Shown piece after piece: positions 1 to 64,000 of a DNA stretch of 64,000 bases. The notes below the pieces were generated by a model. It did not search any database. It was not told where the DNA came from and saw only the letters and a list, made by a program, of their open reading frames with translations. The DNA lies in IMG/VR virus record IMGVR_UViG_3300035659_000001; one strand, written 5' to 3'. The position numbers and the translations under genes were made by a program. This stretch comes from a virus (Duplodnaviria > Heunggongvirae > Uroviricota > Caudoviricetes). Each line of letters opens with the position of its first letter. The stretch's first letter is position 1.

Positions 1-2
1 GT

Positions 3-494
3 AATACTTTAAAAGTTATTCTTAAAAATACTAAATATAAAAAATTTAGAAGTGATTATTTAAAACAACAGTGGCAAAATAAAGAATATGTTGACAAGTT
101 AATGAATAGCTTAAAATTAACATTAAAAAATAGATTATCAAAGCTTCATGTTAAAATAAGAACTGAACTAAATTTAGATAAATATGGCTTTCAATCGGAA
201 CAACACATTAATAGATATATAGTTGACGAAATAAATAAAGAAAAAAAAATAATAATTGAAATAAATGGTAATTATGTGCATGCAAATCCAAGACTTTTTA
301 AAGAAAATGATATTATCAGATTGCCGTCGCAACAATACACTGCTCAGCAAAAATGGAAAAAAGATAATGAAAAAATAAATAATTTAAAACAAATGGGTTT
401 TAGAGTATTAGTCATTTGGCAATATGATTTTTTTAATAATTTGCAAGATGTTAAAAACAAGCTTAATAGCTTAATAGATGATAGTCATTTGTAA
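3..494 (+). CDS. Vsr/DUF559-like endonuclease (homing-endonuclease type), 5' partial
   Basis: Frame open from base 3; SEQHINRYIVDE..IIEINGNYVH..D..K..L...GFRVLVIW is the DUF559/Vsr pattern. Confidence 0.7.
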   Translation, partial: NTLKVILKNTKYKKFRSDYLKQQWQNKEYVDKLMNSLKLTLKNRLSKLHVKIRTELNLDKYGFQSEQHINRYIVDEINKEKKIIIEINGNYVHANPRLFKENDIIRLPSQQYTAQQKWKKDNEKINNLKQMGFRVLVIWQYDFFNNLQDVKNKLNSLIDDSHL

Positions 495-542
495 ATAGTT
501 TATAGTGCATTTATTAATTTTAAAATTAAAGGAAAAATTTAT

Positions 543-1007
543 ATGAATGATCCAAAGATGTATGTAGAAAAATTATTTGAAGATGCAAAATTGCCCGTTA
601 GAGCAAATCCAACAGATTCAGGTGCAGATGTATTTGCTTATAAATTTGAAAAATTTGACGATGATGTTACAACTATAACATTGGGTTCTAGACAAAGAGT
701 ATTAGTAAATACTGGAATATCTGCTACTGTTGGTCTTGGTTATGAAATTCAAGTCAGACCTCGCAGCGGAAACGCTCTTAAAAAAGGACTCACAGTTTTA
801 AACACACCGGGCACAATCGATGAAGCTTACAGAGGCCCTATCGGCGTGATAATAATCAATTTAAGTGATGAGCCTCAAATAATTACTGTTGGTGATAAAA
901 TTGCTCAATTAGTTGTATGTCCCGTCATTTTAGCTGAAATTATAGAAGTTGATTCTTTAAATATAACTGAAAGAAATGAAGGTGGCTTTGGTCATACAGG
1001 AACTTAA
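543..1007 (+). CDS. dut: dUTP diphosphatase (trimeric dUTPase)
   Basis: Motifs SGADV, QVRPRSG, GTIDEAYRG, IAQLV, RNEGGFGHTG. Confidence 0.95.
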   Translation: MNDPKMYVEKLFEDAKLPVRANPTDSGADVFAYKFEKFDDDVTTITLGSRQRVLVNTGISATVGLGYEIQVRPRSGNALKKGLTVLNTPGTIDEAYRGPIGVIIINLSDEPQIITVGDKIAQLVVCPVILAEIIEVDSLNITERNEGGFGHTGT

Positions 1008-1024
1008 CAAGAAAGGGTGTCAAA

Positions 1025-1654
1025 ATGCGTAGTTTAATTGCTTTTTTATTGTTTTTAGTAGTGTCTTTTTTTAGCTGTTCAAATCAAACATCAACAACTT
1101 CAAATTCTTATGGAGGTAACATGCTTGTTATAACAAATCAATCAGAACATCATGTTTTTATTGACTACAATCAACCAATATCATTGTTTGTAGAGGCAAA
1201 TGGCGAAGGTGAATTATCGTATCAATGGAAAATATCAGATGAAAATGGTGATTTTGTAGACGTTCTTGGAGCAACAAGTACTACTTTTTCAAAACCATCA
1301 GCTGAATTAGAAGATCATGGTAAAATGTATGTTTGTGTTGTAGCAGATGCAAGTACATCTGTTGAAAGCAATTACATGATTACTATGATAGACAAAATAC
1401 CTCCTGTTATGGTAGTTCAACCTGAAGATGTGACAATTAATGTTGGTGAAACACTTAACTTATATTCAGAAGCAGCAGGAACAGAGCCGCTTAATCCAGT
1501 ATGGAAGAAAAATGGTATTGAAATTCCTGAAGCAACTAGCAATTTACTTGAAATATCAAATGTTCAATTATCTGATGCTGGACAATATACTTGTGAAATT
1601 AGTAATGATTTTGGTGCAGTAATATCTAACACTATTACAGTTACTGTATATTAA
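1025..1654 (+). CDS. Two-Ig-domain protein with lipoprotein-like signal peptide
   Basis: Hydrophobic N-terminus ending FFSC; Ig motifs LSYQWK..GATS..YVCVV and WKKNG..DAGQYTCEISN. Confidence 0.8.
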   Translation: MRSLIAFLLFLVVSFFSCSNQTSTTSNSYGGNMLVITNQSEHHVFIDYNQPISLFVEANGEGELSYQWKISDENGDFVDVLGATSTTFSKPSAELEDHGKMYVCVVADASTSVESNYMITMIDKIPPVMVVQPEDVTINVGETLNLYSEAAGTEPLNPVWKKNGIEIPEATSNLLEISNVQLSDAGQYTCEISNDFGAVISNTITVTVY

Positions 1655-1670
1655 AATAGGAGAGTTATAT

Positions 1671-1817
1671 ATGCCTCGCTGTTTACATTGCAGTCATGAA
1701 TATGAAGTAAAAAAAGACGAAGTTGATGATGGTTTTTGTTCTTTTGAATGTTGGGAATCTGTAAATTGCGGAGAGCCTGAAATGCTTGAAAAAGCATTTG
1801 TTATTGAAGAAGATTGA
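1671..1817 (+). CDS. Small Cys-rich (Zn-finger-like) protein, 48 aa
   Basis: AGGAG SD then MPRCLHC..FCSFECW..EED*; below ORF-track cutoff. Confidence 0.6.
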   Translation: MPRCLHCSHEYEVKKDEVDDGFCSFECWESVNCGEPEMLEKAFVIEED

Positions 1818-1964
1818 ACGTAATTGCTGTTTGACATAGCTGCTACTGTTTTTAAATGTAAATTGTTGTTATTTTTGTGTAAATAATAAAAATAACAACG
1901 TTCATAATTAATAATGAACGGATATTTATGATAACTTTCTTATTTTTTGTATTATGTGTTATTT

Positions 1965-2978
1965 ATGAATACTTTAAAATTAAAATATCAAACTAATAAA
2001 GAGTCTAAAAACATCATTTTAAATTACATGAAAAATCAAAATAATGTAATAAAATTCCTATACAATAGATTACAAGAGAACAAATTACTCTCACAAATAC
2101 AGCTCACTTCACTAGCTAATTCCATGAACAACATTTTCATAGACTCTTGGTTCAAACAAAGTGCTATGTATAAAGCTAAAGAATTGGATGAGAATGAAAA
2201 AGTGATATTTGGTGGCAAGAAATTGTTTTTTGAACGACTTAAGAAAAGAATAACAAAAGAAGAATTTCAAATAAAAAAATTGCTACCATTACATATTATT
2301 GGTGAGGCTTGCAAGAGTGGTAATCGTAAGTTTGAGTTTAATATTATTGAAGAGAATAAATTAATATTTAAACCTTGTTTTAAAACAAAAATAGAGCTTC
2401 AATTACCCAAATTAAGAAAAAACTACCAAAAAATACTATTTAAATTAGAACAAGCTACTACTGACAAAAAGTTACCAGTTACTATCTCGTTAGATTTAGA
2501 TTTTATTTATATCACTTACGATGAGAATTTTCTAAAACAAGAAATTGCAAGCAAAGTTAAAAATAGAATCATGACGCTTGATTTAAATCCTAATTTTATA
2601 GGTTTTTCCATAATTGATTGGAAAGAAGAAGATAGTAAGAGTATAATAAAGACGGGCTGTATAAGTATCAAGCAATTAAATGATAAACAATTTGAATTAA
2701 AAGATCTCAAAGTAAGTAGCGAAGATAGTAGAATGAAATATTTAGTCAATAAAAGAGTATTTGAAACATTTGAAGTAGCTAAATATTTAGTTAACATGGC
2801 TAGGCAATATCATGTAGAGAGTTTTGGTATAGAAGAATTGTCAATTAAGTCGAGTGACAAGGGAAAAGGAAGCAAGTATAATAGGTTAGTGAATAATTTA
2901 TGGAATAGAGGGAAATTAGTAAGTAATATAGAAAAGCGACTAAATATTTGTGGTATTAAACTAAGTGAGTTTTTATGA
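1965..2978 (+). pseudogene. tnpB: TnpB-related (IS200/IS605 accessory) nuclease, C-terminally truncated
   Basis: RuvC-I TLDLNPNFIG and RuvC-II GIEEL present; ORF stops at GIKLSEFL before RuvC-III. Confidence 0.65.
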
Positions 2979-3010
2979 ACAAATACCTTAAAATAGGTGA
3001 TAAACTCAGA

Positions 3011-4198
3011 ATGTCTACAAAACTAATAATTGCGTCAGATCTTCATATCGGAGAATATGCTTTTGGCAAAATTGATCCAGAAACAGGACTTAATACTCGC
3101 TTATTAGATTTCTTAGATAACTTTAATCAAGCAATCGATATTGCAATAACTAAAAAAGTTAATGCATTTATAATTGTTGGTGACATTTACAGAGTTAAAC
3201 ATCCCAGTTCTAAAATAAGAAAACAATTTGCTACTAAACTCACAAAAATCATTCAAGCGAATATCAAAGTAATACTAATAACTGGCAACCATGACATGAC
3301 AACTAGCTCAGACGGTGCTCATGCTATGTCTGAAATGGAAGAGTTGTCGCCTCTAATTGATCAATTAACTGTTGTGTCTTCACCGTCAATAATAGATATA
3401 GATAATACAAGATTATATTGTTTACCGTTTGTAAATAGAGGTGAGCAAGAACTATTGACGCCTGAAGATTTTTTAAAATTTCAAAAACAAAAAATTCAAG
3501 AGTTTAATGATGTTAATGATAATGATTATTACTCTATATTTTTTGGTCATTTTGGAACTGATAAATCAGAAGTTGGTAATAGCTTTGATTTAGACATGTC
3601 GTCTAATGAATTTGAAAACATGGTACAATTGTCAGATTTTGGAAAAAAATGGACAAAAATCTATCTTGGCCACATTCATAAACATCAAGAATTTAATAAT
3701 ATTGCGAGACATGTTGGATCAATTGGTAGAGTTGATTTTTCAGAAGAAGATGAGCAAAAAGGTTTTTATTTTTATGAAGATGGTTATGATGAATTTATAC
3801 CAATAAAAGATCGAGAATTTAAAACATTTCAATTAAATTTGAAAGATGAGCAATGTAAAGAGCAATTAAACAAGTTTTTTAAAGACATACAAAAAATTGA
3901 TTTGTCAAATTCAATCGTAAGAATAAAAACAAACGTTATACAGACATATTATCCTCTTGTAAAATTTGATAAAATTGAATCATATCTAAGAGCTAATTGC
4001 TGGCATTTTACTAATATAGATATTAATGTAATTGCAAAAGAAGATATTAATGAGAATGTTGAGAAGATAACTAGTACTGATTTACCAATTGAAGCTTTGA
4101 AAAAATATGTTGAAAAACATCCTGATAGATATAAAGGTATTGAAGAAAAAATGATTACTAAGGGTCGAGAAATTTTAACAATCGTGAAAAATAAATGA
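3011..4198 (+). CDS. SbcD/Mre11-like recombination nuclease (gp47-like)
   Basis: SDLHIG, GDIY, GNHD, GH, YLGHIH, GSIGRVDFSE motifs. Confidence 0.9.
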   Translation: MSTKLIIASDLHIGEYAFGKIDPETGLNTRLLDFLDNFNQAIDIAITKKVNAFIIVGDIYRVKHPSSKIRKQFATKLTKIIQANIKVILITGNHDMTTSSDGAHAMSEMEELSPLIDQLTVVSSPSIIDIDNTRLYCLPFVNRGEQELLTPEDFLKFQKQKIQEFNDVNDNDYYSIFFGHFGTDKSEVGNSFDLDMSSNEFENMVQLSDFGKKWTKIYLGHIHKHQEFNNIARHVGSIGRVDFSEEDEQKGFYFYEDGYDEFIPIKDREFKTFQLNLKDEQCKEQLNKFFKDIQKIDLSNSIVRIKTNVIQTYYPLVKFDKIESYLRANCWHFTNIDINVIAKEDINENVEKITSTDLPIEALKKYVEKHPDRYKGIEEKMITKGREILTIVKNK

Positions 4199-5778
4199 AA
4201 ATTGATTATGTAGAAAAACATACTATTTTTGAAACTATTGTCGGTAGTCAAGCTTACGGCATTGATACTCCTGAATCTGATATTGATAAAGCTGGTGTAA
4301 TGATACCAGATCAAGCATATTTTCTGGGTCTAAATAGATTTGAACAGTTTGACGATTATCCTGAAGAAGATAAAGTCATGTATGATATAAGAAAAGCTTT
4401 AAAACTTATAGCAGACAACAATCCAAACTGCTTAGATTTATTATGTTCGCCAGAGCGGTGTATAACGAAAATGACACCGTATTGGCAAGAAATTGTCGAA
4501 AATAAAGATTTATTTATATCTAAAAAAGCAAGATTTACTTTTTCGAGCTATGCAATTGCTCAATTAGAACGAATAAAAATGCATCGCAAGTTTTTATTAG
4601 CTCCGATAAAAAATAAACCTTTACGATCTGATTATGGATTGCCTGAACATTCATCATTTCCATCTGTGCAATTGAAATCTATAGTTCAAGCTACAATGCA
4701 TGACTTTTTAATGGAAGAACATAAAGAAGACTTTTTTCATGAATTAGACGGTATTTATGGTGATTATTTAATGCCATTGTTTGCAAAATTTTCAAAAGAA
4801 ACTCATAGAAATGTTGCAATGGAATGGATTCAAGAAACTCAAAAATCACAAATCAACACGCTATTGCATTTAGGACCTTCTTATATTAAAGAAGAATTCA
4901 TAGATTTAGCTGAAAAAGAGCTTAGATATTTTGTTGCAAATCAAGAATATGAACGTTATCAGCAATGGTCAAAGACACGAAACCCTAAAAGAGCTATTCT
5001 TGAAGCAAGATTCGGCTATGACACTAAACATGCCGGGCATCTTGTGCGCTTAATGAGAATGGGAGTTGAGATATTGCAGACTGGAAAAGTTAATGTTGAT
5101 CGAACACAAATTGATTCTGTTGAGTTGAAAGAGATTAAAAATGGTGCATGGTCGTATGAGCAACTAGAACAATATGCTAAAGATACAGATAATAAATTAA
5201 CTGATTTATATAATTCATGCAAATTACAAAAATCAGCTCAAATTGAAAAAATAAATGAATTATGTATAAAGATTGTAGATCAGTATTTATCTACAACAAA
5301 AAAGAAAATAAGAGACAAAACTATAACTACACTTGCTGCCGATTGTTTTGCTGGTTTAGAAGCACATGATACTGTAGTTTCAAGACTTTACATAAGTAAC
5401 AATTTAATGACAAAAGATTTTTTGAAATACGCTAATGATTCATACGATAACCGTATATGGGGTGCAAATCTTCAAGTAATGAATGACGTTGAAAATACTA
5501 TAATTGTTAAGTCAGAATATAAGTGTGGTAGTTTTTCACAAACATCATTGTTTAATGATAATGAAATAATAGAACCTATACGTCATGGTGATAAAGATCC
5601 AACTTGTTCAGTTTGCAAAATTATTAAAAAATTAGGATTACAATCAAATGTGTCAACGAAAAAAGTAATTGAATTATTAGATTATGAACATTGCCCTCAT
5701 TGCTATGGTAGTTTTTCATTCTCAAAACCTGAAAATGCAATTTGTCCATTCTGTAAAAAGTCAATAATAGGAGAATAA
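4195..5778 (+). CDS. Pol-beta superfamily nucleotidyltransferase (RlaP/phage type) with Cys-rich C-terminal extension
   Basis: GSQAYGIDTPESDID, NNPN, GYDTKHAGHLVRL, IKNG motifs. Confidence 0.85.
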   Translation: MKIDYVEKHTIFETIVGSQAYGIDTPESDIDKAGVMIPDQAYFLGLNRFEQFDDYPEEDKVMYDIRKALKLIADNNPNCLDLLCSPERCITKMTPYWQEIVENKDLFISKKARFTFSSYAIAQLERIKMHRKFLLAPIKNKPLRSDYGLPEHSSFPSVQLKSIVQATMHDFLMEEHKEDFFHELDGIYGDYLMPLFAKFSKETHRNVAMEWIQETQKSQINTLLHLGPSYIKEEFIDLAEKELRYFVANQEYERYQQWSKTRNPKRAILEARFGYDTKHAGHLVRLMRMGVEILQTGKVNVDRTQIDSVELKEIKNGAWSYEQLEQYAKDTDNKLTDLYNSCKLQKSAQIEKINELCIKIVDQYLSTTKKKIRDKTITTLAADCFAGLEAHDTVVSRLYISNNLMTKDFLKYANDSYDNRIWGANLQVMNDVENTIIVKSEYKCGSFSQTSLFNDNEIIEPIRHGDKDPTCSVCKIIKKLGLQSNVSTKKVIELLDYEHCPHCYGSFSFSKPENAICPFCKKSIIGE

Positions 5779-5780
5779 TA

Positions 5781-6614
5781 ATGGTTTTAACTGGTCTGGA
5801 AATAATAAATCAAGTAAATTTAGGTAACATTTTTATTAGTGATTTTGATAAAAAACGAGTGAATCCGAATTCATATAATTTACGTTTACATAATGAACTG
5901 AAAACTTATAATAATGTTGCACAAGATTATTTAAACACAATGCCTATAAAATTTTTAGACATGAAAAAGCAAAATGATACAACTACTATTATTATTCCTG
6001 AAGAAGGAATGATTCTTTATCCTAATATTCTTTATCTTGGTCGAACTCTTGAAATGACACGAACAAATGGATTTGTACCTCAAATTGAAGGTCGAAGCTC
6101 TATTGCAAGATTAGGAATAGACATTCATAAAACTGCTGGATGGGGTGATGATGGATTTGAAAATTATTGGACATTAGAAATTGTAGCTACGCATCCAGTA
6201 AAGATATATCCATTTGTTGAATTTTGTCAGATCATTTATATGAAAACTTTCGGTGATAATTCAATAAAATACAAAGGTAAATATCAAAAAACAAACAGTA
6301 TTGATGTTAGTAAAATATATGAAGAATTTAACAATCCAATTGAATTGTATTATTGTGACAATCCCAGTCATATAACAAAAATTGTTTTGCCGACGGGTGA
6401 AACAATTTATCGTGAAAAAGACACTATTGATTTTTTTAAAGTTCGACCATTTATCGGTCACGATTTAGTTTTATTTGTATCATGTAGTGTGACGTCTGAT
6501 TATGTTAAAGAGCCCGAAGTAAAAAAATTATTGTCAGTCGAAATAGATAAAGATTTGTCTAGTAAATATAGCAAAGACATTTACTATTTGCATTATGATA
6601 AGAAGGTTCTATGA
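5781..6614 (+). CDS. dcd: dCTP deaminase with C-terminal extension
   Basis: NPNSYNLRL, EGRSSIARLG, TAGWGDDGF, WTLEI, YKGKYQ. Confidence 0.9.
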   Translation: MVLTGLEIINQVNLGNIFISDFDKKRVNPNSYNLRLHNELKTYNNVAQDYLNTMPIKFLDMKKQNDTTTIIIPEEGMILYPNILYLGRTLEMTRTNGFVPQIEGRSSIARLGIDIHKTAGWGDDGFENYWTLEIVATHPVKIYPFVEFCQIIYMKTFGDNSIKYKGKYQKTNSIDVSKIYEEFNNPIELYYCDNPSHITKIVLPTGETIYREKDTIDFFKVRPFIGHDLVLFVSCSVTSDYVKEPEVKKLLSVEIDKDLSSKYSKDIYYLHYDKKVL

Positions 6615-6829
6615 AGTTATATGGTTATGAAGAAGTTCGCGAAAATTTGTTGACAATGCAAGAAGTTTCAATTTGTGCTAATTCAGAAGAATTGATGATG
6701 ATTAGTAGATTTTTCTTAAAAGCTTCACGAAGATTTTCAGAAGCTTCATCAAGAGAAAGTCATATTCATTTTAAAGATTTTACTAATAATCAAAGCTTGC
6801 CAGTAGACATTGTGATCGTTAAAGAGTAA
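6611..6829 (+). CDS. Hypothetical protein
   Basis: ATGA-coupled to dcd. Confidence 0.55.
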   Translation: MKLYGYEEVRENLLTMQEVSICANSEELMMISRFFLKASRRFSEASSRESHIHFKDFTNNQSLPVDIVIVKE

Positions 6830-6867
6830 TTTACAAAGACTTTGATTTTTCATTTGACTATCTATCT

Positions 6868-7515
6868 ATGAATGCAAATATTTTACCTCAATACAATGTA
6901 ATGTATCTTGACAAAGACTTGCTAGATGAAACAGGAAATTTAAAAATTTTAAATTCATCGTTTTATTCAAATATTCCAATAGAACATTTAATAGTATGGT
7001 GTCATCATAAAGGTATTTATTGTTTACCGACAACTGAGTTAATTGAGTGGCTAAAGCCACATATAATTCTTAATAAAACAATTGAAATTGGCGCTGGCAA
7101 TGGTGCTATAGGTCGTGAGCTTAATGTTCCGATAACAGATGCTTGTTTGATGAGAAAGCCTGAAATAGCTATGTATTATAAAATAATAGGACAGCCTGTT
7201 ACAAATTATCCAGATGACATTATTGAACTTGATGCTGTTAAAGCAATTGATTTTTATAAGCCGTCAGTTGTGATTGGTTCTTGGATTACTCATAGATATG
7301 AAGAAGAGCAGAGTCATCGAGGTGGCAATGCGTATGGCGTAGATGAAAATTTTGTTATTGAAAATGTCAATAAATATATTATGATTGGTAATGAAAGTGT
7401 TCATAAATTAAAACCAATTCTTGAATTATCACATAAAGAATATAAATTTCCGTGGCTTTACAGTAGATCGTTAAGCTATGAAAATAATGTAATTTATGTT
7501 TGGGAAAAAGTATGA
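6868..7515 (+). CDS. Hypothetical protein with SAM-binding-like motif
   Basis: IEIGAGNG glycine loop. Confidence 0.55.
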   Translation: MNANILPQYNVMYLDKDLLDETGNLKILNSSFYSNIPIEHLIVWCHHKGIYCLPTTELIEWLKPHIILNKTIEIGAGNGAIGRELNVPITDACLMRKPEIAMYYKIIGQPVTNYPDDIIELDAVKAIDFYKPSVVIGSWITHRYEEEQSHRGGNAYGVDENFVIENVNKYIMIGNESVHKLKPILELSHKEYKFPWLYSRSLSYENNVIYVWEKV

Positions 7516-7658
7516 GAATAAAGTCAACTCACATGCTACCAAAATGTAAACATTGCGGTAAAGAGCGCGGATTACACTTAGCGAGGACGTTTCATTGTCC
7601 GTTGGATAAAATTACTAGAACTACTAGAACTGGTATAACTGCTTTTCATCGCAGTTAA
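7512..7658 (+). CDS. Small CxxC/His protein, 48 aa
   Basis: ATGA overlap with upstream gene; CKHCG..H..HCP. Confidence 0.4.
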   Translation: MRIKSTHMLPKCKHCGKERGLHLARTFHCPLDKITRTTRTGITAFHRS

Positions 7659-7698
7659 GTATATGAGCCAAAAATTGTCGATAAAATAAGGAGTAAAA

Positions 7699-8301
7699 AT
7701 GTTAAATAAGTTATTACAAAAACCAAAAAAAATAGATCATGTTATGTTTGCAACTGGTTGTTTTTTGGGAATATTTCCAGAGGGTAGTATATTTGGCGAC
7801 TATAAGTATATTTTTGAAACTGAAAATGAAATTAACAGTATGTTGCAGTCAATAATGTCGTCGCTTCAATTAAAAGGCATGATTTTTTATATGGACGCAG
7901 ATCATGTTGTATGGAATGATGATTTTAAAGTGAATACATTTTTACAAGAGAAAGAAAAGCAAAAAGAGAATAAGAAATTATTAGCAAAAAAATCAGCTAT
8001 TGCTAAGAGTGCTTTAAGAAAATTTGTTAATGTTTCTCAAATAATTGAAGGCTGTGGATTAAAAGTAAAAGTTAAAAGTGTAGATGCTGCTACTATGAGT
8101 ATTTATACAACAGTCATTTCAAACGATAAGTGGGAACATGTTTTTGATGTAAATGAAGAAGTGATGTGGCACTTTAATAGTTGCGATAATGAGAATTTTA
8201 TTATTTTTGAGGCTGATTCAAAGAATCAAGAAAATGGTCAAGGCGCTCAGAGTTTGTTATATATTATTGATGGTAAATGTTCTGTTGAGAGAGATTCTTA
8301 A
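7699..8301 (+). CDS. Hypothetical protein
   Basis: AAGGAG SD, 200-aa ORF. Confidence 0.6.
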   Translation: MLNKLLQKPKKIDHVMFATGCFLGIFPEGSIFGDYKYIFETENEINSMLQSIMSSLQLKGMIFYMDADHVVWNDDFKVNTFLQEKEKQKENKKLLAKKSAIAKSALRKFVNVSQIIEGCGLKVKVKSVDAATMSIYTTVISNDKWEHVFDVNEEVMWHFNSCDNENFIIFEADSKNQENGQGAQSLLYIIDGKCSVERDS

Positions 8302-8337
8302 GGAGTTTATAGATTTTTAATAAAACTGATACTTTAT

Positions 8338-8583
8338 ATGAAACATTTTACCATAATTCAACATGAGTTTTTAAAAATTGCTAAAACTACGTATTACAAT
8401 AAATGGTGGAACATGCCATTATTGCGGCAACAAATGTACCTTGAAGATCATCCAAAATCTAAAAAACAAATATCAGGCAAACCAACAAAAAGAAAAAGAC
8501 GTAAACTTAAAATCAAACATTTAAAGACGTTTACTCATTTAACGAATCAATTACCTCATAAAACAATACCAACTATTCGTTAA
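8338..8583 (+). CDS. MKH-leader family protein 1
   Basis: MKHFTIIQHEFLKIA..WW..QQMYLEDHPKSKK. Confidence 0.75.
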   Translation: MKHFTIIQHEFLKIAKTTYYNKWWNMPLLRQQMYLEDHPKSKKQISGKPTKRKRRKLKIKHLKTFTHLTNQLPHKTIPTIR

Positions 8584-8828
8584 GAACGCATTACTCGAAT
8601 TATTGCAGTGGGATTGTACATTGCAAAACCAACAATTTCTTGCATAGTCCAATCTTGCAAAGGTGGTGTTTCATGGACGATATCATCATCAAATGTACTC
8701 GACTTCTATTTCATCATTAGCTAAAAAAAATAAATTTTTCATTTGACTTAATTTTTGTTTAATAAATATTATATATATATATATGCAACTGCAAAATTTA
8801 ATAAAATTTAAGAATAGGATGGATTGTT

Positions 8829-10385
8829 ATGAAACATTTAGCTACTATACAATTTGAATTTTTAAAATTAGCTCGTAAATGGGATGATTTATCGTTAGAA
8901 GAACAAAAGGGCTATTTATCTAGACATCCAAAAACAAAAAGAAGAATCACAGCTAAGCCTGAGCAAAGTCGAGACAATGAGTCATTACCTGAAAAATCAA
9001 CTGTTGAAATGAGTAGTTCTCTAGCTGAAAGAAAAATGCAAAGAGGTTTAGTAGTAAAAATCAAGAATAAATATTATAAGCTTGATGATAACGGCAAATT
9101 GTGGTCATCTAAATTTGAAAGCACTAATTGGACTGTTGATGAAGCTCAAGAAATACCGCAAGGTAGTGGAACAATTGAAATTATTGGTCCTCAATTACAA
9201 ACGTTTACTAAAACTGATAATGCATTTTTTAAAACAACGAAACCAATTCCTGCATGGGTTCAAACTGGCTATGCACCGTCGAATGAATTTTATGGTAATG
9301 CTCAAATTCAAAAAGCAATTTATGATCGTAAAATATTGCCTGAGGGAACGCCTATTTTAATTCTTGTAGGTGGTGATTTTGTAGGACCAATGGATAAAAG
9401 GCAAAAAGTTAGATTCACTGATCCAGCTGCAGATCCAGGATTATTTGAAAAAAATTATGCTTATGATGCTACAAAAGTTCAATTGCCATTATCTGCATTA
9501 GCTACAACTACGCCTTCAGGTCAAATTATTAAAAAGCCTGTAAAAATGGAATTGCCGCCATTACAGAAAAAAGATGAGAAAAAACCTAGTGAACTCTTGA
9601 AGATGCTATATCCTAAAGTATATCCTAAAGAAGAAGCACCTAAACAACCTGTTAAAGAGCAACAGCAAGAACCGAAAAATGTTGTGAGTCAAGCAACAAA
9701 TTTTATGAAGAATTTAAGTTTTACAGGTAAAGATGAAAGTAATGTTGATATTTCTAGAAGTGCAGATGGTGTAAGTGTGCGATCTATTAGCAAAAGTTTT
9801 AGATATTTGGGTAATTGGATATCTAGGCCTGGTGAAGAAGATGATGATTATCCAGAATTAGATCGTGATTCATATAATAAATTAAAACAGCAATTTACTG
9901 ATAAAGTAAAAGCACAACCTTGGTTTGATGAAAAGACTATGACACTTCAAGTGATACCTCAAGAAAAATCATGGTTAGATTTTCAAATAACATTTAATTC
10001 GTCAGAAAAGCTTGAGTCAATTGAACAAAAAATAGAAAAACCAATTGAATCAAAAACTGAACCAAAAGCAGAACTAAAGCCACAGCAAGTTGTAAGACCT
10101 GCAAAAAGTATGACAAAGTCTCAACTTATGAATCTTTTAAAAGAAGCTTTTATTGATGAACCATCTTATAGCAACAAAAAAGGCGGATTTGTTTTTAAAA
10201 GTGGCTATTTTTATAGACTGGGAGGAAGTCCTCAAAAACTTGCTGAAAGTGTAAAAGCTAAAACTACAGCTTTGGGATTAACGCCAAAAATAGTTGATAC
10301 AAGTGATAATTGGCATGCATGGCCAAAAGATAGTTGGTTTGAAGCTGTTGTGTCTTTTGATCAAATGAAATCTAAAGAAGAATAA
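8829..10385 (+). CDS. MKH-leader family protein 2 (putative internal virion protein)
   Basis: MKHLATIQFEFLKLARKWDDLSLEEQKGYLSRHPKTKRR. Confidence 0.8.
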   Translation: MKHLATIQFEFLKLARKWDDLSLEEQKGYLSRHPKTKRRITAKPEQSRDNESLPEKSTVEMSSSLAERKMQRGLVVKIKNKYYKLDDNGKLWSSKFESTNWTVDEAQEIPQGSGTIEIIGPQLQTFTKTDNAFFKTTKPIPAWVQTGYAPSNEFYGNAQIQKAIYDRKILPEGTPILILVGGDFVGPMDKRQKVRFTDPAADPGLFEKNYAYDATKVQLPLSALATTTPSGQIIKKPVKMELPPLQKKDEKKPSELLKMLYPKVYPKEEAPKQPVKEQQQEPKNVVSQATNFMKNLSFTGKDESNVDISRSADGVSVRSISKSFRYLGNWISRPGEEDDDYPELDRDSYNKLKQQFTDKVKAQPWFDEKTMTLQVIPQEKSWLDFQITFNSSEKLESIEQKIEKPIESKTEPKAELKPQQVVRPAKSMTKSQLMNLLKEAFIDEPSYSNKKGGFVFKSGYFYRLGGSPQKLAESVKAKTTALGLTPKIVDTSDNWHAWPKDSWFEAVVSFDQMKSKEE

Positions 10386-10407
10386 AATATTTACAAAGGA
10401 ATTTATT

Positions 10408-11574
10408 ATGAAACATTTAGCCAGTATCTTGAATGAATTCATTAAAATTGCAATTGAATCTGATTGGTGGAAAAAACTTGCACCAGAACAACAAAAAGAA
10501 TACATTAGACAACATAGACAAACAAAACTTAAGCCTGTTTTAACTGACGAACAAAAGCATACAAGAGAACTTTTGACGTCAATCCCAAAAGAATGGAAAA
10601 ATGAGTTAGTTAGACAACATGGTGCAGGAGAATCATCAAAGATTGAACAACTTCCTGACGTATTAAAACCTAGACAATTAAAAAATTTATTTGATGGAAC
10701 AAACATAAAAGCTATTATTGGTTTTAAAGCAGGCACGCCAATTACAGAAAAAGTACCAATATTTTATATTAAACCTGCTTACGAAAAAGATAAATTTGAA
10801 GCTCAAATTCTTAAAGAAGACAACTCTGTTAAACCCATTACTAAAACTGTTACTAAAAACAATAGACGTAATCGTTATAATCCAACTTTTAGTTATCAAA
10901 AAAGAGATTTAAGAATGACGAATATTGTTGAATCACTTCCTGATCAAGCATACACGGTTTTTGCTATTAGATCAGACGAAGAGAGATCAAAGATTCATCA
11001 AATGCGTGAAACGACAAAATCAACGACTAATATTCGTGACATTGAATTGAAATTAATATCAAATACAATCAAACCAATGTATGACTTTTATAAAACAAAA
11101 TTAGAAGATAACATCAGCAAACTTTCACAGCAAGCAGTACCTTCATTTGAAAGTGTTATAAGTGGTGTTAATGACATGAATGAATTGCCTGTAGTAAAAA
11201 ACACTATGGATACTATTAGTCAATTAAATAATAAATTGTCAAATTTGTCGTCAGATGTGTCAGCTTTTAAATATTATCATTTGCCCTCTCAAGGAAAATT
11301 ACTTTCTGAAAACAAATATGAAATTAAAGGTTTCTTAAATAAAGTTAAAGAAATAAAGAACAAGTATGTGCAAGATAGAAAAACTTTAATAGTAGATTTG
11401 TTAAAACGTAATCAAATTGATGAAGCGAACAAACAATTACAAGAATTTGATAGTAATGATCCTACTATTCAAGCGTCTTTAAATTTTATGAACACATTAA
11501 AAGAAAAGAAAAGAAATAATCAGCCTTATAATGAAGAATTAGCTCAAATTAAATCTTCACTTTCATGGCATTAA
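10408..11574 (+). CDS. MKH-leader family protein 3
   Basis: MKHLASILNEFIKIA..WWKKLAPEQQKEYIRQH. Confidence 0.8.
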   Translation: MKHLASILNEFIKIAIESDWWKKLAPEQQKEYIRQHRQTKLKPVLTDEQKHTRELLTSIPKEWKNELVRQHGAGESSKIEQLPDVLKPRQLKNLFDGTNIKAIIGFKAGTPITEKVPIFYIKPAYEKDKFEAQILKEDNSVKPITKTVTKNNRRNRYNPTFSYQKRDLRMTNIVESLPDQAYTVFAIRSDEERSKIHQMRETTKSTTNIRDIELKLISNTIKPMYDFYKTKLEDNISKLSQQAVPSFESVISGVNDMNELPVVKNTMDTISQLNNKLSNLSSDVSAFKYYHLPSQGKLLSENKYEIKGFLNKVKEIKNKYVQDRKTLIVDLLKRNQIDEANKQLQEFDSNDPTIQASLNFMNTLKEKKRNNQPYNEELAQIKSSLSWH

Positions 11575-11582
11575 ATAAATAT

Positions 11583-11642
11583 GGGGGTGTCAGGTTTCGA
11601 CACAAGATGAGAAATATAAAGTGCATGTAGAGGATTGTCGTT
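11583..11642 (+). ncRNA. ssrA: tmRNA 5' fragment (truncated)
   Basis: GGGGGTGTCAGGTTTCGAC ... GCATGTAGAGG..GTCGTT matches the tmRNA 5' end up to pseudoknot 1; no tag ORF or 3' end follows. Confidence 0.75.
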
Positions 11643-11643
11643 A

Positions 11644-12387
11644 TTACAAAACTTCAATACCATAGTATTTTGCATCACTTTTAAGAATATCTAAGTTAAT
11701 ATTTAAAAAAGACGAAATTAATGTTTTATATTCGCCTTTTATTTGAAAACTCTTCATTCTAAATATATTTTCACTTGTCAATATACAAATGACATCTCTA
11801 GCATAAATTTTAGTACGTCCAGTATCATTTATCATGCTACCTATAGTAATACTATCATTTATAAAACAAAACTCCATATTCATTGTGTCATTATATCGTA
11901 CTACAAAATAATCATAAGGAACATATTTAGCAGTATCAGACAATAATGGAAATATAAAACTAAATGTATAATTAGTGTCTTTAAAAGTTCCAGTTATATT
12001 TTTCAACCACAATATGTTGTCAAATCGTTTAGAACATCTTTTAATAATAGACGGCTTACTCTTATATACATTAATATTCACATCACAAGGACTAAGCCAC
12101 CAAGAACTTGAAATGTTTAATTGAGCTTTATATGAACTATCAGTTTTATTACTAAATAATAAATTTGAATAATAACCATATTTATTAGTATCAGACACTG
12201 ACTGTGTCCATAAAAAAAGTTTCAAACCTTTTTTTATATTAACTGTTTGTGATATAATACTATTGTTACCATTAGCATCATTAAATTGCCATGTAATAGA
12301 ATATTTTCCGGGTTTAGATAATAAAGTATCTGAAAATACTATATTACTAATAACAAAATTTGTCAATATAATTAATAGATAGCGCAT
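11644..12387 (-). CDS. Putative secreted protein
   Basis: Signal-like N-terminus; DTLLSKPGKYSITWQFNDANGN shared with neighbour. Confidence 0.65.
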   Translation of the reverse strand: MRYLLIILTNFVISNIVFSDTLLSKPGKYSITWQFNDANGNNSIISQTVNIKKGLKLFLWTQSVSDTNKYGYYSNLLFSNKTDSSYKAQLNISSSWWLSPCDVNINVYKSKPSIIKRCSKRFDNILWLKNITGTFKDTNYTFSFIFPLLSDTAKYVPYDYFVVRYNDTMNMEFCFINDSITIGSMINDTGRTKIYARDVICILTSENIFRMKSFQIKGEYKTLISSFLNINLDILKSDAKYYGIEVL

Positions 12388-12956
12388 TAGTTTATTGTAG
12401 TGTCTAGCAGTATTTGTATTATTCTTCCAGTTATAGTATCTCCACCAACACCTCCTCCACTACAATTATCTAAAGCTTTAGGACACTTTAAAGTATATGT
12501 TGAGTCTACTGTAATAGTGGGTAAAGGATTAACAATAGAAACAGGAGGAATAGTATCTTTAACTCTAACAATTTGACTCTGATAAGATTTATTTTTACCA
12601 TCATCATAATACCATGAAATAATAAAAGTGCCCTGTTGATTATAAAATAAAGGACTTACTGTCTTACCTTTAATAACTCTTTTAAAAAAACGATCATACG
12701 CTGTCGGCGTATCTGTAACTGTTATAGAACATTGCGCTTTAATAGTATCTAATGGAATTTTCTGAGGAATCGGTGCTGAGGTGTCTTTTATAAAAACAAT
12801 TTGAAGAACTGTCGCAGTGTTTCCATTTAAATCATCAAAACCCCATGTAATTGAATATTTACCTAATTTTGATAATAAAGTATCTGTGAAAGCAAACAAA
12901 TTACTAACACTTACTATTAATGTAAGCATAAACAACGCAATTACTTTAGAACGCAT
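12387..12956 (-). CDS. Putative secreted protein with HYR/Ig-like repeats
   Basis: Signal peptide; repeated Y.ITW.FDD.NGN..Q.V.IKDT.AP, ALDNCSG. Confidence 0.65.
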   Translation of the reverse strand: MRSKVIALFMLTLIVSVSNLFAFTDTLLSKLGKYSITWGFDDLNGNTATVLQIVFIKDTSAPIPQKIPLDTIKAQCSITVTDTPTAYDRFFKRVIKGKTVSPLFYNQQGTFIISWYYDDGKNKSYQSQIVRVKDTIPPVSIVNPLPTITVDSTYTLKCPKALDNCSGGGVGGDTITGRIIQILLDTTIN

Positions 12957-12976
12957 ACAACCCCCAATTTAAAATG

Positions 12977-14428
12977 TTATTCTTTACATATAAAATTCTC
13001 AAATGACCACATATTTTTACTCATTTGTGAACTTGGATTTTCTTTAAAATATTGATAAAAATCATTCACCGGAGTCCAACTTGATTCAGTTGAAACAAAT
13101 TTACCTAAATATGGTTTAGCTATCTTTAAAACATACTCATACGGTAAATCTTCAGGCACACAGACACCTTTATTAGGATTATCAATCATCCATAATATAG
13201 CTGCAATAGCTCCTATTGCAACTTGCACTGTCGTTGCACTTTGATGCTTAACTAACTTTCTTGCACTATTTATATCTAAAATACTTCCTGTCCACCATGA
13301 ATTATATTTATGACCCATTATCAAAGCACCAAGTCTATCCTCACCACTTACAATTTCATTATTCATTATTCTCAACTTAGATTGCATCTTATAATTGTTA
13401 CAACGAAATTCTTGTAATGATGCAATTGTACTATCACATGGTAAATATACATAATGAACAGTTGGTCTGTAAACAATTTTATTATTCTCGCTAACAGTTA
13501 AATACTTTGAAATAGTATAAGCTTCACCATGTCTCACAAGCATTCCAGTAATATTTTGATTTGGCACCCATGATTTTACATTGACATTTATACCCATCTT
13601 AGCTAAAAAAATCTTATTTTTATCTCCATATTCAGGTACATAAGCATTTAATGGAATAGCATCTTCATGAGTGCCCCACCCTAATTCAGCACAAGCTGTA
13701 CCTTCTTCTCTAAATCCTTCAAGACTCCAAGTACCGACAAATTCATCAACTAGCTTAGGCTTATTTGTTATTTGAGTATCTCTTTCACTACAATGAATAA
13801 CTTTGACGCCCAATAATCTTGCTAATAATGGAAATTTTATTTTTTCGTTTTTACTCAATATATCAATAATACTATTTTTATTTGTCATTGTTGAATCACA
13901 TAACATTTGATTAGCAATGTCAACTAAGCCTTGCTTAACGAAACTTGATATCAATCCTGGGTTAGCACCGTGTTCAATAATAGCAGTTGTAGAATTCTTA
14001 TTCCATGAATTAATCATCATCTGCAACTTATGATGTCTATAATATAATGATTTTTTGTCAATTGTACAACCAAATAAATCTTCTGTATCCCATACTTCAG
14101 TGGACGTATTTAAATACATCACACTATTATCATGACACCATTTTACAATGTCATTACAATCTATACTATAACCCAAATCAACTAATATATCATTAGACTT
14201 TACATACTTTGATAATATATCGTTGATATTTTCTTGCGCGATTTTTTCTTTTATGTATGTTAAACCACAAATTGTAAATTTTTCGAGGTCTTCACTTTTA
14301 TCTTGAAAATCAATGATTGTGACTCTGTCCACTGTTATGTCTACGTGCTTTAGTAATAATGGTAGAAAACATTGTGAGACAGAGCCGTAGCCAATTACGA
14401 TGATTCGATTTGCAAATTTTATCTTCAT
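12977..14428 (-). CDS. hss: Homospermidine synthase
   Basis: IGYGSV Rossmann motif, HGANPGLIS, SERDTQ, TWSLEGF.EEG, ELGWG, YRPTVHYVY, ATTVQVA. Confidence 0.9.
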   Translation of the reverse strand: MKIKFANRIIVIGYGSVSQCFLPLLLKHVDITVDRVTIIDFQDKSEDLEKFTICGLTYIKEKIAQENINDILSKYVKSNDILVDLGYSIDCNDIVKWCHDNSVMYLNTSTEVWDTEDLFGCTIDKKSLYYRHHKLQMMINSWNKNSTTAIIEHGANPGLISSFVKQGLVDIANQMLCDSTMTNKNSIIDILSKNEKIKFPLLARLLGVKVIHCSERDTQITNKPKLVDEFVGTWSLEGFREEGTACAELGWGTHEDAIPLNAYVPEYGDKNKIFLAKMGINVNVKSWVPNQNITGMLVRHGEAYTISKYLTVSENNKIVYRPTVHYVYLPCDSTIASLQEFRCNNYKMQSKLRIMNNEIVSGEDRLGALIMGHKYNSWWTGSILDINSARKLVKHQSATTVQVAIGAIAAILWMIDNPNKGVCVPEDLPYEYVLKIAKPYLGKFVSTESSWTPVNDFYQYFKENPSSQMSKNMWSFENFICKE

Positions 14429-14465
14429 ACATCTCCTTTCATATTCAATATAAATAAATTGATTA

Positions 14466-15679
14466 GTGAGATACTAATTAAAAATCAGTTTTCTGTTTTA
14501 AACAGACTTAAATTCCCTACTCTCCATAGGTACATATATTCCATTACACTGACCTACATGCTTAATCGTCTTTGCTGCTTTAACATCTCTATCTTCTACT
14601 AAACCACAACTACACTTATACACTCTATCACTCAATGCTATCTCGTTAATATTACCACACATGTAGCACATTTTAGTTGACGGAAACCATTTGTCTATAA
14701 CAAAAACGTTTTTGTTATATTTCAGTTTTGACTTAACTAATCCCATACAACTATGTTGCACAAACTTACCATACTTCTTGTGCCATTCGTGTAATTGCTC
14801 ATCTTGAATGTATATTTTATTGTAGTTTACTGATAAATAATTAACAATTTTATTGGTAGCATCTTTTTTTCTATTTGTATTATGTTCATATTCTCTTTTA
14901 ATCTTTATACAAGTTTTGTATCTATTGTTTGAACCCTTAATTTGTTTTGCTAATTTTTGTTGCAAGCGTTTAAGTCGTTCAGTTTCTTCAACAAACACAT
15001 TAAATATCTCACCATCAGATGTCACTAAATTATTCTTTATACCAAAATCAATTCCTACATCTCCTTTCACTTTATTTTTTATCATTTCTGGTTTAATAAA
15101 TTCATAACAAATTAATTTAATATAATAGCCTGAAGCTTTTTGTATCAATTTAGCATTTGCTATTTCATAACTTTCTTTTATTTGTTTTAACCCATACACT
15201 ATCAACGGCTTTTTTATGCCATTGATTTTTATTTTGTTTTTTGATATTATTTTATGTGTCACATTATATTGTGACAAGTCTATACTATTGTACGACGACT
15301 TAAATTTTAATCGTCCAACTTTAGTACCATTATTTTTGACTTTTGTTAATGTATGAATATTTTGATGTAATATTTTTACTACATCTTGTTTGTTTTTAGC
15401 TGGTAGATATTTTAGTTCTTTTTGTTCCAATTGTTTGTCTTTATTTAGAATAGTAATTGTAGCAATTTTAGAACTAATACTAAATGGGTCTTTTTGTGAA
15501 AGTATAAAATTATAAAGCCATTTAGCTTCAGTAAAGAACATTTTTAATGAAGTTGATTGTGTTTTATTTAATTTTGAATAATCAATTTTAAGCTCTATAC
15601 TTTTACAACGTTGAGTTTGTCGTTTTAATCGAGTTAATTTTAAAGTCTCTTTTGCTTTTTCTATTTTTGCTTTATTCAT
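14466..15679 (-). mobile_element. IS200/IS605-type TnpB-only element; right end ...TCAC near 14466
   Basis: tnpB followed on the minus strand by a subterminal hairpin-like tract ending TCAC; no tnpA seen. Confidence 0.6.
14498..15679 (-). CDS. tnpB: RNA-guided endonuclease TnpB
   Basis: VGIDFGIK (RuvC-I), IQDE, TKMCYMCG..YKCSCG Zn ribbon, DRDVKAAKTI (RuvC-III). Confidence 0.9.
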   Translation of the reverse strand: MNKAKIEKAKETLKLTRLKRQTQRCKSIELKIDYSKLNKTQSTSLKMFFTEAKWLYNFILSQKDPFSISSKIATITILNKDKQLEQKELKYLPAKNKQDVVKILHQNIHTLTKVKNNGTKVGRLKFKSSYNSIDLSQYNVTHKIISKNKIKINGIKKPLIVYGLKQIKESYEIANAKLIQKASGYYIKLICYEFIKPEMIKNKVKGDVGIDFGIKNNLVTSDGEIFNVFVEETERLKRLQQKLAKQIKGSNNRYKTCIKIKREYEHNTNRKKDATNKIVNYLSVNYNKIYIQDEQLHEWHKKYGKFVQHSCMGLVKSKLKYNKNVFVIDKWFPSTKMCYMCGNINEIALSDRVYKCSCGLVEDRDVKAAKTIKHVGQCNGIYVPMESREFKSV

Positions 15680-15786
15680 TTATATAATAGCTTATATATA
15701 AATAAAGTATTACATTAAATTTTCTAATATATTTATATTACGCAAATATAAAAGGTTCATGAACTAACAAGCGAGGTAAACAAAAC

Positions 15787-16371
15787 ATGAAGCATTTAGC
15801 TACAATACAAAGTGAGTTTTTAAAACAAGCACGTAGTTGGGATGATTTGTCAATAGAAGAACAAAGAGAATATCTCAACGAACATAGAAAAAGCAAAAAA
15901 AGATTAACTGCTGGACCAAAGAAACCTGATTTTTGGTTATGGATTCGTGGCAAAAAATTTAGAGACTCTGTTACTCATAAAGAAACACCTTTCATTTTAT
16001 TGCCTACAGATCAAAAAGCTGCAATTAGAAAACAATACGACGATGAAGAAGAAAAAAGAATACAACAAACTAAAGAAAAATTTGAAGAAGATCAAAAATT
16101 AAGACAAGAGAACGAAGAAAAGCGAAAAGAAAATGCAAAGTCGCCAAGTCATAGAGACTATAAATGGACACAATCAAGATTACAAAAACTTACTAAATTA
16201 TTTGGTGATGATGCTAAGAGAGATTTAGGTAAGCAAGCTTTCGAAGATAGTGTTCATGATTTAGCTCAAGGATTTTTGTATGATCATCCTGGCGTAAAAA
16301 CATATTTAAAAAGAGAAGGTATTGAAGAACCATATCAACTTGAATATATAGCAGATATGATTTATAATTAA
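15787..16371 (+). CDS. MKH-leader family protein 4
   Basis: MKHLATIQSEFLKQARSWDDLSIEEQREYLNEH. Confidence 0.8.
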   Translation: MKHLATIQSEFLKQARSWDDLSIEEQREYLNEHRKSKKRLTAGPKKPDFWLWIRGKKFRDSVTHKETPFILLPTDQKAAIRKQYDDEEEKRIQQTKEKFEEDQKLRQENEEKRKENAKSPSHRDYKWTQSRLQKLTKLFGDDAKRDLGKQAFEDSVHDLAQGFLYDHPGVKTYLKREGIEEPYQLEYIADMIYN

Positions 16372-16379
16372 GGAGTATC

Positions 16380-16862
16380 ATGAAACATTTAGCAACTATT
16401 CAAACAGAATTTACTAAATTAGCTCATAAATGGGATGATCTTTCTTTGGATGAACAACGACAATATCTCAAACGTCATCCAAAAACAAAAAGAAGACTCA
16501 CAGCAAGACCAAAAGGCACATCTCATACTACAAACTTTAATCCTGAACAAAAAACTGTTCAAGCTTTCTGGGATAACAAACAAAATTTTGCTAAACAATA
16601 TTTAACAAATATAGGTGAAATATTAAAATCTTCTTTTCCAAACGTTAAATTGTCTGAAATTGAAAATGAGTCTAATGCATTTGGTGAAATAAAAATAGTT
16701 AAATTTAGTGAACCTATAAGCATTGGCTCTTCTCATTATGACATTGGTATAAATCTTGACTATCCAAAAATTAGATGCAAAAATATAGAAAGTAATACAA
16801 ATCTTGATAGTCAACAACCAATTTCTTTAATTAACAAAATAAAGAAACTCTCAAAAGGTTAA
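16380..16862 (+). CDS. MKH-leader family protein 5
   Basis: MKHLATIQTEFTKLAHKWDDLSLDEQRQYLKRHPK. Confidence 0.8.
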   Translation: MKHLATIQTEFTKLAHKWDDLSLDEQRQYLKRHPKTKRRLTARPKGTSHTTNFNPEQKTVQAFWDNKQNFAKQYLTNIGEILKSSFPNVKLSEIENESNAFGEIKIVKFSEPISIGSSHYDIGINLDYPKIRCKNIESNTNLDSQQPISLINKIKKLSKG

Positions 16863-16865
16863 AAA

Positions 16866-17564
16866 ATGAAACATTTAGCTACAATACAAAGTGAGTTTTT
16901 GAAACAAGCTCGTAAGTGGAATGATCTTTCATTAGAAGACCAAAAAGCTTATTTGAAAAGACATCCAAAAACTAAAAGAAGACTGACAGCAAGACCAAAA
17001 TCTGCTCCTAAATCTGGAGTTTATGATTCAGAAACGCAAACAGATGAAATTGACAAGTTCATACAAAAATTTAGCGATAAATATGATAGTGCTATAGAAA
17101 TATGGATGTCAGATGAAAACAAACAAAAATTATATAAAATGTATAAGTCTGGCAAATACAATTTCAAAAGCGTTATACAAGACACAGATGATTTCATAAC
17201 TTGGGTTGATAATTCTAGTAATATTGATCAATTTATTAAAAACAAAAAAGACAAAGGCTGGCAATTATTTGATAGTGAAAATAATATGGATCAACACGAA
17301 TTTATTTTTTATAAAACAAAATCTAAAATTGAAGATCCACATACTGTTACATTAGATACTGTTTTTAGTTCACAAAAAGATGAACAACGTATGAAAAGTC
17401 AAGCTGAAAAAAACGGCGTTTCTGTCAAAATGACAAATGATAGAGCAACGCTTAAAGGTCCTAAAGACAAACTAATCAAAATCATTAATAAATTTTATGA
17501 TGACGGTAGTGGTGATTTATCCCATTTACATAATCTTATAAAACCATTAAAGAAAAATAAGTAA
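16866..17564 (+). CDS. MKH-leader family protein 6
   Basis: MKHLATIQSEFLKQARKWNDLSLEDQKAYLKRHPK. Confidence 0.8.
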   Translation: MKHLATIQSEFLKQARKWNDLSLEDQKAYLKRHPKTKRRLTARPKSAPKSGVYDSETQTDEIDKFIQKFSDKYDSAIEIWMSDENKQKLYKMYKSGKYNFKSVIQDTDDFITWVDNSSNIDQFIKNKKDKGWQLFDSENNMDQHEFIFYKTKSKIEDPHTVTLDTVFSSQKDEQRMKSQAEKNGVSVKMTNDRATLKGPKDKLIKIINKFYDDGSGDLSHLHNLIKPLKKNK

Positions 17565-17665
17565 CATTTCTACGCTTTTTGACGTGAATATATTTTTGAG
17601 AATAATTGTACACTTTGATGAAAATGTAATATATTATTACCATAAGATAAGACTTAAAAATTTAG

Positions 17666-17700
17666 AAAGCTCCGTTGGACAACCACCGGAGCTTTTTTTT
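17666..17700 (+). terminator. Hairpin plus U-tract overlapping the SD of the next gene
   Basis: AAAGCTCCG..CGGAGCTTT then T-run; GGAG lies in the 3' arm. Confidence 0.65.
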
Positions 17701-17703
17701 GCT

Positions 17704-18588
17704 ATGTATAAATGTTATATTTGCAATAAAATGTTTGAAAAATATGATCAATTAGGTGGTCATATATCTGGTAAGCACAATGAAAGTGCAAGAAGACAAA
17801 GAGTATTATCAAGAATTAAAGAAAGAATATTTGTTTTTAAAATATGTAAAAAATGTGGCAAATTATTCAAAGTAAAAAGAACTGTTAATAAAGAGGGATT
17901 GCAACATATATCAAAAAGGGAACGAAATTATTGCAGTAATCAATGTTCAAAAAGCAGACAGTTGACGGCTGAAACAAAATTAAAAATTTCAAAATCATGT
18001 ACTGGTAAACAGTCGCCCAGAAAAGGAATAACGACAAAGATTAAAGTTTTTAAGTATTGTTTAAATTGTAAAAAACAGATTAAATTAAATTCAAAATATG
18101 GATATTGTATTCATTGTATAGGTAATGCAAAGGAATTATGTAAAAAGCAATCTGATATATTAAAAGAAGCATATAAAAATGGTAGAAAAATTTATGGTGG
18201 TAACAGAGCTAAATGGTACAAATATAAAGACATAAAAGTTCAAGGTACGTTCGAACTAAGAGCATGTTATATACTTGATGCCATGAAATTAGCAGGATTA
18301 ATTAAAGATTGGAATTATACAAATGATAGAATTAAATATTTTGATGAAAATAATAAGCAACGATCATATCTATTTGATTTCAAACTTATTAATTTAGATA
18401 ATTCAATAAATTATATTGAAGTTAAAGGGTATATAAAATCGTTAGATAAGATAAAATGGAAAGCTGCTGAAGAACAAAATTATATATTGAAAGTTTGGCA
18501 GTTTAAAGAATTAAAACAATATGAAAATCAATTTAATATCAAACGATTTAAATTGATTAAAAGATCTTTGAAATCTCGGATAGAATAG
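17704..18588 (+). CDS. Putative homing endonuclease (Zn fingers + PD-(D/E)XK domain)
   Basis: CxxC repeats, TKLKISKS NUMOD-like motif, YLFDF..YIEVKG. Confidence 0.7.
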   Translation: MYKCYICNKMFEKYDQLGGHISGKHNESARRQRVLSRIKERIFVFKICKKCGKLFKVKRTVNKEGLQHISKRERNYCSNQCSKSRQLTAETKLKISKSCTGKQSPRKGITTKIKVFKYCLNCKKQIKLNSKYGYCIHCIGNAKELCKKQSDILKEAYKNGRKIYGGNRAKWYKYKDIKVQGTFELRACYILDAMKLAGLIKDWNYTNDRIKYFDENNKQRSYLFDFKLINLDNSINYIEVKGYIKSLDKIKWKAAEEQNYILKVWQFKELKQYENQFNIKRFKLIKRSLKSRIE

Positions 18589-18605
18589 CTAAGAACATAA
18601 ATTAT

Positions 18606-18678
18606 GGTGTAGATAGTTCAGCGGCTAGAACGCTTGGCTGTGAACCAGGAAACCTCAGTTCAACTCTGAGTTTACACC
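18606..18678 (+). tRNA. tRNA-His (GUG)
   Basis: Cloverleaf with G-1, CTTGG-CTGTGAA-CCAGG, C73. Confidence 0.9.
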
Positions 18679-18704
18679 CTTAATTTTTAATAGTTAATCA
18701 ATAC

Positions 18705-18779
18705 GGGACATTGGTCTAGTTAAGTTAAGACACTGCACTGTCACTGCAGAAATCAGGGATGCAAATTCCCTATGTCCCG
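18705..18779 (+). tRNA. tRNA-Asp (GUC)
   Basis: GGGACAT/ATGTCCC; CTGCA-CTGTCAC-TGCAG. Confidence 0.9.
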
Positions 18780-18792
18780 CTTTAATATACTT

Positions 18793-18866
18793 AGGCGTAT
18801 GGCTCAATTGGGACAGCATCAGTTTCCAAAACTGACATTTTCGCAGTTCGAATCCGTGTGCGCCTG
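18793..18866 (+). tRNA. tRNA-Trp (CCA)
   Basis: AGGCGTA/TGCGCCT; TCAGT-TTCCAAA-ACTGA. Confidence 0.85.
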
Positions 18867-18871
18867 TAAAT

Positions 18872-18946
18872 GCGAGCGTAGCATAGAAGTCATGCTCTTG
18901 CCTTCCAAGCAAGCACACATCGGTGCGAATCCGATCGCTCGCTCCA
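18872..18946 (+). tRNA. tRNA-Gly (UCC)
   Basis: GCGAGCG/CGCTCGC TCCA; CTTGC-CTTCCAA-GCAAG. Confidence 0.9.
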
Positions 18947-18961
18947 ATTTTATTAGTTTAT

Positions 18962-19035
18962 GACCCAGTAGTGTAGCTGGTTAACACGACACATTTTCAA
19001 TGTGTAAATCGCCTGTTCGATCCAGGTCTGGGTTA
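18962..19035 (+). tRNA. tRNA-Glu (UUC)
   Basis: GACCCAG/CTGGGTT; ACACA-TTTTCAA-TGTGT. Confidence 0.9.
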
Positions 19036-19082
19036 TTAAACTTTAACATTTATTTATAAGTTCATATCTTATGGAGGTAATT

Positions 19083-20264
19083 ATGAACTTATGTAAATGT
19101 GGTAGAGAATTTTCAAATAATGGTGCATTTCAATCTCATATTAAAGTTTGTGATCACAAAATAGATTTTAATAAAATAAGAGAATTGTATAATAGTGGAT
19201 TACTAATATCACAAATTATGAGATTATGTTGCTGCAGCAAAACAGTTGTATACTATGCTATAAAGAATGAAGCTAAAAGATCTAAATCTGATATAGCAAT
19301 ACTAGCTCATAAAGACATGAATAGACGATCAATTAAAATTAATTGCAAGGTTTGCGAAATTTGTAATAGATCAATAAGTGTATACAATTTTAAACGGCAT
19401 TATGATTCTCATATTCTTGAAAAAAATTATACTGCAGAACAATTAAAAATAAGATGTCTTTATGATGATGAAAATTCTATACATGATATACTTAAAATGG
19501 GATATGCTAGATCATTAGTAAGAAAAACATTGCATGGACATAGAAGATGTATATCTGAAGCCGGCAAATTAGCTCATAAAACAAAAACTGATAGTTTTAA
19601 ACTTAATGAAATAGCAAAAGATAAAATTCGTAAAGCACGATTAAGATATTTGAAAGAACATCCCGAGGACACAGCTTGGAGAACAAAAAACATATCTTAT
19701 CCAGAAAAAATTTTTAAAAATATAATTGAAAATAATAATTTAACAAAACAATATGATGTAGTCAGAGAATATTCAGTGTTTCCGTATTTTATAGACTTTG
19801 CTTTTGTAAATATTAAATTAGCAGTTGAAATTGATGGATCTCAACATTGGTTAAAAGAAAGTAAAATTAAAAGAGATAAAGAAAAAACTGATCATCTTAT
19901 ATTAAAAGGTTGGAAAATATATAGAATACCTGAATTTAAATTGAAAAAAGAGTTTGAAGAGACTAAACTGCAATTTTTACAACATTTAAAATCAATTGAT
20001 GTACAACCTAAACTATTTACATTTGACAATGAAATTATTGAATATGAAAAAATAAAACAGCAAAAAAGATTACAAAAAGAATTACAACAACAAAAAAGGC
20101 ATAACTTGCAGCAATTAATAATAAATAATCGAATTATGGATGTGAAAAAAAATGGTCAAGATTGGGGTTATATTTCTAAATTGTCTAAGTTATGGAATGT
20201 TTCTCATACACAAGTTCGAAGATTTTTAGAAAAATATTGTCCTGAAATGTATTTTGTGAGTTAA
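19083..20264 (+). CDS. DUF559/Vsr-like putative homing endonuclease
   Basis: SYPE..REYSVFPYFIDFAF..AVEIDGSQH..RD..GWKIYRI. Confidence 0.8.
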   Translation: MNLCKCGREFSNNGAFQSHIKVCDHKIDFNKIRELYNSGLLISQIMRLCCCSKTVVYYAIKNEAKRSKSDIAILAHKDMNRRSIKINCKVCEICNRSISVYNFKRHYDSHILEKNYTAEQLKIRCLYDDENSIHDILKMGYARSLVRKTLHGHRRCISEAGKLAHKTKTDSFKLNEIAKDKIRKARLRYLKEHPEDTAWRTKNISYPEKIFKNIIENNNLTKQYDVVREYSVFPYFIDFAFVNIKLAVEIDGSQHWLKESKIKRDKEKTDHLILKGWKIYRIPEFKLKKEFEETKLQFLQHLKSIDVQPKLFTFDNEIIEYEKIKQQKRLQKELQQQKRHNLQQLIINNRIMDVKKNGQDWGYISKLSKLWNVSHTQVRRFLEKYCPEMYFVS

Positions 20265-20318
20265 CTTTTAACAAGGAGGTCTTATGCGGCATTAATTACT
20301 TAAACAAAGGAGTATGAG

Positions 20319-20579
20319 ATGTCACATAGTTTTCGTGCGCCATGGTTCGTCGATGGGTACGGATCAACACGTAAAAAATGGCAAAAACGGTATGCAAACA
20401 AAAGAGTTCGTAAAACTCTTGATGTACCAAATGGCAAAGCATATCGAAAAATTACTGACCCATGGAATATCGTAGATTATCGTTTCAGTTGGAATGCTCA
20501 TCCTATTTATTACTTTTCTTTTAACGGAGAAATGAAGGTCATCGAACCTACGCCTAAATGGAAAGCAATAAGAAAATAA
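20319..20579 (+). CDS. Small basic hypothetical protein
   Basis: AAGGAG SD; MSHSFR..KRYANKRVRK. Confidence 0.7.
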   Translation: MSHSFRAPWFVDGYGSTRKKWQKRYANKRVRKTLDVPNGKAYRKITDPWNIVDYRFSWNAHPIYYFSFNGEMKVIEPTPKWKAIRK

Positions 20580-20584
20580 TTTAT

Positions 20585-20675
20585 ATGTCAGAGGCTACTA
20601 TCGGTTGTGTAGCAACAGTCTGTAAAACTGTTCTCATTTGAGTAAACATTGGAAGTTCGACTCTTCCCTGACATA
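20585..20675 (+). tRNA. tRNA-Tyr (GUA), atypical 5' junction
   Basis: ACAGT-CTGTAAA-ACTGT, long variable arm, GGAAG-TTCGACT-CTTCC. Confidence 0.8.
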
Positions 20676-20710
20676 TTTGTAAACTCTTGATATTTTTTAT
20701 AGAAAACAAT

Positions 20711-21082
20711 ATGATTTTATTACATGAAGATAAACAAAAAATTAGAGAACTATATCAGTCAGGGTTATTAAATAAAGATATAGCCAAATTAGGTTATAAT
20801 GATAGACAAATAAGCAAGGCAATTAAAGATATTAGACGAAGTAGACATCAAACATTACTAATATCTTATGCTAAAAACAATAGAAAGAATGTTTTAAATT
20901 CTTTTACATTAAAAAATAGATGTGATAAATGTAATAAATTTTTTAATAAAGGTAATTTTGATCGACATACATGCATTAGTGATAAAATAATCGACGAAAT
21001 TTATAGTTTATATAAATCAGGTTTGTCTCATAGAGACATTAAAAAACTCGGATATAACAATCAATCAATGCTAAACCTATAA
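20711..21082 (+). pseudogene. N-terminal fragment of a homing-endonuclease paralog
   Basis: IRELYQSGL, CDKCNKFFNKGNFDRHTC closely resemble the 22660 ORF; no nuclease domain. Confidence 0.65.
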
Positions 21083-22071
21083 TTGATGAGCAAACGAATA
21101 AACTATCTGAAACTATTAATAGTGGTAAATATGATGATCTTGGCAATATTGCCGCTGAGTTTGATTGGCGTTTACACTCAAAATTAACTATAGATTCTTT
21201 GAATGATCCAAAAAGCATAGCTGCTAATTTGAAAAAATATATCGCTAATAAATCTAGTTATGAAACAGATAGTAGAATTCGTAATGAATGGCGCGAAGAA
21301 CATCCTATAGGTACAAACACTGAACCTTTTAGTGGTGGTGTTGAAGAAGAAGATGAACAGGAAATAGAAAAACATGTGAAGGTTAGTCCTAAATTAGTTA
21401 AAGACTTTATAGATGCAATGTCTAAACATTTTCAAGCAGTTGATGAACATAAACAAAAATATGACGAATTTACAAAAACTGAAGAGTTTAAACAAACAAA
21501 TAAAAAGGCGCTTATTCAGCAAAGTTTGAAACGCGGTATAAGTTATGACAAGAATAAATTTAAATTAACATCAAAAGGTATCAAACCTACTGATCCAATT
21601 GCTAAAACTTTTAAAGCTAGTTTTAATTATCCTGAAGTTACTGATGATGATACACCAGAATCTTATGCTAAAAAGTTGCAAGAACGTTTAGATTTAGTTT
21701 CTGGAAAAATACCTGCGCCTAAACATGAAGCTTCTGGCTCATTTTATGATTGGGGACAAGCTGTTGATTGGGGTGATGATACATCTTCAGAACTATTTAC
21801 ATTAGATCCAGATAATGCAAATGATTTGGCTGATCAATTAGATGAAATATCTAAATTAATAACTAAGAGTCCAAATGCAACTAGTCAATCAGATAATGAT
21901 ATATCTATAGATCTGTATGATCCAACTATAGATGACGCACAGCCAACTGAAAATAACACAATTGGTAGCTTTACTATTGATATTACAAAAACAGATCCTC
22001 AATATTATAAAGATGCAGCTGTTATGGTCAGAAAATATAAAGATTTTGCTTTTGACACTGAGATAGATTAA
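21058..22071 (+). pseudogene. Acidic protein lacking its N-terminus
   Basis: Frame open from 21058 with no ATG/SD; first possible start is TTG 21199. Confidence 0.55.
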
Positions 22072-22077
22072 TATTTA

Positions 22078-22112
22078 AATTCCATGTGAACTATAAATGT
22101 TCACATGGAATT
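22078..22112. repeat. Perfect 14-bp inverted repeat
   Basis: AATTCCATGTGAAC-tataaat-GTTCACATGGAATT. Confidence 0.85.
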
Positions 22113-22135
22113 ATGATGCACATTTTTCTACTATA

Positions 22136-22171
22136 AAATCTACATTACTTTCGTCTAAATCTACATTACTT
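22136..22171. repeat. 15-bp direct repeat x2 upstream of tRNA cluster
   Basis: AAATCTACATTACTT at 22136 and 22157. Confidence 0.8.
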
Positions 22172-22190
22172 CAATATTTCAAAAATACAC

Positions 22191-22278
22191 TGCGCAGTCC
22201 AGTAGCCTGGTTAGCTGGGGAGCCTCATAAGCTTCTGGTCCCATAAGGACCTCGTCGGTTCAAATCCGACCTGCGCTA
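22191..22278 (+). tRNA. tRNA-Met (CAU), initiator-like, with long variable arm
   Basis: 1:72 mismatch; GGAGC-CTCATAA-GCTTC; extra GGTCC-CATAA-GGACC stem. Confidence 0.8.
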
Positions 22279-22287
22279 TTTATTCAT

Positions 22288-22447
22288 GTCTCTGTGGCAT
22301 AGAGGATGTGCACCAGAAAAAACGGAGCTGGCACTTTAAAAGAGACAATAGACATTTTCTTTTTGTAGATTTTTATGTGCGGCAGGAATCGCGTTTCCTA
22401 ATGGAATATTTATTATTGTTACGTGAGTTCGATTCTCACCAGAGACA
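22288..22447 (+). ncRNA. tRNA-Arg(ACG)-like RNA with about 90-nt structured insertion
   Basis: GTCTCTG/CAGAGAC acceptor, D arm and T arm intact; CCAG-AAAAAACGGAG-CTGG arm. Confidence 0.65.
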
Positions 22448-22457
22448 AAAATCATAA

Positions 22458-22537
22458 GCCCTAATGGAGGAATTGGAAGACTCGCAACTTTTAGAAAGTT
22501 GTGCGAAAGCGTGTAGGTTCAAGTCCTACTTGGGGCA
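22458..22537 (+). tRNA. tRNA-Leu (UAG)
   Basis: CAACT-TTTAGAA-AGTTG, variable arm, A73. Confidence 0.9.
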
Positions 22538-22659
22538 ATATATTCAAAGTAAAATTGATGAAAAAATTAGTATAAAATTTAAGCTCAAGCAGCGGAAAGC
22601 AGATACAAGGTAAAAATGTTTCTAATTCTGATATTGAGTATTTTATGAAATGAAATTTT

Positions 22660-23811
22660 ATGAATAAAATTATGTGCGATAAATGTAAGAAGTCATTTAG
22701 TAAGTCAAATTTTAGTAGACATGTTTGCCCTAGTGATGATGATATTAACAATATTAGAAACTTATATAGTGCAGGCTTAACTTTAAGACAAGTTAAAAGA
22801 AAAGGATATTCGAGACATTTGATTGATTATGCGTTAAAAGATTGTTGCACATCTCTAAGCAGAGCAATGACGCTTTCTCATAAAAATAAGCCTCGTAAAT
22901 TATCAGATACAACAAAAGAGAAAATACGTCAAAAACAAGTGGCATATTTAAAATTAAAAACAAGAGAAACAGCAATTGAACGTAGGCAAAAAGGAAAAAT
23001 GAGTTATGGAGAACAATGGTTGCATGATTTATTTGTTAAAAATGATATTTATAAAAAATATGATGTTGTAAATGAGTATTGTGAGTATCCATATTTTTTG
23101 GATTTCGCTTTTATAAACGAAAAAGTAGATGTTGAATTTGATGGTAATTGGCATTTTGTAAAAAGTGGTCAAGATCATGATAGAAAGCGCGATGAATATT
23201 TACAACAAAAAGGTTGGAGAATATATAGAATAGCTCATCATGAAATTAAAAACTTTAATTTACAATTATTAATTGAATTTATAGGAAATGCAAATAAGAA
23301 AAAACATTCTTATGAATTAATTAAATATTGTGATCTTCGCAAAGAAAAGAAATTACAAAACATAAAGAAAAAGCAACAAAAAAAACAACAAAAATTTCAA
23401 GAAAAACAAAAGAGAAAAATTAATGCAAAAAATATTAAAAAAAGTTTAATTGAGTATAAAGAATTAATTATACAACAATCAATAAACAATGTATTTAAAT
23501 CAAACATTGATTTTTCAAAATTTGGTTGGGTGAATAAAGTTGCTAAAATAATAGGACAACATCCACAAAAAGTTAATAAATGGATGAAAAAATATATGTT
23601 TAGTTTTTATAAAACTAAATGCTTTAAAAAAGTAAAACATAACAAGACAATAACAGATGTGATTCTAAATCAAATAATAGATGATTACAAAAACAATGTC
23701 GCTTTATATCAGATTTGTCAAAAATATAATTTAGGTAGTAAAAAAATTAATAGATTACTATTAAATAACAATATTAATCTTAGAAAAAAAGGATATAATT
23801 TTACACGATAA
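22660..23811 (+). CDS. DUF559/Vsr-like putative homing endonuclease
   Basis: SYGE..NEYCEYPYFLDFAF..VEFDGNWH..DRKRD..GWRIYRI. Confidence 0.8.
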   Translation: MNKIMCDKCKKSFSKSNFSRHVCPSDDDINNIRNLYSAGLTLRQVKRKGYSRHLIDYALKDCCTSLSRAMTLSHKNKPRKLSDTTKEKIRQKQVAYLKLKTRETAIERRQKGKMSYGEQWLHDLFVKNDIYKKYDVVNEYCEYPYFLDFAFINEKVDVEFDGNWHFVKSGQDHDRKRDEYLQQKGWRIYRIAHHEIKNFNLQLLIEFIGNANKKKHSYELIKYCDLRKEKKLQNIKKKQQKKQQKFQEKQKRKINAKNIKKSLIEYKELIIQQSINNVFKSNIDFSKFGWVNKVAKIIGQHPQKVNKWMKKYMFSFYKTKCFKKVKHNKTITDVILNQIIDDYKNNVALYQICQKYNLGSKKINRLLLNNNINLRKKGYNFTR

Positions 23812-23835
23812 ATGTTCTCTTAAGTTGTACAAAAC

Positions 23836-23860
23836 AGAAGTTCAACTCTTCTCAATCCCA
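23836..23860 (+). pseudogene. Orphan tRNA 3' fragment (T arm + acceptor strand)
   Basis: AGAAG-TTCAACT-CTTCT-CAATCCCA without a 5' half. Confidence 0.5.
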
Positions 23861-23865
23861 TTCAA

Positions 23866-23949
23866 GCTCGCGTGACGCAACAGGCAGACGTAACAAACTT
23901 AAAATTTGTCGACCAAACGGTCATACCAGTTCAATTCTGGTCGCGAGTA
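23866..23949 (+). tRNA. tRNA-Leu (UAA)
   Basis: ACAAA-CTTAAAA-TTTGT, variable arm, A73. Confidence 0.9.
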
Positions 23950-23957
23950 TGTTTCTT

Positions 23958-24041
23958 GCTAAGATGGCGGAATTGGCATACGCTCTATGTTCACCATAGT
24001 CCTCTTCAAAGAGGGTAAGAGTTCAAGTCTCTTTCTTAGCA
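23958..24041 (+). tRNA. Leu-type tRNA body with abnormal anticodon loop (TTCAC; UCA if read as a 7-nt loop)
   Basis: GCTAAGA/TCTTAGC A73, Leu-like D loop and V arm; CTATG-TTCAC-CATAG. Confidence 0.65.
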
Positions 24042-24053
24042 TTTATTACATTA

Positions 24054-24147
24054 AGGTGAGAGACAGTGGGCGGTCAGTCCACTCGTGGATAAAAGGAAAC
24101 TTTCCGAAAGGTTCCATCGGTCGTCTAACTACGTAAGACACTCACCT
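24054..24147 (+). ncRNA. Unassigned structured RNA (multi-stem junction)
   Basis: AGGTGAG/CTCACCT closing stem with three internal hairpins; GC-rich, between tRNAs. Confidence 0.55.
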
Positions 24148-24163
24148 GTTAAAATTCATTTTT

Positions 24164-24238
24164 GGGCCCGTAGCTCAGTTTAGTAGCAGCATTTCACTTT
24201 TAATGAAAGGGTCGACAGTGCAAATCTGTCCGGGCTCA
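24164..24238 (+). tRNA. tRNA-Lys (UUU)
   Basis: GGGCCCG/CGGGCTC; TTTCA-CTTTTAA-TGAAA. Confidence 0.9.
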
Positions 24239-24324
24239 TTATTCAAGTTTCTCGTCTTCCGCAATTACAAGTAGGTTCAAGTTCACACAGATAATATTCA
24301 TTTGATAATTCGATAACACGTAAA

Positions 24325-24407
24325 GGAGTGTTAGCATAACTGGTAATGCACCTGATTTGAGATCAGGCGCCCGAAAGGGCTTGTGGGTTCGAGTCCTACA
24401 CTCTCCG
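24325..24407 (+). tRNA. tRNA-Ser (UGA)
   Basis: CCTGA-TTTGAGA-TCAGG, long V arm, G73. Confidence 0.9.
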
Positions 24408-24431
24408 TTATTACATGTTCAAAGGATTCAA

Positions 24432-25225
24432 ATGATTTGGCATGAAAATGAAGAATTACTTAAAAAGCTTGTAATCGAATCTAGATCTTATGCTCAATTA
24501 TTAAGAAAAATTGGTTTGCGAGATTCTGGATGCAATTATCTTACATTAAAAAGAGCGTTATTAAAATTTGGAATTGAATTTATAGCTGCTAATGAAAAAG
24601 TCATTTCAAAAAAAATGACGATGGAAGAAATATTAGTTGAAAATTCAACTTATGCAAATACTAAAACACTTAAACTGCGACTACTTAAAGACCACTATTT
24701 TGAATATAAATGTTACAGTTGTAATAATACTAAATGGTTAGGAAAGAAAATACCTTTACAATTAGAACATATAAATGGCTGTAGAACTGATAATAGATTA
24801 AAAAATTTATCTTTACTTTGTCCTAATTGTCATGCTCAAACAGAAACATATTGCGGTAAAAATAAAGGTAAATATAAACATTTTATGATTCTAAAAGACA
24901 ATAGATACAATGAATTGCAAGAAAAAAAATAGAAAAGAAATTAGAAAGAAAAGAAAAACGATTAAGACAACAAGAAGAAGCATTGGTAAGACAAACTGAA
25001 AAATCAAAATTGAATGAAAAGCAATTATTAATAAATAAAAGAATTGAAGATGTAAAACGTGTTGGTCAAAAATGGGGATATATTTCAGAATTATCTGGTT
25101 TATGGAATATTTCACATACATCTGTTAGAAGATTTCTAGAAAGACATTGTCCGGATTTATTCCCTCTTTTAAATATAATAATTATGTGTTTGTATCTAAA
25201 AGAAACATTGATAAGCGCGATATAA
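24432..25225 (+). pseudogene. HNH homing endonuclease with frameshift in A8 run near 24922-24929
   Basis: CYSC..LQLEHINGCRTDNRLKNLSLLCPNCH; the other frame continues into the WGYISELS..SHTSVRRFLE tail shared with 19083. Confidence 0.7.
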
Positions 25226-25608
25226 GTTTTAATAGTTTTGTACAAACTTGTCTTGACATAGGCTACAGTGATTTTCTTTTAAGTAATGTAGAAGAATTAC
25301 AAGTTCATTATATAGGTAACTGCAAACCCTCAGTTGATACGCCCATACAGTTATTGTTGTATCAATACTATAAACATATAAGATTTATGATTCATTCGCA
25401 TACGTATATAAAAAATGCATCGTTTACACATGAAATTATACCTTGTGGTGCTATTGATGAATTTTATGAAATCATCAAGATATTTCCTGATTATACTCTT
25501 ACTAATATACAACTTAATTTAAAAGGTCATGGTTCAATTGTAATGGTAAGACATTTAGAAGACTTAAGAAACATTCAATATATACCACGAATAATTCCGG
25601 AAATTTAA
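25147..25608 (+). pseudogene. Class II aldolase/adducin-like C-terminal fragment
   Basis: PSVDT, MIHSHTY, PCGA, LKGHG motifs; no proper start. Confidence 0.5.
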
Positions 25609-25836
25609 AATGAAAAATTGTGATGAACACGAAATGTTTGTAATGAAGGGCTGTTTTCCAGCTGAGTTTCTTAGATCAATAGGCATGATTGAAGCAGAAA
25701 TTCCTACATAACGAAGAAATTCGTGGTATTCAAGCTTTGCCTGATGGACCAATTAGCATTAAGCTTTTAGAACGTTTTCAACAAGGAAGTCAATGATGAT
25801 TAAAGACTTAATGGAAGAGGAAGATAAATAGTGCTA

Positions 25837-26592
25837 ATGAAAAAATCTAAACTTTATATTAAAAAGATAATTATAAAAAGTAAAAAACATTATGGAATAA
25901 TTTATTGTGCTGAAAATAAGATTAATAAAAAGAAATATATCGGACAAACTATTTTGTCTTTAGAAAAAAGAAAAGCGAAACATGAAAAAAGAAGCAAGTC
26001 AATATACCCTTTTCATAGAGCTTTAATTAAATATGGTAATGACGCTTTTATTTGGTCTGTATTAAAAAAATGTAAAAGTTTAAACGATCTAAATAAAAAA
26101 GAAATTTATTTTATAAAAAAATTTAAAATTAGAGAATTTGGTTATAACCTTGCTCCGGGAGGAAATGGATTTATTCCAGAGAAACATAGCAAAAAACATT
26201 CTATTAGAAGCAGAGAAAAAATTAGTTTAGCTGTTCAAAAGTCATTAAAAAATCCTATTACTAAATTAAGAAAAGCAATAGCAACAAAAAGATACTGGTT
26301 AAAGCCTGAGTCTCATGAGAAATTAAGTAAAGCTATTAAAAAACTATGGCAAAACAAGGATTATCAAGATAAGATAACTCGATCGCAGTCTGAAAGGTTT
26401 AAAAAGTTATGGCAAACTGATGATTATAGAATGAAACAAGCTGAACTACACAAACAAAGATGGTTAAATAAAGCTGACGCTGAAAAAATGTTGCGAGGAT
26501 TTAAAACTCAATTTAAAGACCCAAAAAATCGTGAAAAACAAAGTAAAAGATTAAAAGAATATTGGATAAGAAAAAAAGGAAAAATAGAATGA
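25837..26592 (+). CDS. GIY-YIG homing endonuclease
   Basis: GIIYCAENKINKKKYIGQT..R..H, E.YFI, GYNLAPGG. Confidence 0.85.
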   Translation: MKKSKLYIKKIIIKSKKHYGIIYCAENKINKKKYIGQTILSLEKRKAKHEKRSKSIYPFHRALIKYGNDAFIWSVLKKCKSLNDLNKKEIYFIKKFKIREFGYNLAPGGNGFIPEKHSKKHSIRSREKISLAVQKSLKNPITKLRKAIATKRYWLKPESHEKLSKAIKKLWQNKDYQDKITRSQSERFKKLWQTDDYRMKQAELHKQRWLNKADAEKMLRGFKTQFKDPKNREKQSKRLKEYWIRKKGKIE

Positions 26593-26795
26593 ATGTTTTC
26601 TTAGGAAGTATATTTAATTTTATTGAAAATCAAAAATTAGATGGCATAATGAATGCAGCAAATGGCATTGGAGTAATGGGTGCAGGGATTGCCGGTGCAA
26701 TTAAAAATGCAGGAGGATATGAAATTCAAGCTGATGCTTTTCATGTTTGTAAGAAATTAGATCTTAATTTCAAGTTGTGTAGTTCCTCAATGTAA
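26589..26795 (+). pseudogene. Macro domain N-terminal fragment
   Basis: IMNAANGIGVMGAGIAGAIKNAGG; ends after about 60 aa of the fold. Confidence 0.75.
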
Positions 26796-26966
26796 ACTAG
26801 CTTTTTCTGGTCAAGAAATACCATTTAAAGTTTCATATTCTGACAATAAATTATTTTTCTCTTATTTTGCTAAAACAAATAAGCATGAATATTTAATTAC
26901 AATATCACAAGATACAGTATTTAAGACTTTTATAGACTCTAGTCATTCCGAGAAAGGAAATGAAAA

Positions 26967-27158
26967 ATGGAAGCATATCAAGAGCGAGTAGTTTTAGAGA
27001 AAAATGAACTTGACGAGAAAATCAGTAAGCTGTCTACTTTTATTAGTTCGGAAAAGTTTTCGAGCGTAAAAGAAGACGAAGTCAATCGTCTTAGGAATCA
27101 GCTTTCTATTATGATTGATTATTCAAATATTCTTGGCGAAAGAATCTCAAACTTTTAA
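26967..27158 (+). CDS. Small coiled-coil phage protein (crAss001_48-like)
   Basis: YQERVVLEKNELDEKISKL..QLSIM..Y..IL.ERI. Confidence 0.65.
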   Translation: MEAYQERVVLEKNELDEKISKLSTFISSEKFSSVKEDEVNRLRNQLSIMIDYSNILGERISNF

Positions 27159-27594
27159 ACCGAAGAGGCGCAACGGGATAAAAAAGATTGTAGTTCAAAA
27201 CGTCAAGCCTTTGGCGGACGTTGTATGCCATAATTTTTCATCTGGAGATTATATGCCCGCCGAAGAGTTCTATCAACCGAATGAGTCAGGATCATTTACT
27301 TATGTTTTACAAAACAATAAATTAGCAAAGATAAGTATTGTTGATATCATAAACAAGCAACAAGAATCTTTTGAGATTAATTCTATACAAATTGAAAAGT
27401 AATAATTATTTTATAATTTCTAAAATAATACATGGTAGTGATTATCGGAAGTGCTCTTGGAGTTGTCTAGTTGTAAATAGAAACGTTGAAGAGAGAAGTT
27501 ACTTTTGTAACGATCAATAATTAGCAAATATTGTACTCTTAGTGGTCAATGATCATAATGGTTATTGACCACTTAATTTAACAAAAAGGATTGT

Positions 27595-27708
27595 ATGAGT
27601 TTCATTATTCGATTTTTACTTGAAGCATTTGCAACATCTGTTGTACTAGCCACAATTGCAACGTTTGCTATTACAGTGATTAATACAAGGAGATCACATA
27701 GAACTTAG
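27595..27708 (+). CDS. Putative Ile/Thr-rich leader peptide, 37 aa
   Basis: AAGGA SD; MSFIIRFLLEAFATSVVLATIATFAITVINTRRSHRT*. Confidence 0.6.
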   Translation: MSFIIRFLLEAFATSVVLATIATFAITVINTRRSHRT

Positions 27709-27770
27709 AGGTCAACTAAATACAAGGAAATATTTAAAGGGCCTCTAAAATGATTTAGGGGCCCTTTTTA
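27705..27770 (+). promoter_or_regulatory. Antiterminator/terminator (attenuator 1)
   Basis: TTAGAGGTC (27705-13) pairs GGCCTCTAA (27740-48), the 5' arm of terminator AAAGGGCCTCTAAA/TTTAGGGGCCCTTT-TT. Confidence 0.65.
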
Positions 27771-27781
27771 TTTGGTAAGGT

Positions 27782-27964
27782 ATGAAATATATGGAAAAAT
27801 TAATAGCTTTATTCTTGATATTACTGAATTGTTCTAGTAGTTTAGAGATAATAACCGATTCTATCCGAAATGTTCAAGAAATTAAAAGCAAAAAACAAAT
27901 TGTTAGAATAGATTCGACAATTGTTGATGGCAAAAAATTCTATGACGTACATTATAGGAACTAA
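27782..27964 (+). CDS. Small putative lipoprotein
   Basis: Hydrophobic N-terminus ending LLNC. Confidence 0.5.
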   Translation: MKYMEKLIALFLILLNCSSSLEIITDSIRNVQEIKSKKQIVRIDSTIVDGKKFYDVHYRN

Positions 27965-28033
27965 ATTATTATGACTTATTTGCTTGAAACAAAATTTTTA
28001 CAATATGATACGTTTACTGTTTAAGGAGCATGT

Positions 28034-28627
28034 ATGACCTCGGTTATTGTTTTAACTAGAGACTATCAATTTTGGGGAGAAATTGATTTAGAATCTAAAG
28101 GCAGACAAAGATTTTGGAAGTTATTATCAAAAGAAAAAATAGAAATCTTAGCTGCAGATGAATATGAAGAAATAGGTACTACATCTTTTAAAGTAAAAAA
28201 ACCGTTTGTTATTCGCTTACTAAAATTTGTAGGCTATAAAATAAAGAAATCAGAGATTAATTGGAGTGCTGAAGCTATTTTTGCAAGAGACAATAATGTA
28301 TGTCAATACTGGCATTATAATGAATATAGTAAGTCATTTAAATACCGTTGCAAAGATGGCGAAAGAACAATTGATCATTTAGAACCGAGGTCAAGAGGCG
28401 GAGAAAATACGTTTGAAAATACGGTCTGTGCATGTCATGACTGTAACGTGAATATTAAAAAAGATAGACCGCTAAAAGATACTGGTCTAAAATTAATAAG
28501 AAAGCCGTTTGTGCCAAAACAGAATAAAGATGATTTTGCAATTATAAAATTTGCGTATAATCCTAATAAACTATCACATAGAATATATGTTGAAAGAATA
28601 TTGGGAGGAGAAGTTTTAGGAGATTAG
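28034..28627 (+). CDS. HNH endonuclease (HNH_5-like)
   Basis: IFARDNNVCQY, TIDHLEPRSRGG.NTFENTVCACHDCN. Confidence 0.85.
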   Translation: MTSVIVLTRDYQFWGEIDLESKGRQRFWKLLSKEKIEILAADEYEEIGTTSFKVKKPFVIRLLKFVGYKIKKSEINWSAEAIFARDNNVCQYWHYNEYSKSFKYRCKDGERTIDHLEPRSRGGENTFENTVCACHDCNVNIKKDRPLKDTGLKLIRKPFVPKQNKDDFAIIKFAYNPNKLSHRIYVERILGGEVLGD

Positions 28628-28691
28628 CTCAGACAGTTAGAGCACAGTCCTGATAAGACTGAGGTGACTGGCGCGATACCAGTATCTCCTA
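28618..28691 (+). tRNA. tRNA-Ile (GAU)
   Basis: AGGAGAT/ATCTCCT; CAGTC-CTGATAA-GACTG; overlaps HNH stop. Confidence 0.85.
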
Positions 28692-28763
28692 TTTTTACAA
28701 TTTTAGAGTTGAATATGAACTTTATTTGTGACAATTAAGACAATTATGAAACAAGGAGCTTTT

Positions 28764-28940
28764 ATGATTGATGCTAAAATGTTAGTAGATAGTCAAGTTT
28801 GTGTTTCATTTGCAGAAGCTAGAAGTTTAATACAGAGTATGTCTGAAGAAAAACTAGTGCAACTATTGAAACAAAAGCAAGATCAACAATGGGGTCGTAA
28901 ACTTAAAAAATCTGTTAGATTAGTATGGCCTGAATTATGA
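28764..28940 (+). CDS. Hypothetical protein
   Basis: AAGGAG SD before MIDAK. Confidence 0.5.
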   Translation: MIDAKMLVDSQVCVSFAEARSLIQSMSEEKLVQLLKQKQDQQWGRKLKKSVRLVWPEL

Positions 28941-29188
28941 TTTATGTTGATGATTTGAAACAATATGATACTAAATTGAAAAATAAAACATGGTGTCATT
29001 TATGGGCTGATGATGTTTCAGAGTTACATGAATTTGCTCAGAAAATAGGTTTAAAACGCGAGTGGTTTCAAAATAAAAAATTATTTGCTCATTATGATTT
29101 AGTGTTAAATAAAAGAATATTAGCACTTGAAAACGGAGCAACATATATTAATTTAAAGCAATATTTAAAAACAAAAGTGCTACAGTAG
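28937..29188 (+). CDS. DUF4031-like protein
   Basis: IYVDD..WCHLWAD..ELHEFAQKIGLKREWFQ..HYDL. Confidence 0.85.
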   Translation: MIYVDDLKQYDTKLKNKTWCHLWADDVSELHEFAQKIGLKREWFQNKKLFAHYDLVLNKRILALENGATYINLKQYLKTKVLQ

Positions 29189-29251
29189 CTCAATTAGTAG
29201 AGTTCATCCTTTGTAACGATGATGTTGCGGGTGCGAGTCCTGCCTGTAGCT
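29179..29251 (+). tRNA. tRNA-Thr (UGU)
   Basis: GCTACAG/CTGTAGC; CATCC-TTTGTAA-CGATG. Confidence 0.85.
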
Positions 29252-29254
29252 TTT

Positions 29255-29292
29255 AAAACACGAGGTTGACAGTGCAAGTCTGTCCAGATCCA
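29255..29292 (+). pseudogene. Orphan tRNA 3' half
   Basis: ACACG-AGGTT-GACAG-TGCAAGT-CTGTC-CAGATCC-A, no 5' half. Confidence 0.6.
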
Positions 29293-29303
29293 TTATAGAT
29301 TTT

Positions 29304-29383
29304 GCCCGTATAGTCGAGTCTGCCTTCTAAGTAGATAATCGTAATTGGAACTGAAAATACTGGTTCGAATCCAGTTACGGGTA
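29304..29383 (+). ncRNA. tRNA-Arg(UCU)-like RNA with rearranged D arm
   Basis: GCCCGTA/TACGGGT acceptor; TCTGC-CTTCTAA-GTAGA precedes a D-loop-like TAATTGGA; canonical T arm. Confidence 0.7.
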
Positions 29384-29460
29384 TTAATTTTTTAAAGAAA
29401 GTGAGATATTTTTCTAAAGAAAGAATAGGTCAAATTTAATCCGAGTTAATCAATATCATA

Positions 29461-29482
29461 AAAAGCCAGATTTCTGGCTTTT
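29461..29482. terminator. Bidirectional-type hairpin after tRNA cluster
   Basis: AAAAGCCAG-ATTT-CTGGCTTTT. Confidence 0.6.
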
Positions 29483-30187
29483 GTTACGTCTAGAGCATTT
29501 TAAAAAGATATTTTGAACAAAACAGCCCCCATAATATCGTGCGCGCGTATAGACACGTGATTCAATGAAAATAAATTTTTCGATCAAGTTAAAACTTGAA
29601 TGTCCATTTGTAAACCTAGCAATAACGACAGCTGCATGCTATTCTAAATTCTTTGTTTACATTTTGCGAAGAGTTACTTTTCTTATGAAAAAATGGCAAA
29701 TTATAAATTGAAAATGCCTGTTTCTAACGCGATGCGTGCGCGCTAGTGCGATGTGCGCGTACACGCGCGAAAACAGACAATTACGATCTCTGCACGTGAA
29801 AGCTGCAACTAAAAATTATAGTGTGTTTACATTTAGGAAAAATTTGATGAATGTGGACAGTTGGTTTTGTAGTATCGCGATAATTTACATCTACGCGTTG
29901 AGAAATGTCAGTTGTCGTAGACTTTGTAGAAAAATTTAAAAATGAGATACTATTTAGTAATAACATTATAATTAGAATTTAAGTCGCCCAGTTCATAAAA
30001 AAAAAGTTTTTTAAGCATTCGTAAACTTTTGTTGAGAAAATGCATATAAAAAAATGAGCCTTTCGAAGAAAGGATCATGTCATTATGTACTCAAAAATAA
30101 GTCTATTCGTAAGTTAAGATCTAAGAGTTTCAATGAATACTCGATTAACATGAAATCTTGTAATTTATATAATTGTAAGCCGACAAA

Positions 30188-30910
30188 ATGCGAATATTTA
30201 TAACTGGTGATACTCATATACCTTATGATATTAGTAAACTTAATTCAACTAATTTCTCAGTTCAAAAAACGTTTAAAGAAGAAGCTGCTATAGTGATAGT
30301 ATGTGGTGATTTTGGTTTATTATGGAAAAATTATCTAGATAATGAAGAAGCATACTGGACTAAATGGTTGAATGAAAGAATGTACACTGTAGCATTTATT
30401 GATGGAAATCACGAGAACTTTGCTAGGTTGAATAGATTGTCTGAAGTAGAGATGTTTGGTGGTAAAGTTGGTAAAGTAAGTGACAAGATATATCATTTGA
30501 AAAGAGGAGAGATTTATAGCATAGATGGTAAGAAATTCTTTTGTATGGGCGGAGCTAGGAGTACTGATAAAAGTAGCAGGATTGTGAATATTAGTTGGTG
30601 GAAAGAAGAAGAGCATTCATATAAAGAGATTGAAAATGCATTGAGTAATTTAGAGAAGAACAATAATGAAGTAGATTATATAATAGCGCATACATTACCA
30701 GTAACTATGATATATAAATATTATGAGATTATTAAAGATGACGAGATACAGGAACAATACATTAAAGATAATATCGAAGATTCAGTTGCAAAGTTTTTGC
30801 AAGAAGTTTGTAATAAAGTGAAGTTTAAAGAGTATTTTTGTGGACATTTTCACGATGATAAGCAAATAGGTAATTTCAACATATTATTTGAAAAAATAAT
30901 TGAGATATAA
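30188..30910 (+). CDS. Calcineurin-like metallophosphoesterase
   Basis: GDTH, GDFG, DGNHEN, HT, GHFH. Confidence 0.9.
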   Translation: MRIFITGDTHIPYDISKLNSTNFSVQKTFKEEAAIVIVCGDFGLLWKNYLDNEEAYWTKWLNERMYTVAFIDGNHENFARLNRLSEVEMFGGKVGKVSDKIYHLKRGEIYSIDGKKFFCMGGARSTDKSSRIVNISWWKEEEHSYKEIENALSNLEKNNNEVDYIIAHTLPVTMIYKYYEIIKDDEIQEQYIKDNIEDSVAKFLQEVCNKVKFKEYFCGHFHDDKQIGNFNILFEKIIEI

Positions 30911-30965
30911 TAAAAATATGTTTCTTTGACTAAAATGATATATATTAAGTATAGGTGATGAAATT

Positions 30966-31043
30966 ATGAAAAATCTTAATTCAAACAGTTTATATCGGCT
31001 AGGTCAACGACAACCGCGACCAAAAGGCAAGAATAATGTTTGA
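30966..31043 (+). CDS. Putative Gln/Pro/Arg leader peptide, 25 aa
   Basis: AGGTGA SD; MKNLNSNSLYRLGQRQPRPKGKNNV*. Confidence 0.6.
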   Translation: MKNLNSNSLYRLGQRQPRPKGKNNV

Positions 31044-31110
31044 GTGAGATAGTGTAGAAGTTATTGAATAAAAAAAGAGTCTCACTTGAAAAAGAGGGAC
31101 TCTTTTTTTA
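31041..31110 (+). promoter_or_regulatory. Antiterminator/terminator (attenuator 2)
   Basis: TGAGTGAGAT (31041-50) pairs GTCTCACTTG (31079-88) in terminator AAAAAAGAGTCTC..GGGACTCTTTTTTT. Confidence 0.7.
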
Positions 31111-31121
31111 TTTGGAATAAA

Positions 31122-31194
31122 CGGGGCGTAGCTCAATTGGCTGAGCACATGATTTGGGTTCATGCGGTTATCAGTTCGACTCTGATTGCCCCGA
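31122..31194 (+). tRNA. tRNA-Pro (UGG)
   Basis: CGGGGCG/TGCCCCG; CATGA-TTTGGGT-TCATG. Confidence 0.9.
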
Positions 31195-31225
31195 TAAATC
31201 ATTGGATTAATGATTGAAAATATAC

Positions 31226-31300
31226 TGGAGCATGGTGTAATTGGCAACACAGAAGCCCTTGGAGTTTCTTTTCATGGTTCGAGTCCATGTGCTCCAGCCA
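31226..31300 (+). tRNA. tRNA-Gln (UUG), C33
   Basis: TGGAGCA/TGCTCCA GCCA; GAAGC-CCTTGGA-GTTTC. Confidence 0.85.
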
Positions 31301-31545
31301 ATTTTGAAATTATTAGAAAATTATAATGATAGTGAAATATTATCTAAGATAAAAAAACTACTGTAGTCTTCTTCAATTTATTTTAATCTTTTACAAATTT
31401 ATTTTCTTTTCATTGTAAAACTATTTGATTTAAATAACTTAATTAAGAGATTATTTTATGTTAAAAGTTTTAATAAACTAAATTTGTTCATCAACATTTA
31501 GTTTTTGATTTTAAAGCTTGTAAATTGATTAAAGGGAGTATAGTT

Positions 31546-31725
31546 ATGAATGCTAAAGAAGTAATTATGGAATTGGGTTTCACGAATGAAGAGGAGTTTA
31601 ATGCTCTTGTAAATTCTTTGGATTTGACAAAGCCCGGCGCAGTTGAAAAGCTTAAGACGTGGCAAACGACTAATCTTACAAAAGCATCGTTGTTGAAGTT
31701 GAAAGAAGAATTAGATAAGACGTAA
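31546..31725 (+). CDS. Hypothetical protein
   Basis: GGGAG SD before MNAKE. Confidence 0.55.
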   Translation: MNAKEVIMELGFTNEEEFNALVNSLDLTKPGAVEKLKTWQTTNLTKASLLKLKEELDKT

Positions 31726-31766
31726 TCATTACGAAACATAATTAAGATTTTAGAAAGAAGGTAGAC

Positions 31767-32933
31767 ATGTATCATACAAGTCTCATTGACAATGATTTAT
31801 ATAAATTTACTATGGAATGGGCAGTTTGTAAGTTATATCCGGATTTGAAAGTTCGGTATACTTTAATAATTAGAGACGACGTAGAATTTCCTGTAGGTTT
31901 TGCAAATCGATTAAAAGAAATTGTAGATAGTTATAGAGGACTAACACTTAAAAAAAATGAGAAAGATTTTCTTAGATATAAGTGTTATTATTTACCAAGT
32001 ATGTATCTTGATTTTTTGAGTGGTTATCAGTATGATCCATCTGAAGTAAGTATTTCTCAGCCAGGTGGTCATTTATTTGTGACAGTTGAAGGTTATTGGT
32101 ATCGAACGATTTTGTGGGAAGTACCATTGATGGCAACGATAAGCGAACTGTATTTTGAGATGAAGGGGTTGAAAGGTTTATCTATAGAAGAGCGACATAA
32201 GATTAATCATGATAAAGCTGTTGCATTAGCTAATTTGGGCGTGTACTTTTCTGAGTTTGGTACAAGACGAAGATATTCATTTGAGAATCAGAAAATGTGT
32301 GTCGCTGACATGAAAGAATATGCAGGTAATCATTTAGTAGGCACATCTAATCCATATTTGGCTATGTTGTATGAACTTACACCAATGGGAACACTTGCTC
32401 ATGAATGGATATCTGCACATGCAGCTATGTTCGGATATCAAATGGCAAATAAAGCGTCTTTAGATGCATGGTCAAATGTTTATCAGGGTGATCTTGGAAT
32501 AGCTTTGCCGGATACATTTACGACAGACGAGTTTTTGAGGTCGTTTAATACATATCATACTAAGTTGTGGGATGGTTTGCGACATGATTCATTTGATCCA
32601 TTTGTTTTTACTGATAAGGTTGTTGATCATTATAGAAAATTGAAAGTGTCGCCGATGTTTAAGACTATATTGTATTCTGACAATATAAATAGTATAGGTA
32701 AAGTTACACAAATTCATGATTATTGTAAGAATCGAATAAATGATCGATATGGGCCAGGTACATGGATGTCCAATGATGTTGGTGTTACGCCATTGAATAT
32801 GGTTATTAAGTTGACTGCGTGCTATGTAAATGGTCGATGGGTATGGGCAGTAAAGTTATCAGATACTGAGTCAAAGAATACTGGTAATGAAGCTGAAGTG
32901 AGGTTATGTAAAGAGACATTAAAGTTATTTTGA
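31767..32933 (+). CDS. pncB: Nicotinate phosphoribosyltransferase
   Basis: LIDNDLYKFTM, SEFGTRRRYS, GTSN, GTLAHEW, GIALPDT, GLRHDS, NMVIKL, KLSD. Confidence 0.95.
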   Translation: MYHTSLIDNDLYKFTMEWAVCKLYPDLKVRYTLIIRDDVEFPVGFANRLKEIVDSYRGLTLKKNEKDFLRYKCYYLPSMYLDFLSGYQYDPSEVSISQPGGHLFVTVEGYWYRTILWEVPLMATISELYFEMKGLKGLSIEERHKINHDKAVALANLGVYFSEFGTRRRYSFENQKMCVADMKEYAGNHLVGTSNPYLAMLYELTPMGTLAHEWISAHAAMFGYQMANKASLDAWSNVYQGDLGIALPDTFTTDEFLRSFNTYHTKLWDGLRHDSFDPFVFTDKVVDHYRKLKVSPMFKTILYSDNINSIGKVTQIHDYCKNRINDRYGPGTWMSNDVGVTPLNMVIKLTACYVNGRWVWAVKLSDTESKNTGNEAEVRLCKETLKLF

Positions 32934-32939
32934 GGAAAG

Positions 32940-33668
32940 ATGGAAAAAACGTCAACTAGTGAGTTGTTGAGTATAGCAGAAAGAATAAAAGCTACTTGTT
33001 TAAAAGATTTAGCAAATCAAATAGGTGTGTCTCATCAAGCAGTACATCAAAAAGCGCTGTATTATGGCATAGATTATGAGTTAAAAGCTATATTTAGAGA
33101 GAATCGGCCCGTAATATCATTACTTCCAAAAATGCCGGGTATAGTTATATTTCAAGGAAAAGATGAAAAGATTTATTTGTATTCAAAAGCTAATATTAGA
33201 ATAATTGCTAAAGCACATTATCACAAGTTTAAAGATTATAAATTATCTTATGTTGTTGTTGATAAATCTAAAGTGATTTTAGAATGTTTGAAAAGACGGT
33301 TTAAAGATCCTGATTCAAGACTTCTTTGTGAAAAAGAAAGCGGTAAATTTCCATATATGCATAATAGAAAAAATAAAAGATATTTTATATATACGCCTCA
33401 AAGTCAGATGTGCTTAGGATATGCTTTGACTTTTGAAGATGCTATTAATATTTTGAAACGGTATGTTTTTAATAAAAAAATAGAAAAGAAAAAGTTATTT
33501 GTTCAAACTGTTTCAAGTGACAAGTTATATAAATTGTATGTAGAGAAGAAATTAAACCTTGATGAAATTGCAAAAAAAATGCATACGTCTGCAAGTACAA
33601 TTTATCTTAGTTTGAGAAAATTAAATATTCCAATTAATAATGTTGGGAGACCAAAAAATGATAAGTGA
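32940..33668 (+). CDS. HTH-containing protein, possibly degenerate homing endonuclease
   Basis: HTH-like segments at both ends (LANQIGVSHQAV; IAKKMHTSASTI); PGIVIF..IYLY resembles decayed GIY-YIG. Confidence 0.5.
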   Translation: MEKTSTSELLSIAERIKATCLKDLANQIGVSHQAVHQKALYYGIDYELKAIFRENRPVISLLPKMPGIVIFQGKDEKIYLYSKANIRIIAKAHYHKFKDYKLSYVVVDKSKVILECLKRRFKDPDSRLLCEKESGKFPYMHNRKNKRYFIYTPQSQMCLGYALTFEDAINILKRYVFNKKIEKKKLFVQTVSSDKLYKLYVEKKLNLDEIAKKMHTSASTIYLSLRKLNIPINNVGRPKNDK

Positions 33669-34464
33669 AAATGAAATTAAAAAAGTAATTAATTGGCTTA
33701 ATTGTAGATTAGTTGACTCTAAACAAAATGGATTTGTTATTGGTATTTCTGGGGGAATTGATTCTGCTGTTGTATCTGCTCTTTGTGCTGAAACAGATAA
33801 ATCTACTATGGTTATTAGTTTACCAATACATCAATGTCAAACACAAATTGACCAAGCTTCAGATCACGTAACGTGGTTATTAGAGAGATATTCTAATGTT
33901 GTGTCTTATTATTTAGATTTGACGGAAGCATTTGAATCATTAAAAGACTCTATTCGACTGTGTTTAAATTATGATTTAGTGCTTGCAAATATGAGGTCTA
34001 GATTGAGAATGACTACATTATATGCTTATGCTAATAGTTTTGGATGTTTAGTGGTTGGTACAGGAAATAAAATTGAAGATTTTGGCATTGGTTTTTTTAC
34101 GAAGTATGGTGATGGCGGAGTAGATATTAGTCCAATAGGTGATTTTATGAAGTCTGAAGTATATGATATTGCAAGATATTTTGAGATTATTCCATCAATA
34201 CAACAGGCAAAACCTACAGATGGACTTTGGGGTGATAATCGTACTGACGAAGATCAGATAGGTGATACTTATGTAAATCTTGAAAAAGCAATGTTATTTT
34301 GTGAAAAATTGAAGATTGAGACTGTTCAACACTATGAAGAATTGAAAAAATTAGGTTTTATTGAATTGGTTGATGTTGAAGAAAAGACTTTATATAATTA
34401 TTTAAAAAGGCACGAAAATAATTTGCATAAAATGGTAATGCCGTTAATATGCAACTATAATTAA
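33658..34464 (+). CDS. nadE: NH3-dependent NAD+ synthetase
   Basis: GISGGIDSA, NMRSRLRM, GTGNKIE, GFFTKYGDG, KSEV, PTDGLW..TDEDQIG. Confidence 0.95.
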   Translation: MISENEIKKVINWLNCRLVDSKQNGFVIGISGGIDSAVVSALCAETDKSTMVISLPIHQCQTQIDQASDHVTWLLERYSNVVSYYLDLTEAFESLKDSIRLCLNYDLVLANMRSRLRMTTLYAYANSFGCLVVGTGNKIEDFGIGFFTKYGDGGVDISPIGDFMKSEVYDIARYFEIIPSIQQAKPTDGLWGDNRTDEDQIGDTYVNLEKAMLFCEKLKIETVQHYEELKKLGFIELVDVEEKTLYNYLKRHENNLHKMVMPLICNYN

Positions 34465-34483
34465 ATTAAATGAAAGGATGTGT

Positions 34484-35293
34484 ATGGCTACAAAAAGAAA
34501 AGTTTGTGTTCTTGGAATTGATCCACAAGACGATTTTGTAAATCGTAGTGGACAAGCTAAGCTTAAGGTTGACGGTGCTGTTGCTGGCGCTGACAATGTG
34601 TCAAAGATGATAACTCGATATGGTGGAGACATCGATGATATTCAGCTTACGATGGATTCACATTATCATATCCATATTGCACATTCTTGTTGGTGGTTGG
34701 ATAAGAATAATAATCATCCTAAACAATTTACTCTTATTCCGCATGATGCTGTTATGAGCAAGGATTTTAGAGCAAATGATCCAGCGCGGCAACAGTGGTC
34801 TGAGTATTATACTGAGCAATTGATGAAGAACAAGCGGTTTACTGTGTGTATATGGAATGATCATTGTATTATTGGATCAGATGGGCAAAAAATTGATCCT
34901 GTTATATATGAAGCAGTGACTAAGTGGGAGCATGACTTTTATGCTATGGCTGTGAGGACTACAAAAGGTTCATGTATGTTTACTGAACATTATTCTGCTG
35001 TTAAGGCAGAAGTAGAATATCCGAAAGATATTTCAACAAGGTTTAATAATGACTTTGTTAATGTTTTGAAGACGTTTGATGATATCCTTGTATGGGGTTG
35101 GGCACTTTCTCACTGTTTGAATTTTACAATGTCTGACATTGCTGAGGATTTTGGAGATGATCAGGTTAAGAAGATTGTGCTTCTTACTGATGCAACTTCA
35201 AGTGTGGGTGGCTTTGAAAAGGACGGCGATGATTTTGTTAATCGTATGGTTGCAAAAGGAATGCGTACTGCCACGACAAAGACATTTTTCTAA
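34484..35293 (+). CDS. pncA: Nicotinamidase / isochorismatase-family cysteine hydrolase
   Basis: IDPQDDF, TMDSH, WNDHC, KG..EHYS, GWALSHC. Confidence 0.8.
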   Translation: MATKRKVCVLGIDPQDDFVNRSGQAKLKVDGAVAGADNVSKMITRYGGDIDDIQLTMDSHYHIHIAHSCWWLDKNNNHPKQFTLIPHDAVMSKDFRANDPARQQWSEYYTEQLMKNKRFTVCIWNDHCIIGSDGQKIDPVIYEAVTKWEHDFYAMAVRTTKGSCMFTEHYSAVKAEVEYPKDISTRFNNDFVNVLKTFDDILVWGWALSHCLNFTMSDIAEDFGDDQVKKIVLLTDATSSVGGFEKDGDDFVNRMVAKGMRTATTKTFF

Positions 35294-35326
35294 ACAGAAT
35301 TGACACTTTAAATAAGGAGAATAATT

Positions 35327-36097
35327 ATGCCAAAGATGATGGGTATGACTGATGCAGACATAGCACAGACTGCACGCGGTTTTAAGTATTCAAATGTTAA
35401 GGCTGAAAAGCTAGGAGCGTCTGAGTACACAATAACTGAGATTGTTGTTGATGCTACTGGTTCTGTTAGTCCTTTTGTAAATGATCTTGAAAACATGATT
35501 TCTGAAAGTATCAATGCATGTAAGAAGTCTCCCAGAAAAAACAATTTGTTAGCTCGTGTAACAAAGTTTAATGCTGACATGAATCGATCACATATTGATG
35601 AAATTCATGGTTATACTTTATTGGATACTATTGATACTGCTCAGTACAAAGGAGCAATTAAACCTGATGGCGGAACGCCTTTATATGAAGCCACGCTTGA
35701 AGCAATTGAGACACTTCATGATTACACTGCAAAGCTTTACAAGACAAAGAAAATTACTTGTAATGCTATAGTGTTTATTATAACAGATGGCGACAATAAT
35801 GCGTCCATGAACATTACGACTGCAAATATTAAAGAAATGATTCAGAAGATTAAAACTGAAGAAATTCTTGAATCAATTCGTACAATACTTATCGGTATTA
35901 ATGACACAGATGCTCATTTCAAGGCTCGCCTTGAAGCGTTCGTTAAAGAAGCTGGACTCGATGAATACATTTCAGTTGGTGAAGTTAGTGCTGGTAAATT
36001 AGCTAAACTTGCTCAATTTGTTAGTCGTAGCACTTCATCTCAGGCACAAGCAAAAGGTACGGGCGGACCTTCACAACCGATCAGTCTTAAATTTTAA
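35327..36097 (+). CDS. vWA (TerY-like) domain protein
   Basis: MIDAS DATGS, GGTPLYEA, IITDG. Confidence 0.85.
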   Translation: MPKMMGMTDADIAQTARGFKYSNVKAEKLGASEYTITEIVVDATGSVSPFVNDLENMISESINACKKSPRKNNLLARVTKFNADMNRSHIDEIHGYTLLDTIDTAQYKGAIKPDGGTPLYEATLEAIETLHDYTAKLYKTKKITCNAIVFIITDGDNNASMNITTANIKEMIQKIKTEEILESIRTILIGINDTDAHFKARLEAFVKEAGLDEYISVGEVSAGKLAKLAQFVSRSTSSQAQAKGTGGPSQPISLKF

Positions 36098-36315
36098 TGA
36101 GCGAGCTGGATATTGAGGAATATATCCAGTTTGTTATGTAGAAAATATGAGATATCCAATAAGTAAACCAACAAACATTCCTGGAAGCGGTAGTGCAATA
36201 TTTGTATTTACTGGAAACTATTACAAGATTTTGCACTTGACATTTATAATATAAACAAAGTGGCTAAAATTTTGCAAGGGTGCATGAACGATAAACAAAG
36301 TCAACAGGAGGTTGC

Positions 36316-37143
36316 ATGATGAATAGTGATTCTTATTTTGAAATAGGTTCCAGTCATATTGTTTGTCAAGATTATGCATTGAGTGGTTCATACGACGGCA
36401 TGACATATTCAATTATATCTGATGGATGCTCTGAAGCAGAGCATTCTGAGATAGGCGCTCAAATAATATGTCATGTTGCAAAACATACTATAATATTATT
36501 ACATCAGTCGAGAATATTTAAACAATGTGATCTTGATGCTTTATCATCGTTATTGGGTAACAGTATTTTTAAACGAATTGATGATATTCGAAAGCTGTAT
36601 CCAATTCCGCAAGCCTCTTTACAAGCAACATTACATATTGCTTTAGCTTATGGTAACAATGCTTACACATTTTCATGGGGTGATGGAGTAATCATTAGTA
36701 AGTGGTCAACGGGAGAAATCAATGTTAAAGAGATTTCTTATCCATGCGGAGCACCGATTTATCTTGTGACTGATGAGCAAGCTTATAGAAATGATCGAAG
36801 AGATTCGAATGAGCCTTGTGAAGTTGTTGTTAAAGATTATTGGTTGGGTACGGATGCTGTGCCAACAGTTGTTGATAAAAGTCAAGATCCATTTAAATGT
36901 ATTGCTTCTCTTTATACTCCTAGATTACAGTCGTCAATAACGATATGTTCAGATGGCATTAAGTCGTATAAGGAAAAGAATATTATTGATATATCATTAT
37001 TGACAATGGCAGCTGAGTTTACAGATTTTGCATCAACTGATGGTGTATTTGTTGAGTGTTGTATGAAATTTTTGAAAAAGAAAGCTTTAAAAATGCAATG
37101 GTCGCATTATGATGATATTTGCTGTGGAGCTATAATAATATGA
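36316..37143 (+). CDS. PP2C-like protein phosphatase
   Basis: GSSH..CQD, ISDGCS, WGDG, CSDG, HYDD. Confidence 0.85.
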   Translation: MMNSDSYFEIGSSHIVCQDYALSGSYDGMTYSIISDGCSEAEHSEIGAQIICHVAKHTIILLHQSRIFKQCDLDALSSLLGNSIFKRIDDIRKLYPIPQASLQATLHIALAYGNNAYTFSWGDGVIISKWSTGEINVKEISYPCGAPIYLVTDEQAYRNDRRDSNEPCEVVVKDYWLGTDAVPTVVDKSQDPFKCIASLYTPRLQSSITICSDGIKSYKEKNIIDISLLTMAAEFTDFASTDGVFVECCMKFLKKKALKMQWSHYDDICCGAIII

Positions 37144-38828
37144 AAGTAGATGTTCAGAAAATTTTAGTACAAAATAAAGTCGTGACATTGGACAATAACA
37201 ATGACTACAAAGCTGCAGGTGGTCAAGCTGTCGTGTATGTTAAAGACAATGTTGCATACAAGATATACCACGACTCAAGTGATATGATTGCTGAGGTAAA
37301 GATTAGAGAGCTTTGTAAATTGCAACGTGATGAGATTTTGTCGCCAAAAGATATCATTTATAATATGAGTAAAGACCAGATAGGCTTTACAATGTCATAC
37401 ATTGATGATACAGAATTTTTATGTCAAATTTTCACAAAAACTTTTCGAGATGACAAAAATATCACAACTCAACAAATAATTGATTTAGTAAAAAACATGC
37501 AAGAAAGCTTAAAATACATACATACAAATGGTATTCTTGTAGTCGATTATAATGAAATGAATTTTTTGTTAGACAAAGCATTTTGTCGCGTTTATCATAT
37601 TGATGTTGATTCATGGCAAACTAAAAATTTTAATGCTCCTGTTATCATGGAATCAATAAGAGATAGAACTGTGCCAATGGGTCAATATTCAGAAGTTACT
37701 GATTGGTTTTCATGGGCAGTTGTCACATTTCAAATGTACATTGGAATTCATCCTTATAAAGGTATACATCCGACATTTAAACCAGCTGAATTTATGAAGA
37801 GAATGGATCTTAATGTTTCTGTGTTTGACAAAGATGTTACTTTGCCTGACACATGTCAACCATTTTCAGTTATTCCTAAAAAACACCTTGAATGGTATAA
37901 AGCTGTTTTTATGAAAAAAGAACGATCAGTTCCGCCATACGCAGATGATGTAGTAATAACTGCTGCAGTGACTAGAGTTGTTGGCAGTAAAGGTGATTTT
38001 ATTGTTAAGCTTGTTGCAGAAGTTGAAGAGAATATCAGAGGAGTGATTGTGTTTTATACAAATAGATATATAGTCACTTCTAAGCATATATATGATGATA
38101 GTGGTAAAAAAATATATGACTTTAAAATAAAAAGTGCGACAGTTGGCATGTGCGATGTTTTTAATCAAAAGCCAATAGTTGCTGAATTAGTTAACAAGAG
38201 ATTAGAGTTTTTTGATTTACAGCATAATCTTCTTAGTGCTATTGAAGCTGAAGACATGATGGGCTACAATGGTATGGTTTATTCTATGAATAATGGCAAA
38301 TTAATAGAAAACAGTTTCGAGTTATTTGGTAAGAAAATAATTCATTCAACAATTGAAGTATGTAATGTTGGAAAATCATACAAGGCATTTAGAGGTGTAG
38401 TTGTGCAAGATGTATTTATAAAATGTAGGATTGCAATACCATTTGAAAGAAAATCTTGCATAAATATTCATATTAATGAGTTAGATGGTCATCGTATTAT
38501 TGATGCTAGATATGATAAATATGTATGTATAGTAATGTCTGAAAAGCACGGAAAATATACGAAAACAATAATTTATTTTAATAATGATCATTCAAGTCAT
38601 ACATTGAAGCAAGAAGAAATTAGTGCTTTTTGTTCAGTCAATTTTGTCGTATTACCGAACAAATTAGCAATAGCAATTGATGATGAAAAGTTGTCTATAT
38701 TTACTGAGAAAAGTGTAAAAGAAATAACTACGAATTTGCCGTTAGATGTTTCAATGAGATTACATCATCAAGACATGCAGCCATTATTTGTTGATGGTAA
38801 CAAATTATATTCAGTATCAATGAAGTAA
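37140..38828 (+). CDS. Ser/Thr protein kinase-like protein
   Basis: AGGQAVVY, AYKIY, IH..GILVVDYNEMNFL, IDVDS, TDWFS. Confidence 0.85.
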   Translation: MKVDVQKILVQNKVVTLDNNNDYKAAGGQAVVYVKDNVAYKIYHDSSDMIAEVKIRELCKLQRDEILSPKDIIYNMSKDQIGFTMSYIDDTEFLCQIFTKTFRDDKNITTQQIIDLVKNMQESLKYIHTNGILVVDYNEMNFLLDKAFCRVYHIDVDSWQTKNFNAPVIMESIRDRTVPMGQYSEVTDWFSWAVVTFQMYIGIHPYKGIHPTFKPAEFMKRMDLNVSVFDKDVTLPDTCQPFSVIPKKHLEWYKAVFMKKERSVPPYADDVVITAAVTRVVGSKGDFIVKLVAEVEENIRGVIVFYTNRYIVTSKHIYDDSGKKIYDFKIKSATVGMCDVFNQKPIVAELVNKRLEFFDLQHNLLSAIEAEDMMGYNGMVYSMNNGKLIENSFELFGKKIIHSTIEVCNVGKSYKAFRGVVVQDVFIKCRIAIPFERKSCINIHINELDGHRIIDARYDKYVCIVMSEKHGKYTKTIIYFNNDHSSHTLKQEEISAFCSVNFVVLPNKLAIAIDDEKLSIFTEKSVKEITTNLPLDVSMRLHHQDMQPLFVDGNKLYSVSMK

Positions 38829-38894
38829 GATGTATGGACATAATTAAAATAAATAGTTCTATAATTATAAATGATGTTGTAAAGGAGCTTTTAT

Positions 38895-39098
38895 ATGATA
38901 GGTGTGTTTTTCTGTCGGCTGTTCGGGCATTCGTTTTATACTGGTAGTTTGGGTTTGTGGAAAAATACTGGTCATAATTTTATATGCCGTCGCTGTGGAA
39001 TCACTTCAAGGAGCTTCAAAACGCACTGGATATTGTGGAGGCTCCTTTACACAGCATACAACAAAGCAATGGTGCTATGGGCTAAAGCCAAATGCTAA
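38895..39098 (+). CDS. Small Cys/His protein
   Basis: AAGGAG SD; CRLFGH..CRRCG. Confidence 0.6.
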   Translation: MIGVFFCRLFGHSFYTGSLGLWKNTGHNFICRRCGITSRSFKTHWILWRLLYTAYNKAMVLWAKAKC

Positions 39099-39178
39099 TG
39101 CACTTCACCATTGCTCGGACGTTAATGATTTAAAAATGTATTATAATGAAGTGAAACATCATATAATTTTTAGGTTAG

Positions 39179-39439
39179 ATGATTAATATAATTGGTATTG
39201 GCTATAAAGAATGTAGTCATTTTTTAAGAAACATTGGTTTTACTGGTTTTGCGATATTAGATAAACACGTTATTTCGATGCTTAATTTGTTGGGATGTAA
39301 TGTACAAAAACCAAGAAATAAAAAAGAATATAAAGAAGTTGAGCAAAAGATGATTGATTTTGCAAAGTATATTGAGTTAAATATTGATCATTTAGATTTG
39401 GTTTTTTGGTCATATAAAACTGGAGAGATAATTAAGTGA
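39179..39439 (+). pseudogene. 8-oxoguanine glycosylase/AP lyase (Ogg2-type), C-terminal half only
   Basis: GIGYKECSHFLRNIG..AILDKHV..LDLVFWSYKTGEIIK. Confidence 0.75.
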
Positions 39440-39771
39440 CGATGAAATGTGACATGATATATAAAGATTTTCGTCAACTATTATCTATTGACAAAGCAGG
39501 ACAGAATATAGTAGTTTATGATGACACATGCAAGTTGACATTGCAAGTGTTAGCTGAGAATTATTTGACACAATTTTGTAGTGATGTTTTGAGAATAAGT
39601 TTGATTGATTGTGATGTTACATTAAATCTGTCAGATCAAAAAACGTTTTCACTTTCACATTTTATTACTAAACAATCTCTACAAATTAATAAATTTAACT
39701 TTATATTGAGTGAGCAAGAACAACTGTCACAAAAACAAAAATTTTCAAATCGACCTTTTAGTTTTGAATAA
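39436..39771 (+). CDS. Hypothetical protein
   Basis: GTGA overlap, 111 aa. Confidence 0.5.
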   Translation: MTMKCDMIYKDFRQLLSIDKAGQNIVVYDDTCKLTLQVLAENYLTQFCSDVLRISLIDCDVTLNLSDQKTFSLSHFITKQSLQINKFNFILSEQEQLSQKQKFSNRPFSFE

Positions 39772-39772
39772 T

Positions 39773-40435
39773 ATGCTAAATATTGATAATGATGTTTATT
39801 CACTATCTCTGTCTTTATCTAAGATTGTTAAAAATCAATCAGAATTAAATAATATATTGTTTGTTTACAAGCTGTCAAAGTATATTCGACTTACACAATT
39901 TAAGCAAGATGATGATTACTTTGAAACAGCAATTAAAACGTTATTACAACTTATCAAGAAAAACATTGCTGATTCAATCTTAGCATTATTAATATCATAC
40001 ATTACTGAAAATTCGCCAATTTTTTCTGAAGAAGATATAATTGCTTATTTTGGTCAAGATGTAAATGAAACAGTTAAAAAATTAAACACTATTCAAACTA
40101 TTGTTGATTCTAATGCAAAAATAACTCAAGTTAAAAAACAAAAATATTGTAAAGAGTTTTCAGAAAATATTATATCAATAAGGGCTTCATTAGTCCTTGC
40201 TTATCTTCAAGTGTCAAGTCTTGATAATGTCAAATCTTATCCTATTAAGGTTCATAAACGGTATATTCCTATATTTAGCATATATCCTAATGTATCTGAA
40301 TTTGTTTCAAATAAATTGAAGAAATGGCTAATACGTCAAGTCAATAAACACTACCTGCAAAATAAATCTGGTTCAACGCCTAAGCTTTTTGATACTCATG
40401 AAATGCTCAAATATTATTCAATAATAAACAAATAA
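39773..40435 (+). CDS. Hypothetical protein, possibly degenerate RelA/SpoT HD-like fold
   Basis: ALL..ITE..EEDIIAYFGQDVNETVKKL; HD residues absent. Confidence 0.45.
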   Translation: MLNIDNDVYSLSLSLSKIVKNQSELNNILFVYKLSKYIRLTQFKQDDDYFETAIKTLLQLIKKNIADSILALLISYITENSPIFSEEDIIAYFGQDVNETVKKLNTIQTIVDSNAKITQVKKQKYCKEFSENIISIRASLVLAYLQVSSLDNVKSYPIKVHKRYIPIFSIYPNVSEFVSNKLKKWLIRQVNKHYLQNKSGSTPKLFDTHEMLKYYSIINK

Positions 40436-40534
40436 TTGTAAATTTTAAAAATTTGTTGATAAAGTATTTTATTATTACAATAAAATGAAAGGAGGATATT
40501 GTCAATAGTTAAAATGCATTAGATTAATTTACTG

Positions 40535-40616
40535 ACTGATTAAAGGTCAAAAAACAAAATTGTTATACTGAATAAAAGGTATAACACAACCGAACTGAAT
40601 AAAGGTTCAAAAACAA
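40535..40616 (+). repeat. Three imperfect 23-bp direct repeats in 5' region
   Basis: ACTGA(A/T)TAAA(A)GGT..AA.ACAA at 40535, 40567, 40594. Confidence 0.75.
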
Positions 40617-40627
40617 GGAGATTAAGA

Positions 40628-41569
40628 ATGTTTACGAATGAAGTTTTAAAATCCCGCATAGAGCAAGCCGCAAATATTATTAGACCATTTTTCAAAGAAA
40701 CAGATCCCGTTCAAGCGATTGATAACATACTTCAAAAATTGGGTATTGACGACACTGATCTTGGAATTCAAATATTAGAATCTGCAGCAGTTTCAATTGA
40801 TGACGTTGAAAAATTGAAATCCTCAATTGTAGCTATTTCAGTTATTCCGGGGCCAAGATTGAAAATAATGTTGTTGATATTAAAGGGTATTGATCCATTT
40901 AAACAAAAAGAAGTTGAAATGCCGCATAATGTTGATGTAGTTAGTGTTGTTATGAAGCAATTGGAAATGCAAAAACCGATTGGTCAATGGTCTGATACAG
41001 ATTTATTACATAAGTATGATAAAGATACATCTTTTGAAATAGTTGAAGAATTACGAAAGAGGTCTAAAGATAGACCATGCATTGTATTTTTTGATTATAA
41101 CAATAAAAAAATTGACATTGACACATCACTAGTATTGTTACGTCAAGCAAGATATGCACTAACTCCGTCAACGTTTGAAGTTGCTGGTAAAATTTGCAAG
41201 GTATATGCTGTTGGTGAATTTCCAATGGATGTACTTTATGAATGCCCAGTTCATTCTAATGTTTTACTGACTGACGGTTATTGTGAAGAATGTGGCATTA
41301 AATGGCCTAATTTTGAGAAAAACAAGAAAAAATATGCATTTATTCGATTGATGTCACAAATTGAAAAAGTGCAGCCAACTGCTATTAGAGCATATTCAGA
41401 AGATGATTCAGAAGACCGTTACATACTTGAAGAGTTGAAAAGTCATTATCCTAAAATAATGCTTAAATTTCAAGAGCTGGAAGAAACTGACAGTCTTCCT
41501 GTTATGAAACGAAGATTATCTTCAACTAAAAACGGTGATCCTTTTAGAGTAATACATAAACAATACTAA
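40628..41569 (+). CDS. Hypothetical protein with CPVH..CxEC Zn ribbon
   Basis: AAGGAG SD; YECPVH..GYCEECGIKW. Confidence 0.7.
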   Translation: MFTNEVLKSRIEQAANIIRPFFKETDPVQAIDNILQKLGIDDTDLGIQILESAAVSIDDVEKLKSSIVAISVIPGPRLKIMLLILKGIDPFKQKEVEMPHNVDVVSVVMKQLEMQKPIGQWSDTDLLHKYDKDTSFEIVEELRKRSKDRPCIVFFDYNNKKIDIDTSLVLLRQARYALTPSTFEVAGKICKVYAVGEFPMDVLYECPVHSNVLLTDGYCEECGIKWPNFEKNKKKYAFIRLMSQIEKVQPTAIRAYSEDDSEDRYILEELKSHYPKIMLKFQELEETDSLPVMKRRLSSTKNGDPFRVIHKQY

Positions 41570-41573
41570 AAAA

Positions 41574-41607
41574 TAATGCAGCTCTAAGTAGAGCTGCATT
41601 AAATTTT
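41574..41607 (+). terminator. Hairpin
   Basis: TAATGCAGCTCT/AGAGCTGCATTA. Confidence 0.6.
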
Positions 41608-41621
41608 GAAGGGATGAAATT

Positions 41622-42815
41622 ATGATTTCAAGAGATGCATTGGGTTTTGCTGTAACTAAAAATATGAATCGAATAATGAATATAAATGGTCATTATGTGT
41701 CAATAATGAGAACTGATAAAGTTGATAATCATAATGGTAATTTGCCTCCTGGCATTCCAATTCCATGTTTACCTGTAGATTATCTTAAGAATAGACCAAA
41801 TTTTTGGATTGGTGGTCAAGGATCGTATGTATGTCCCATTGAATCAGATTGGGCACTGTGGTTTAACTGGGAAATGAATAAACGAGATATTGCAATATTG
41901 ACATCAGTGAAAGGCATGAATCCTATAACTGGTCAACGAATTGACGGGCTTGGATTGGAACAATATATGAATAAATGTCCTGTTCATGATATACAATTTA
42001 AATATGGTAAGTTTTGTTCTGAATGTAATTTTAAATGGCCAGAACAAAATTATGTTGCAGATCCTTGCAAGTTTTATCTTGATGGATTTAGATCGTCTGA
42101 TGGCGAAGTTAGACAATTTTATTTTACTGAAGATATGATGAAGTCAATTCCTGAGCTTGTTATTGGCAAAGAAGACACTATGCCTGCTTTTGGATTTTGT
42201 TTTTATTCATTAAAAGATAAAAAAGTTAAGTTTGAAAACGGAAAAAGATTAAAAAATATATGGCCAACTGAACAAGAGTCTGCACGGACATTTGGTGTTA
42301 CAGGATCAATGGGTATGCGTGGATATACAGGATTTAAGGGATCATCAGGAGTTTGTGGGTCCGATGCTCGATCAAAATGTAGCAGAAAGTCTTTACCGCA
42401 CTCTGCTACGCCCGGCATATATTACAGTTCACTTTATATGAGTGATGACAGTGTGCACGACATGAGTGATAGTAATTCATCTTCAACAATTGATGATACA
42501 ATTGGTAGCACTATATGTGCTATGCCAGTGGCTGCTGCAGAGGCTTTTGAAATAAAGACGTCTAGCGGTTTAATATTAGAAGAGCGGGAACGATCGATAG
42601 ATGCTAGTGTTGGTATTGGTGCAGGTGAAAAAATACGGCAAATGATTGAAAAAGATATGAGGTCAATAAAAGCTTGGCAAGATGAACCATCTGGTATTAT
42701 AAGAATTTACTTTGTTTTTCGCGAGCAATTTGAAAGATTTGTTGAAGATGGATTAAACAATTTGACTGGGTGCAAAGAATCATTTTTGGATTCATTACCA
42801 GTAGGAGGAAAATAA
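41622..42815 (+). CDS. Conserved-type hypothetical protein with CPVH..CxEC Zn ribbon
   Basis: LPPG, NPITG, QNYV..YLDG..GEVRQF, GIGAGEKIRQ motifs. Confidence 0.65.
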   Translation: MISRDALGFAVTKNMNRIMNINGHYVSIMRTDKVDNHNGNLPPGIPIPCLPVDYLKNRPNFWIGGQGSYVCPIESDWALWFNWEMNKRDIAILTSVKGMNPITGQRIDGLGLEQYMNKCPVHDIQFKYGKFCSECNFKWPEQNYVADPCKFYLDGFRSSDGEVRQFYFTEDMMKSIPELVIGKEDTMPAFGFCFYSLKDKKVKFENGKRLKNIWPTEQESARTFGVTGSMGMRGYTGFKGSSGVCGSDARSKCSRKSLPHSATPGIYYSSLYMSDDSVHDMSDSNSSSTIDDTIGSTICAMPVAAAEAFEIKTSSGLILEERERSIDASVGIGAGEKIRQMIEKDMRSIKAWQDEPSGIIRIYFVFREQFERFVEDGLNNLTGCKESFLDSLPVGGK

Positions 42816-43564
42816 TGAATAAAATAGATTTATTATTTATTGTTGATGTTACAGGTTCAATGGGAGGGTTTATAAATGATGCTAAATGTAAGATGCAAAA
42901 CATGTTAACATCATTATGTCAAGAGACAAATAGTTACAATAATAATAATGGATTGTTGTTGCCTACAATAGATTTAAAAGTTGGATTAAGTGTATATAGA
43001 GATCATCCGTCACAAGAAGAGACTTTTGTGACAGTGACATTTGACTTAAATAATGTTGAAACAATATCTGATACAATATCTAAAATTACAGTTAGAGGTG
43101 GCGGTGATATTCCAGAAGCAGTGATTGACGGCATTATTGACGGCATAAATAATATGAGTTGGCGTGAAGATAGTAGAAGAATTGCTTTTTTAATTGGAGA
43201 TGCACCAGCACATGGTATGATGTCGTATGAAGATTGTTGTTTATGTGGTAAAACATGGGGTGATGCTATTAATGTTGCGCAAGAAAAGAATGTTATTATT
43301 TATGCAATTAGTTTAATTGTGAATAAATATACATCATTATGTTTTAAGACGTTAGCTAATTTTACTGGCGGAATATTAATAGAAGATACAGATGCAATGA
43401 ATGCAATTGTCAAGACGCTTAAGTCTGAATTTGACAATATTAATTTAGATTCTAAAATTTTAGATATGTTGTCAAAGGGTCGTACCGAAGATGAGATTAG
43501 CGGTTTATTGAAAATTGACAGAGACGATGTTGTAGTATCAAAATCAAGAATTGCTCAGTACTAG
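42815..43564 (+). CDS. vWA domain protein
   Basis: DVTGSM, YRDH, GGGDIPEA, IGDAPAH. Confidence 0.85.
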   Translation: MNKIDLLFIVDVTGSMGGFINDAKCKMQNMLTSLCQETNSYNNNNGLLLPTIDLKVGLSVYRDHPSQEETFVTVTFDLNNVETISDTISKITVRGGGDIPEAVIDGIIDGINNMSWREDSRRIAFLIGDAPAHGMMSYEDCCLCGKTWGDAINVAQEKNVIIYAISLIVNKYTSLCFKTLANFTGGILIEDTDAMNAIVKTLKSEFDNINLDSKILDMLSKGRTEDEISGLLKIDRDDVVVSKSRIAQY

Positions 43565-43585
43565 CATTTTTATTTAAGTATTTTG

Positions 43586-43619
43586 AAAGGGCTGACAATT
43601 TGTCGGTCCTTTTATTTTT
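43586..43619 (+). terminator. Rho-independent terminator
   Basis: AAAGGGCTGAC/GTCGGTCCTTT plus T-run. Confidence 0.65.
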
Positions 43620-43671
43620 GCTTTATATCTGCACACTTAAAAAGTTGATCTACAATTTACAAGGAGATTAT

Positions 43672-44400
43672 ATGTTAACAAGAGATAGTTTATTAACTGT
43701 TGCAGGTGTTTCAGAACCACCATCATCTACAATATTACCGTTTTCGCATATTCATCCAAAAGCACATTTAACTACAAAACATATAGTTTCTAAAGGTGGA
43801 GTTTCTACGCCAGTTTTTGACAATATTAAAGAGCAAAGTGCATCTTCAGGAGATGCACCACTTTTATTAATAAATATACCCATGAGTATGAGTTTAAATG
43901 AAGGTGATGATTTGTTTTTATCTGCTGCTGCTTATGGTAGTGAACCTTTAAATTATCAATGGAAGAAAAACAATATTGATATTACTGGTGCAACAAGTTC
44001 TGTTTATCAAAAATTTAATGTTCAAGCAAGTGATGAAGCTGCTTATAAATGTGTAGTTACAAATGTTTATGGTTCAACTGTAAGTCATGTATGTGAAGTT
44101 ACTGTTGTTACTGCTGTTACTCAGTATACAGTTGATTTTACTGCTGGAGCTGGTGGAAGCATTAGCGGAAGCACAAGTCAACTTGTTGATGAGGGTGATG
44201 ATTGTACTGCTGTTGAAGCTATGCCAAATGAAGGATATGAATTTAATGGTTGGACTGAAGATGTTACAAGTTCTGAGAATCCATTAACAGTTCATAATGT
44301 GGTGACAAATATGAATATTACAGCAAATTTTATATTAATACCACCAGTGGGACCTAATATGAATGTGCTTAATTATTATTATAATCAAATGAATGAATAA
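43672..44400 (+). CDS. Ig-domain + InlB B-repeat protein
   Basis: PLNYQWKKN..GATS..YKCVVTN; PNEGYEFNGW..ENPLTV..ITANF. Confidence 0.8.
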   Translation: MLTRDSLLTVAGVSEPPSSTILPFSHIHPKAHLTTKHIVSKGGVSTPVFDNIKEQSASSGDAPLLLINIPMSMSLNEGDDLFLSAAAYGSEPLNYQWKKNNIDITGATSSVYQKFNVQASDEAAYKCVVTNVYGSTVSHVCEVTVVTAVTQYTVDFTAGAGGSISGSTSQLVDEGDDCTAVEAMPNEGYEFNGWTEDVTSSENPLTVHNVVTNMNITANFILIPPVGPNMNVLNYYYNQMNE

Positions 44401-46283
44401 TGCAACCATTAATTGAAAATAGAGATTACGGTACGTCTGGTTTAGATCAACTTGAAAAACAGTATGTTAGTCTACCAGACATGTTACAAAAACAAGTCAA
44501 ACGACAATTTAAAAATAGAGTAAAGGAGTCAAACATGAGCAATGTTGAAAAAATTGCTACAGAGATTTTGGCTGCAGAAGAGAAAGAGGCAGTGTCGCCA
44601 AAAGGATGGAAGGGAACCACTGAGGCTATGAAATCGCATAAAAATATTACAAACCCATGGGCATTATGTTTTACTGCAGATACAAAAGTTCCATTGTTAG
44701 ATGGTAGAGTATTAACAATGATTGAATTGGTTAAAGAATTTGGAAACGATAAAGATACTTATGTTTATTCGTATGACATTGAAAATGATAAAGTTGTTGT
44801 TGGTCGAGCATTTAATTTTCATAAAACTGCAGAAAACGCTAATGTGCTTGAAATAGAATTAGACAATGGACAGAAAATAAAATGCACATTATTTCATAAA
44901 TTTTTAATGCAAGATGGATCATATAAAGAAGCAAAAAATTTAAAGTCAAACGATTCATTAATGCCAATTTATTTTGACAGGCATGAAGGATCATTTTGTC
45001 AAGATTATAAAAGAGTGTGGTCAAAAGATGGTAAAAAACATTTTGTTCATCGTATAGTTGCTGCATATAATTTTGGTAAAGAATGGCAATCTGGGTTTAT
45101 TAATCATCATTATGACTTTAATAAAGACAATAATCATCCAGAAAATATTAAAATCATGACAGCTAGTGATCATTCTAAATTTCATAGACAACAAGATGGT
45201 GCTAAGCATTTAATAGAATATATTAGATCTGAAAAAGGACGAAAAATGTCGTCTATTAATGGCAAGAAAAACATGAAAAAATTATGGCAAGAGCAAAGAG
45301 AACAACAAATTGAAAATTGTAAAAAAAATGGGCAATTAGGCGCAGAAACAGGAAGAAAAGCATTGTTAAAATTTAATAATTCACAAAAAACTAAAGATGC
45401 TGTTGCTGAAAGAACTCTTAATGGTTCAATGACAAAAGGTAAAATTACAAAAATAGCAGCAAAAATAATTTCTTTAGGATTAGATGTTAATGAAGCGACT
45501 TGGAGTGAGCACAAAGGATATGCTTCAAGCCCTAATTTTAGTACGGCTATTGAATTATTTAATGATGTAGAAACATTAAAAAAATACGCAAAAGACAGAA
45601 GTTTATATGGCAGTATGATAAAGTCTAGAATTTTAAAAGTTGCAAAAAGAATATTAGATGCTGTACTTCCAATTAATGAAGACTCCTGGGAACGATTTAG
45701 ACGAACCAGAAAGAATCCGCCATTTGATAAAGCAATAGAAAAATTTGGATCTATTGACAATATTGTTTTTGAGACTGAAAAAAGACATAATATGATTGTA
45801 AATCATAAAGTTATTAATGTTAGATTGATTGATATTAAAGAAGATGTTTATGATTTTACAGTTGATAAATATCACAATTTTGCGCTTGATGCAGGTGTTT
45901 TTGTTCATAATAGTTGGTGGATGAGTAAGAAAAAACCTGGAGAATCATGGGGCAAAGGTGGAAAATTAACTAAAAAGCCAGAGCCTCATTATAAAGAGAA
46001 AAAATCTTTTGATGAAAAAGTTTCAGCTATTATTGAAATGGTAGAACCAGCAGAAGTATCTGTAGAAGAATTTTCTTTGCCAATGGTTGATTCAACAAAA
46101 AAATATTCTACTGAAGATTCAATAAAAACTGATGATGGATATATCACTATCAAATCTAATTATGATGAAAAAAATGGTGAGCCATTATTGGAAGAATATA
46201 TTGTTGACAAAAATGGAGATGTCGAAACATATAATGATGTTGAATCATTTGCTCAAAGATTAATAAGTGAAGGATTGTTGTAA
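44400..46283 (+). CDS. Intein-containing hypothetical (likely virion) protein; alternative start 44535
   Basis: Extein ..NPWAL / SWWMSKK.. split by intein; AAGGAG SD before M46. Confidence 0.8.
   Translation: MQPLIENRDYGTSGLDQLEKQYVSLPDMLQKQVKRQFKNRVKESNMSNVEKIATEILAAEEKEAVSPKGWKGTTEAMKSHKNITNPWALCFTADTKVPLLDGRVLTMIELVKEFGNDKDTYVYSYDIENDKVVVGRAFNFHKTAENANVLEIELDNGQKIKCTLFHKFLMQDGSYKEAKNLKSNDSLMPIYFDRHEGSFCQDYKRVWSKDGKKHFVHRIVAAYNFGKEWQSGFINHHYDFNKDNNHPENIKIMTASDHSKFHRQQDGAKHLIEYIRSEKGRKMSSINGKKNMKKLWQEQREQQIENCKKNGQLGAETGRKALLKFNNSQKTKDAVAERTLNGSMTKGKITKIAAKIISLGLDVNEATWSEHKGYASSPNFSTAIELFNDVETLKKYAKDRSLYGSMIKSRILKVAKRILDAVLPINEDSWERFRRTRKNPPFDKAIEKFGSIDNIVFETEKRHNMIVNHKVINVRLIDIKEDVYDFTVDKYHNFALDAGVFVHNSWWMSKKKPGESWGKGGKLTKKPEPHYKEKKSFDEKVSAIIEMVEPAEVSVEEFSLPMVDSTKKYSTEDSIKTDDGYITIKSNYDEKNGEPLLEEYIVDKNGDVETYNDVESFAQRLISEGLL
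44667..45911 (+). mobile_element. Intein (415 aa) with HNH homing endonuclease
   Basis: C1 CFTADTKV, block B CTLFHKF, HNH FVHRIVA..HHYDFNKDNNHPENI, C-end VYDFTVDKYHNF..VHN/S. Confidence 0.92.
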
Positions 46284-46305
46284 ATTTTTAATAATTTTAT
46301 AGGCG

Positions 46306-46338
46306 AAAGCTCATACTATTTAGTGTGGGCTTTTTTTT
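46306..46338 (+). terminator. Rho-independent terminator
   Basis: AAAGCTCATACTA/TAGTGTGGGCTTT plus T-run. Confidence 0.7.
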
Positions 46339-46399
46339 GCAAAGTAATTGTTACTTTATCACTCAACAAATAAAATAGAATTAAAAAAGGATGTGACAA

Positions 46400-47266
46400 T
46401 TGATTTACGTAACTCAAAGAACAAATAGACATGTTGTAAAAACTTTAGATACGTCTACTTCGCCTGCTCATTACGGAATTTCGTTTGGTTTATTTGAAAT
46501 TAAGGGCGGAGATAGTACTAAGCTTGCTTATCCATGGGGCATAGCTAGTGATTTGTCAAATAATATATATGTCTGCGACTATGAAAATCAAAGAATAGTA
46601 AAGCTCTCAGCTTCTTTAATTTATTTGACTGAATATAGTACACGATTAACTGTAGGCAAGCCATGTGCTATATTATTTGATGTAATTACAGGTGACTTAT
46701 ACATTGCAGGTGTTTATAACAATGCTTATGTTAGATTGCAACGGTTGACGACGTCATTAATTAATGTGAGAACGAGTGGTAATTTAAATTCTGTAGGTGA
46801 TATGTGGTTTAGACCTACAGGTATTTGTAGAGGTTTTGCGCCAAATAGTTTTATTGTTTCTGGCGCACGATTAGGCTTATATCAAACAATTGAAGCATCT
46901 TCATTTTCTACATTCACTATACAAAGCATTATTGGCGAAGATACAACATATCCAAAATTATTTATGACAACAGTATATAATTCAATTATTAAGCATTCAA
47001 ATGGCGATATATACCTTAATAATGGAAAAAGAATTATCAGGGTAAATTTGTTGCTTACTAATATTGGTGATTCAGACTTTTTATCTAAGACCATAACTGG
47101 ATTAAAAGAGGGTGTTGATGGATCAATTCTAGTATATTTGGCAGATAGTCAAAAGTTAACAAGACGAAATGAAAATATGAATTTTATTGAGGATATTTAT
47201 TACACTACTGCAAGTACAATTGCTTTAGATGCTTTTGATATTGCTGATTTTATAGAAATTGCATAA
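46400..47266 (+). CDS. NHL-repeat beta-propeller protein 1
   Basis: LAYPWGIASD..IYVCDYENQRIVK. Confidence 0.75.
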   Translation: MIYVTQRTNRHVVKTLDTSTSPAHYGISFGLFEIKGGDSTKLAYPWGIASDLSNNIYVCDYENQRIVKLSASLIYLTEYSTRLTVGKPCAILFDVITGDLYIAGVYNNAYVRLQRLTTSLINVRTSGNLNSVGDMWFRPTGICRGFAPNSFIVSGARLGLYQTIEASSFSTFTIQSIIGEDTTYPKLFMTTVYNSIIKHSNGDIYLNNGKRIIRVNLLLTNIGDSDFLSKTITGLKEGVDGSILVYLADSQKLTRRNENMNFIEDIYYTTASTIALDAFDIADFIEIA

Positions 47267-47278
47267 TGGGAGAACATA

Positions 47279-48163
47279 ATGGCAAATAAAATTTATTTAA
47301 CTCAAAGAACTGATAGACATGTTGCAAAAAGATTAAGTGCAGACTTTATGCCTGCAACGTATGACTTATCATTTGGAGTGTATAAAGTTCCGGCGTTAAC
47401 AGTGTCTAATTTGAATTTTCCTTGGGGGCTAACTATAGATTCTTTAGGTGACATATATGTATGTGATGTAAGAAATAATAGAATTGTTAAATTAAGTTCA
47501 AACCTTGCGTATTTAGGTACATACAGCACTGTGTCAACAGTTGGAGTGCCGTATATTATTTATTTTGATTCTATTACTGGCGACTTATATATTGTAGGTG
47601 TAGAGCTTATATATGGAACAGCTATTAAGATTGAGAGAATAACAACATCGCTTGTTAATGTAAAAACTAGCGGTAATATGAGAGCTATAAAAGATTTGTC
47701 GTTTAAACCAACAACAATTTGTAGAGGATTTACTGCTGGAACTTTTTTAATTGGTGGTGCTAGTCTAGATTTACTTGAGACCACTGAATCTACAAATTTT
47801 TCGGACTTTATTGTTAGATCGATTTATGGTGAAACAACTACATCTCCTGAGCTATTTGCAACTACAAAATACAATGGTGTGATTAAACACACTAATGATA
47901 ATTTTTATTTGAACAATGGTCAACGAATTCTTAAAGTTAATTCATCATTCGTTAATGTAGGTGATTCTGATTTTATATCTAAAACAATTTTTGGATTAAG
48001 ACAGGGATTGTCCAGTACATTATTGATTTATAATGCTGACAAACAAAAAATTCAAAGATATGATGAAAATTTGAATTTTATTGAAGATGTTTATACTGAT
48101 TCAGGTGACATTATTGCTATTGATGCCTATGATATAATGGATTTTATTGAGGTTAGTATATAA
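47279..48163 (+). CDS. NHL-repeat beta-propeller protein 2
   Basis: LNFPWGLTID..IYVCDVRNNRIVK. Confidence 0.75.
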   Translation: MANKIYLTQRTDRHVAKRLSADFMPATYDLSFGVYKVPALTVSNLNFPWGLTIDSLGDIYVCDVRNNRIVKLSSNLAYLGTYSTVSTVGVPYIIYFDSITGDLYIVGVELIYGTAIKIERITTSLVNVKTSGNMRAIKDLSFKPTTICRGFTAGTFLIGGASLDLLETTESTNFSDFIVRSIYGETTTSPELFATTKYNGVIKHTNDNFYLNNGQRILKVNSSFVNVGDSDFISKTIFGLRQGLSSTLLIYNADKQKIQRYDENLNFIEDVYTDSGDIIAIDAYDIMDFIEVSI

Positions 48164-48218
48164 TGTTTTGCAAGACTATATTAATTGAACAAATGTGCAC
48201 TGTTATGAGGTTGAAATA

Positions 48219-49058
48219 ATGAGTGCAAATATGTTTGTTGTTCAAAGAACTCATAGACATATTGTTAAACGGTTTGATAGTACTACATATCCTATAGCAT
48301 ATAATGGCGCTTATTTTGGTGAATTTCAGTCAGGATTAACTGATTCAATGTTAAATTTTCCTATGGCTTTGACTGTTGATGCAAGTCAAAATGTTTATGT
48401 TTGTGACACATTAAATAGTAGAATATTAAAATTAAATTTTGATTTACAATTAATTACTAAATACAGTACTGTTAATACTATAGGTAAGCCTTATGCGATA
48501 ATGATTCACAATAATTTTATATATGTAGTTGGTATTTATAGTGATTTGTATCTTAGAATTGAAAAGTTTAATAACAATTTAGTAAGTTTGATCAATTCTA
48601 CTAATTTAAGTGATAGTGTAATTGGAAAGCAATTGTCTATTTGTAAAGGATTTAGTTCAGATACGATATTTATTGCTGGTGCTAGTGTTGACATTTATGA
48701 AACTACCGAAACTACTAATTTTTCTCAAGTTATTATTAGACAGATTGTAGGTGAAACTAGAAAGATTTATACAGGCATCGAAATAAGTTCGGGATATTTA
48801 TATCTTAATGATGGTACTAAGATAATAAAAGTTAATTCATTATTTGAAAATGTCGGCGATTCAAATAAAATATCAAAGACCGTTAGATGTTTACGACAAG
48901 ACACAAGAGGAAATTTATTAGTGTATAATGTTGATAGACAATCAATATTGAGTTATGATGTTAATTTAAATTTTGTTGCTGAGTTATTTATTAACTCTGG
49001 ACCTTTTATTGGTAATGACGCTTATGAGATAATGGATATAACAGAGGTGGTTGTATAG
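48219..49058 (+). CDS. NHL-repeat beta-propeller protein 3
   Basis: LNFPMALTVD..VYVCDTLNSRILK. Confidence 0.75.
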   Translation: MSANMFVVQRTHRHIVKRFDSTTYPIAYNGAYFGEFQSGLTDSMLNFPMALTVDASQNVYVCDTLNSRILKLNFDLQLITKYSTVNTIGKPYAIMIHNNFIYVVGIYSDLYLRIEKFNNNLVSLINSTNLSDSVIGKQLSICKGFSSDTIFIAGASVDIYETTETTNFSQVIIRQIVGETRKIYTGIEISSGYLYLNDGTKIIKVNSLFENVGDSNKISKTVRCLRQDTRGNLLVYNVDRQSILSYDVNLNFVAELFINSGPFIGNDAYEIMDITEVVV

Positions 49059-51625
49059 TGACAACATTTTTTATAAATGCTGGAGGTTTAAATATAGCAC
49101 CATTTGACACTCCTGAAAAAGGAGCATTAAATCTTTTTAGTTTCGCTTATGATTATCAATATTTAGTTGGACCTGATGATGTTTTTGAAATAGTTGATAA
49201 CGGCACAATAATAGAGCCTTGTCTTGTACCATTTGAAATTCAACGCGGTTCAATTATTAGATCATGGTCAGAAAATAAGAATAAACCAACTATTCAAATA
49301 CCAAAAACTTCTGTAATATTTCATTCGGGTAAAGTTTTAAATATTAAATTTTTTAAAGATGGTAATATAGTGATTCCAGGTCCTGCAGCAGGACATTTTT
49401 TTGCGTCAATTTATAAGGATGTTAATCAGGAAGTAAGTGGCTGCGAATTTAAATTTATTAATGCACCAACAAATTTTATGTATGTTATAGAACAACCTGT
49501 ATTACAATATGGAGGAAACGGAACAAAGATTGTTAATAATGTTTTCATGAACTGCTATCCTGCAATATCACTTTTAGATGAATCGTTAAATTCAGTTATC
49601 GCAAACAATACTATTTATAAAGCTAATTTTTATGCTCTTGAAAATAATGTAGTGATTGACGTAGATAATCATGATGACTTATGTAATGGCACTGTAATAT
49701 TAAATAATGTTATTTATTGTGATGTCAATGTAGGAACTGCTATAAATATTAATGGGTCTAATTTGATGCAGGATTATAATTGCATTCATGGCGTAGGCGT
49801 TGAATATTCAGGAGCTGCAGTTTCAGGACTTCATAATATTGATTCAATAAATAGATTAGGTCATACTAATCCGGGATTTATAGGAAACAATGCAGAACTT
49901 TTTATTGCTAGTCCTTGTGTAAGTTCTGGTGCTACAAAGACTACTTATCCTCAATTACCTGAATTTGATTTTGATGGATTATTGAGACCTGATGTGTTGC
50001 CGATGTCAATTGGCGCGTATGAACCCAAAATTAAAACGTATTTTAAAAAAAATTCATCAATTAAATTGACTGAAGACACAGATGATAATAGAATTAATTC
50101 TGACATGTGTGCAGTTGTATCACCAGCAGGTCAAAAAATAATTTTTTATGCAAAGACATTTAATTCCGGACGATTGAGTAATTCTAGAGTTACTTATGTT
50201 TTGCCGTTTACATTGAACGTTGAAGCAGGAAATGGATTAATAAATGGTCTAACAGTTAACTGGCTTGCAGCATCATTTATTGTGAGTCAAAATTCATTTA
50301 TTTTAGTATATGTTAACACTTCTGGAGTAGTAGGATTGACGTCAGATTTTACAATGACATTTATAAAAGATGTCATAGTATTAGCTTATGTAAATGTTGG
50401 TGGGTCTGAGATAGTATATGTTGAAGAAGTAGAAAAAACAAATAAAAATATTTATTGTAGAAAACAAATTTTACATTCGTATGGGTTATGGGATTGGGAT
50501 GATTATGAATTTATTTTGAACACAGGTTCACAGCCAAGAGCATTATATGATAGTCTTACTGGCAAGATTTATATGTCATATAAAAAAGACGGAACAGCAT
50601 TTACTCGTATTTTTGATTTAAACTTAGAAAATTCGTTTAAATATTTACCAAATAAATATATTGTAAGCAATGTTATTTATCTAAGTAGGAATCAAGAATC
50701 AAGCGCTTATTTTATGGGTAGTTTTGGTACTAAAACAAACAGTGCTATTGATAATATTGATTTGTTTCCTTTAGGTTCATCAGCACTAAGTTTTATTTAT
50801 TTAAGCGGTTCGTTTAAACCATTTATATTTTTACCTTTTATAACTGGTGAATTTGTGTCAAATATTTTATATCCATATTTTATCGATATTTATACTTTTG
50901 ATGGATCTGTTTATGCTTTGGAGAATACTGTTACTTTTTATGATAATATTAATTTTCTTGTTGATACAAGATGGTATGAATGTCTTACAAACAATCAAGA
51001 CAGGTATATTGGTGTTAGAGTAAATTCTAATTTAATTGCGCATCAATATGAGACTGCATTAGAAAATAGAATTAAAGTTCATGTATTTGTACCATTTTAT
51101 GAAGGCGACATCGTTAATGGTATAACAGCTATTGAAGGGCGATTGTCTTTTCTTGGATCAATGGGATCAAAATCAGGAATTGAAAAAACTTTTGAATATC
51201 AAGAAACAAGAGATTTCGAATTCAATAATGTTAATTTTCTTGGATCAATGGGATCAAAGTCAGAAATTGAAAAAACTTTTGAATATCAAGAAACAAGAGA
51301 TTTCGAATTTGATGATGCTAATTTCATCGGAATGTTTGGATCAGTTACATCTATAGTAGGTCTTGATACAGCCCCTATGATAGATATTCATCCGGCTGAT
51401 ACATCTATTTTAAGTGGCGAAGACATATTTTTAGCAGTTTTAGCGCACGGGACAACACCTTTATACTATCAATGGAAAAAGAACACTTTAAATATTTTAG
51501 GTGCAACTAGTAACGTTTATGTTAAGTCTGGAGCAGTTCCAGAAGATTCTGGGTCGTATACTTGTGATGTTGCTAATGCTGCTGGTCTTGTTACAAGTGA
51601 TATTGCAACTGTAACTGTTTCGTAA
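49058..51625 (+). CDS. Beta-helix + Ig-domain structural protein
   Basis: NN-ladder (IVNNVF, IANNTI, ILNNVI), SPCV..DFDG..SIGAYE, C-terminal Ig PLYYQWKKN..DSGSYTC. Confidence 0.7.
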   Translation: MTTFFINAGGLNIAPFDTPEKGALNLFSFAYDYQYLVGPDDVFEIVDNGTIIEPCLVPFEIQRGSIIRSWSENKNKPTIQIPKTSVIFHSGKVLNIKFFKDGNIVIPGPAAGHFFASIYKDVNQEVSGCEFKFINAPTNFMYVIEQPVLQYGGNGTKIVNNVFMNCYPAISLLDESLNSVIANNTIYKANFYALENNVVIDVDNHDDLCNGTVILNNVIYCDVNVGTAININGSNLMQDYNCIHGVGVEYSGAAVSGLHNIDSINRLGHTNPGFIGNNAELFIASPCVSSGATKTTYPQLPEFDFDGLLRPDVLPMSIGAYEPKIKTYFKKNSSIKLTEDTDDNRINSDMCAVVSPAGQKIIFYAKTFNSGRLSNSRVTYVLPFTLNVEAGNGLINGLTVNWLAASFIVSQNSFILVYVNTSGVVGLTSDFTMTFIKDVIVLAYVNVGGSEIVYVEEVEKTNKNIYCRKQILHSYGLWDWDDYEFILNTGSQPRALYDSLTGKIYMSYKKDGTAFTRIFDLNLENSFKYLPNKYIVSNVIYLSRNQESSAYFMGSFGTKTNSAIDNIDLFPLGSSALSFIYLSGSFKPFIFLPFITGEFVSNILYPYFIDIYTFDGSVYALENTVTFYDNINFLVDTRWYECLTNNQDRYIGVRVNSNLIAHQYETALENRIKVHVFVPFYEGDIVNGITAIEGRLSFLGSMGSKSGIEKTFEYQETRDFEFNNVNFLGSMGSKSEIEKTFEYQETRDFEFDDANFIGMFGSVTSIVGLDTAPMIDIHPADTSILSGEDIFLAVLAHGTTPLYYQWKKNTLNILGATSNVYVKSGAVPEDSGSYTCDVANAAGLVTSDIATVTVS
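51148..51325 (+). repeat. In-frame 87-bp tandem duplication
   Basis: FLGSMGSKS.IEKTFEYQETRDFEF x2, starting 51148 and 51235. Confidence 0.9.
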
Positions 51626-51663
51626 CAGAAAAATAAATTTCTAATTCTAAAAAAGGAAAAAAT

Positions 51664-54600
51664 ATGTTATCAGCAAGAGGTTTATACGAGTGGAAATTAG
51701 TAGATGTGAAAACTAATAAAATTATTTTACAGGGCGAGAAATGGAATTTAGTTACAGATAGATTTTTATGGATTATGGGAAATAATCAATATGCTTTAAA
51801 TAATAGTAGTAATTCAAAGCTTGCAATTGTTTTATCTGCTACTGAACCAGGAGTAGATGTCGGTGTGCCTGCTGTTGATTTATATGATTATAGAGAGTAC
51901 GGTATAAGTCACAATAAGTTTACATTATTGGCTACTGGTACTTTTCAACCAGCAAGTACAGGTTATATTGATTATGTTTTAAATAGTAAATGGACAGATA
52001 ATAATTTTGCTCCTCCAGGATCGCCAAGAACTATAAGAATTATTGGTGTAGCTTATACTAATACAACAACGCCTAATAGTTTTGTGTCATTTATAGAGTT
52101 AGATACGCCTGTAACACAAAATACTGATCAATATTTTTATGTTAAGTATACTATATTTTTTAATTTTTCAAGTAATGGTGGTAATGTGCCCAATAATAGA
52201 TTTATTCAATTTCACATGAATAAAAATCTTTTATATGGGACGCCACTATATTTTGGTTATACTGGTAACACTTCTTATAGAACAAAAAGACATGTAACTA
52301 TATTAGTAGAGCCAACTGTTTTAGATAATGTAATGAGGCATGTTCCATCAGTTTTTGGAACTGCTTATACTGATGGTGGTACTGTTATAGGTTGCAGAAT
52401 GGCTACTAGAATCGAGAAAAGTTTTTTAGTTGCGGATATTCCAGGGCCTGTTGGATGTATTTGTCATAGTGAGCCTTTGTTTGCTACATTGGGATATTCT
52501 CCTGCCGGTTTGTCACCGTCTGTATCAAGAGTATTTATTCATCCATCTAATAGATTAAGTCAGATATTTTCTGATCCTGCATATCCTCCTAGTTCAAATG
52601 GTAATGTGGTTATCACAGGAACACCAACAAATACAGCTCCAATTGTTGGTCGCATCAAAATAACAAAAACAGGAGATGGATCAAATATTGTTGACGAGGT
52701 TGTTGCTTATACAGATGTTGATGTTGATAATGATTGGCTTCTTGTTACTCAGGGAAGTCTATGGGCAACTAATGATATATTAAAAATAGATAATGATGAA
52801 AATAATCCACCGGAGCCGTTAGTTGAAGGAACTAACTATTATGTTATTTATGTTGACGGCACTTATATTAAATTGTCAACGATAAAAGACGGTCCCGCAA
52901 TAGATATTACAAGTCAAGGTACAGGTAATAATACTTTAACGCGTCAAAATACTGGTACTTTTTCTCTTGAACTCGAACCGTATGGATTAGAGACTGTTTT
53001 GTCACAATTACCAATGGGTATAGATTTTGATAATAAAGTACAACCTGCAAATTTAACAAGTCTTACTGATACAGGAGAAGGTGGTATAATATGGACTACT
53101 GATTGTAGTTATTTAGTTCGAGGGTTATTTCAATATAATGACTATATCTATTCCGTACAGAAAAGCAGAGTGTCTTTTGAGCTTACAATATGCTCATGGA
53201 AATTTTGGACAATAGAATCTAGTGTGTCTTTATGCAAATTTGGTACAAGTAGTACAAAGTACAGAGCAATGGTTAAGTCAGGAGATGCAGCTTATATTGC
53301 GACAAATGAAGGTATTTATAAATATGATATAACGACGCCGACTGTTGCGCCTATATTAATTACTGTAACAAACATCATTGACACTAATATTACTGAATTA
53401 GCAATTGATGAGATTACTGGACATTTGTGGACTGGACATACTACAGGATTAAGTAAAATAGATTTAGGGACTCTTATAGCAGTGCAATATATTACAGGAG
53501 GTGGTGAACAATTAGATGGAATGATTTCATCTGATGTTTATATTAATCCAGGACAAATAACTGCTTATGATGGCAGAATAATAAGAGTTGGCATGTTTCC
53601 ATTAGGTGGTTCTAGCAAGGCTTGGATTTTACAAGATGGTGTTGGATGGTGTTATGTGAATAACAATGTTTCTAGAAGTGGTACTCTAAGAAAAGGTACT
53701 AATGAAGTAGTAGTTTTTTCGAATTTATCGCCATATACTATTATAAGATATAGCGTAGTTGTGACAGGAAAAAATTCAGGAACAGTCACTGTATTACAAT
53801 CTTATGCGTCTACTTCAAGTTCTGATAGTGTAGTTAGTTCTAGAATTAGAAATCAAATGGTTCAAATGTCCGATAGTAAATTTATTTTCGATAATGTTAC
53901 GGGTGGCGCATTTGATCAACTTATTAATACTTTAATATATGAAATTGATGTCGGAATAACTACTATGTATAGCACAGACTTACTTCAATTTGATCCAATT
54001 AAAAATTTATCAGTTGAGGAATTGGCGTGGAGATATAGTTTAAATAAAAATTTAATTGATTTTGGTAATGCAGTGAATGTAGCTATTCCGTGGGATCTTA
54101 AGATCACAACGCCAGGATTATTAGGTAGTCCATATTCTTATGGCACAAATGGAGCAACTTGGATTAAAGACTATTTTGAATATAATTTGAATATTCTTCA
54201 GGTTGGTACTTATGAACTATTACATGGATTATTTGTTGGTTTTAATAATGCCACAGGTAAACCATGGGATCAACAATTTATAGAAGGTGAACGTTTCACT
54301 TTTATGTACGGTGCAACCAAATTTAAAGATAACCTTCAAACGATGCAACTAAAAGCTCGGACTTATTATTCTGAAGTTTCTTATGCTTCTGCTATTCCAG
54401 TTACTGTTCCAGTTTCTGCTGCTTATACTTATCATGTAACTGAAGCAATAGATCCTAATTTTAGAGAAGTTGATAATTATAGTTTGGTTGTTTCTGTTAA
54501 AGATGGGTTAGTTGCATATACAGCGTTAACACTTCCTACAGGTAATACTTTTACGGCTGCTTATACAACAGATCTTATAACAGTTGGAATAAATATTGCA

Positions 54601-54900
54601 ACTGGGACTGTTGTCTATATAACAACAACTGGTACTTTACCGTTACCATTACGATATAATGGTGTGTATTATGCGATTAATGTTAGTCCAACACAGATAA
54701 AATTGGCATTAACTTATGCAGATGCTATAGGGAACGTTCCTATAGATTTAATTGACAATGGATTACTAATACATACTATTTATCAAATAGTACCTGCAAC
54801 AACACAGTATTTTCTTGGATTAAATGGAATTTTTGTGTTTGCAGCAGCAGATGCTGGAAAAAATTTAACTTTAGATTATACTACAACATATTATAGTTAA
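51664..54900 (+). CDS. Large tail/baseplate-associated structural protein
   Basis: 1078 aa, Thr/Gly-rich; two PL..G..YY.I....IKL repeats; propeller-like middle. Confidence 0.6.
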   Translation: MLSARGLYEWKLVDVKTNKIILQGEKWNLVTDRFLWIMGNNQYALNNSSNSKLAIVLSATEPGVDVGVPAVDLYDYREYGISHNKFTLLATGTFQPASTGYIDYVLNSKWTDNNFAPPGSPRTIRIIGVAYTNTTTPNSFVSFIELDTPVTQNTDQYFYVKYTIFFNFSSNGGNVPNNRFIQFHMNKNLLYGTPLYFGYTGNTSYRTKRHVTILVEPTVLDNVMRHVPSVFGTAYTDGGTVIGCRMATRIEKSFLVADIPGPVGCICHSEPLFATLGYSPAGLSPSVSRVFIHPSNRLSQIFSDPAYPPSSNGNVVITGTPTNTAPIVGRIKITKTGDGSNIVDEVVAYTDVDVDNDWLLVTQGSLWATNDILKIDNDENNPPEPLVEGTNYYVIYVDGTYIKLSTIKDGPAIDITSQGTGNNTLTRQNTGTFSLELEPYGLETVLSQLPMGIDFDNKVQPANLTSLTDTGEGGIIWTTDCSYLVRGLFQYNDYIYSVQKSRVSFELTICSWKFWTIESSVSLCKFGTSSTKYRAMVKSGDAAYIATNEGIYKYDITTPTVAPILITVTNIIDTNITELAIDEITGHLWTGHTTGLSKIDLGTLIAVQYITGGGEQLDGMISSDVYINPGQITAYDGRIIRVGMFPLGGSSKAWILQDGVGWCYVNNNVSRSGTLRKGTNEVVVFSNLSPYTIIRYSVVVTGKNSGTVTVLQSYASTSSSDSVVSSRIRNQMVQMSDSKFIFDNVTGGAFDQLINTLIYEIDVGITTMYSTDLLQFDPIKNLSVEELAWRYSLNKNLIDFGNAVNVAIPWDLKITTPGLLGSPYSYGTNGATWIKDYFEYNLNILQVGTYELLHGLFVGFNNATGKPWDQQFIEGERFTFMYGATKFKDNLQTMQLKARTYYSEVSYASAIPVTVPVSAAYTYHVTEAIDPNFREVDNYSLVVSVKDGLVAYTALTLPTGNTFTAAYTTDLITVGINIATGTVVYITTTGTLPLPLRYNGVYYAINVSPTQIKLALTYADAIGNVPIDLIDNGLLIHTIYQIVPATTQYFLGLNGIFVFAAADAGKNLTLDYTTTYYS

Positions 54901-54936
54901 GATTTTTATGTTACGAACAAAGAAAGATTTGATAGC

Positions 54937-57798
54937 ATGTCAATACCTGTAAGTGTTGAGCAAGAGATTTCAGTTAGTAGTATAGGTAATGAATCAAGAC
55001 CTCAAGACATAATAGTTAAAGGTTCAATGTGGACTGTTGCTTATAGTTCAGGTCGATTAATTTTGAAAGAGTTTGAAGGTCAATTGTTTAGAATAAACAA
55101 TGTTGAATTGTCTAAACAATTTATATTGACGTCTGCAAAGAAAATTGATGGGTCGCTTTATAATGATAGATTTTGGATATGGTTGTTGCTTAATGATAAT
55201 TCAATTAAATTGTATGAAATTGAACCTTTGTCAAATGATATGCCAATTATTCATAGATCAATATCACTTTTTACTGACTTAAAGTATATTGATTTTGCTG
55301 TTAATGCACAACCTGGTATAAAAGCTTTAACTTTAACTAATTCTTTAGAAAATTTGTATCTTAGTATTATTGATCAGCCTTTAGATAATACTGTGTTTAT
55401 GACTCAACAAGTTGATTGGTCTAGTACAAGATTGGATCAAATTGCAGTTTTAAATGAATCTAATTTAACTAATAATTTATTTTTAGATGTTGCATCACCA
55501 CCAAATGAATTTACTGAAGAATATGAATTTTTTGCGCCAGAAAATTTAAATGTAATTGTAATAGTTCAACCCAATCAAGTTCAAATATCTTGGGATGCTA
55601 AAGAAGGAGCTATTTCATACATTTTAGAAAAAGCTCTTTTACCTGATTTTAGTGATTCTTTAGTTTTATATTCAGGTACTAATATTTCAATTATTGACGT
55701 AATATTGATTGCAAATACGTATTATTATCGCGTAAAGGCTATTAGTATTATTGAATCTGCTTGGGCATCAACATCTATAACATTGAATGTGCCGGTAAAA
55801 CCTGAAAACCTTGTTGCTGTATTAGGGCCGTTAACAGGTGAAGTTGATCTCAGTTGGGATATTGTACCTTATGTTGATGGCTATACTTTACAACAAGCAA
55901 AATTAGCTAACTTTAGTGATGCAATTACTATTTATGATGGTGCAATTAATTCATTTGCAGATATTGTTAACTATACAACTACATATTATTATCAAGTAAG
56001 AGCTTATAACATTTTAGGCATTTCTGATTGGTCTGATCCGGCATCTATATTTGTTGATGTTACTGCGACTGCGACTAATTATAAGAAAATACTAACAATA
56101 TTAAGAAATAACAGACATGTTGTTAAACAGTTAAGAGCAATTTCTATTCCCGCAGTGTATGATGACAAATATTTTGGAACGTATGGTTCACCGGGTGGAG
56201 GTAATACTTCATTTAATGTGCCGAATGCAGTAACTTTAGATTTTGACAATAACATATATGTTTGTGATTATGAAAATAAAAGAATCGTTAAATTAAACAA
56301 AGTGTTGTCTTATATTAATAGTATTGATGTGTCAAATTATGTTTGTAAACCTTGTGCAATATTTTTCGATCAACAATCTAGATGTTTATATATTGCTGGT
56401 ATGAGATTTCATACAATTAATAATCTTGACATATATGGTTATCTTACTATAATGAAATGTTCAACTTCTTTTACTGATATAAAGTATTCAAATGATTTAT
56501 TAGGTTACTGGAATAGATTAAATCGAGATGATCTTACGCATAAACCTGTATCGATTTGTAAAGGAGACTATGTAGGTGAGATATTCATTGCTGGTGTAAG
56601 AAAAGTTATTTATAGAACGTTTGAAACTGATACATCATTTATAATGGCTGAACCATTAAGTATACGTTGGGATGAAGAATCAATGGTCATACGAGGATTT
56701 ATTAATCATTCTAATGGATATTTTTATCTAAATACAGGAACAAAAATAGTAAAAATTAGAATAGCTGAGACATGTTTTAATGTCGGCGATTCAAATTTTA
56801 TTTCAAAATCTTTATATGGGCTAAAAGAAGATACAAATGGTAATTTATTAATTTATAATGCTGATAAAAGAGCACTTATAAGTATTGATGAAAATTTAAA
56901 TTTTGCTAATGAACTATATGTAGATTCTGGTGACTCAATTAATAAAAGCTTTTATGATGTTAGTGATTTTGCTGTCAATTATGTAGGCATTCCCATTGAC
57001 TTATACAATATGCTAACTGTGAAACAAACAGACAATGAATTCATATTTTGGGCGCCTTTTTCAGAAGATGCTCATTCAATTGGTTATTCACCTAACGCAT
57101 CGAATGAAAGTGATAGTTCAATTAATAGATTACAATTAAATGATTTTATAATAGGAGAAAAAGTTGATAGTGGATGCATGATATTATTATCAAATCCAAT
57201 ATCCGGAAATACAAACTCACCCATTAATAATGATTTACGAATAATAACTGACTTTACAATAGCTATATGGTATAAATGGGATAGTGATCTCGGTACTGAT
57301 GGTTGGATACTAGATTGTTCTGGACCATATTCTAGTATGCTCGAAACTAATAATACTTTATATGGCATACAAACTGTTTTTCCAGGAAATATTAAAATAA
57401 TACATAAATATGACAGCGGAAATGTTGAATCGTATGTGACTCCGATCATTTTTCCAAGAGATGGTCAAATTCACTTATTAGTTGTTCGTAGAAATAGTAG
57501 TCTTAAACAATATGAGTTAAATTTAGATAATGGTGCGTCGTTTATTCAATCATATATAAATGATCCTACAGGAGGATCAAATGCTACATTAGCTATCGGC
57601 GGAAAATCATCAACAGATGTTTTGAATCCACAAGCTAATGGAAAATATTATGATACATACATATTTAATAGTTTTTTAAGTAATTCAGATATTTCTATAA
57701 TATTTGATGCAGGCTCATCAGAAGCATCGTGGTTTAATTATTCTAATTGGAATAGTGCATCTGGATCTGGATATGTTACATGGGTGCCGATAATTTAA
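54937..57798 (+). CDS. FN3 + NHL propeller + LamG-like structural protein
   Basis: FN3 (ISWD..YYYRVKA; LSWD..YYYQVRA), NHL, FTIAIWYK LamG-like tail. Confidence 0.75.
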   Translation: MSIPVSVEQEISVSSIGNESRPQDIIVKGSMWTVAYSSGRLILKEFEGQLFRINNVELSKQFILTSAKKIDGSLYNDRFWIWLLLNDNSIKLYEIEPLSNDMPIIHRSISLFTDLKYIDFAVNAQPGIKALTLTNSLENLYLSIIDQPLDNTVFMTQQVDWSSTRLDQIAVLNESNLTNNLFLDVASPPNEFTEEYEFFAPENLNVIVIVQPNQVQISWDAKEGAISYILEKALLPDFSDSLVLYSGTNISIIDVILIANTYYYRVKAISIIESAWASTSITLNVPVKPENLVAVLGPLTGEVDLSWDIVPYVDGYTLQQAKLANFSDAITIYDGAINSFADIVNYTTTYYYQVRAYNILGISDWSDPASIFVDVTATATNYKKILTILRNNRHVVKQLRAISIPAVYDDKYFGTYGSPGGGNTSFNVPNAVTLDFDNNIYVCDYENKRIVKLNKVLSYINSIDVSNYVCKPCAIFFDQQSRCLYIAGMRFHTINNLDIYGYLTIMKCSTSFTDIKYSNDLLGYWNRLNRDDLTHKPVSICKGDYVGEIFIAGVRKVIYRTFETDTSFIMAEPLSIRWDEESMVIRGFINHSNGYFYLNTGTKIVKIRIAETCFNVGDSNFISKSLYGLKEDTNGNLLIYNADKRALISIDENLNFANELYVDSGDSINKSFYDVSDFAVNYVGIPIDLYNMLTVKQTDNEFIFWAPFSEDAHSIGYSPNASNESDSSINRLQLNDFIIGEKVDSGCMILLSNPISGNTNSPINNDLRIITDFTIAIWYKWDSDLGTDGWILDCSGPYSSMLETNNTLYGIQTVFPGNIKIIHKYDSGNVESYVTPIIFPRDGQIHLLVVRRNSSLKQYELNLDNGASFIQSYINDPTGGSNATLAIGGKSSTDVLNPQANGKYYDTYIFNSFLSNSDISIIFDAGSSEASWFNYSNWNSASGSGYVTWVPII

Positions 57799-57810
57799 TT
57801 GGGAGTGACA

Positions 57811-59448
57811 ATGTCATTTTATGTTAATTTTTCAATGGATTATAATCCTTCATTTCAAGCTGATGATCCGTCTCAACCCATGGGATGGTATGACTTCATA
57901 AATGCATCGGCTAATACATATTACTGTCGAGGTTCTAAAGATGATGCAGCTCAAATCCTTTATTTAGCTGATAAACATTTAAAACCATGGAGTTTGAGTG
58001 TATACGGACCGTGGAGATTTAATGTTCAAGCTTTAACGGGTACTACATCATCTTTGTCAAATAGCTGGTCATTATCAGGAGGCATTGTGTCTGCTAATAA
58101 TATAATTATTCAAGGAGCAGGTGCAGTAAGAACTTATAATTTTTATAATGTACATTTTATATTGTCAAACGCTTTAACTATTAGTAGTATATTTGGTAAT
58201 GCTGTCAATATTTATTTAAAAGGTTCAATTTTAAGATGTGACACAATTAATGTTGATGGATCCACATCAACATCTATTCTTGATGGTCTAAATTTTAGAG
58301 ATAGCATTGTCATTGTTAATTCTAATACTAATAAAGGAAATGAATTTACAAATTCTGTGTTTAATAGACCATTGTCAGCATGGAATAATGCTTCTTTTAT
58401 AACTGTTTGTCAATTTAATTTTATACCACCGTCTTGGCCAATGTGGAACGCTATAAAAGATGCATGGAAATATTCAGATCTTGGTATGAATATTTCAATA
58501 ACTGCTACTGGTGACTTTGCAGGATATGAACAAGGATTATTCGGAAATCTTAGATCTACAATAGCTGGTATTGGAGCATTTTTCATTGATGTTGACAATT
58601 ATAGATTATTATTAGTGCAAAAAGTTAATAGACATGTAGTTAAACGACTAGACTCAAATATAGCGCCTGCAATTTTTGATGGTCAATATTATGGAATCTA
58701 TAAAGAATCTGGTAGATTGAAATATCCTCAAGGTGTTGCCACTGATGGTACAAAGATATTTCTTTGTGATTATAAAAATAATCAAATTATTTGTTTTGAT
58801 AAAGAATTAAATTACGTTTATAATTATTCAATGTCTGTCAGTGATGGTCGACCATATTTAGTTTGCTATTATCAAGGTAGCTTATACGTTTTAAGAGTGA
58901 TTGCTAATTTTTGGAATATGAAACTTGAAAAATTGCAAATTTTTGATGATAGACTTGAAAGCAAAAAGTTAAGCGGTTTATTAGGAAAAATGAAAAATGG
59001 GTTAATGCCCACAGGATTATGCAAGGGTTTTTCTAGTTCTGAATTTTATGTGTCAGGCATTGGTGATGACATATTTAAAACAATTGAAACTATTAATGCA
59101 TTTACTTCACTTTCACAACAGTATATTACAGGAACTATACCTGTAAGATACGTTGGTATTGTCAAACATTCAAATGGATATATTTATTTAAATAATGGTC
59201 AACAAATTGTAAAAATTGATACACATTTTGAAAACATTGGTGATTCAAATTTCATATCTAAAACTATAACTGGATTAAAAGAAGTTGAAAAACAGACTTT
59301 GATAACATATAATGCTGACAGCCAGTCAGTACTAAGATATAGTGCAGACATGAACTTTATTGAACAAGTGTTTAAGGGCTTGGCTGATGATATTGCTAAT
59401 GATGCGTATGATGTAGTTGATTTCGTTGAAATAAATCTTGCAGTATAA
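57811..59448 (+). CDS. Beta-helix-like + NHL propeller structural protein
   Basis: C-terminal half paralogous to the 46400 family (LKYPQGVATD..IFLCDYKNNQI). Confidence 0.7.
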   Translation: MSFYVNFSMDYNPSFQADDPSQPMGWYDFINASANTYYCRGSKDDAAQILYLADKHLKPWSLSVYGPWRFNVQALTGTTSSLSNSWSLSGGIVSANNIIIQGAGAVRTYNFYNVHFILSNALTISSIFGNAVNIYLKGSILRCDTINVDGSTSTSILDGLNFRDSIVIVNSNTNKGNEFTNSVFNRPLSAWNNASFITVCQFNFIPPSWPMWNAIKDAWKYSDLGMNISITATGDFAGYEQGLFGNLRSTIAGIGAFFIDVDNYRLLLVQKVNRHVVKRLDSNIAPAIFDGQYYGIYKESGRLKYPQGVATDGTKIFLCDYKNNQIICFDKELNYVYNYSMSVSDGRPYLVCYYQGSLYVLRVIANFWNMKLEKLQIFDDRLESKKLSGLLGKMKNGLMPTGLCKGFSSSEFYVSGIGDDIFKTIETINAFTSLSQQYITGTIPVRYVGIVKHSNGYIYLNNGQQIVKIDTHFENIGDSNFISKTITGLKEVEKQTLITYNADSQSVLRYSADMNFIEQVFKGLADDIANDAYDVVDFVEINLAV

Positions 59449-59451
59449 TTG

Positions 59452-59488
59452 AAAATGCTGTAGTTTGCTAAAATACAGCTATTTTTTT
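59452..59488 (+). terminator. Rho-independent terminator
   Basis: GCTGTA/TACAGC stem then T-run. Confidence 0.55.
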
Positions 59489-59552
59489 GTGAAAATGATG
59501 AAATAAAGAGTAAACAATAAATAAATACTTTACTTTTTAAAAGGGATAAAAT

Positions 59553-60089
59553 ATGTTTTTAATAGTTGAGGGCGTTCATAATACTGGTAAATCTACGTTA
59601 GTTAAATCATTGTCAAACTTTAATGAGTTTTCATGTAGAAGAATGTTTACAGAGTTGTTAAATTCAAGAAATAATCAAGTTAGTGATTTTGCTTTAGGTA
59701 CTAATATGACAATTGTTTGGTTTGCAGATTTATGTTCTGACAGTTTAGATATTATTTTTGACAGATGTCATGTGTCTGAGTATGCTTATAGTCTAGCGAT
59801 TAGAAATGTTGATGACAAAATTGCAAGAAATGCTTTTTTAACAGTAGACGCAAAATTAGCGCAATGTGATACCAAAATGGTATATCTAACATGTAGTTAT
59901 GATACTATTGTTGCTCGATTAAAAGACAAAAATAAAGTATATAGTGAAGAAGATTATCATAAGTTAAATCATTATTTTGATATTGCAATATCAGAGACTT
60001 TGATACCTAAAATTATAATTAATACTGATATATTAAAAGAGCAAGATGTATTAGAAGCAGTTGAACAATTTATTTATTATGAGCAGTGA
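59553..60089 (+). CDS. Thymidylate/dNMP kinase-like protein
   Basis: IVEGVHNTGKST P-loop, IFDRCHVSE..Y. Confidence 0.8.
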   Translation: MFLIVEGVHNTGKSTLVKSLSNFNEFSCRRMFTELLNSRNNQVSDFALGTNMTIVWFADLCSDSLDIIFDRCHVSEYAYSLAIRNVDDKIARNAFLTVDAKLAQCDTKMVYLTCSYDTIVARLKDKNKVYSEEDYHKLNHYFDIAISETLIPKIIINTDILKEQDVLEAVEQFIYYEQ

Positions 60090-61161
60090 GGTAATAATGA
60101 GTTTGAGTGCTGAACAAAAATTGAGGAATTTTGCATATAAAATAAAGACTAGAGATTGCGCGTCTTTAATGACATTGCAAATTGATCTTACAGATTTTTG
60201 TGTTTGTAAATGTCAAGGATGTGAGCATTGGAAATGGCCAGTTAAAACAAAGTTAAACTATGATATTCTTGAAAACAATGTATTTCCTTATTTAAAAAAC
60301 TTTGACACTTTACAATCTATAGTATTTTCTGGTGGTGAGCCGTTATTGCATCCTGAAGTTGAAACTATTATTGAAAGAATAAGACGAGATTTTAATCTAG
60401 ATATAGGTATAATAACATCTGGGTTAGGCAAAGTTAATCTAAATTGGAAACTATTATCACAAAATTGTAATTGGATCAGATTTTCTTCTGATGGTTTTAC
60501 AAAGAAAAATTATTATGCTACAAGGGGCGTAGATTTGTTTGATAAATGGTCAGATAATCTAAAAACCTTATTGCTAGAGAATAAAAATACTAATTGTAAA
60601 ACAAGAATCAATGTGACTATACATGATTATAATATAAATACATTTGCAGACGGTCTATTTGATGCTTTGTATAATTTAAACGTTGAAATTCATTTTTGGT
60701 TATCTAGAGAGTTGATTGATAAAATTAGAAAACATGTCGTAGATAAAGAAGAAGAAATAATAAGCACAAAACTCATTGAAATTGAAAGATCAGGATTAAG
60801 TATTAATATTGACAATGTTATTAGACATGTTAATCACACACACAATGATTTTAAATATACTTCATGTTTTATTCCAAAGATTTTCGGTTTAATAGCAGCT
60901 GACGGAAATGTATTTCCTTGTTGTTATACATACGAGCCTGTTTTTACTATAGACAAACAACAAACAGCTTTCGTTATAGGAAACATAAATGAGCAAAGTT
61001 TAAAAGAGATATATGAAAGTAAGAGGTTTTTTGATATATCTAGCAAATTTTTAAGTTGTAACAAGAAATATTCACAATGTAAATATTGTGATAGATTTGA
61101 TCATATCAATAAGTATTTGAATGATTATAATATTAACTTTCATGAATCAATTTTTATTTAA
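60079..61161 (+). CDS. Radical SAM / SPASM-domain protein
   Basis: CVCKCQGC, SGGEPLLHP, DGNVFPCC, IGNI, CKYC. Confidence 0.9.
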   Translation: MSSEVIMSLSAEQKLRNFAYKIKTRDCASLMTLQIDLTDFCVCKCQGCEHWKWPVKTKLNYDILENNVFPYLKNFDTLQSIVFSGGEPLLHPEVETIIERIRRDFNLDIGIITSGLGKVNLNWKLLSQNCNWIRFSSDGFTKKNYYATRGVDLFDKWSDNLKTLLLENKNTNCKTRINVTIHDYNINTFADGLFDALYNLNVEIHFWLSRELIDKIRKHVVDKEEEIISTKLIEIERSGLSINIDNVIRHVNHTHNDFKYTSCFIPKIFGLIAADGNVFPCCYTYEPVFTIDKQQTAFVIGNINEQSLKEIYESKRFFDISSKFLSCNKKYSQCKYCDRFDHINKYLNDYNINFHESIFI

Positions 61162-61198
61162 AAAATAATTAATTTTTTAATTTAACAGGTTCGTACAT

Positions 61199-61435
61199 GT
61201 CGACTGCTAATTTTTAGTTTAAATGGTGACATTTAATGAAAAAGTCGATTAGAGAGCATGAAAATGCAGCAGTTACAATTAAAGTTAAACAACATACCTA
61301 CAAATGCTTCACTAGTTTGTAGCTCTATAAGTTTTGATTTAAACAAAGATGTAAGTCTTAGTGATCAAGACAAAGTACTGGATTGTAACAATCTCGAAGT
61401 GAATCAACGCTTACATACAAGCGGTCTTAAAGACA
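61199..61435 (+). ncRNA. omegaRNA (HEARO-like) upstream of IscB
   Basis: GTCGACTGC..AGTCGATTAG opening, CTACAAATGCTTCACTAGTTTGTAG hairpin, CAATCTCGAAGTGAA pseudoknot partner; directly upstream of PLMP. Confidence 0.7.
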
Positions 61436-62544
61436 TTGTGTATGTATTAAATGTAAATGCGCAACCATTAATGCCGTGTAGTTGTGCAAAAGCTAGAAAA
61501 TTATTAAAAAAAAGGAGAGCTAATGTCGTTAAAAATTATCCTTTTACAATTAGATTAACTTTTAATTGTGAAAATGTGGTTCAAGATGTCATGTTAGGCA
61601 TAGATAGTGGATTTAAGTATATTGGTTATTCAGCAATTACTAAAACAAAAGAATTAATTTCTGGAACATTGACATTAGATTGTCAAACGATTAGTAGATT
61701 AGCAAATCGCAGAATGTATCGAAGAAATAGAAGAGATAGATTGTGGTATAGAAAGTCTAGATTTAATAATAGAAAATCTAGTAAAAAAGGTTGGTTGTCG
61801 CCGTCAATTAAAAGAAAGTATAATACTCATGTTAATTTGATTAATAAATTAAAAAAACTCTTACCTATTAAAGAAGTTATTATAGAAGTTGCAAAATTTA
61901 ACAGTAATATTAAGTCGTCAAAATTAATTGATAATAGTAAATGTCAATTGTGCCATAAAAATTTTAGTAATACTAATCACGTTAATGAACATCACATTAT
62001 TACTAGACTGTATGGAACTAATAGAAAAGCTAATATAGCTTATGTACATGAATCTTGTCACAAAAAAATTCATAAAAACAAAATGTTAGATATGTTCGAG
62101 AAAGATAAAATTTATAGACAGTCTGCTTTTATGAACATTATTAGTAAAAGATTTTTAGAAGATGGTTATAAGACTATTTTTGGATTTGACACTTTTAATA
62201 AAAGACAAGTTTATAATTTAGAAAAGACTCATACTGATGATGCCTTTATTATAGCAGGAGGAGATAATCAAGAAAGAGCAATTAATAAAAATGTAGTTCA
62301 AAAACATAGAAATAATAGAATATTACAGTTAAATAGAAAAGGTTTTAAACGTTCAATACGACGTCAAAGGTTCAAAATACAACCCAAAGATTTGATATGG
62401 ATAAACAACAAGAAATATATTTCAAAAGGGTGCTTTGGAAAACGCAAACGGGTGACATATAATGATGAAAATGGTAAAAGTTGTCAACAATACATAGATA
62501 GAATTGACAAATATTATAATTTTGGAAGTTTAATTTTTCTATGA
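61258..62544 (+). CDS. iscB: IscB RNA-guided nuclease (core starts near 61438)
   Basis: PLMP, GIDSG RuvC-I, Arg-rich bridge helix, IEVAKF, CQLC..HHI..N HNH, HTDDA RuvC-III. Confidence 0.9.
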   Translation: MKMQQLQLKLNNIPTNASLVCSSISFDLNKDVSLSDQDKVLDCNNLEVNQRLHTSGLKDIVYVLNVNAQPLMPCSCAKARKLLKKRRANVVKNYPFTIRLTFNCENVVQDVMLGIDSGFKYIGYSAITKTKELISGTLTLDCQTISRLANRRMYRRNRRDRLWYRKSRFNNRKSSKKGWLSPSIKRKYNTHVNLINKLKKLLPIKEVIIEVAKFNSNIKSSKLIDNSKCQLCHKNFSNTNHVNEHHIITRLYGTNRKANIAYVHESCHKKIHKNKMLDMFEKDKIYRQSAFMNIISKRFLEDGYKTIFGFDTFNKRQVYNLEKTHTDDAFIIAGGDNQERAINKNVVQKHRNNRILQLNRKGFKRSIRRQRFKIQPKDLIWINNKKYISKGCFGKRKRVTYNDENGKSCQQYIDRIDKYYNFGSLIFL

Positions 62545-63152
62545 AGTATTCATTATTACAAAGAAAAATTCATGAATTAGAAAGTCAAATTTTTAATTGT
62601 AATAAGTGTCAAGAATTGTATAACTTAAGAATTAAAAAGATTCACAATTGTCCAGTATTAGGATTTGATTTCAATCATTATGTTAATGCTAAAGTGTGCT
62701 CTGTTTGTGAAGCGCCAGGCGTTTATAAACCACATAAAGGCGAAGTTTATATTGACAAATTAGATGATTTTCACAAGATGTACGACAATAGAATTCAATA
62801 TGTTGCTTTAATTGGACAAAGATTGTTTGAAATTTTTAAAGGAGTCAATTTACATTGGTGTGATGTACAGCATTTTAATGTAGTTTGTTGTAGTCCGCCA
62901 GATTATAGAAAACCAACTTTTGATGAAACAGACAATTGCAAAGAATATTTACTTCAACGAATAAAGTTATTGCAAAAGGTAAAAGTAATTATAGCTTTTG
63001 GGACTGTGGCAAAAAATGTGATAAAACGTTTTAACTTAGACATTCCAATTATATTTTCATATCATCCAAGTTATATATTTACATATATGAACGACTCATC
63101 AAGAATGCATTATATTGGTGAAATGATTAAACAAATTAAAAAATATGAATGA
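62541..63152 (+). CDS. Uracil-DNA glycosylase family 4-like protein
   Basis: CNKC..L, EAPG, NVVCCSPP..RKP..E..C, FG..A, YHPS. Confidence 0.85.
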   Translation: MKYSLLQRKIHELESQIFNCNKCQELYNLRIKKIHNCPVLGFDFNHYVNAKVCSVCEAPGVYKPHKGEVYIDKLDDFHKMYDNRIQYVALIGQRLFEIFKGVNLHWCDVQHFNVVCCSPPDYRKPTFDETDNCKEYLLQRIKLLQKVKVIIAFGTVAKNVIKRFNLDIPIIFSYHPSYIFTYMNDSSRMHYIGEMIKQIKKYE

Positions 63153-63366
63153 AAACATAATTCAATTAATTAGTGGCATAGCTATAATTGTAGATGATGT
63201 AGAATTTAAACGCGCTATATGTAGATATAAAAGTTTTTTTAATTTTAGCAATTTTTTAGTTATAAAAGATACAAGAGATCATATTTTTTTTATAAGAAAA
63301 GAAAACATTTTATTGTTTGAGAATTGTAATGGCCAAAAAATCAAAAAACAAGCAACCATACTATAG
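63145..63366 (+). CDS. Hypothetical protein
   Basis: Overlapping ORF in operon. Confidence 0.45.
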   Translation: MNENIIQLISGIAIIVDDVEFKRAICRYKSFFNFSNFLVIKDTRDHIFFIRKENILLFENCNGQKIKKQATIL

Positions 63367-63727
63367 AGAGAAAATATTAGCTCAGTTTGATGAAGTTAAT
63401 GTTCAATTAAAGACAAAGTTTGCTGTAAAAAACATTAACTATATTACAGACAACGGTGTTATTCGTTATGGCTGGGCTATTACTAATGAATTAGCAATTG
63501 ATGAAGCAATTCATTTATTACAAGTGCAAGAGGCACCGATTTATATATTAGGACCCTATGCAGGCGCAGTTATAAAATGGAATGTGATTAAGGTTAATTT
63601 GATTGGTTATTTGTATAAAGAAGGTAAACAGATTGATGAATTTAGAACTGACAAATTTGAAGAAGTTAAGTCAAAAATAAATGAATGGTATAAAGTCGTA
63701 GTCAAAGGAGAGAAACATGATTTATGA
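63329..63727 (+). CDS. Hypothetical protein
   Basis: 132-aa ORF in operon. Confidence 0.55.
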   Translation: MAKKSKNKQPYYREKILAQFDEVNVQLKTKFAVKNINYITDNGVIRYGWAITNELAIDEAIHLLQVQEAPIYILGPYAGAVIKWNVIKVNLIGYLYKEGKQIDEFRTDKFEEVKSKINEWYKVVVKGEKHDL

Positions 63728-63977
63728 ATATGAGTGTAATAATTGTAGCAATATACAAGATGAAGTGCACGGAATGGAAGAAAATCCCATTATTAAGTGT
63801 CAAGATTGCGGTGAAGCAATGACAAGAATTATTAGTGGCGGATCAGGAGTAATATTTAAAGGCGGAGATTGGCCAACCGCTGATGCAAAAATGAAAAAGT
63901 CTATGGAGCAAAAAAATGTCAAACAGAAACGCAGAACAGAGCATGTCAAACCTATTCAAAGATTATCTGACTTATAA
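63717..63977 (+). CDS. FmdB-family zinc ribbon protein
   Basis: MIYEYECNNC..CQDCG..RIIS..IFKG.GW. Confidence 0.85.
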   Translation: MIYEYECNNCSNIQDEVHGMEENPIIKCQDCGEAMTRIISGGSGVIFKGGDWPTADAKMKKSMEQKNVKQKRRTEHVKPIQRLSDL

Positions 63978-64000
63978 TGACAATTTTAATTATTATTACG

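Follow-up and report, generated by a model that had tools for sequence, protein, structure and literature searches.

Why does a 37-codon reading frame, closely followed by a strong terminator, stand ahead of a group of phage tRNA genes, and could it make their transcription depend on how fast certain codons are read? The frame lies in the 64,000-nt stretch of DNA analysed here (the window). The phage is uncultured and AT-rich. Leader-peptide attenuation is textbook knowledge for amino-acid operons and for a few synthetase genes, and a literature search found no published account of its use by phages or in the control of tRNA genes. Codon compensation, making good the tRNAs that host shutdown removes and escape from tRNA-targeting defences are the candidate reasons why phages carry tRNAs (PMC10264068). 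An attenuator of this kind, if true, would bear directly on this long-standing question, as phages would then gauge, for each codon, how well the infected cell can decode it and add tRNAs when they are needed. It would also yield sensors of tRNA availability that are compact and portable. The reading favoured here, tentatively and short of calling it probable, is that the locus is a ribosome-mediated transcription attenuator of the trp/thr style that supplies tRNAs on demand.

The leader ORF covers positions 27595..27708, ends in a TAG stop and is among the genes called in the JGI and Logan data; all the features described here lie on the + strand. It was compared with three metagenome alleles, L008, L002 and L003, the fourth allele of the set having been recovered by profile search, so that the comparison included four alleles from two deep lineages only. 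Several further related contigs are present in the Logan data, and two contigs, L004 and L005, stop short of the leader. The leader peptides of L002 and L003 are 44 and 36% identical to that of the window, respectively, and the frame is open in all three metagenome alleles, with a length range of 31–37 codons and with six N-terminal residues missing from L003. The Shine-Dalgarno sequence AAGGA (27586..27590) is located inside the block AAAAGGATTGTATGAGT, which the four alleles share unchanged; according to the alignment neither the Shine-Dalgarno sequence nor the ATG varies. Seven internal indels of 9, 6, 6, 3, 18, 6 and 3 nt separate the alleles, and since all of them are multiples of three, the ORF must be translated; it is under frame selection. 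The leader sequence diverges faster than its flanks. Neutral evolution was dropped as the explanation for this, mosaic recombination between two allele types explaining it better.

Just 5' of the leader ribosome-binding site the window has a very stable 15-bp hairpin formed by a palindrome (27541..27573; -19.8 kcal/mol, z = -6.2). The palindrome is 100% identical in L002 and missing from L003 and L008, which indicates that it is an optional part on which the element does not depend; for the same reason it was rejected as region 1 of a switch. The allele comparison found no conserved promoter upstream of the leader. Searches for further relatives were made in several collections. In the phage collection, megablast gave no match, blastn one 65-nt tRNA-like match only, and tblastn with a large ORF no match. 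Scans of IMG/VR, in which three proteins and the palindrome 5' of the leader served as queries, found no relative of the locus, the context of L001 being unrelated. A metagenome scan with the terminator pattern gave 0 matches, and one with the HNH protein encoded downstream gave unrelated contexts only (L006, L007).

In composition the leader fits the tRNA block that follows. The sequence-only reading had described Ile, Thr and Arg codons gathered in the 3' half of the ORF, and both the counts and the clustering were borne out: the window leader has five Ile codons (all ATT), six Thr codons (four ACA, one ACG and one ACT) and four Arg codons (CGA, AGG, AGA and AGA), to which must be added five Ala codons that had gone uncounted. 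Ile, Thr and Arg occupy 11 of the final 19 codons in the window, and at codon positions 20–33 (27652..27693) Thr, Ile, Ala and Arg codons are clustered. These four amino acids account for 20 of the 37 residues in the window, 20 of 36 in L008, 16 of 37 in L002 and 15 of 31 in L003, thus for 48–56% in three alleles and for 43% in L002. The content of 20/37 is reached by 0.06% of the 37-aa segments in the phage's own proteins, and across the alleles such content was found in 0.06–1.1% of same-length segments, or in 0–1.3% when only hydrophobic segments were counted (n = 126–156). When the six tRNA blocks of the window were ranked, the adjacent downstream block (I, T, A, R) was the most enriched in all four leader alleles. 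A random segment would rank this block first with a chance of 12.5%, and the leader enrichment was equalled or exceeded in 0.03–0.8% of the segments of phage proteins.

Codon choice within the leader is also biased. Ile is encoded by ATT in 17 of 19 cases over the four alleles (background about 60%) and Thr by ACA or ACG in 24 of 26 (background about 53%), with one ATA codon for Ile in L008 and one in L003. The two L-type alleles, L002 and L003, include seven Thr and four to five Ile codons each while their hydrophobicity falls, so that the homologs have kept the Ile and Thr codons rather than hydrophobicity alone. The Arg codons were not conserved, one AGA being present in the L-type alleles. 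Arg codons are doubtful as sensors for this reason and also because codons 36–37 are within ribosome reach of the antiterminator arm; the last Arg and Thr codons of the leader are too near the arm for the proposed action. The earlier description of an Ile/Thr/Arg leader is therefore retained for Thr and Ile, with Ala added, and is weak for Arg.

The intrinsic terminator (27736..27775, hairpin 27736–27767) has a 14-bp stem that is closed by a 4-nt loop and followed by a U tract, with a folding energy of -20.7 kcal/mol, and shows one compensatory change from G-C to A-U between alleles. As had been proposed from the letters of the sequence, the TAG stop (27706–27708) is situated inside a segment, TTAGAGGTC (27705..27713), that can pair with the terminator 5' arm. 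Its partner GGCCTCTAA (27740..27748) is shared, forming both the antiterminator 3' arm and part of the terminator 5' arm, and the pairing in the window consists of eight Watson-Crick pairs and one G-U, altogether 9 bp. Between the arms lies an inner 6-bp A-U helix (27717..27736), in which one pair is changed from A-U to U-A between the allele types; this is weak support because the alignment has an indel there. Conservation of the 9-bp pairing held for L008 and failed for L002 and L003, in which only the 7-bp core AGAGGTC:GGCCTCT is left and the whole hairpin is despite this predicted to remain the fold of lowest energy in the nascent transcript. The core AGAGGTC is identical in the four alleles, and the stop codon is always in or against it, TAG overlapping the arm in one allele type and TAA abutting it in the other. 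This placement has been kept despite the differing stop codon, frame relation and local sequence of the two types.

In the four alleles the antiterminator has predicted energies of -14.8, -13.5, -11.6 and -11.0 kcal/mol, as against -17 to -21 kcal/mol for the terminator. The competing hairpin was better than 1000/1000, 999/1000 and 1000/1000 shuffled sequences in three alleles (z = -4.3). In the folding models either hairpin precludes the other, and the nascent transcript favours the antiterminator, which is the minimum-energy structure between stop+38 and stop+54 nt and is outcompeted only once the terminator 3' arm is complete; the barrier for refolding was estimated to be 8–10 kcal/mol. No covariation was found in the outer stem of the antiterminator among the four alleles, since the stem is invariant. 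A region-1 or pause hairpin conserved across the alleles was searched for and none was found, the arm having no conserved partner inside the ORF; a small hairpin within the leader ORF of the window has no counterpart in L002. As controls served the remaining strong + strand terminators of the window, which follow long genes; none of them is preceded by a short ORF. Only one showed a weak alternative pairing (p about 0.03).

A translating ribosome usually reaches about 12 nt 3' of its A site, and the stall geometry proposed here is based on this distance. A ribosome stalled on codons 20–33 would, according to the model, leave the antiterminator arm free, and we infer that formation of the antiterminator depends on ribosome position. 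If the Thr, Ile and Ala codons were read quickly, the ribosome would reach the stop and cover the arm, so that the terminator forms and transcription ends. Slow decoding, which could arise if tRNA-Thr(UGU) or tRNA-Ile(GAU) were scarce or uncharged, as after a loss of host tRNAs during infection, would stall the ribosome at these codons; with the arm free, the antiterminator would form first and hold the shared segment, and RNA polymerase would read on. Readthrough would cover the 57-aa ORF, the HNH gene, tRNA-Ile, two small ORFs, tRNA-Thr, tRNA-Ala where present and tRNA-Arg, up to the hairpin at 29461–29482, and the new tRNA would relieve the stall and close a negative feedback loop. With no region-1 or pause hairpin found, readthrough is the predicted default when the leader is not translated. 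The stalling, the ensuing readthrough, the co-transcription of leader and tRNAs and the physiological role are all presumed consequences of the arrangement rather than observations, and the mechanism is well motivated but, judged from sequence, unproven.

The tRNA genes do lie downstream on the same strand, as the sequence-only reading had stated, at a distance and with a further member that it had missed. From the terminator to the first tRNA there are about 850 nt, occupied by the 57-aa ORF and the HNH gene, the latter mobile. The first gene past the terminator is this lipoprotein-like ORF of 57 aa (27791..27964), with homologs P0001–P0003 of 86–93% identity, and it is followed by the gene for an HNH homing endonuclease (28034..28627; PHROG HNH families), the 3' end of which overlaps the start of tRNA-Ile(GAU) at 28617 (28617..28692; ARAGORN, Rfam 53.3 bits). 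Next come a 58-aa ORF and an 83-aa DUF4031 ORF (together 28764..29188), the latter overlapping by 10 nt the tRNA-Thr(UGU), which was found with both ARAGORN and Rfam (29179..29251). The missed member is a tRNA-Ala(UGC) remnant (29253..29293), which the L003 alignment shows to be a 5'-truncated 3' half left by a 42-nt deletion; the gene is dead in the window and intact in L003 (L003:2053–2125). The Arg(UCU) tRNA-like RNA (29304..29383) is aberrant: it scored 37.2 bits against the Rfam tRNA model (gathering score 29), has 5 nt instead of a D arm and about 20 extra nt in the variable region, and received no call from ARAGORN. A canonical tRNA-Arg(UCU) occupies the corresponding position in L003. 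The unit is closed by a terminator-like hairpin (29461..29482; -12.2 kcal/mol, z = -3.9), the sequence of which is identical in L003 as far as the compared stretch extends, to the stem's 3' arm.

The alternative that survives best, unlikely in our estimate though it deserves to be taken seriously, is that the leader is an ordinary gene for a small membrane peptide and the terminator an ordinary, perhaps leaky one that ends or punctuates the upstream operon, its upstream complementarity being non-regulatory. The richness in Thr, Ile and Ala would then reflect a beta-branched transmembrane helix. A hydrophobic core followed by a basic tail is present in all the alleles, the adjoining genes on both flanks encode small lipoprotein-like proteins, a conserved frame suits any translated gene, and the lack of antiterminator covariation agrees with this explanation. 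The suspicion, already voiced in the sequence-only reading, that the peptide could be a small membrane protein agrees with the window and L008, the peptides of which resemble a single-pass membrane helix (KD19 2.15 and 2.0, respectively), and less well with L002 and L003, which are borderline (1.56 and 1.47) with the polar residues Gln, Glu and Asn within the segment; L003 moreover lacks the N-terminal six residues. Thr makes up 4.6% of the hydrophobic 19-mers of the phage and 16–23% of the leader, three to five times that share. Neither does an ordinary membrane-peptide gene explain why a hairpin starting at the stop should surpass nearly every shuffled sequence in three alleles, or why a parallel design should recur at 30966–31110. 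A PHROGs search gave no family for the 37-aa peptide, an ESM Atlas search gave sub-threshold look-alikes only, and the absence of any PHROG or other family match also speaks against such a gene.

A second alternative, which we regard as improbable, accepts a translation-coupled attenuator and takes it to be codon-nonspecific or aimed at the protein genes, the tRNAs being made mainly from internal promoters; readthrough would then report general translation capacity or initiation at the leader. Whatever its codons, a translated ORF that ends within the antiterminator arm is bound to act physically on the hairpin, protein genes do come first after the terminator, and neither the Arg codons nor the exclusive use of ATT for Ile is conserved. 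In addition, two weak promoter-like sites, at 28465–28493 in the HNH gene and 29120–29149 in the DUF4031 gene, precede tRNA-Ile and tRNA-Thr, are retained in L003 and could drive the tRNAs independently. Against this, sigma-70-like promoter matches occur no more often than by chance, with the reservation that this consensus may not suit the polymerase serving the phage. The 57-aa ORF is disrupted in L003, yet the leader and the terminator stay intact there, and a nonspecific device would not account for a composition that fits the adjacent tRNA block in each of the four alleles and, in the sister element, its own block. Between the end of the U tract (27775) and the ribosome-binding site and ATG of the next gene (27791) there is no room for a promoter, and the overlaps of the HNH and DUF4031 ORFs with tRNA-Ile and tRNA-Thr imply that these tRNAs come from mRNA-containing transcripts. 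That the frame is a chance one in a non-coding leader or 3' UTR, where the RNA structures alone matter, may be set aside as very improbable, since its shortness, AT-richness, lack of a protein family and rapid divergence are outweighed by indels that all keep the frame, an invariant Shine-Dalgarno sequence and ATG, and a length kept across 44% identity.

The tRNA-supplying attenuator preferred here may belong to a wider scheme, which is held slightly more loosely still: in giant phages each tRNA block would stand behind a leader written in the codons of that block and be transcribed only when those codons decode slowly, the present locus being the sensor for Thr, Ile, Ala and Arg. Degradation of the host tRNAs, or their cleavage by anticodon nucleases, is one example of what would slow decoding down.

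The closest known counterparts are the thrL and ilvGMEDA/ilvBN leaders of E. coli, which are multivalent leader-peptide attenuators in which Thr and Ile (and Ala) codons are interspersed. The present element shares with them a short translated leader rich in Thr and Ile (and Ala), a terminator, a mutually exclusive upstream hairpin, a stop near the antiterminator arm and similar energies; the values for the trp attenuator, about -12 for the 2:3 and about -20 for the 3:4 hairpin, also resemble those obtained here. It differs from them in lacking a region-1 or pause hairpin, in being phage-borne and in having tRNA genes and phage ORFs behind the leader instead of biosynthetic enzymes. Nor is it related to them in sequence, and an Rfam search of 27400–31500 gave no match to Thr_leader (RF00506) at 27595–27775 even at E <= 1, the sole match to this family in the searched region being the sister element with 21.8 bits (gathering score 55). 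Leader-peptide attenuation of aminoacyl-tRNA synthetase genes is known from pheST, with its pheM leader, and from hisS/hisZ (PMC2965389). These are similar in that genes of the translation apparatus sense the decoding of their own amino acid and feedback acts on tRNA charging; unlike the present element, they are bacterial, chromosomal and promoter-near, sense one amino acid and produce a synthetase, not a tRNA. T-box riboswitches likewise increase readthrough when a specific tRNA is uncharged, but they bind the tRNA directly and have a conserved fold, whereas the present element would sense through the ribosome; Rfam searches by gathering score and by E-value gave no T-box match.

The repetition of the layout at 30966–31110 with a different and again matching codon set, also pointed out in the sequence-only reading, was corroborated, as the sister leader fits its own Pro/Gln block. 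What the two elements have in common is a small ORF, preceded by a ribosome-binding site, whose stop falls inside the antiterminator arm, together with a strong terminator and matched tRNAs. The sister element is only 12 nt from its own tRNAs and has a promoter-like site upstream, whereas the present element is two protein genes away from its first tRNA and encodes a hydrophobic peptide.

All the elements described by the sequence-only reading were present at 27595-29383: the ORF with its codon counts and stop position, the nine-pair match, the terminator and the downstream tRNAs. The leader ORF (27595-27708, + strand) had 37 codons and a Shine-Dalgarno sequence, and in the window allele it included five Ile codons (all ATT), six Thr (four ACA, one ACG and one ACT), four Arg (CGA, AGG, AGA and AGA) and also five Ala codons. 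Neighbouring-gene searches and a profile search recovered three further alleles covering the leader from related metagenome contigs (L002, L003 and L008). The four alleles divided into two deep types, W (window and L008) and L (L002 and L003), the L-type peptides sharing just 44 and 36% identity with that of the window. The mechanism proposed in that reading, a codon-sensing attenuator gating the tRNA-Ile/Thr/(Ala)/Arg unit, was partly supported and is judged to fall a little short of probable; translation-dependent attenuation of some form is rated somewhat probable.

Ile, Thr, Ala and Arg, the amino acids carried by the four downstream tRNAs, together made up 20 of the 37 codons in the window allele, 20/36 in L008, 16/37 in L002 and 15/31 in L003. 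Such values were reached by 0.06, 1.1 and 0.4% of equal-length windows of the phage's own proteins, and by at most 1.3% of the hydrophobic windows (126-156). When the window tRNAs were split into six blocks, the directly downstream block was the most enriched in all four alleles, the same outcome occurring by chance in 12.5% of random and 11.4% of hydrophobic windows. Arg itself was not conserved, with a single AGA in the L-type alleles. The codon choice, ATT and ACA/ACG dominating against a background of 40% ATA and 46% ACT, offers a soft argument for the match, since ATA occurs once in both the L008 and the L003 leader and a modified U34 could read ACT. In the sister element at 30966-31110, where that reading saw the layout repeated, the leader was likewise richest in its own Pro/Gln block.

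The terminator (27736-27767) has a 14-bp stem with a U tract behind it, and its 5' arm includes GGCCTCTAA (27740-27748). The TAG stop of the leader lies inside TTAGAGGTC (27705-27713), which pairs with this segment at nine positions, including one G-U pair. For each of the four alleles, folding of the nascent transcript as far as the terminator loop gave a hairpin of two helices (-14.8, -13.5, -11.6 and -11.0 kcal/mol): an outer stem, AGAGGUC:GGCCUCU, which reaches 9 bp in the W type, and an inner 6-bp A-U helix. When the 45 nt upstream were shuffled, a sequestering structure as good as this arose in 0, 0 and 1 of 1000 trials. In stepwise folding this antiterminator had the lowest energy of all folds while the transcript extended 38 to 54 nt beyond the stop, and the terminator overtook it only after its own 3' arm was complete. 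By a heuristic direct-path estimate the refolding barrier is 8-10 kcal/mol, which could hold for about the dwell time of the polymerase at the U tract. One compensatory change, G-C to A-U, supports the terminator; the antiterminator outer stem did not vary among the alleles and is hence neutral. None of the other strong + strand terminators in the window was preceded by a small ORF, and only one had an alternative pairing, a weak one (p about 0.03). The two candidate attenuator terminators (27765-27780 and 31103-31118) share a TTTTTATTTGG tail followed by A-rich sequence, unlike the remaining window terminators, which end in T8GC; the shared tail may hint at a common origin of the two elements.

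The main rival explanation is an ordinary terminator behind a gene for a small membrane peptide. The W-type peptides have a clear transmembrane character and neighbouring genes encode lipoprotein-like proteins, but the L-type alleles are merely borderline hydrophobic. A membrane role leaves unexplained the Thr excess (16-23% in the leaders vs 4.6% in the phage's hydrophobic 19-mers), the competing, non-random hairpin located at the stop codon and the parallel element at 30966-31110.

In the proposed attenuation, the geometry follows from the ribosome footprint, which reaches roughly 12 nt 3' of the A site. A ribosome that has the stop codon in its A site would cover the entire 7-9-nt arm in both allele types, and the terminator would form, whereas one decoding codons 20-33 would leave the antiterminator arm free; codons 36-37 (AGA and ACT) would be too near the arm for sensing. 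Because no conserved region-1 hairpin was found in the leader across the four alleles, the predicted state without translation would be readthrough, in contrast to trp. The logic is the same as in the multivalent leaders thrL and ilvL and in pheST and hisS, where attenuation concerns genes of the translation apparatus (PMC2965389). The Rfam search did not place the leader in the Thr_leader or T-box families, and the literature searches turned up no account of leader-peptide attenuation that acts on tRNA genes or that occurs in phages. The loss or cleavage of tRNAs during infection (PMC10264068) is a plausible selective context for a tRNA-gating leader.

It is also possible that an attenuator would sense translation non-specifically or serve the protein genes alone. 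The terminator is followed by a 57-aa lipoprotein-like ORF, an HNH gene, a 58-aa ORF between tRNA-Ile(GAU) and a DUF4031 ORF, tRNA-Thr(UGU), a truncated tRNA-Ala(UGC), an aberrant Arg(UCU)-like RNA and a hairpin closing the unit (29461-29482). In L003 a nonsense codon and a deletion break the 57-aa ORF (L003:672-790) but leave the upstream leader and terminator intact, which argues that the element is not maintained for the sake of this ORF. Co-transcription of the tRNAs from the leader appears plausible, as the U tract ends 15 nt 5' of the next ATG, leaving no room for a promoter, and sigma-70-like matches within the unit were at chance level only; L003 retains two weak ones, within the HNH and DUF4031 genes. 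Furthermore, the ends of the HNH and DUF4031 ORFs overlap tRNA-Ile and tRNA-Thr by about 10 nt each (28617-28627 and 29179-29188), so that these tRNAs must be cut from longer transcripts and RNase P processing would remove the coding end of the mRNA. A conserved promoter upstream of the leader was not found.

The full downstream set, tRNA-Ile, Thr, Ala(UGC) and canonical Arg(UCU), was present in L003. The window tRNA-Ala(UGC), intact at L003:2053-2125, has lost 42 nt, leaving the 3' half alone (29253-29293). In the Arg(UCU)-like RNA (29304-29383; Rfam 37.2 bits, no ARAGORN call) five nucleotides replace the D arm and the variable region has about 20 extra nucleotides; the canonical tRNA in the same position (L003:2134-2210) is largely unrelated in sequence. 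The approximately 700 nt between the closing hairpin and a metallophosphoesterase gene (29485-30187) held no convincing ORF and had no Rfam match. In the comparison with L003:2300-3008 its first bases aligned, and short ORFs in L003:2228-3001 resemble those of the window.

The leader is most likely translated, as its Shine-Dalgarno sequence and ATG are invariant in the four alleles, it remains 31-37 codons long, and each of the seven indels that it contains is a multiple of three (9, 6, 6, 3, 18, 6 and 3 nt; chance without coding constraint about (1/3)^7). This conservation of frame all but excludes a chance ORF. The sole non-triplet indel (2 nt) sits at the stop, changing a TAG overlapping the arm into a TAA abutting it. 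Between the window and L002 the leader ORF was 76.5% identical with five indels, and the 5' UTR, terminator and next ORF were 100, 95 and 94% identical; judged from these identities, the leader segment looks to have been swapped by mosaic exchange. Just 5' of the leader ribosome-binding site is a very stable palindrome (27541-27573; 15 bp, -19.8 kcal/mol), 100% conserved in L002. It was rejected as a part of the switch, being cleanly missing from L003 and L008; its possible roles are those of operator, 5' stabiliser or processing site.

The window has a GC content of about 30% and is coded almost wholly on the + strand. Sequence searches found no close relatives among cultured phages or in IMG/VR, and the source is an uncultured phage, probably a large one. 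Among its 16-17 tRNA genes, which span 18.6 to 31.3 kb, lie HNH and GIY-YIG homing-endonuclease genes as well as many family-less ORFs. The tRNA region is highly mosaic across related contigs: in comparison to window 28600-29300, L003 and the contigs L004 and L005 have quite different tRNA-Ile and tRNA-Thr sequences in the same positions, with additional small ORFs and a gene for a DUF559-like endonuclease present in some and absent from others. At 17579-17700, a promoter-like site (10/12 matches) with a strong terminator within about 90 nt, lacking a matching small ORF and a competing hairpin, directly precedes an ORF beginning with a C2H2-like zinc-finger motif and the His-Asp-Trp-Gly-Glu tRNA block. 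An ORF at 44400-46283 includes an intein splicing domain around an HNH_3 endonuclease (Pfam).

Follow-up and report, generated by a model that had tools for sequence, protein, structure and literature searches.

Putative ribosome-stalling transcription attenuators ahead of tRNA gene clusters in giant phages

Comparative sequence analysis makes it very likely that a ribosome-stalling transcription attenuator gates phage tRNA clusters, such that production of the Pro and Gln tRNAs by the phage analyzed here is probably confined to times when these codons are decoded slowly. In the 64,000-nucleotide stretch of phage DNA under study (hereafter, the window), a short leader ORF containing Gln and Pro codons is followed by an antiterminator and an intrinsic terminator that share one RNA segment, and then by tRNA-Pro and tRNA-Gln (unit 1, Table 1). 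In the attenuators of amino-acid operons, the leader ORF contains regulatory codons, hairpins II:III and III:IV are mutually exclusive, and stalling of the ribosome leads to read-through (PMC1183508).

The question of why phages carry tRNAs goes back more than 50 years, and such tRNAs have been discussed as a counter to host tRNA depletion, with no mention of attenuation or promoters (PMC10264068). Another study deals with tRNA shortage as resistance (PMC11726456); together, the two papers describe a setting in which a sensor of this kind would be useful. The sequence-only reading that proposed the attenuator knew of no described case controlling phage tRNA genes, and our literature search, with subscription papers mostly outside its scope, likewise found no account of one.

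The window and its relatives

The window is AT-rich (G+C 30%), contains 16 tRNA calls, and encodes tail-like and nucleotide-metabolism genes along with many homing endonucleases; it looks like a piece of a giant-phage genome. The relatives are contigs of 330-440 kb, two of which are IMG/VR virus records. The close relatives L021 and L022, two contigs from a single sample, were reached via flanking genes, and distant loci were gathered via a neighboring HNH gene and tRNA searches. Scans of viral contigs with single proteins or tRNA patterns yielded no close relative, the pncB matches in the relative search mostly lacked synteny, and no annotated phage relative was found.

Elsewhere in the window, an Rfam HEARO RNA (61199-61408, 91 bits) lies ahead of a 428-codon ORF, an intein contains an HNH domain (44400-46283, Pfam), and six ORFs within 8338-17564 have in common an N-terminal motif starting MKH(L/F). 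The tRNA-SeC(UCA) that ARAGORN calls at 23957-24042 is not among the Rfam hits; its D arm is Leu-like and its anticodon loop irregular, and it is possibly an odd Leu tRNA or a UGA reader.

Table 1. Coordinates of the predicted regulatory elements and tRNAs in the window
Feature	Coordinates	Strand	Basis or remarks
Unit 1: sigma70-like promoter, 11/12 match	30145-30173	+	sequence; predicted
Unit 1: candidate -10 box TATATT, weak -35	30941-30946	+	predicted; invariant in L021 and L022
Unit 1: Shine-Dalgarno-like AGGTGAT	30953-30959	+	sequence; invariant in L021 and L022
Unit 1: leader ORF 1, 25 codons, ATG at 30966	30966-31043	+	frame kept in two relatives
Unit 1: possible segment 1 of a 1:2 protector/pause helix with 31037-31050	30973-30986	+	this lineage only
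Unit 1: control codons CAA CGA CAA CCG CGA CCA (QRQPRP), codons 14-19	31005-31022	+	sequence
Unit 1: antiterminator 5' strand, spans stop codon	31039-31050	+	pairs with 31079-31090
Unit 1: stop TGA of leader ORF 1	31041-31043	+	inside antiterminator 5' strand
Unit 1: intrinsic terminator, U-tract 31103-31109 (seven U)	31066-31113	+	folding
Unit 1: antiterminator 3' strand, part of terminator	31079-31090	+	folding
Unit 1: tRNA-Pro(UGG), G37, no encoded CCA	31122-31194	+	Rfam 57.8 bits
Unit 1: tRNA-Gln(UUG), G37, unusual C33, encoded CCA	31226-31300	+	Rfam 51.7 bits
Unit 2: leader ORF 2, 37 codons, rich in Ile, Thr, Ala, AGR Arg	27595-27708	+	sequence
Unit 2: antiterminator 5' strand, 9 bp with 27740-48, contains stop	27705-27713	+	-14.8 kcal/mol, z -5.7
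Unit 2: terminator	27736-27769	+	-21.9
Unit 2: tRNA-Ile(GAU)	starts 28617	+	tRNA call
Unit 2: tRNA-Thr(UGU)	starts 29179	+	tRNA call
Unit 2: Ala-like tRNA 3' half	near 29260-29296	+	unit 2 cluster
Unit 2: tRNA-Arg(UCU), without normal D arm, long variable region	29304-29383	+	Rfam 37 bits
Unit 2: cluster terminator	29460-29484	+	
Probable relic: promoter-like TTGTAC-18-TATATT and terminator, without leader or antiterminator	17606-17701	+	sequence

Leader, terminator and antiterminator of unit 1

The sequence-only reading had described a Shine-Dalgarno sequence, a 25-codon ORF with the QRQPRP tract, and two tRNAs about 12 nt past the U-tract of a strong terminator, in the geometry of the trp, his and thr attenuators. 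All these elements are present at the positions it gave: the leader ORF, the cognate codons, the exclusive hairpins and the spacing, with a gap of 12 nt between the U-tract and tRNA-Pro. The pairing it noted between the stop-codon segment and the terminator (31041-50 with 31079-88) extends to 12 bp, three of them G.U, and because 31079-31090 belongs to both structures, the terminator and the antiterminator are mutually exclusive. The antiterminator duplex has a folding energy of -14.6 kcal/mol, reached by 14 of 5000 shuffled sequences; when the terminator 3' arm does not yet exist, its folding gives -11.7 (z -3.1). The terminator itself, which was found by folding and was not called by a simple terminator scanner, has -23.1 kcal/mol (z -7.6).

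Folding with the ribosome imposed as a constraint flipped the structure in the way that had been proposed. With the A site at codons 11-20 and a footprint assumed to extend to +14 nt, the antiterminator formed in 93-96% of the molecules; it was gone by codon 23, where the terminator reached 99%, placing the switch boundary, for this assumed footprint, at codons 21-23. Once the U-tract side exists, the more stable structure at equilibrium is the terminator, accounting for 57-77% of the molecules in unit 1 (codons 11-19) and prevailing at every ribosome position in unit 2, so the switch decision must be kinetic.

Transcription of the leader could start from the candidate -10 box next to it or farther upstream, at the sigma70-like promoter (30145-30173), and then cross the phosphoesterase gene that precedes the leader; a TATATT -10 also precedes leaders in L109, L118 and L120. 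A separate promoter for the tRNAs, which would have undermined the proposal, does not fit into the gap before tRNA-Pro, and no promoter match was found on the + strand of 30917-31304. In L118 (14797) and L120 (1281, 2314), leaders start about 6-12 nt past a TTGACA-17-TATATT promoter, and this short distance suggests that some leaders of these phages are translated leaderless.

The control tract occupies codons -12 to -7 counted from the stop, within a run of codons starting with C, at the peak of the family-wide codon-position profile described below. Pro and Gln make up 21% of the leader 1 codons compared to 11% in other leaders, ranking 6 of 31 for this cluster, and the probability of at least four readable Pro/Gln codons among 13 is about 0.004. 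Thus, the proposed agreement between the Gln/Pro codons and the downstream tRNAs holds, in that the cognate tRNAs do follow, but, taken singly, this match is modest and only suggestive; the strength of the case comes from the relatives.

tRNAs and neighboring genes downstream of unit 1

Arg had been proposed as a third stall codon along with Gln and Pro; the unit 1 cluster has no tRNA-Arg for CGA. In L021 and L022, tRNA-Gln is followed by remnants of an Arg(ACG) tRNA that complement each other between the two relatives (recognized by eye, the automatic alignment being poor). In more distant phages, this cluster includes Arg(CGN) tRNAs that are intact. Given these decayed and intact genes at the same cluster in relatives, the CGA codons of leader 1 may be relics of a lost Arg tRNA. 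The decayed Arg(ACG) genes (L021 2068-2120; L022 2300-2357) have the same body type as tRNA-Arg(UCU) of the window.

tRNA-Gln carries C instead of U at position 33, as do a few tRNAs of L108, L109 and L118. In L022, which has an intact leader, about 200 nt resembling a homing-endonuclease remnant (1915-2117) separate the terminator from tRNA-Pro. The tRNA pair in the window is immediately followed by the NAD salvage genes pncB, nadE and a nicotinamidase-like gene (31767-35293), then by vWA, PP2C-like and kinase genes. The interval from tRNA-Gln to pncB showed no terminator, so pncB-nadE-pncA might be on the same transcript as the tRNA pair.

Conservation of unit 1 in close relatives

The whole of unit 1 is retained in L021 and L022. 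A 3-nt indel leaves the leader frame intact in both, as expected for a conserved leader, and the only substitutions in the control tract are synonymous. In these close relatives, both antiterminator strands are 100% identical to the window and the control tract 94-100%, compared to 42-50% in codons 20-23, 73% in the loop and 84-90% in neighboring DNA. The tRNA bodies diverge more (71-80% identity), with the Pro-then-Gln order retained.

This pattern bears on the idea that the unit is a stand-alone small gene or sRNA, encoding a peptide or type I toxin, or else a tRNA-binding leader of the T-box type. A promoter-like box, a Shine-Dalgarno sequence and a terminator do enclose a unit of 150 nt, and the leader 2 peptide is hydrophobic; however, the peptide drifts freely outside the control tract, and neither Pfam nor NCBIfam gave a match. 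T-box riboswitches work independently of translation, by direct binding of uncharged tRNA; the likeness is that tRNA status chooses between terminator and antiterminator. No T-box match was detected here (Rfam E up to 5), and no other Rfam family came near its cut-off. We consider these explanations extremely unlikely.

A second unit and a probable relic of a third

Unit 2, which with its tRNA cluster spans 27595-29484, has the same organization. All five Ile codons of its leader are ATT, although ATA accounts for 40% of the Ile codons in the window, and the Thr codons are mostly ACA. Counterparts of the unit 2 switch were found in L026, L108, L110 and L111. Just upstream of leader 2 is a long hairpin without a U-tract (27540-27574), itself preceded by a 12-codon Val/Ile-rich ORF (near 27434-27472).

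The largest tRNA cluster of the window, with His, Asp, Trp, Gly, Glu, Tyr, Met, Leu, Lys and Ser tRNAs, lies behind the promoter-like element and terminator at 17606-17701. The unit of G001 has a similar promoter and tRNA set but also a 46-codon leader, and the element in the window is probably the relic of a third unit, its missing leader reflecting either a real deletion or an assembly error.

A family of units in related giant phages

Units were selected by a scan for a terminator, an ORF and tRNAs that was blind to codons, yielding 31 non-redundant ones. The sequence-only reading had suggested looking for leader codons that change with the downstream tRNA set, and they do: 54.4% of the leader codons specify amino acids of the unit's own cluster, compared to 29.0 +/- 2.4% under permutation, and the maximum in 200,000 permutations was 0.404. 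Within eight genomes, the true pairing of leaders and clusters is the best of 331,776; the units are related by descent, so P values overstate independence, and this within-genome test is the least affected. Synonymous choice also tracks the anticodons, with 129 readable codons compared to 92 expected (z 5.7).

In L023, L108, L109, L111 and L118, clusters with Pro and Gln tRNAs have leaders rich in these two amino acids; the L108 leader contains RRPQPQP, and that of L109 reads NPNQPNQP, with a tRNA-Asn in the cluster. Leaders of the Ser/His, Gln/Leu, Met/Lys/Arg or Phe/Ser/Cys type stand before other clusters, and a further unit, added after the scan, fits the rule, its Phe/Asn/Ser/Cys cluster being preceded by a leader rich in S, N and F. 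L205 and L208 are selected units that fail the codon match, and L194, L198-15797 and L205 lack the antiterminator.

Matching codons are enriched at positions -6 to -18 from the stop, up to 0.89 at codon -12, whereas the last five leader codons match at 0.15-0.37 against a background of 0.22. A ribosome that stalls within the enriched region, 6-18 codons before the stop, would not block the antiterminator. The median antiterminator duplex energy is -14.2 at the units compared to -5.5 at 102 terminators without tRNAs, and a short ORF combined with an antiterminator accompanies 29 of the 39 terminators that tRNAs follow, compared to 2 of 99 that lack tRNAs. Covariation, another proposed check, was found across distant phages: the 8-bp core of the Pro/Gln antiterminator is 97.9% paired in six sequences (21-55% in slid controls), with compensatory double changes at two of the eight core pairs and three pair types at one position. 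Searches of viral contigs with a pattern for the Pro/Gln switch gave two phages already in the set and one chance match, and the matches in 11 bacterial genome contigs all looked fortuitous; the pattern is too narrow to speak against cellular examples.

These comparisons weigh heavily against a simpler account, namely, that the hairpin is the plain terminator of the upstream gene, the ORF is fortuitous, and the tRNAs are expressed through leakage, a phage antitermination protein or an overlapping promoter. Short ORFs are common, the terminator is the most stable fold, and the cluster at 17669 carries a dozen tRNAs without a leader. Against this stand the frame conservation, the covariation, the codon-to-tRNA tracking, the position profile and the lack of a promoter match next to the leader; the codon match and the position profile already largely refute this account, which we consider very unlikely. 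The interpretation of unit 1 as an attenuator draws its support from the conserved frame, the covariation, the codon tracking and the modelled switching.

Proposed mechanism and the signal sensed

Leader translation, pausing and regulation are proposed here by analogy with the trp/his paradigm (PMC1183508), the phage tRNA cluster being placed under negative feedback by ribosome-mediated transcription attenuation. In the model, as long as the ribosomal A site has not passed codon 20, 31039-31050 would stay free to form the antiterminator before the terminator 3' arm appears, resulting in read-through; from codon 23 on, the ribosome would cover this segment, letting the terminator form. Scarcity of charged, functional tRNA would slow the decoding of CAA, CCG/CCA and CGA and turn on tRNA-Pro and tRNA-Gln; the new tRNAs would then speed up leader decoding and shut off their own synthesis. 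With several units per phage, each monitoring its own tRNA set, the system would most likely serve as a general supply control, whatever the cause of the shortage.

That the phage would replace tRNAs in response to shortage agrees with this stalling logic; the stronger claim, which confines this response to depletion or cleavage of host tRNAs, for example by anticodon nucleases, exceeds the evidence, because a stalled ribosome is blind to the cause and the units of one phage cover up to 19 amino acids. A dedicated counter-defence sensor, evolved to fire when a host anticodon nuclease cleaves tRNA-Pro or tRNA-Gln, would be in line with the proposal that phage tRNAs with anticodon-loop changes replace cleaved host tRNAs (PMC10264068), with C33 in tRNA-Gln and with the divergence of the tRNA bodies beyond that of neighboring DNA; making more tRNA would also be most sensible if the tRNA body itself were missing. 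However, a nuclease targets few tRNAs, the units of one phage span 13-19 amino acids, and an attenuator cannot read why a ribosome has stalled. We therefore regard a dedicated sensor as unlikely; the joint coverage of most amino acids by the units is better explained by feedback on tRNA supply in general.

It is similarly doubtful that the practical signal is amino-acid starvation or a lost decoding helper, such as m1G37 made by TrmD, or EF-P, and not tRNA number. Classical attenuators do answer to amino-acid supply (PMC1183508), and the Pro/Gln clusters read C-starting codons almost exclusively; in the window leader, 8 of 13 codons start with C compared to 11.7% background (P 3e-5, a post hoc test). 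Both tRNAs of the window have G37, and, within a cluster, the first codon letter is more uniform than expected by chance (0.62 compared to 0.51). Conversely, extra tRNA is no cure for a lack of amino acids, G37 is not universal (A37 in Gln and Arg of G001), TrmD was not found in five related phage records, and leader 1 has no Pro-Pro pair. Because tRNAs sharing a first codon letter tend to be clustered together, base-37 modification may play a role.

Taken together, the units likely constitute a genome-wide tRNA-supply sensor, in which attenuators share out the genetic code, each gating its own cluster, also under tRNA destruction by host defence, and in which relic control codons such as CGA would record lost tRNA genes.

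Relation to known systems and implications

The units resemble trpL, hisL, pheL, leuL and the multivalent thrL and ilvL in the leader ORF, the regulatory codons, the exclusive hairpins and the intrinsic terminator, although none of the Rfam leader families (Thr, Phe, His, Trp, Leu) reached threshold (best scores 21.8 for Thr_leader and 22.2 bits, compared to 55). They differ from amino-acid attenuators in controlling tRNA genes rather than biosynthetic enzymes, in being phage-borne, with several units per genome that share out the code, and in that the leader codons match the anticodons controlled. Unlike in those systems, an I:II pause helix does not appear to be a general feature: the 1:2 helix has -13.4 kcal/mol (p 0.013) in the window and -14.2 in L021 and L022, values that depend on the chosen 5' end, and p is 0.01-0.05 across these three, but the helix is weak or absent in most other units.

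The E. coli pheM attenuator controls the pheST synthetase via the level of charged tRNA and is alike in placing part of the translation supply chain under a leader peptide; its target is a synthetase, whereas that of the phage unit is the tRNA itself, which would close a direct loop. In the Salmonella mgtL leader of mgtA, proline codons report decoding speed in an EF-P- and TrmD-sensitive manner, as leader proline codons may do here, but mgtL is bacterial, Rho-dependent and controls a Mg transporter.

If the proposed attenuation is real, phage tRNAs would be an on-demand reserve, and the leader would show which shortage the phage is built for. A simple reporter could then distinguish between codon compensation, decay of host tRNAs and defence by anticodon nucleases. 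Attenuation would then reach beyond amino-acid operons to tRNA genes. It would also explain the grouping of phage tRNAs and offer compact, codon-specific sensors of tRNA supply.
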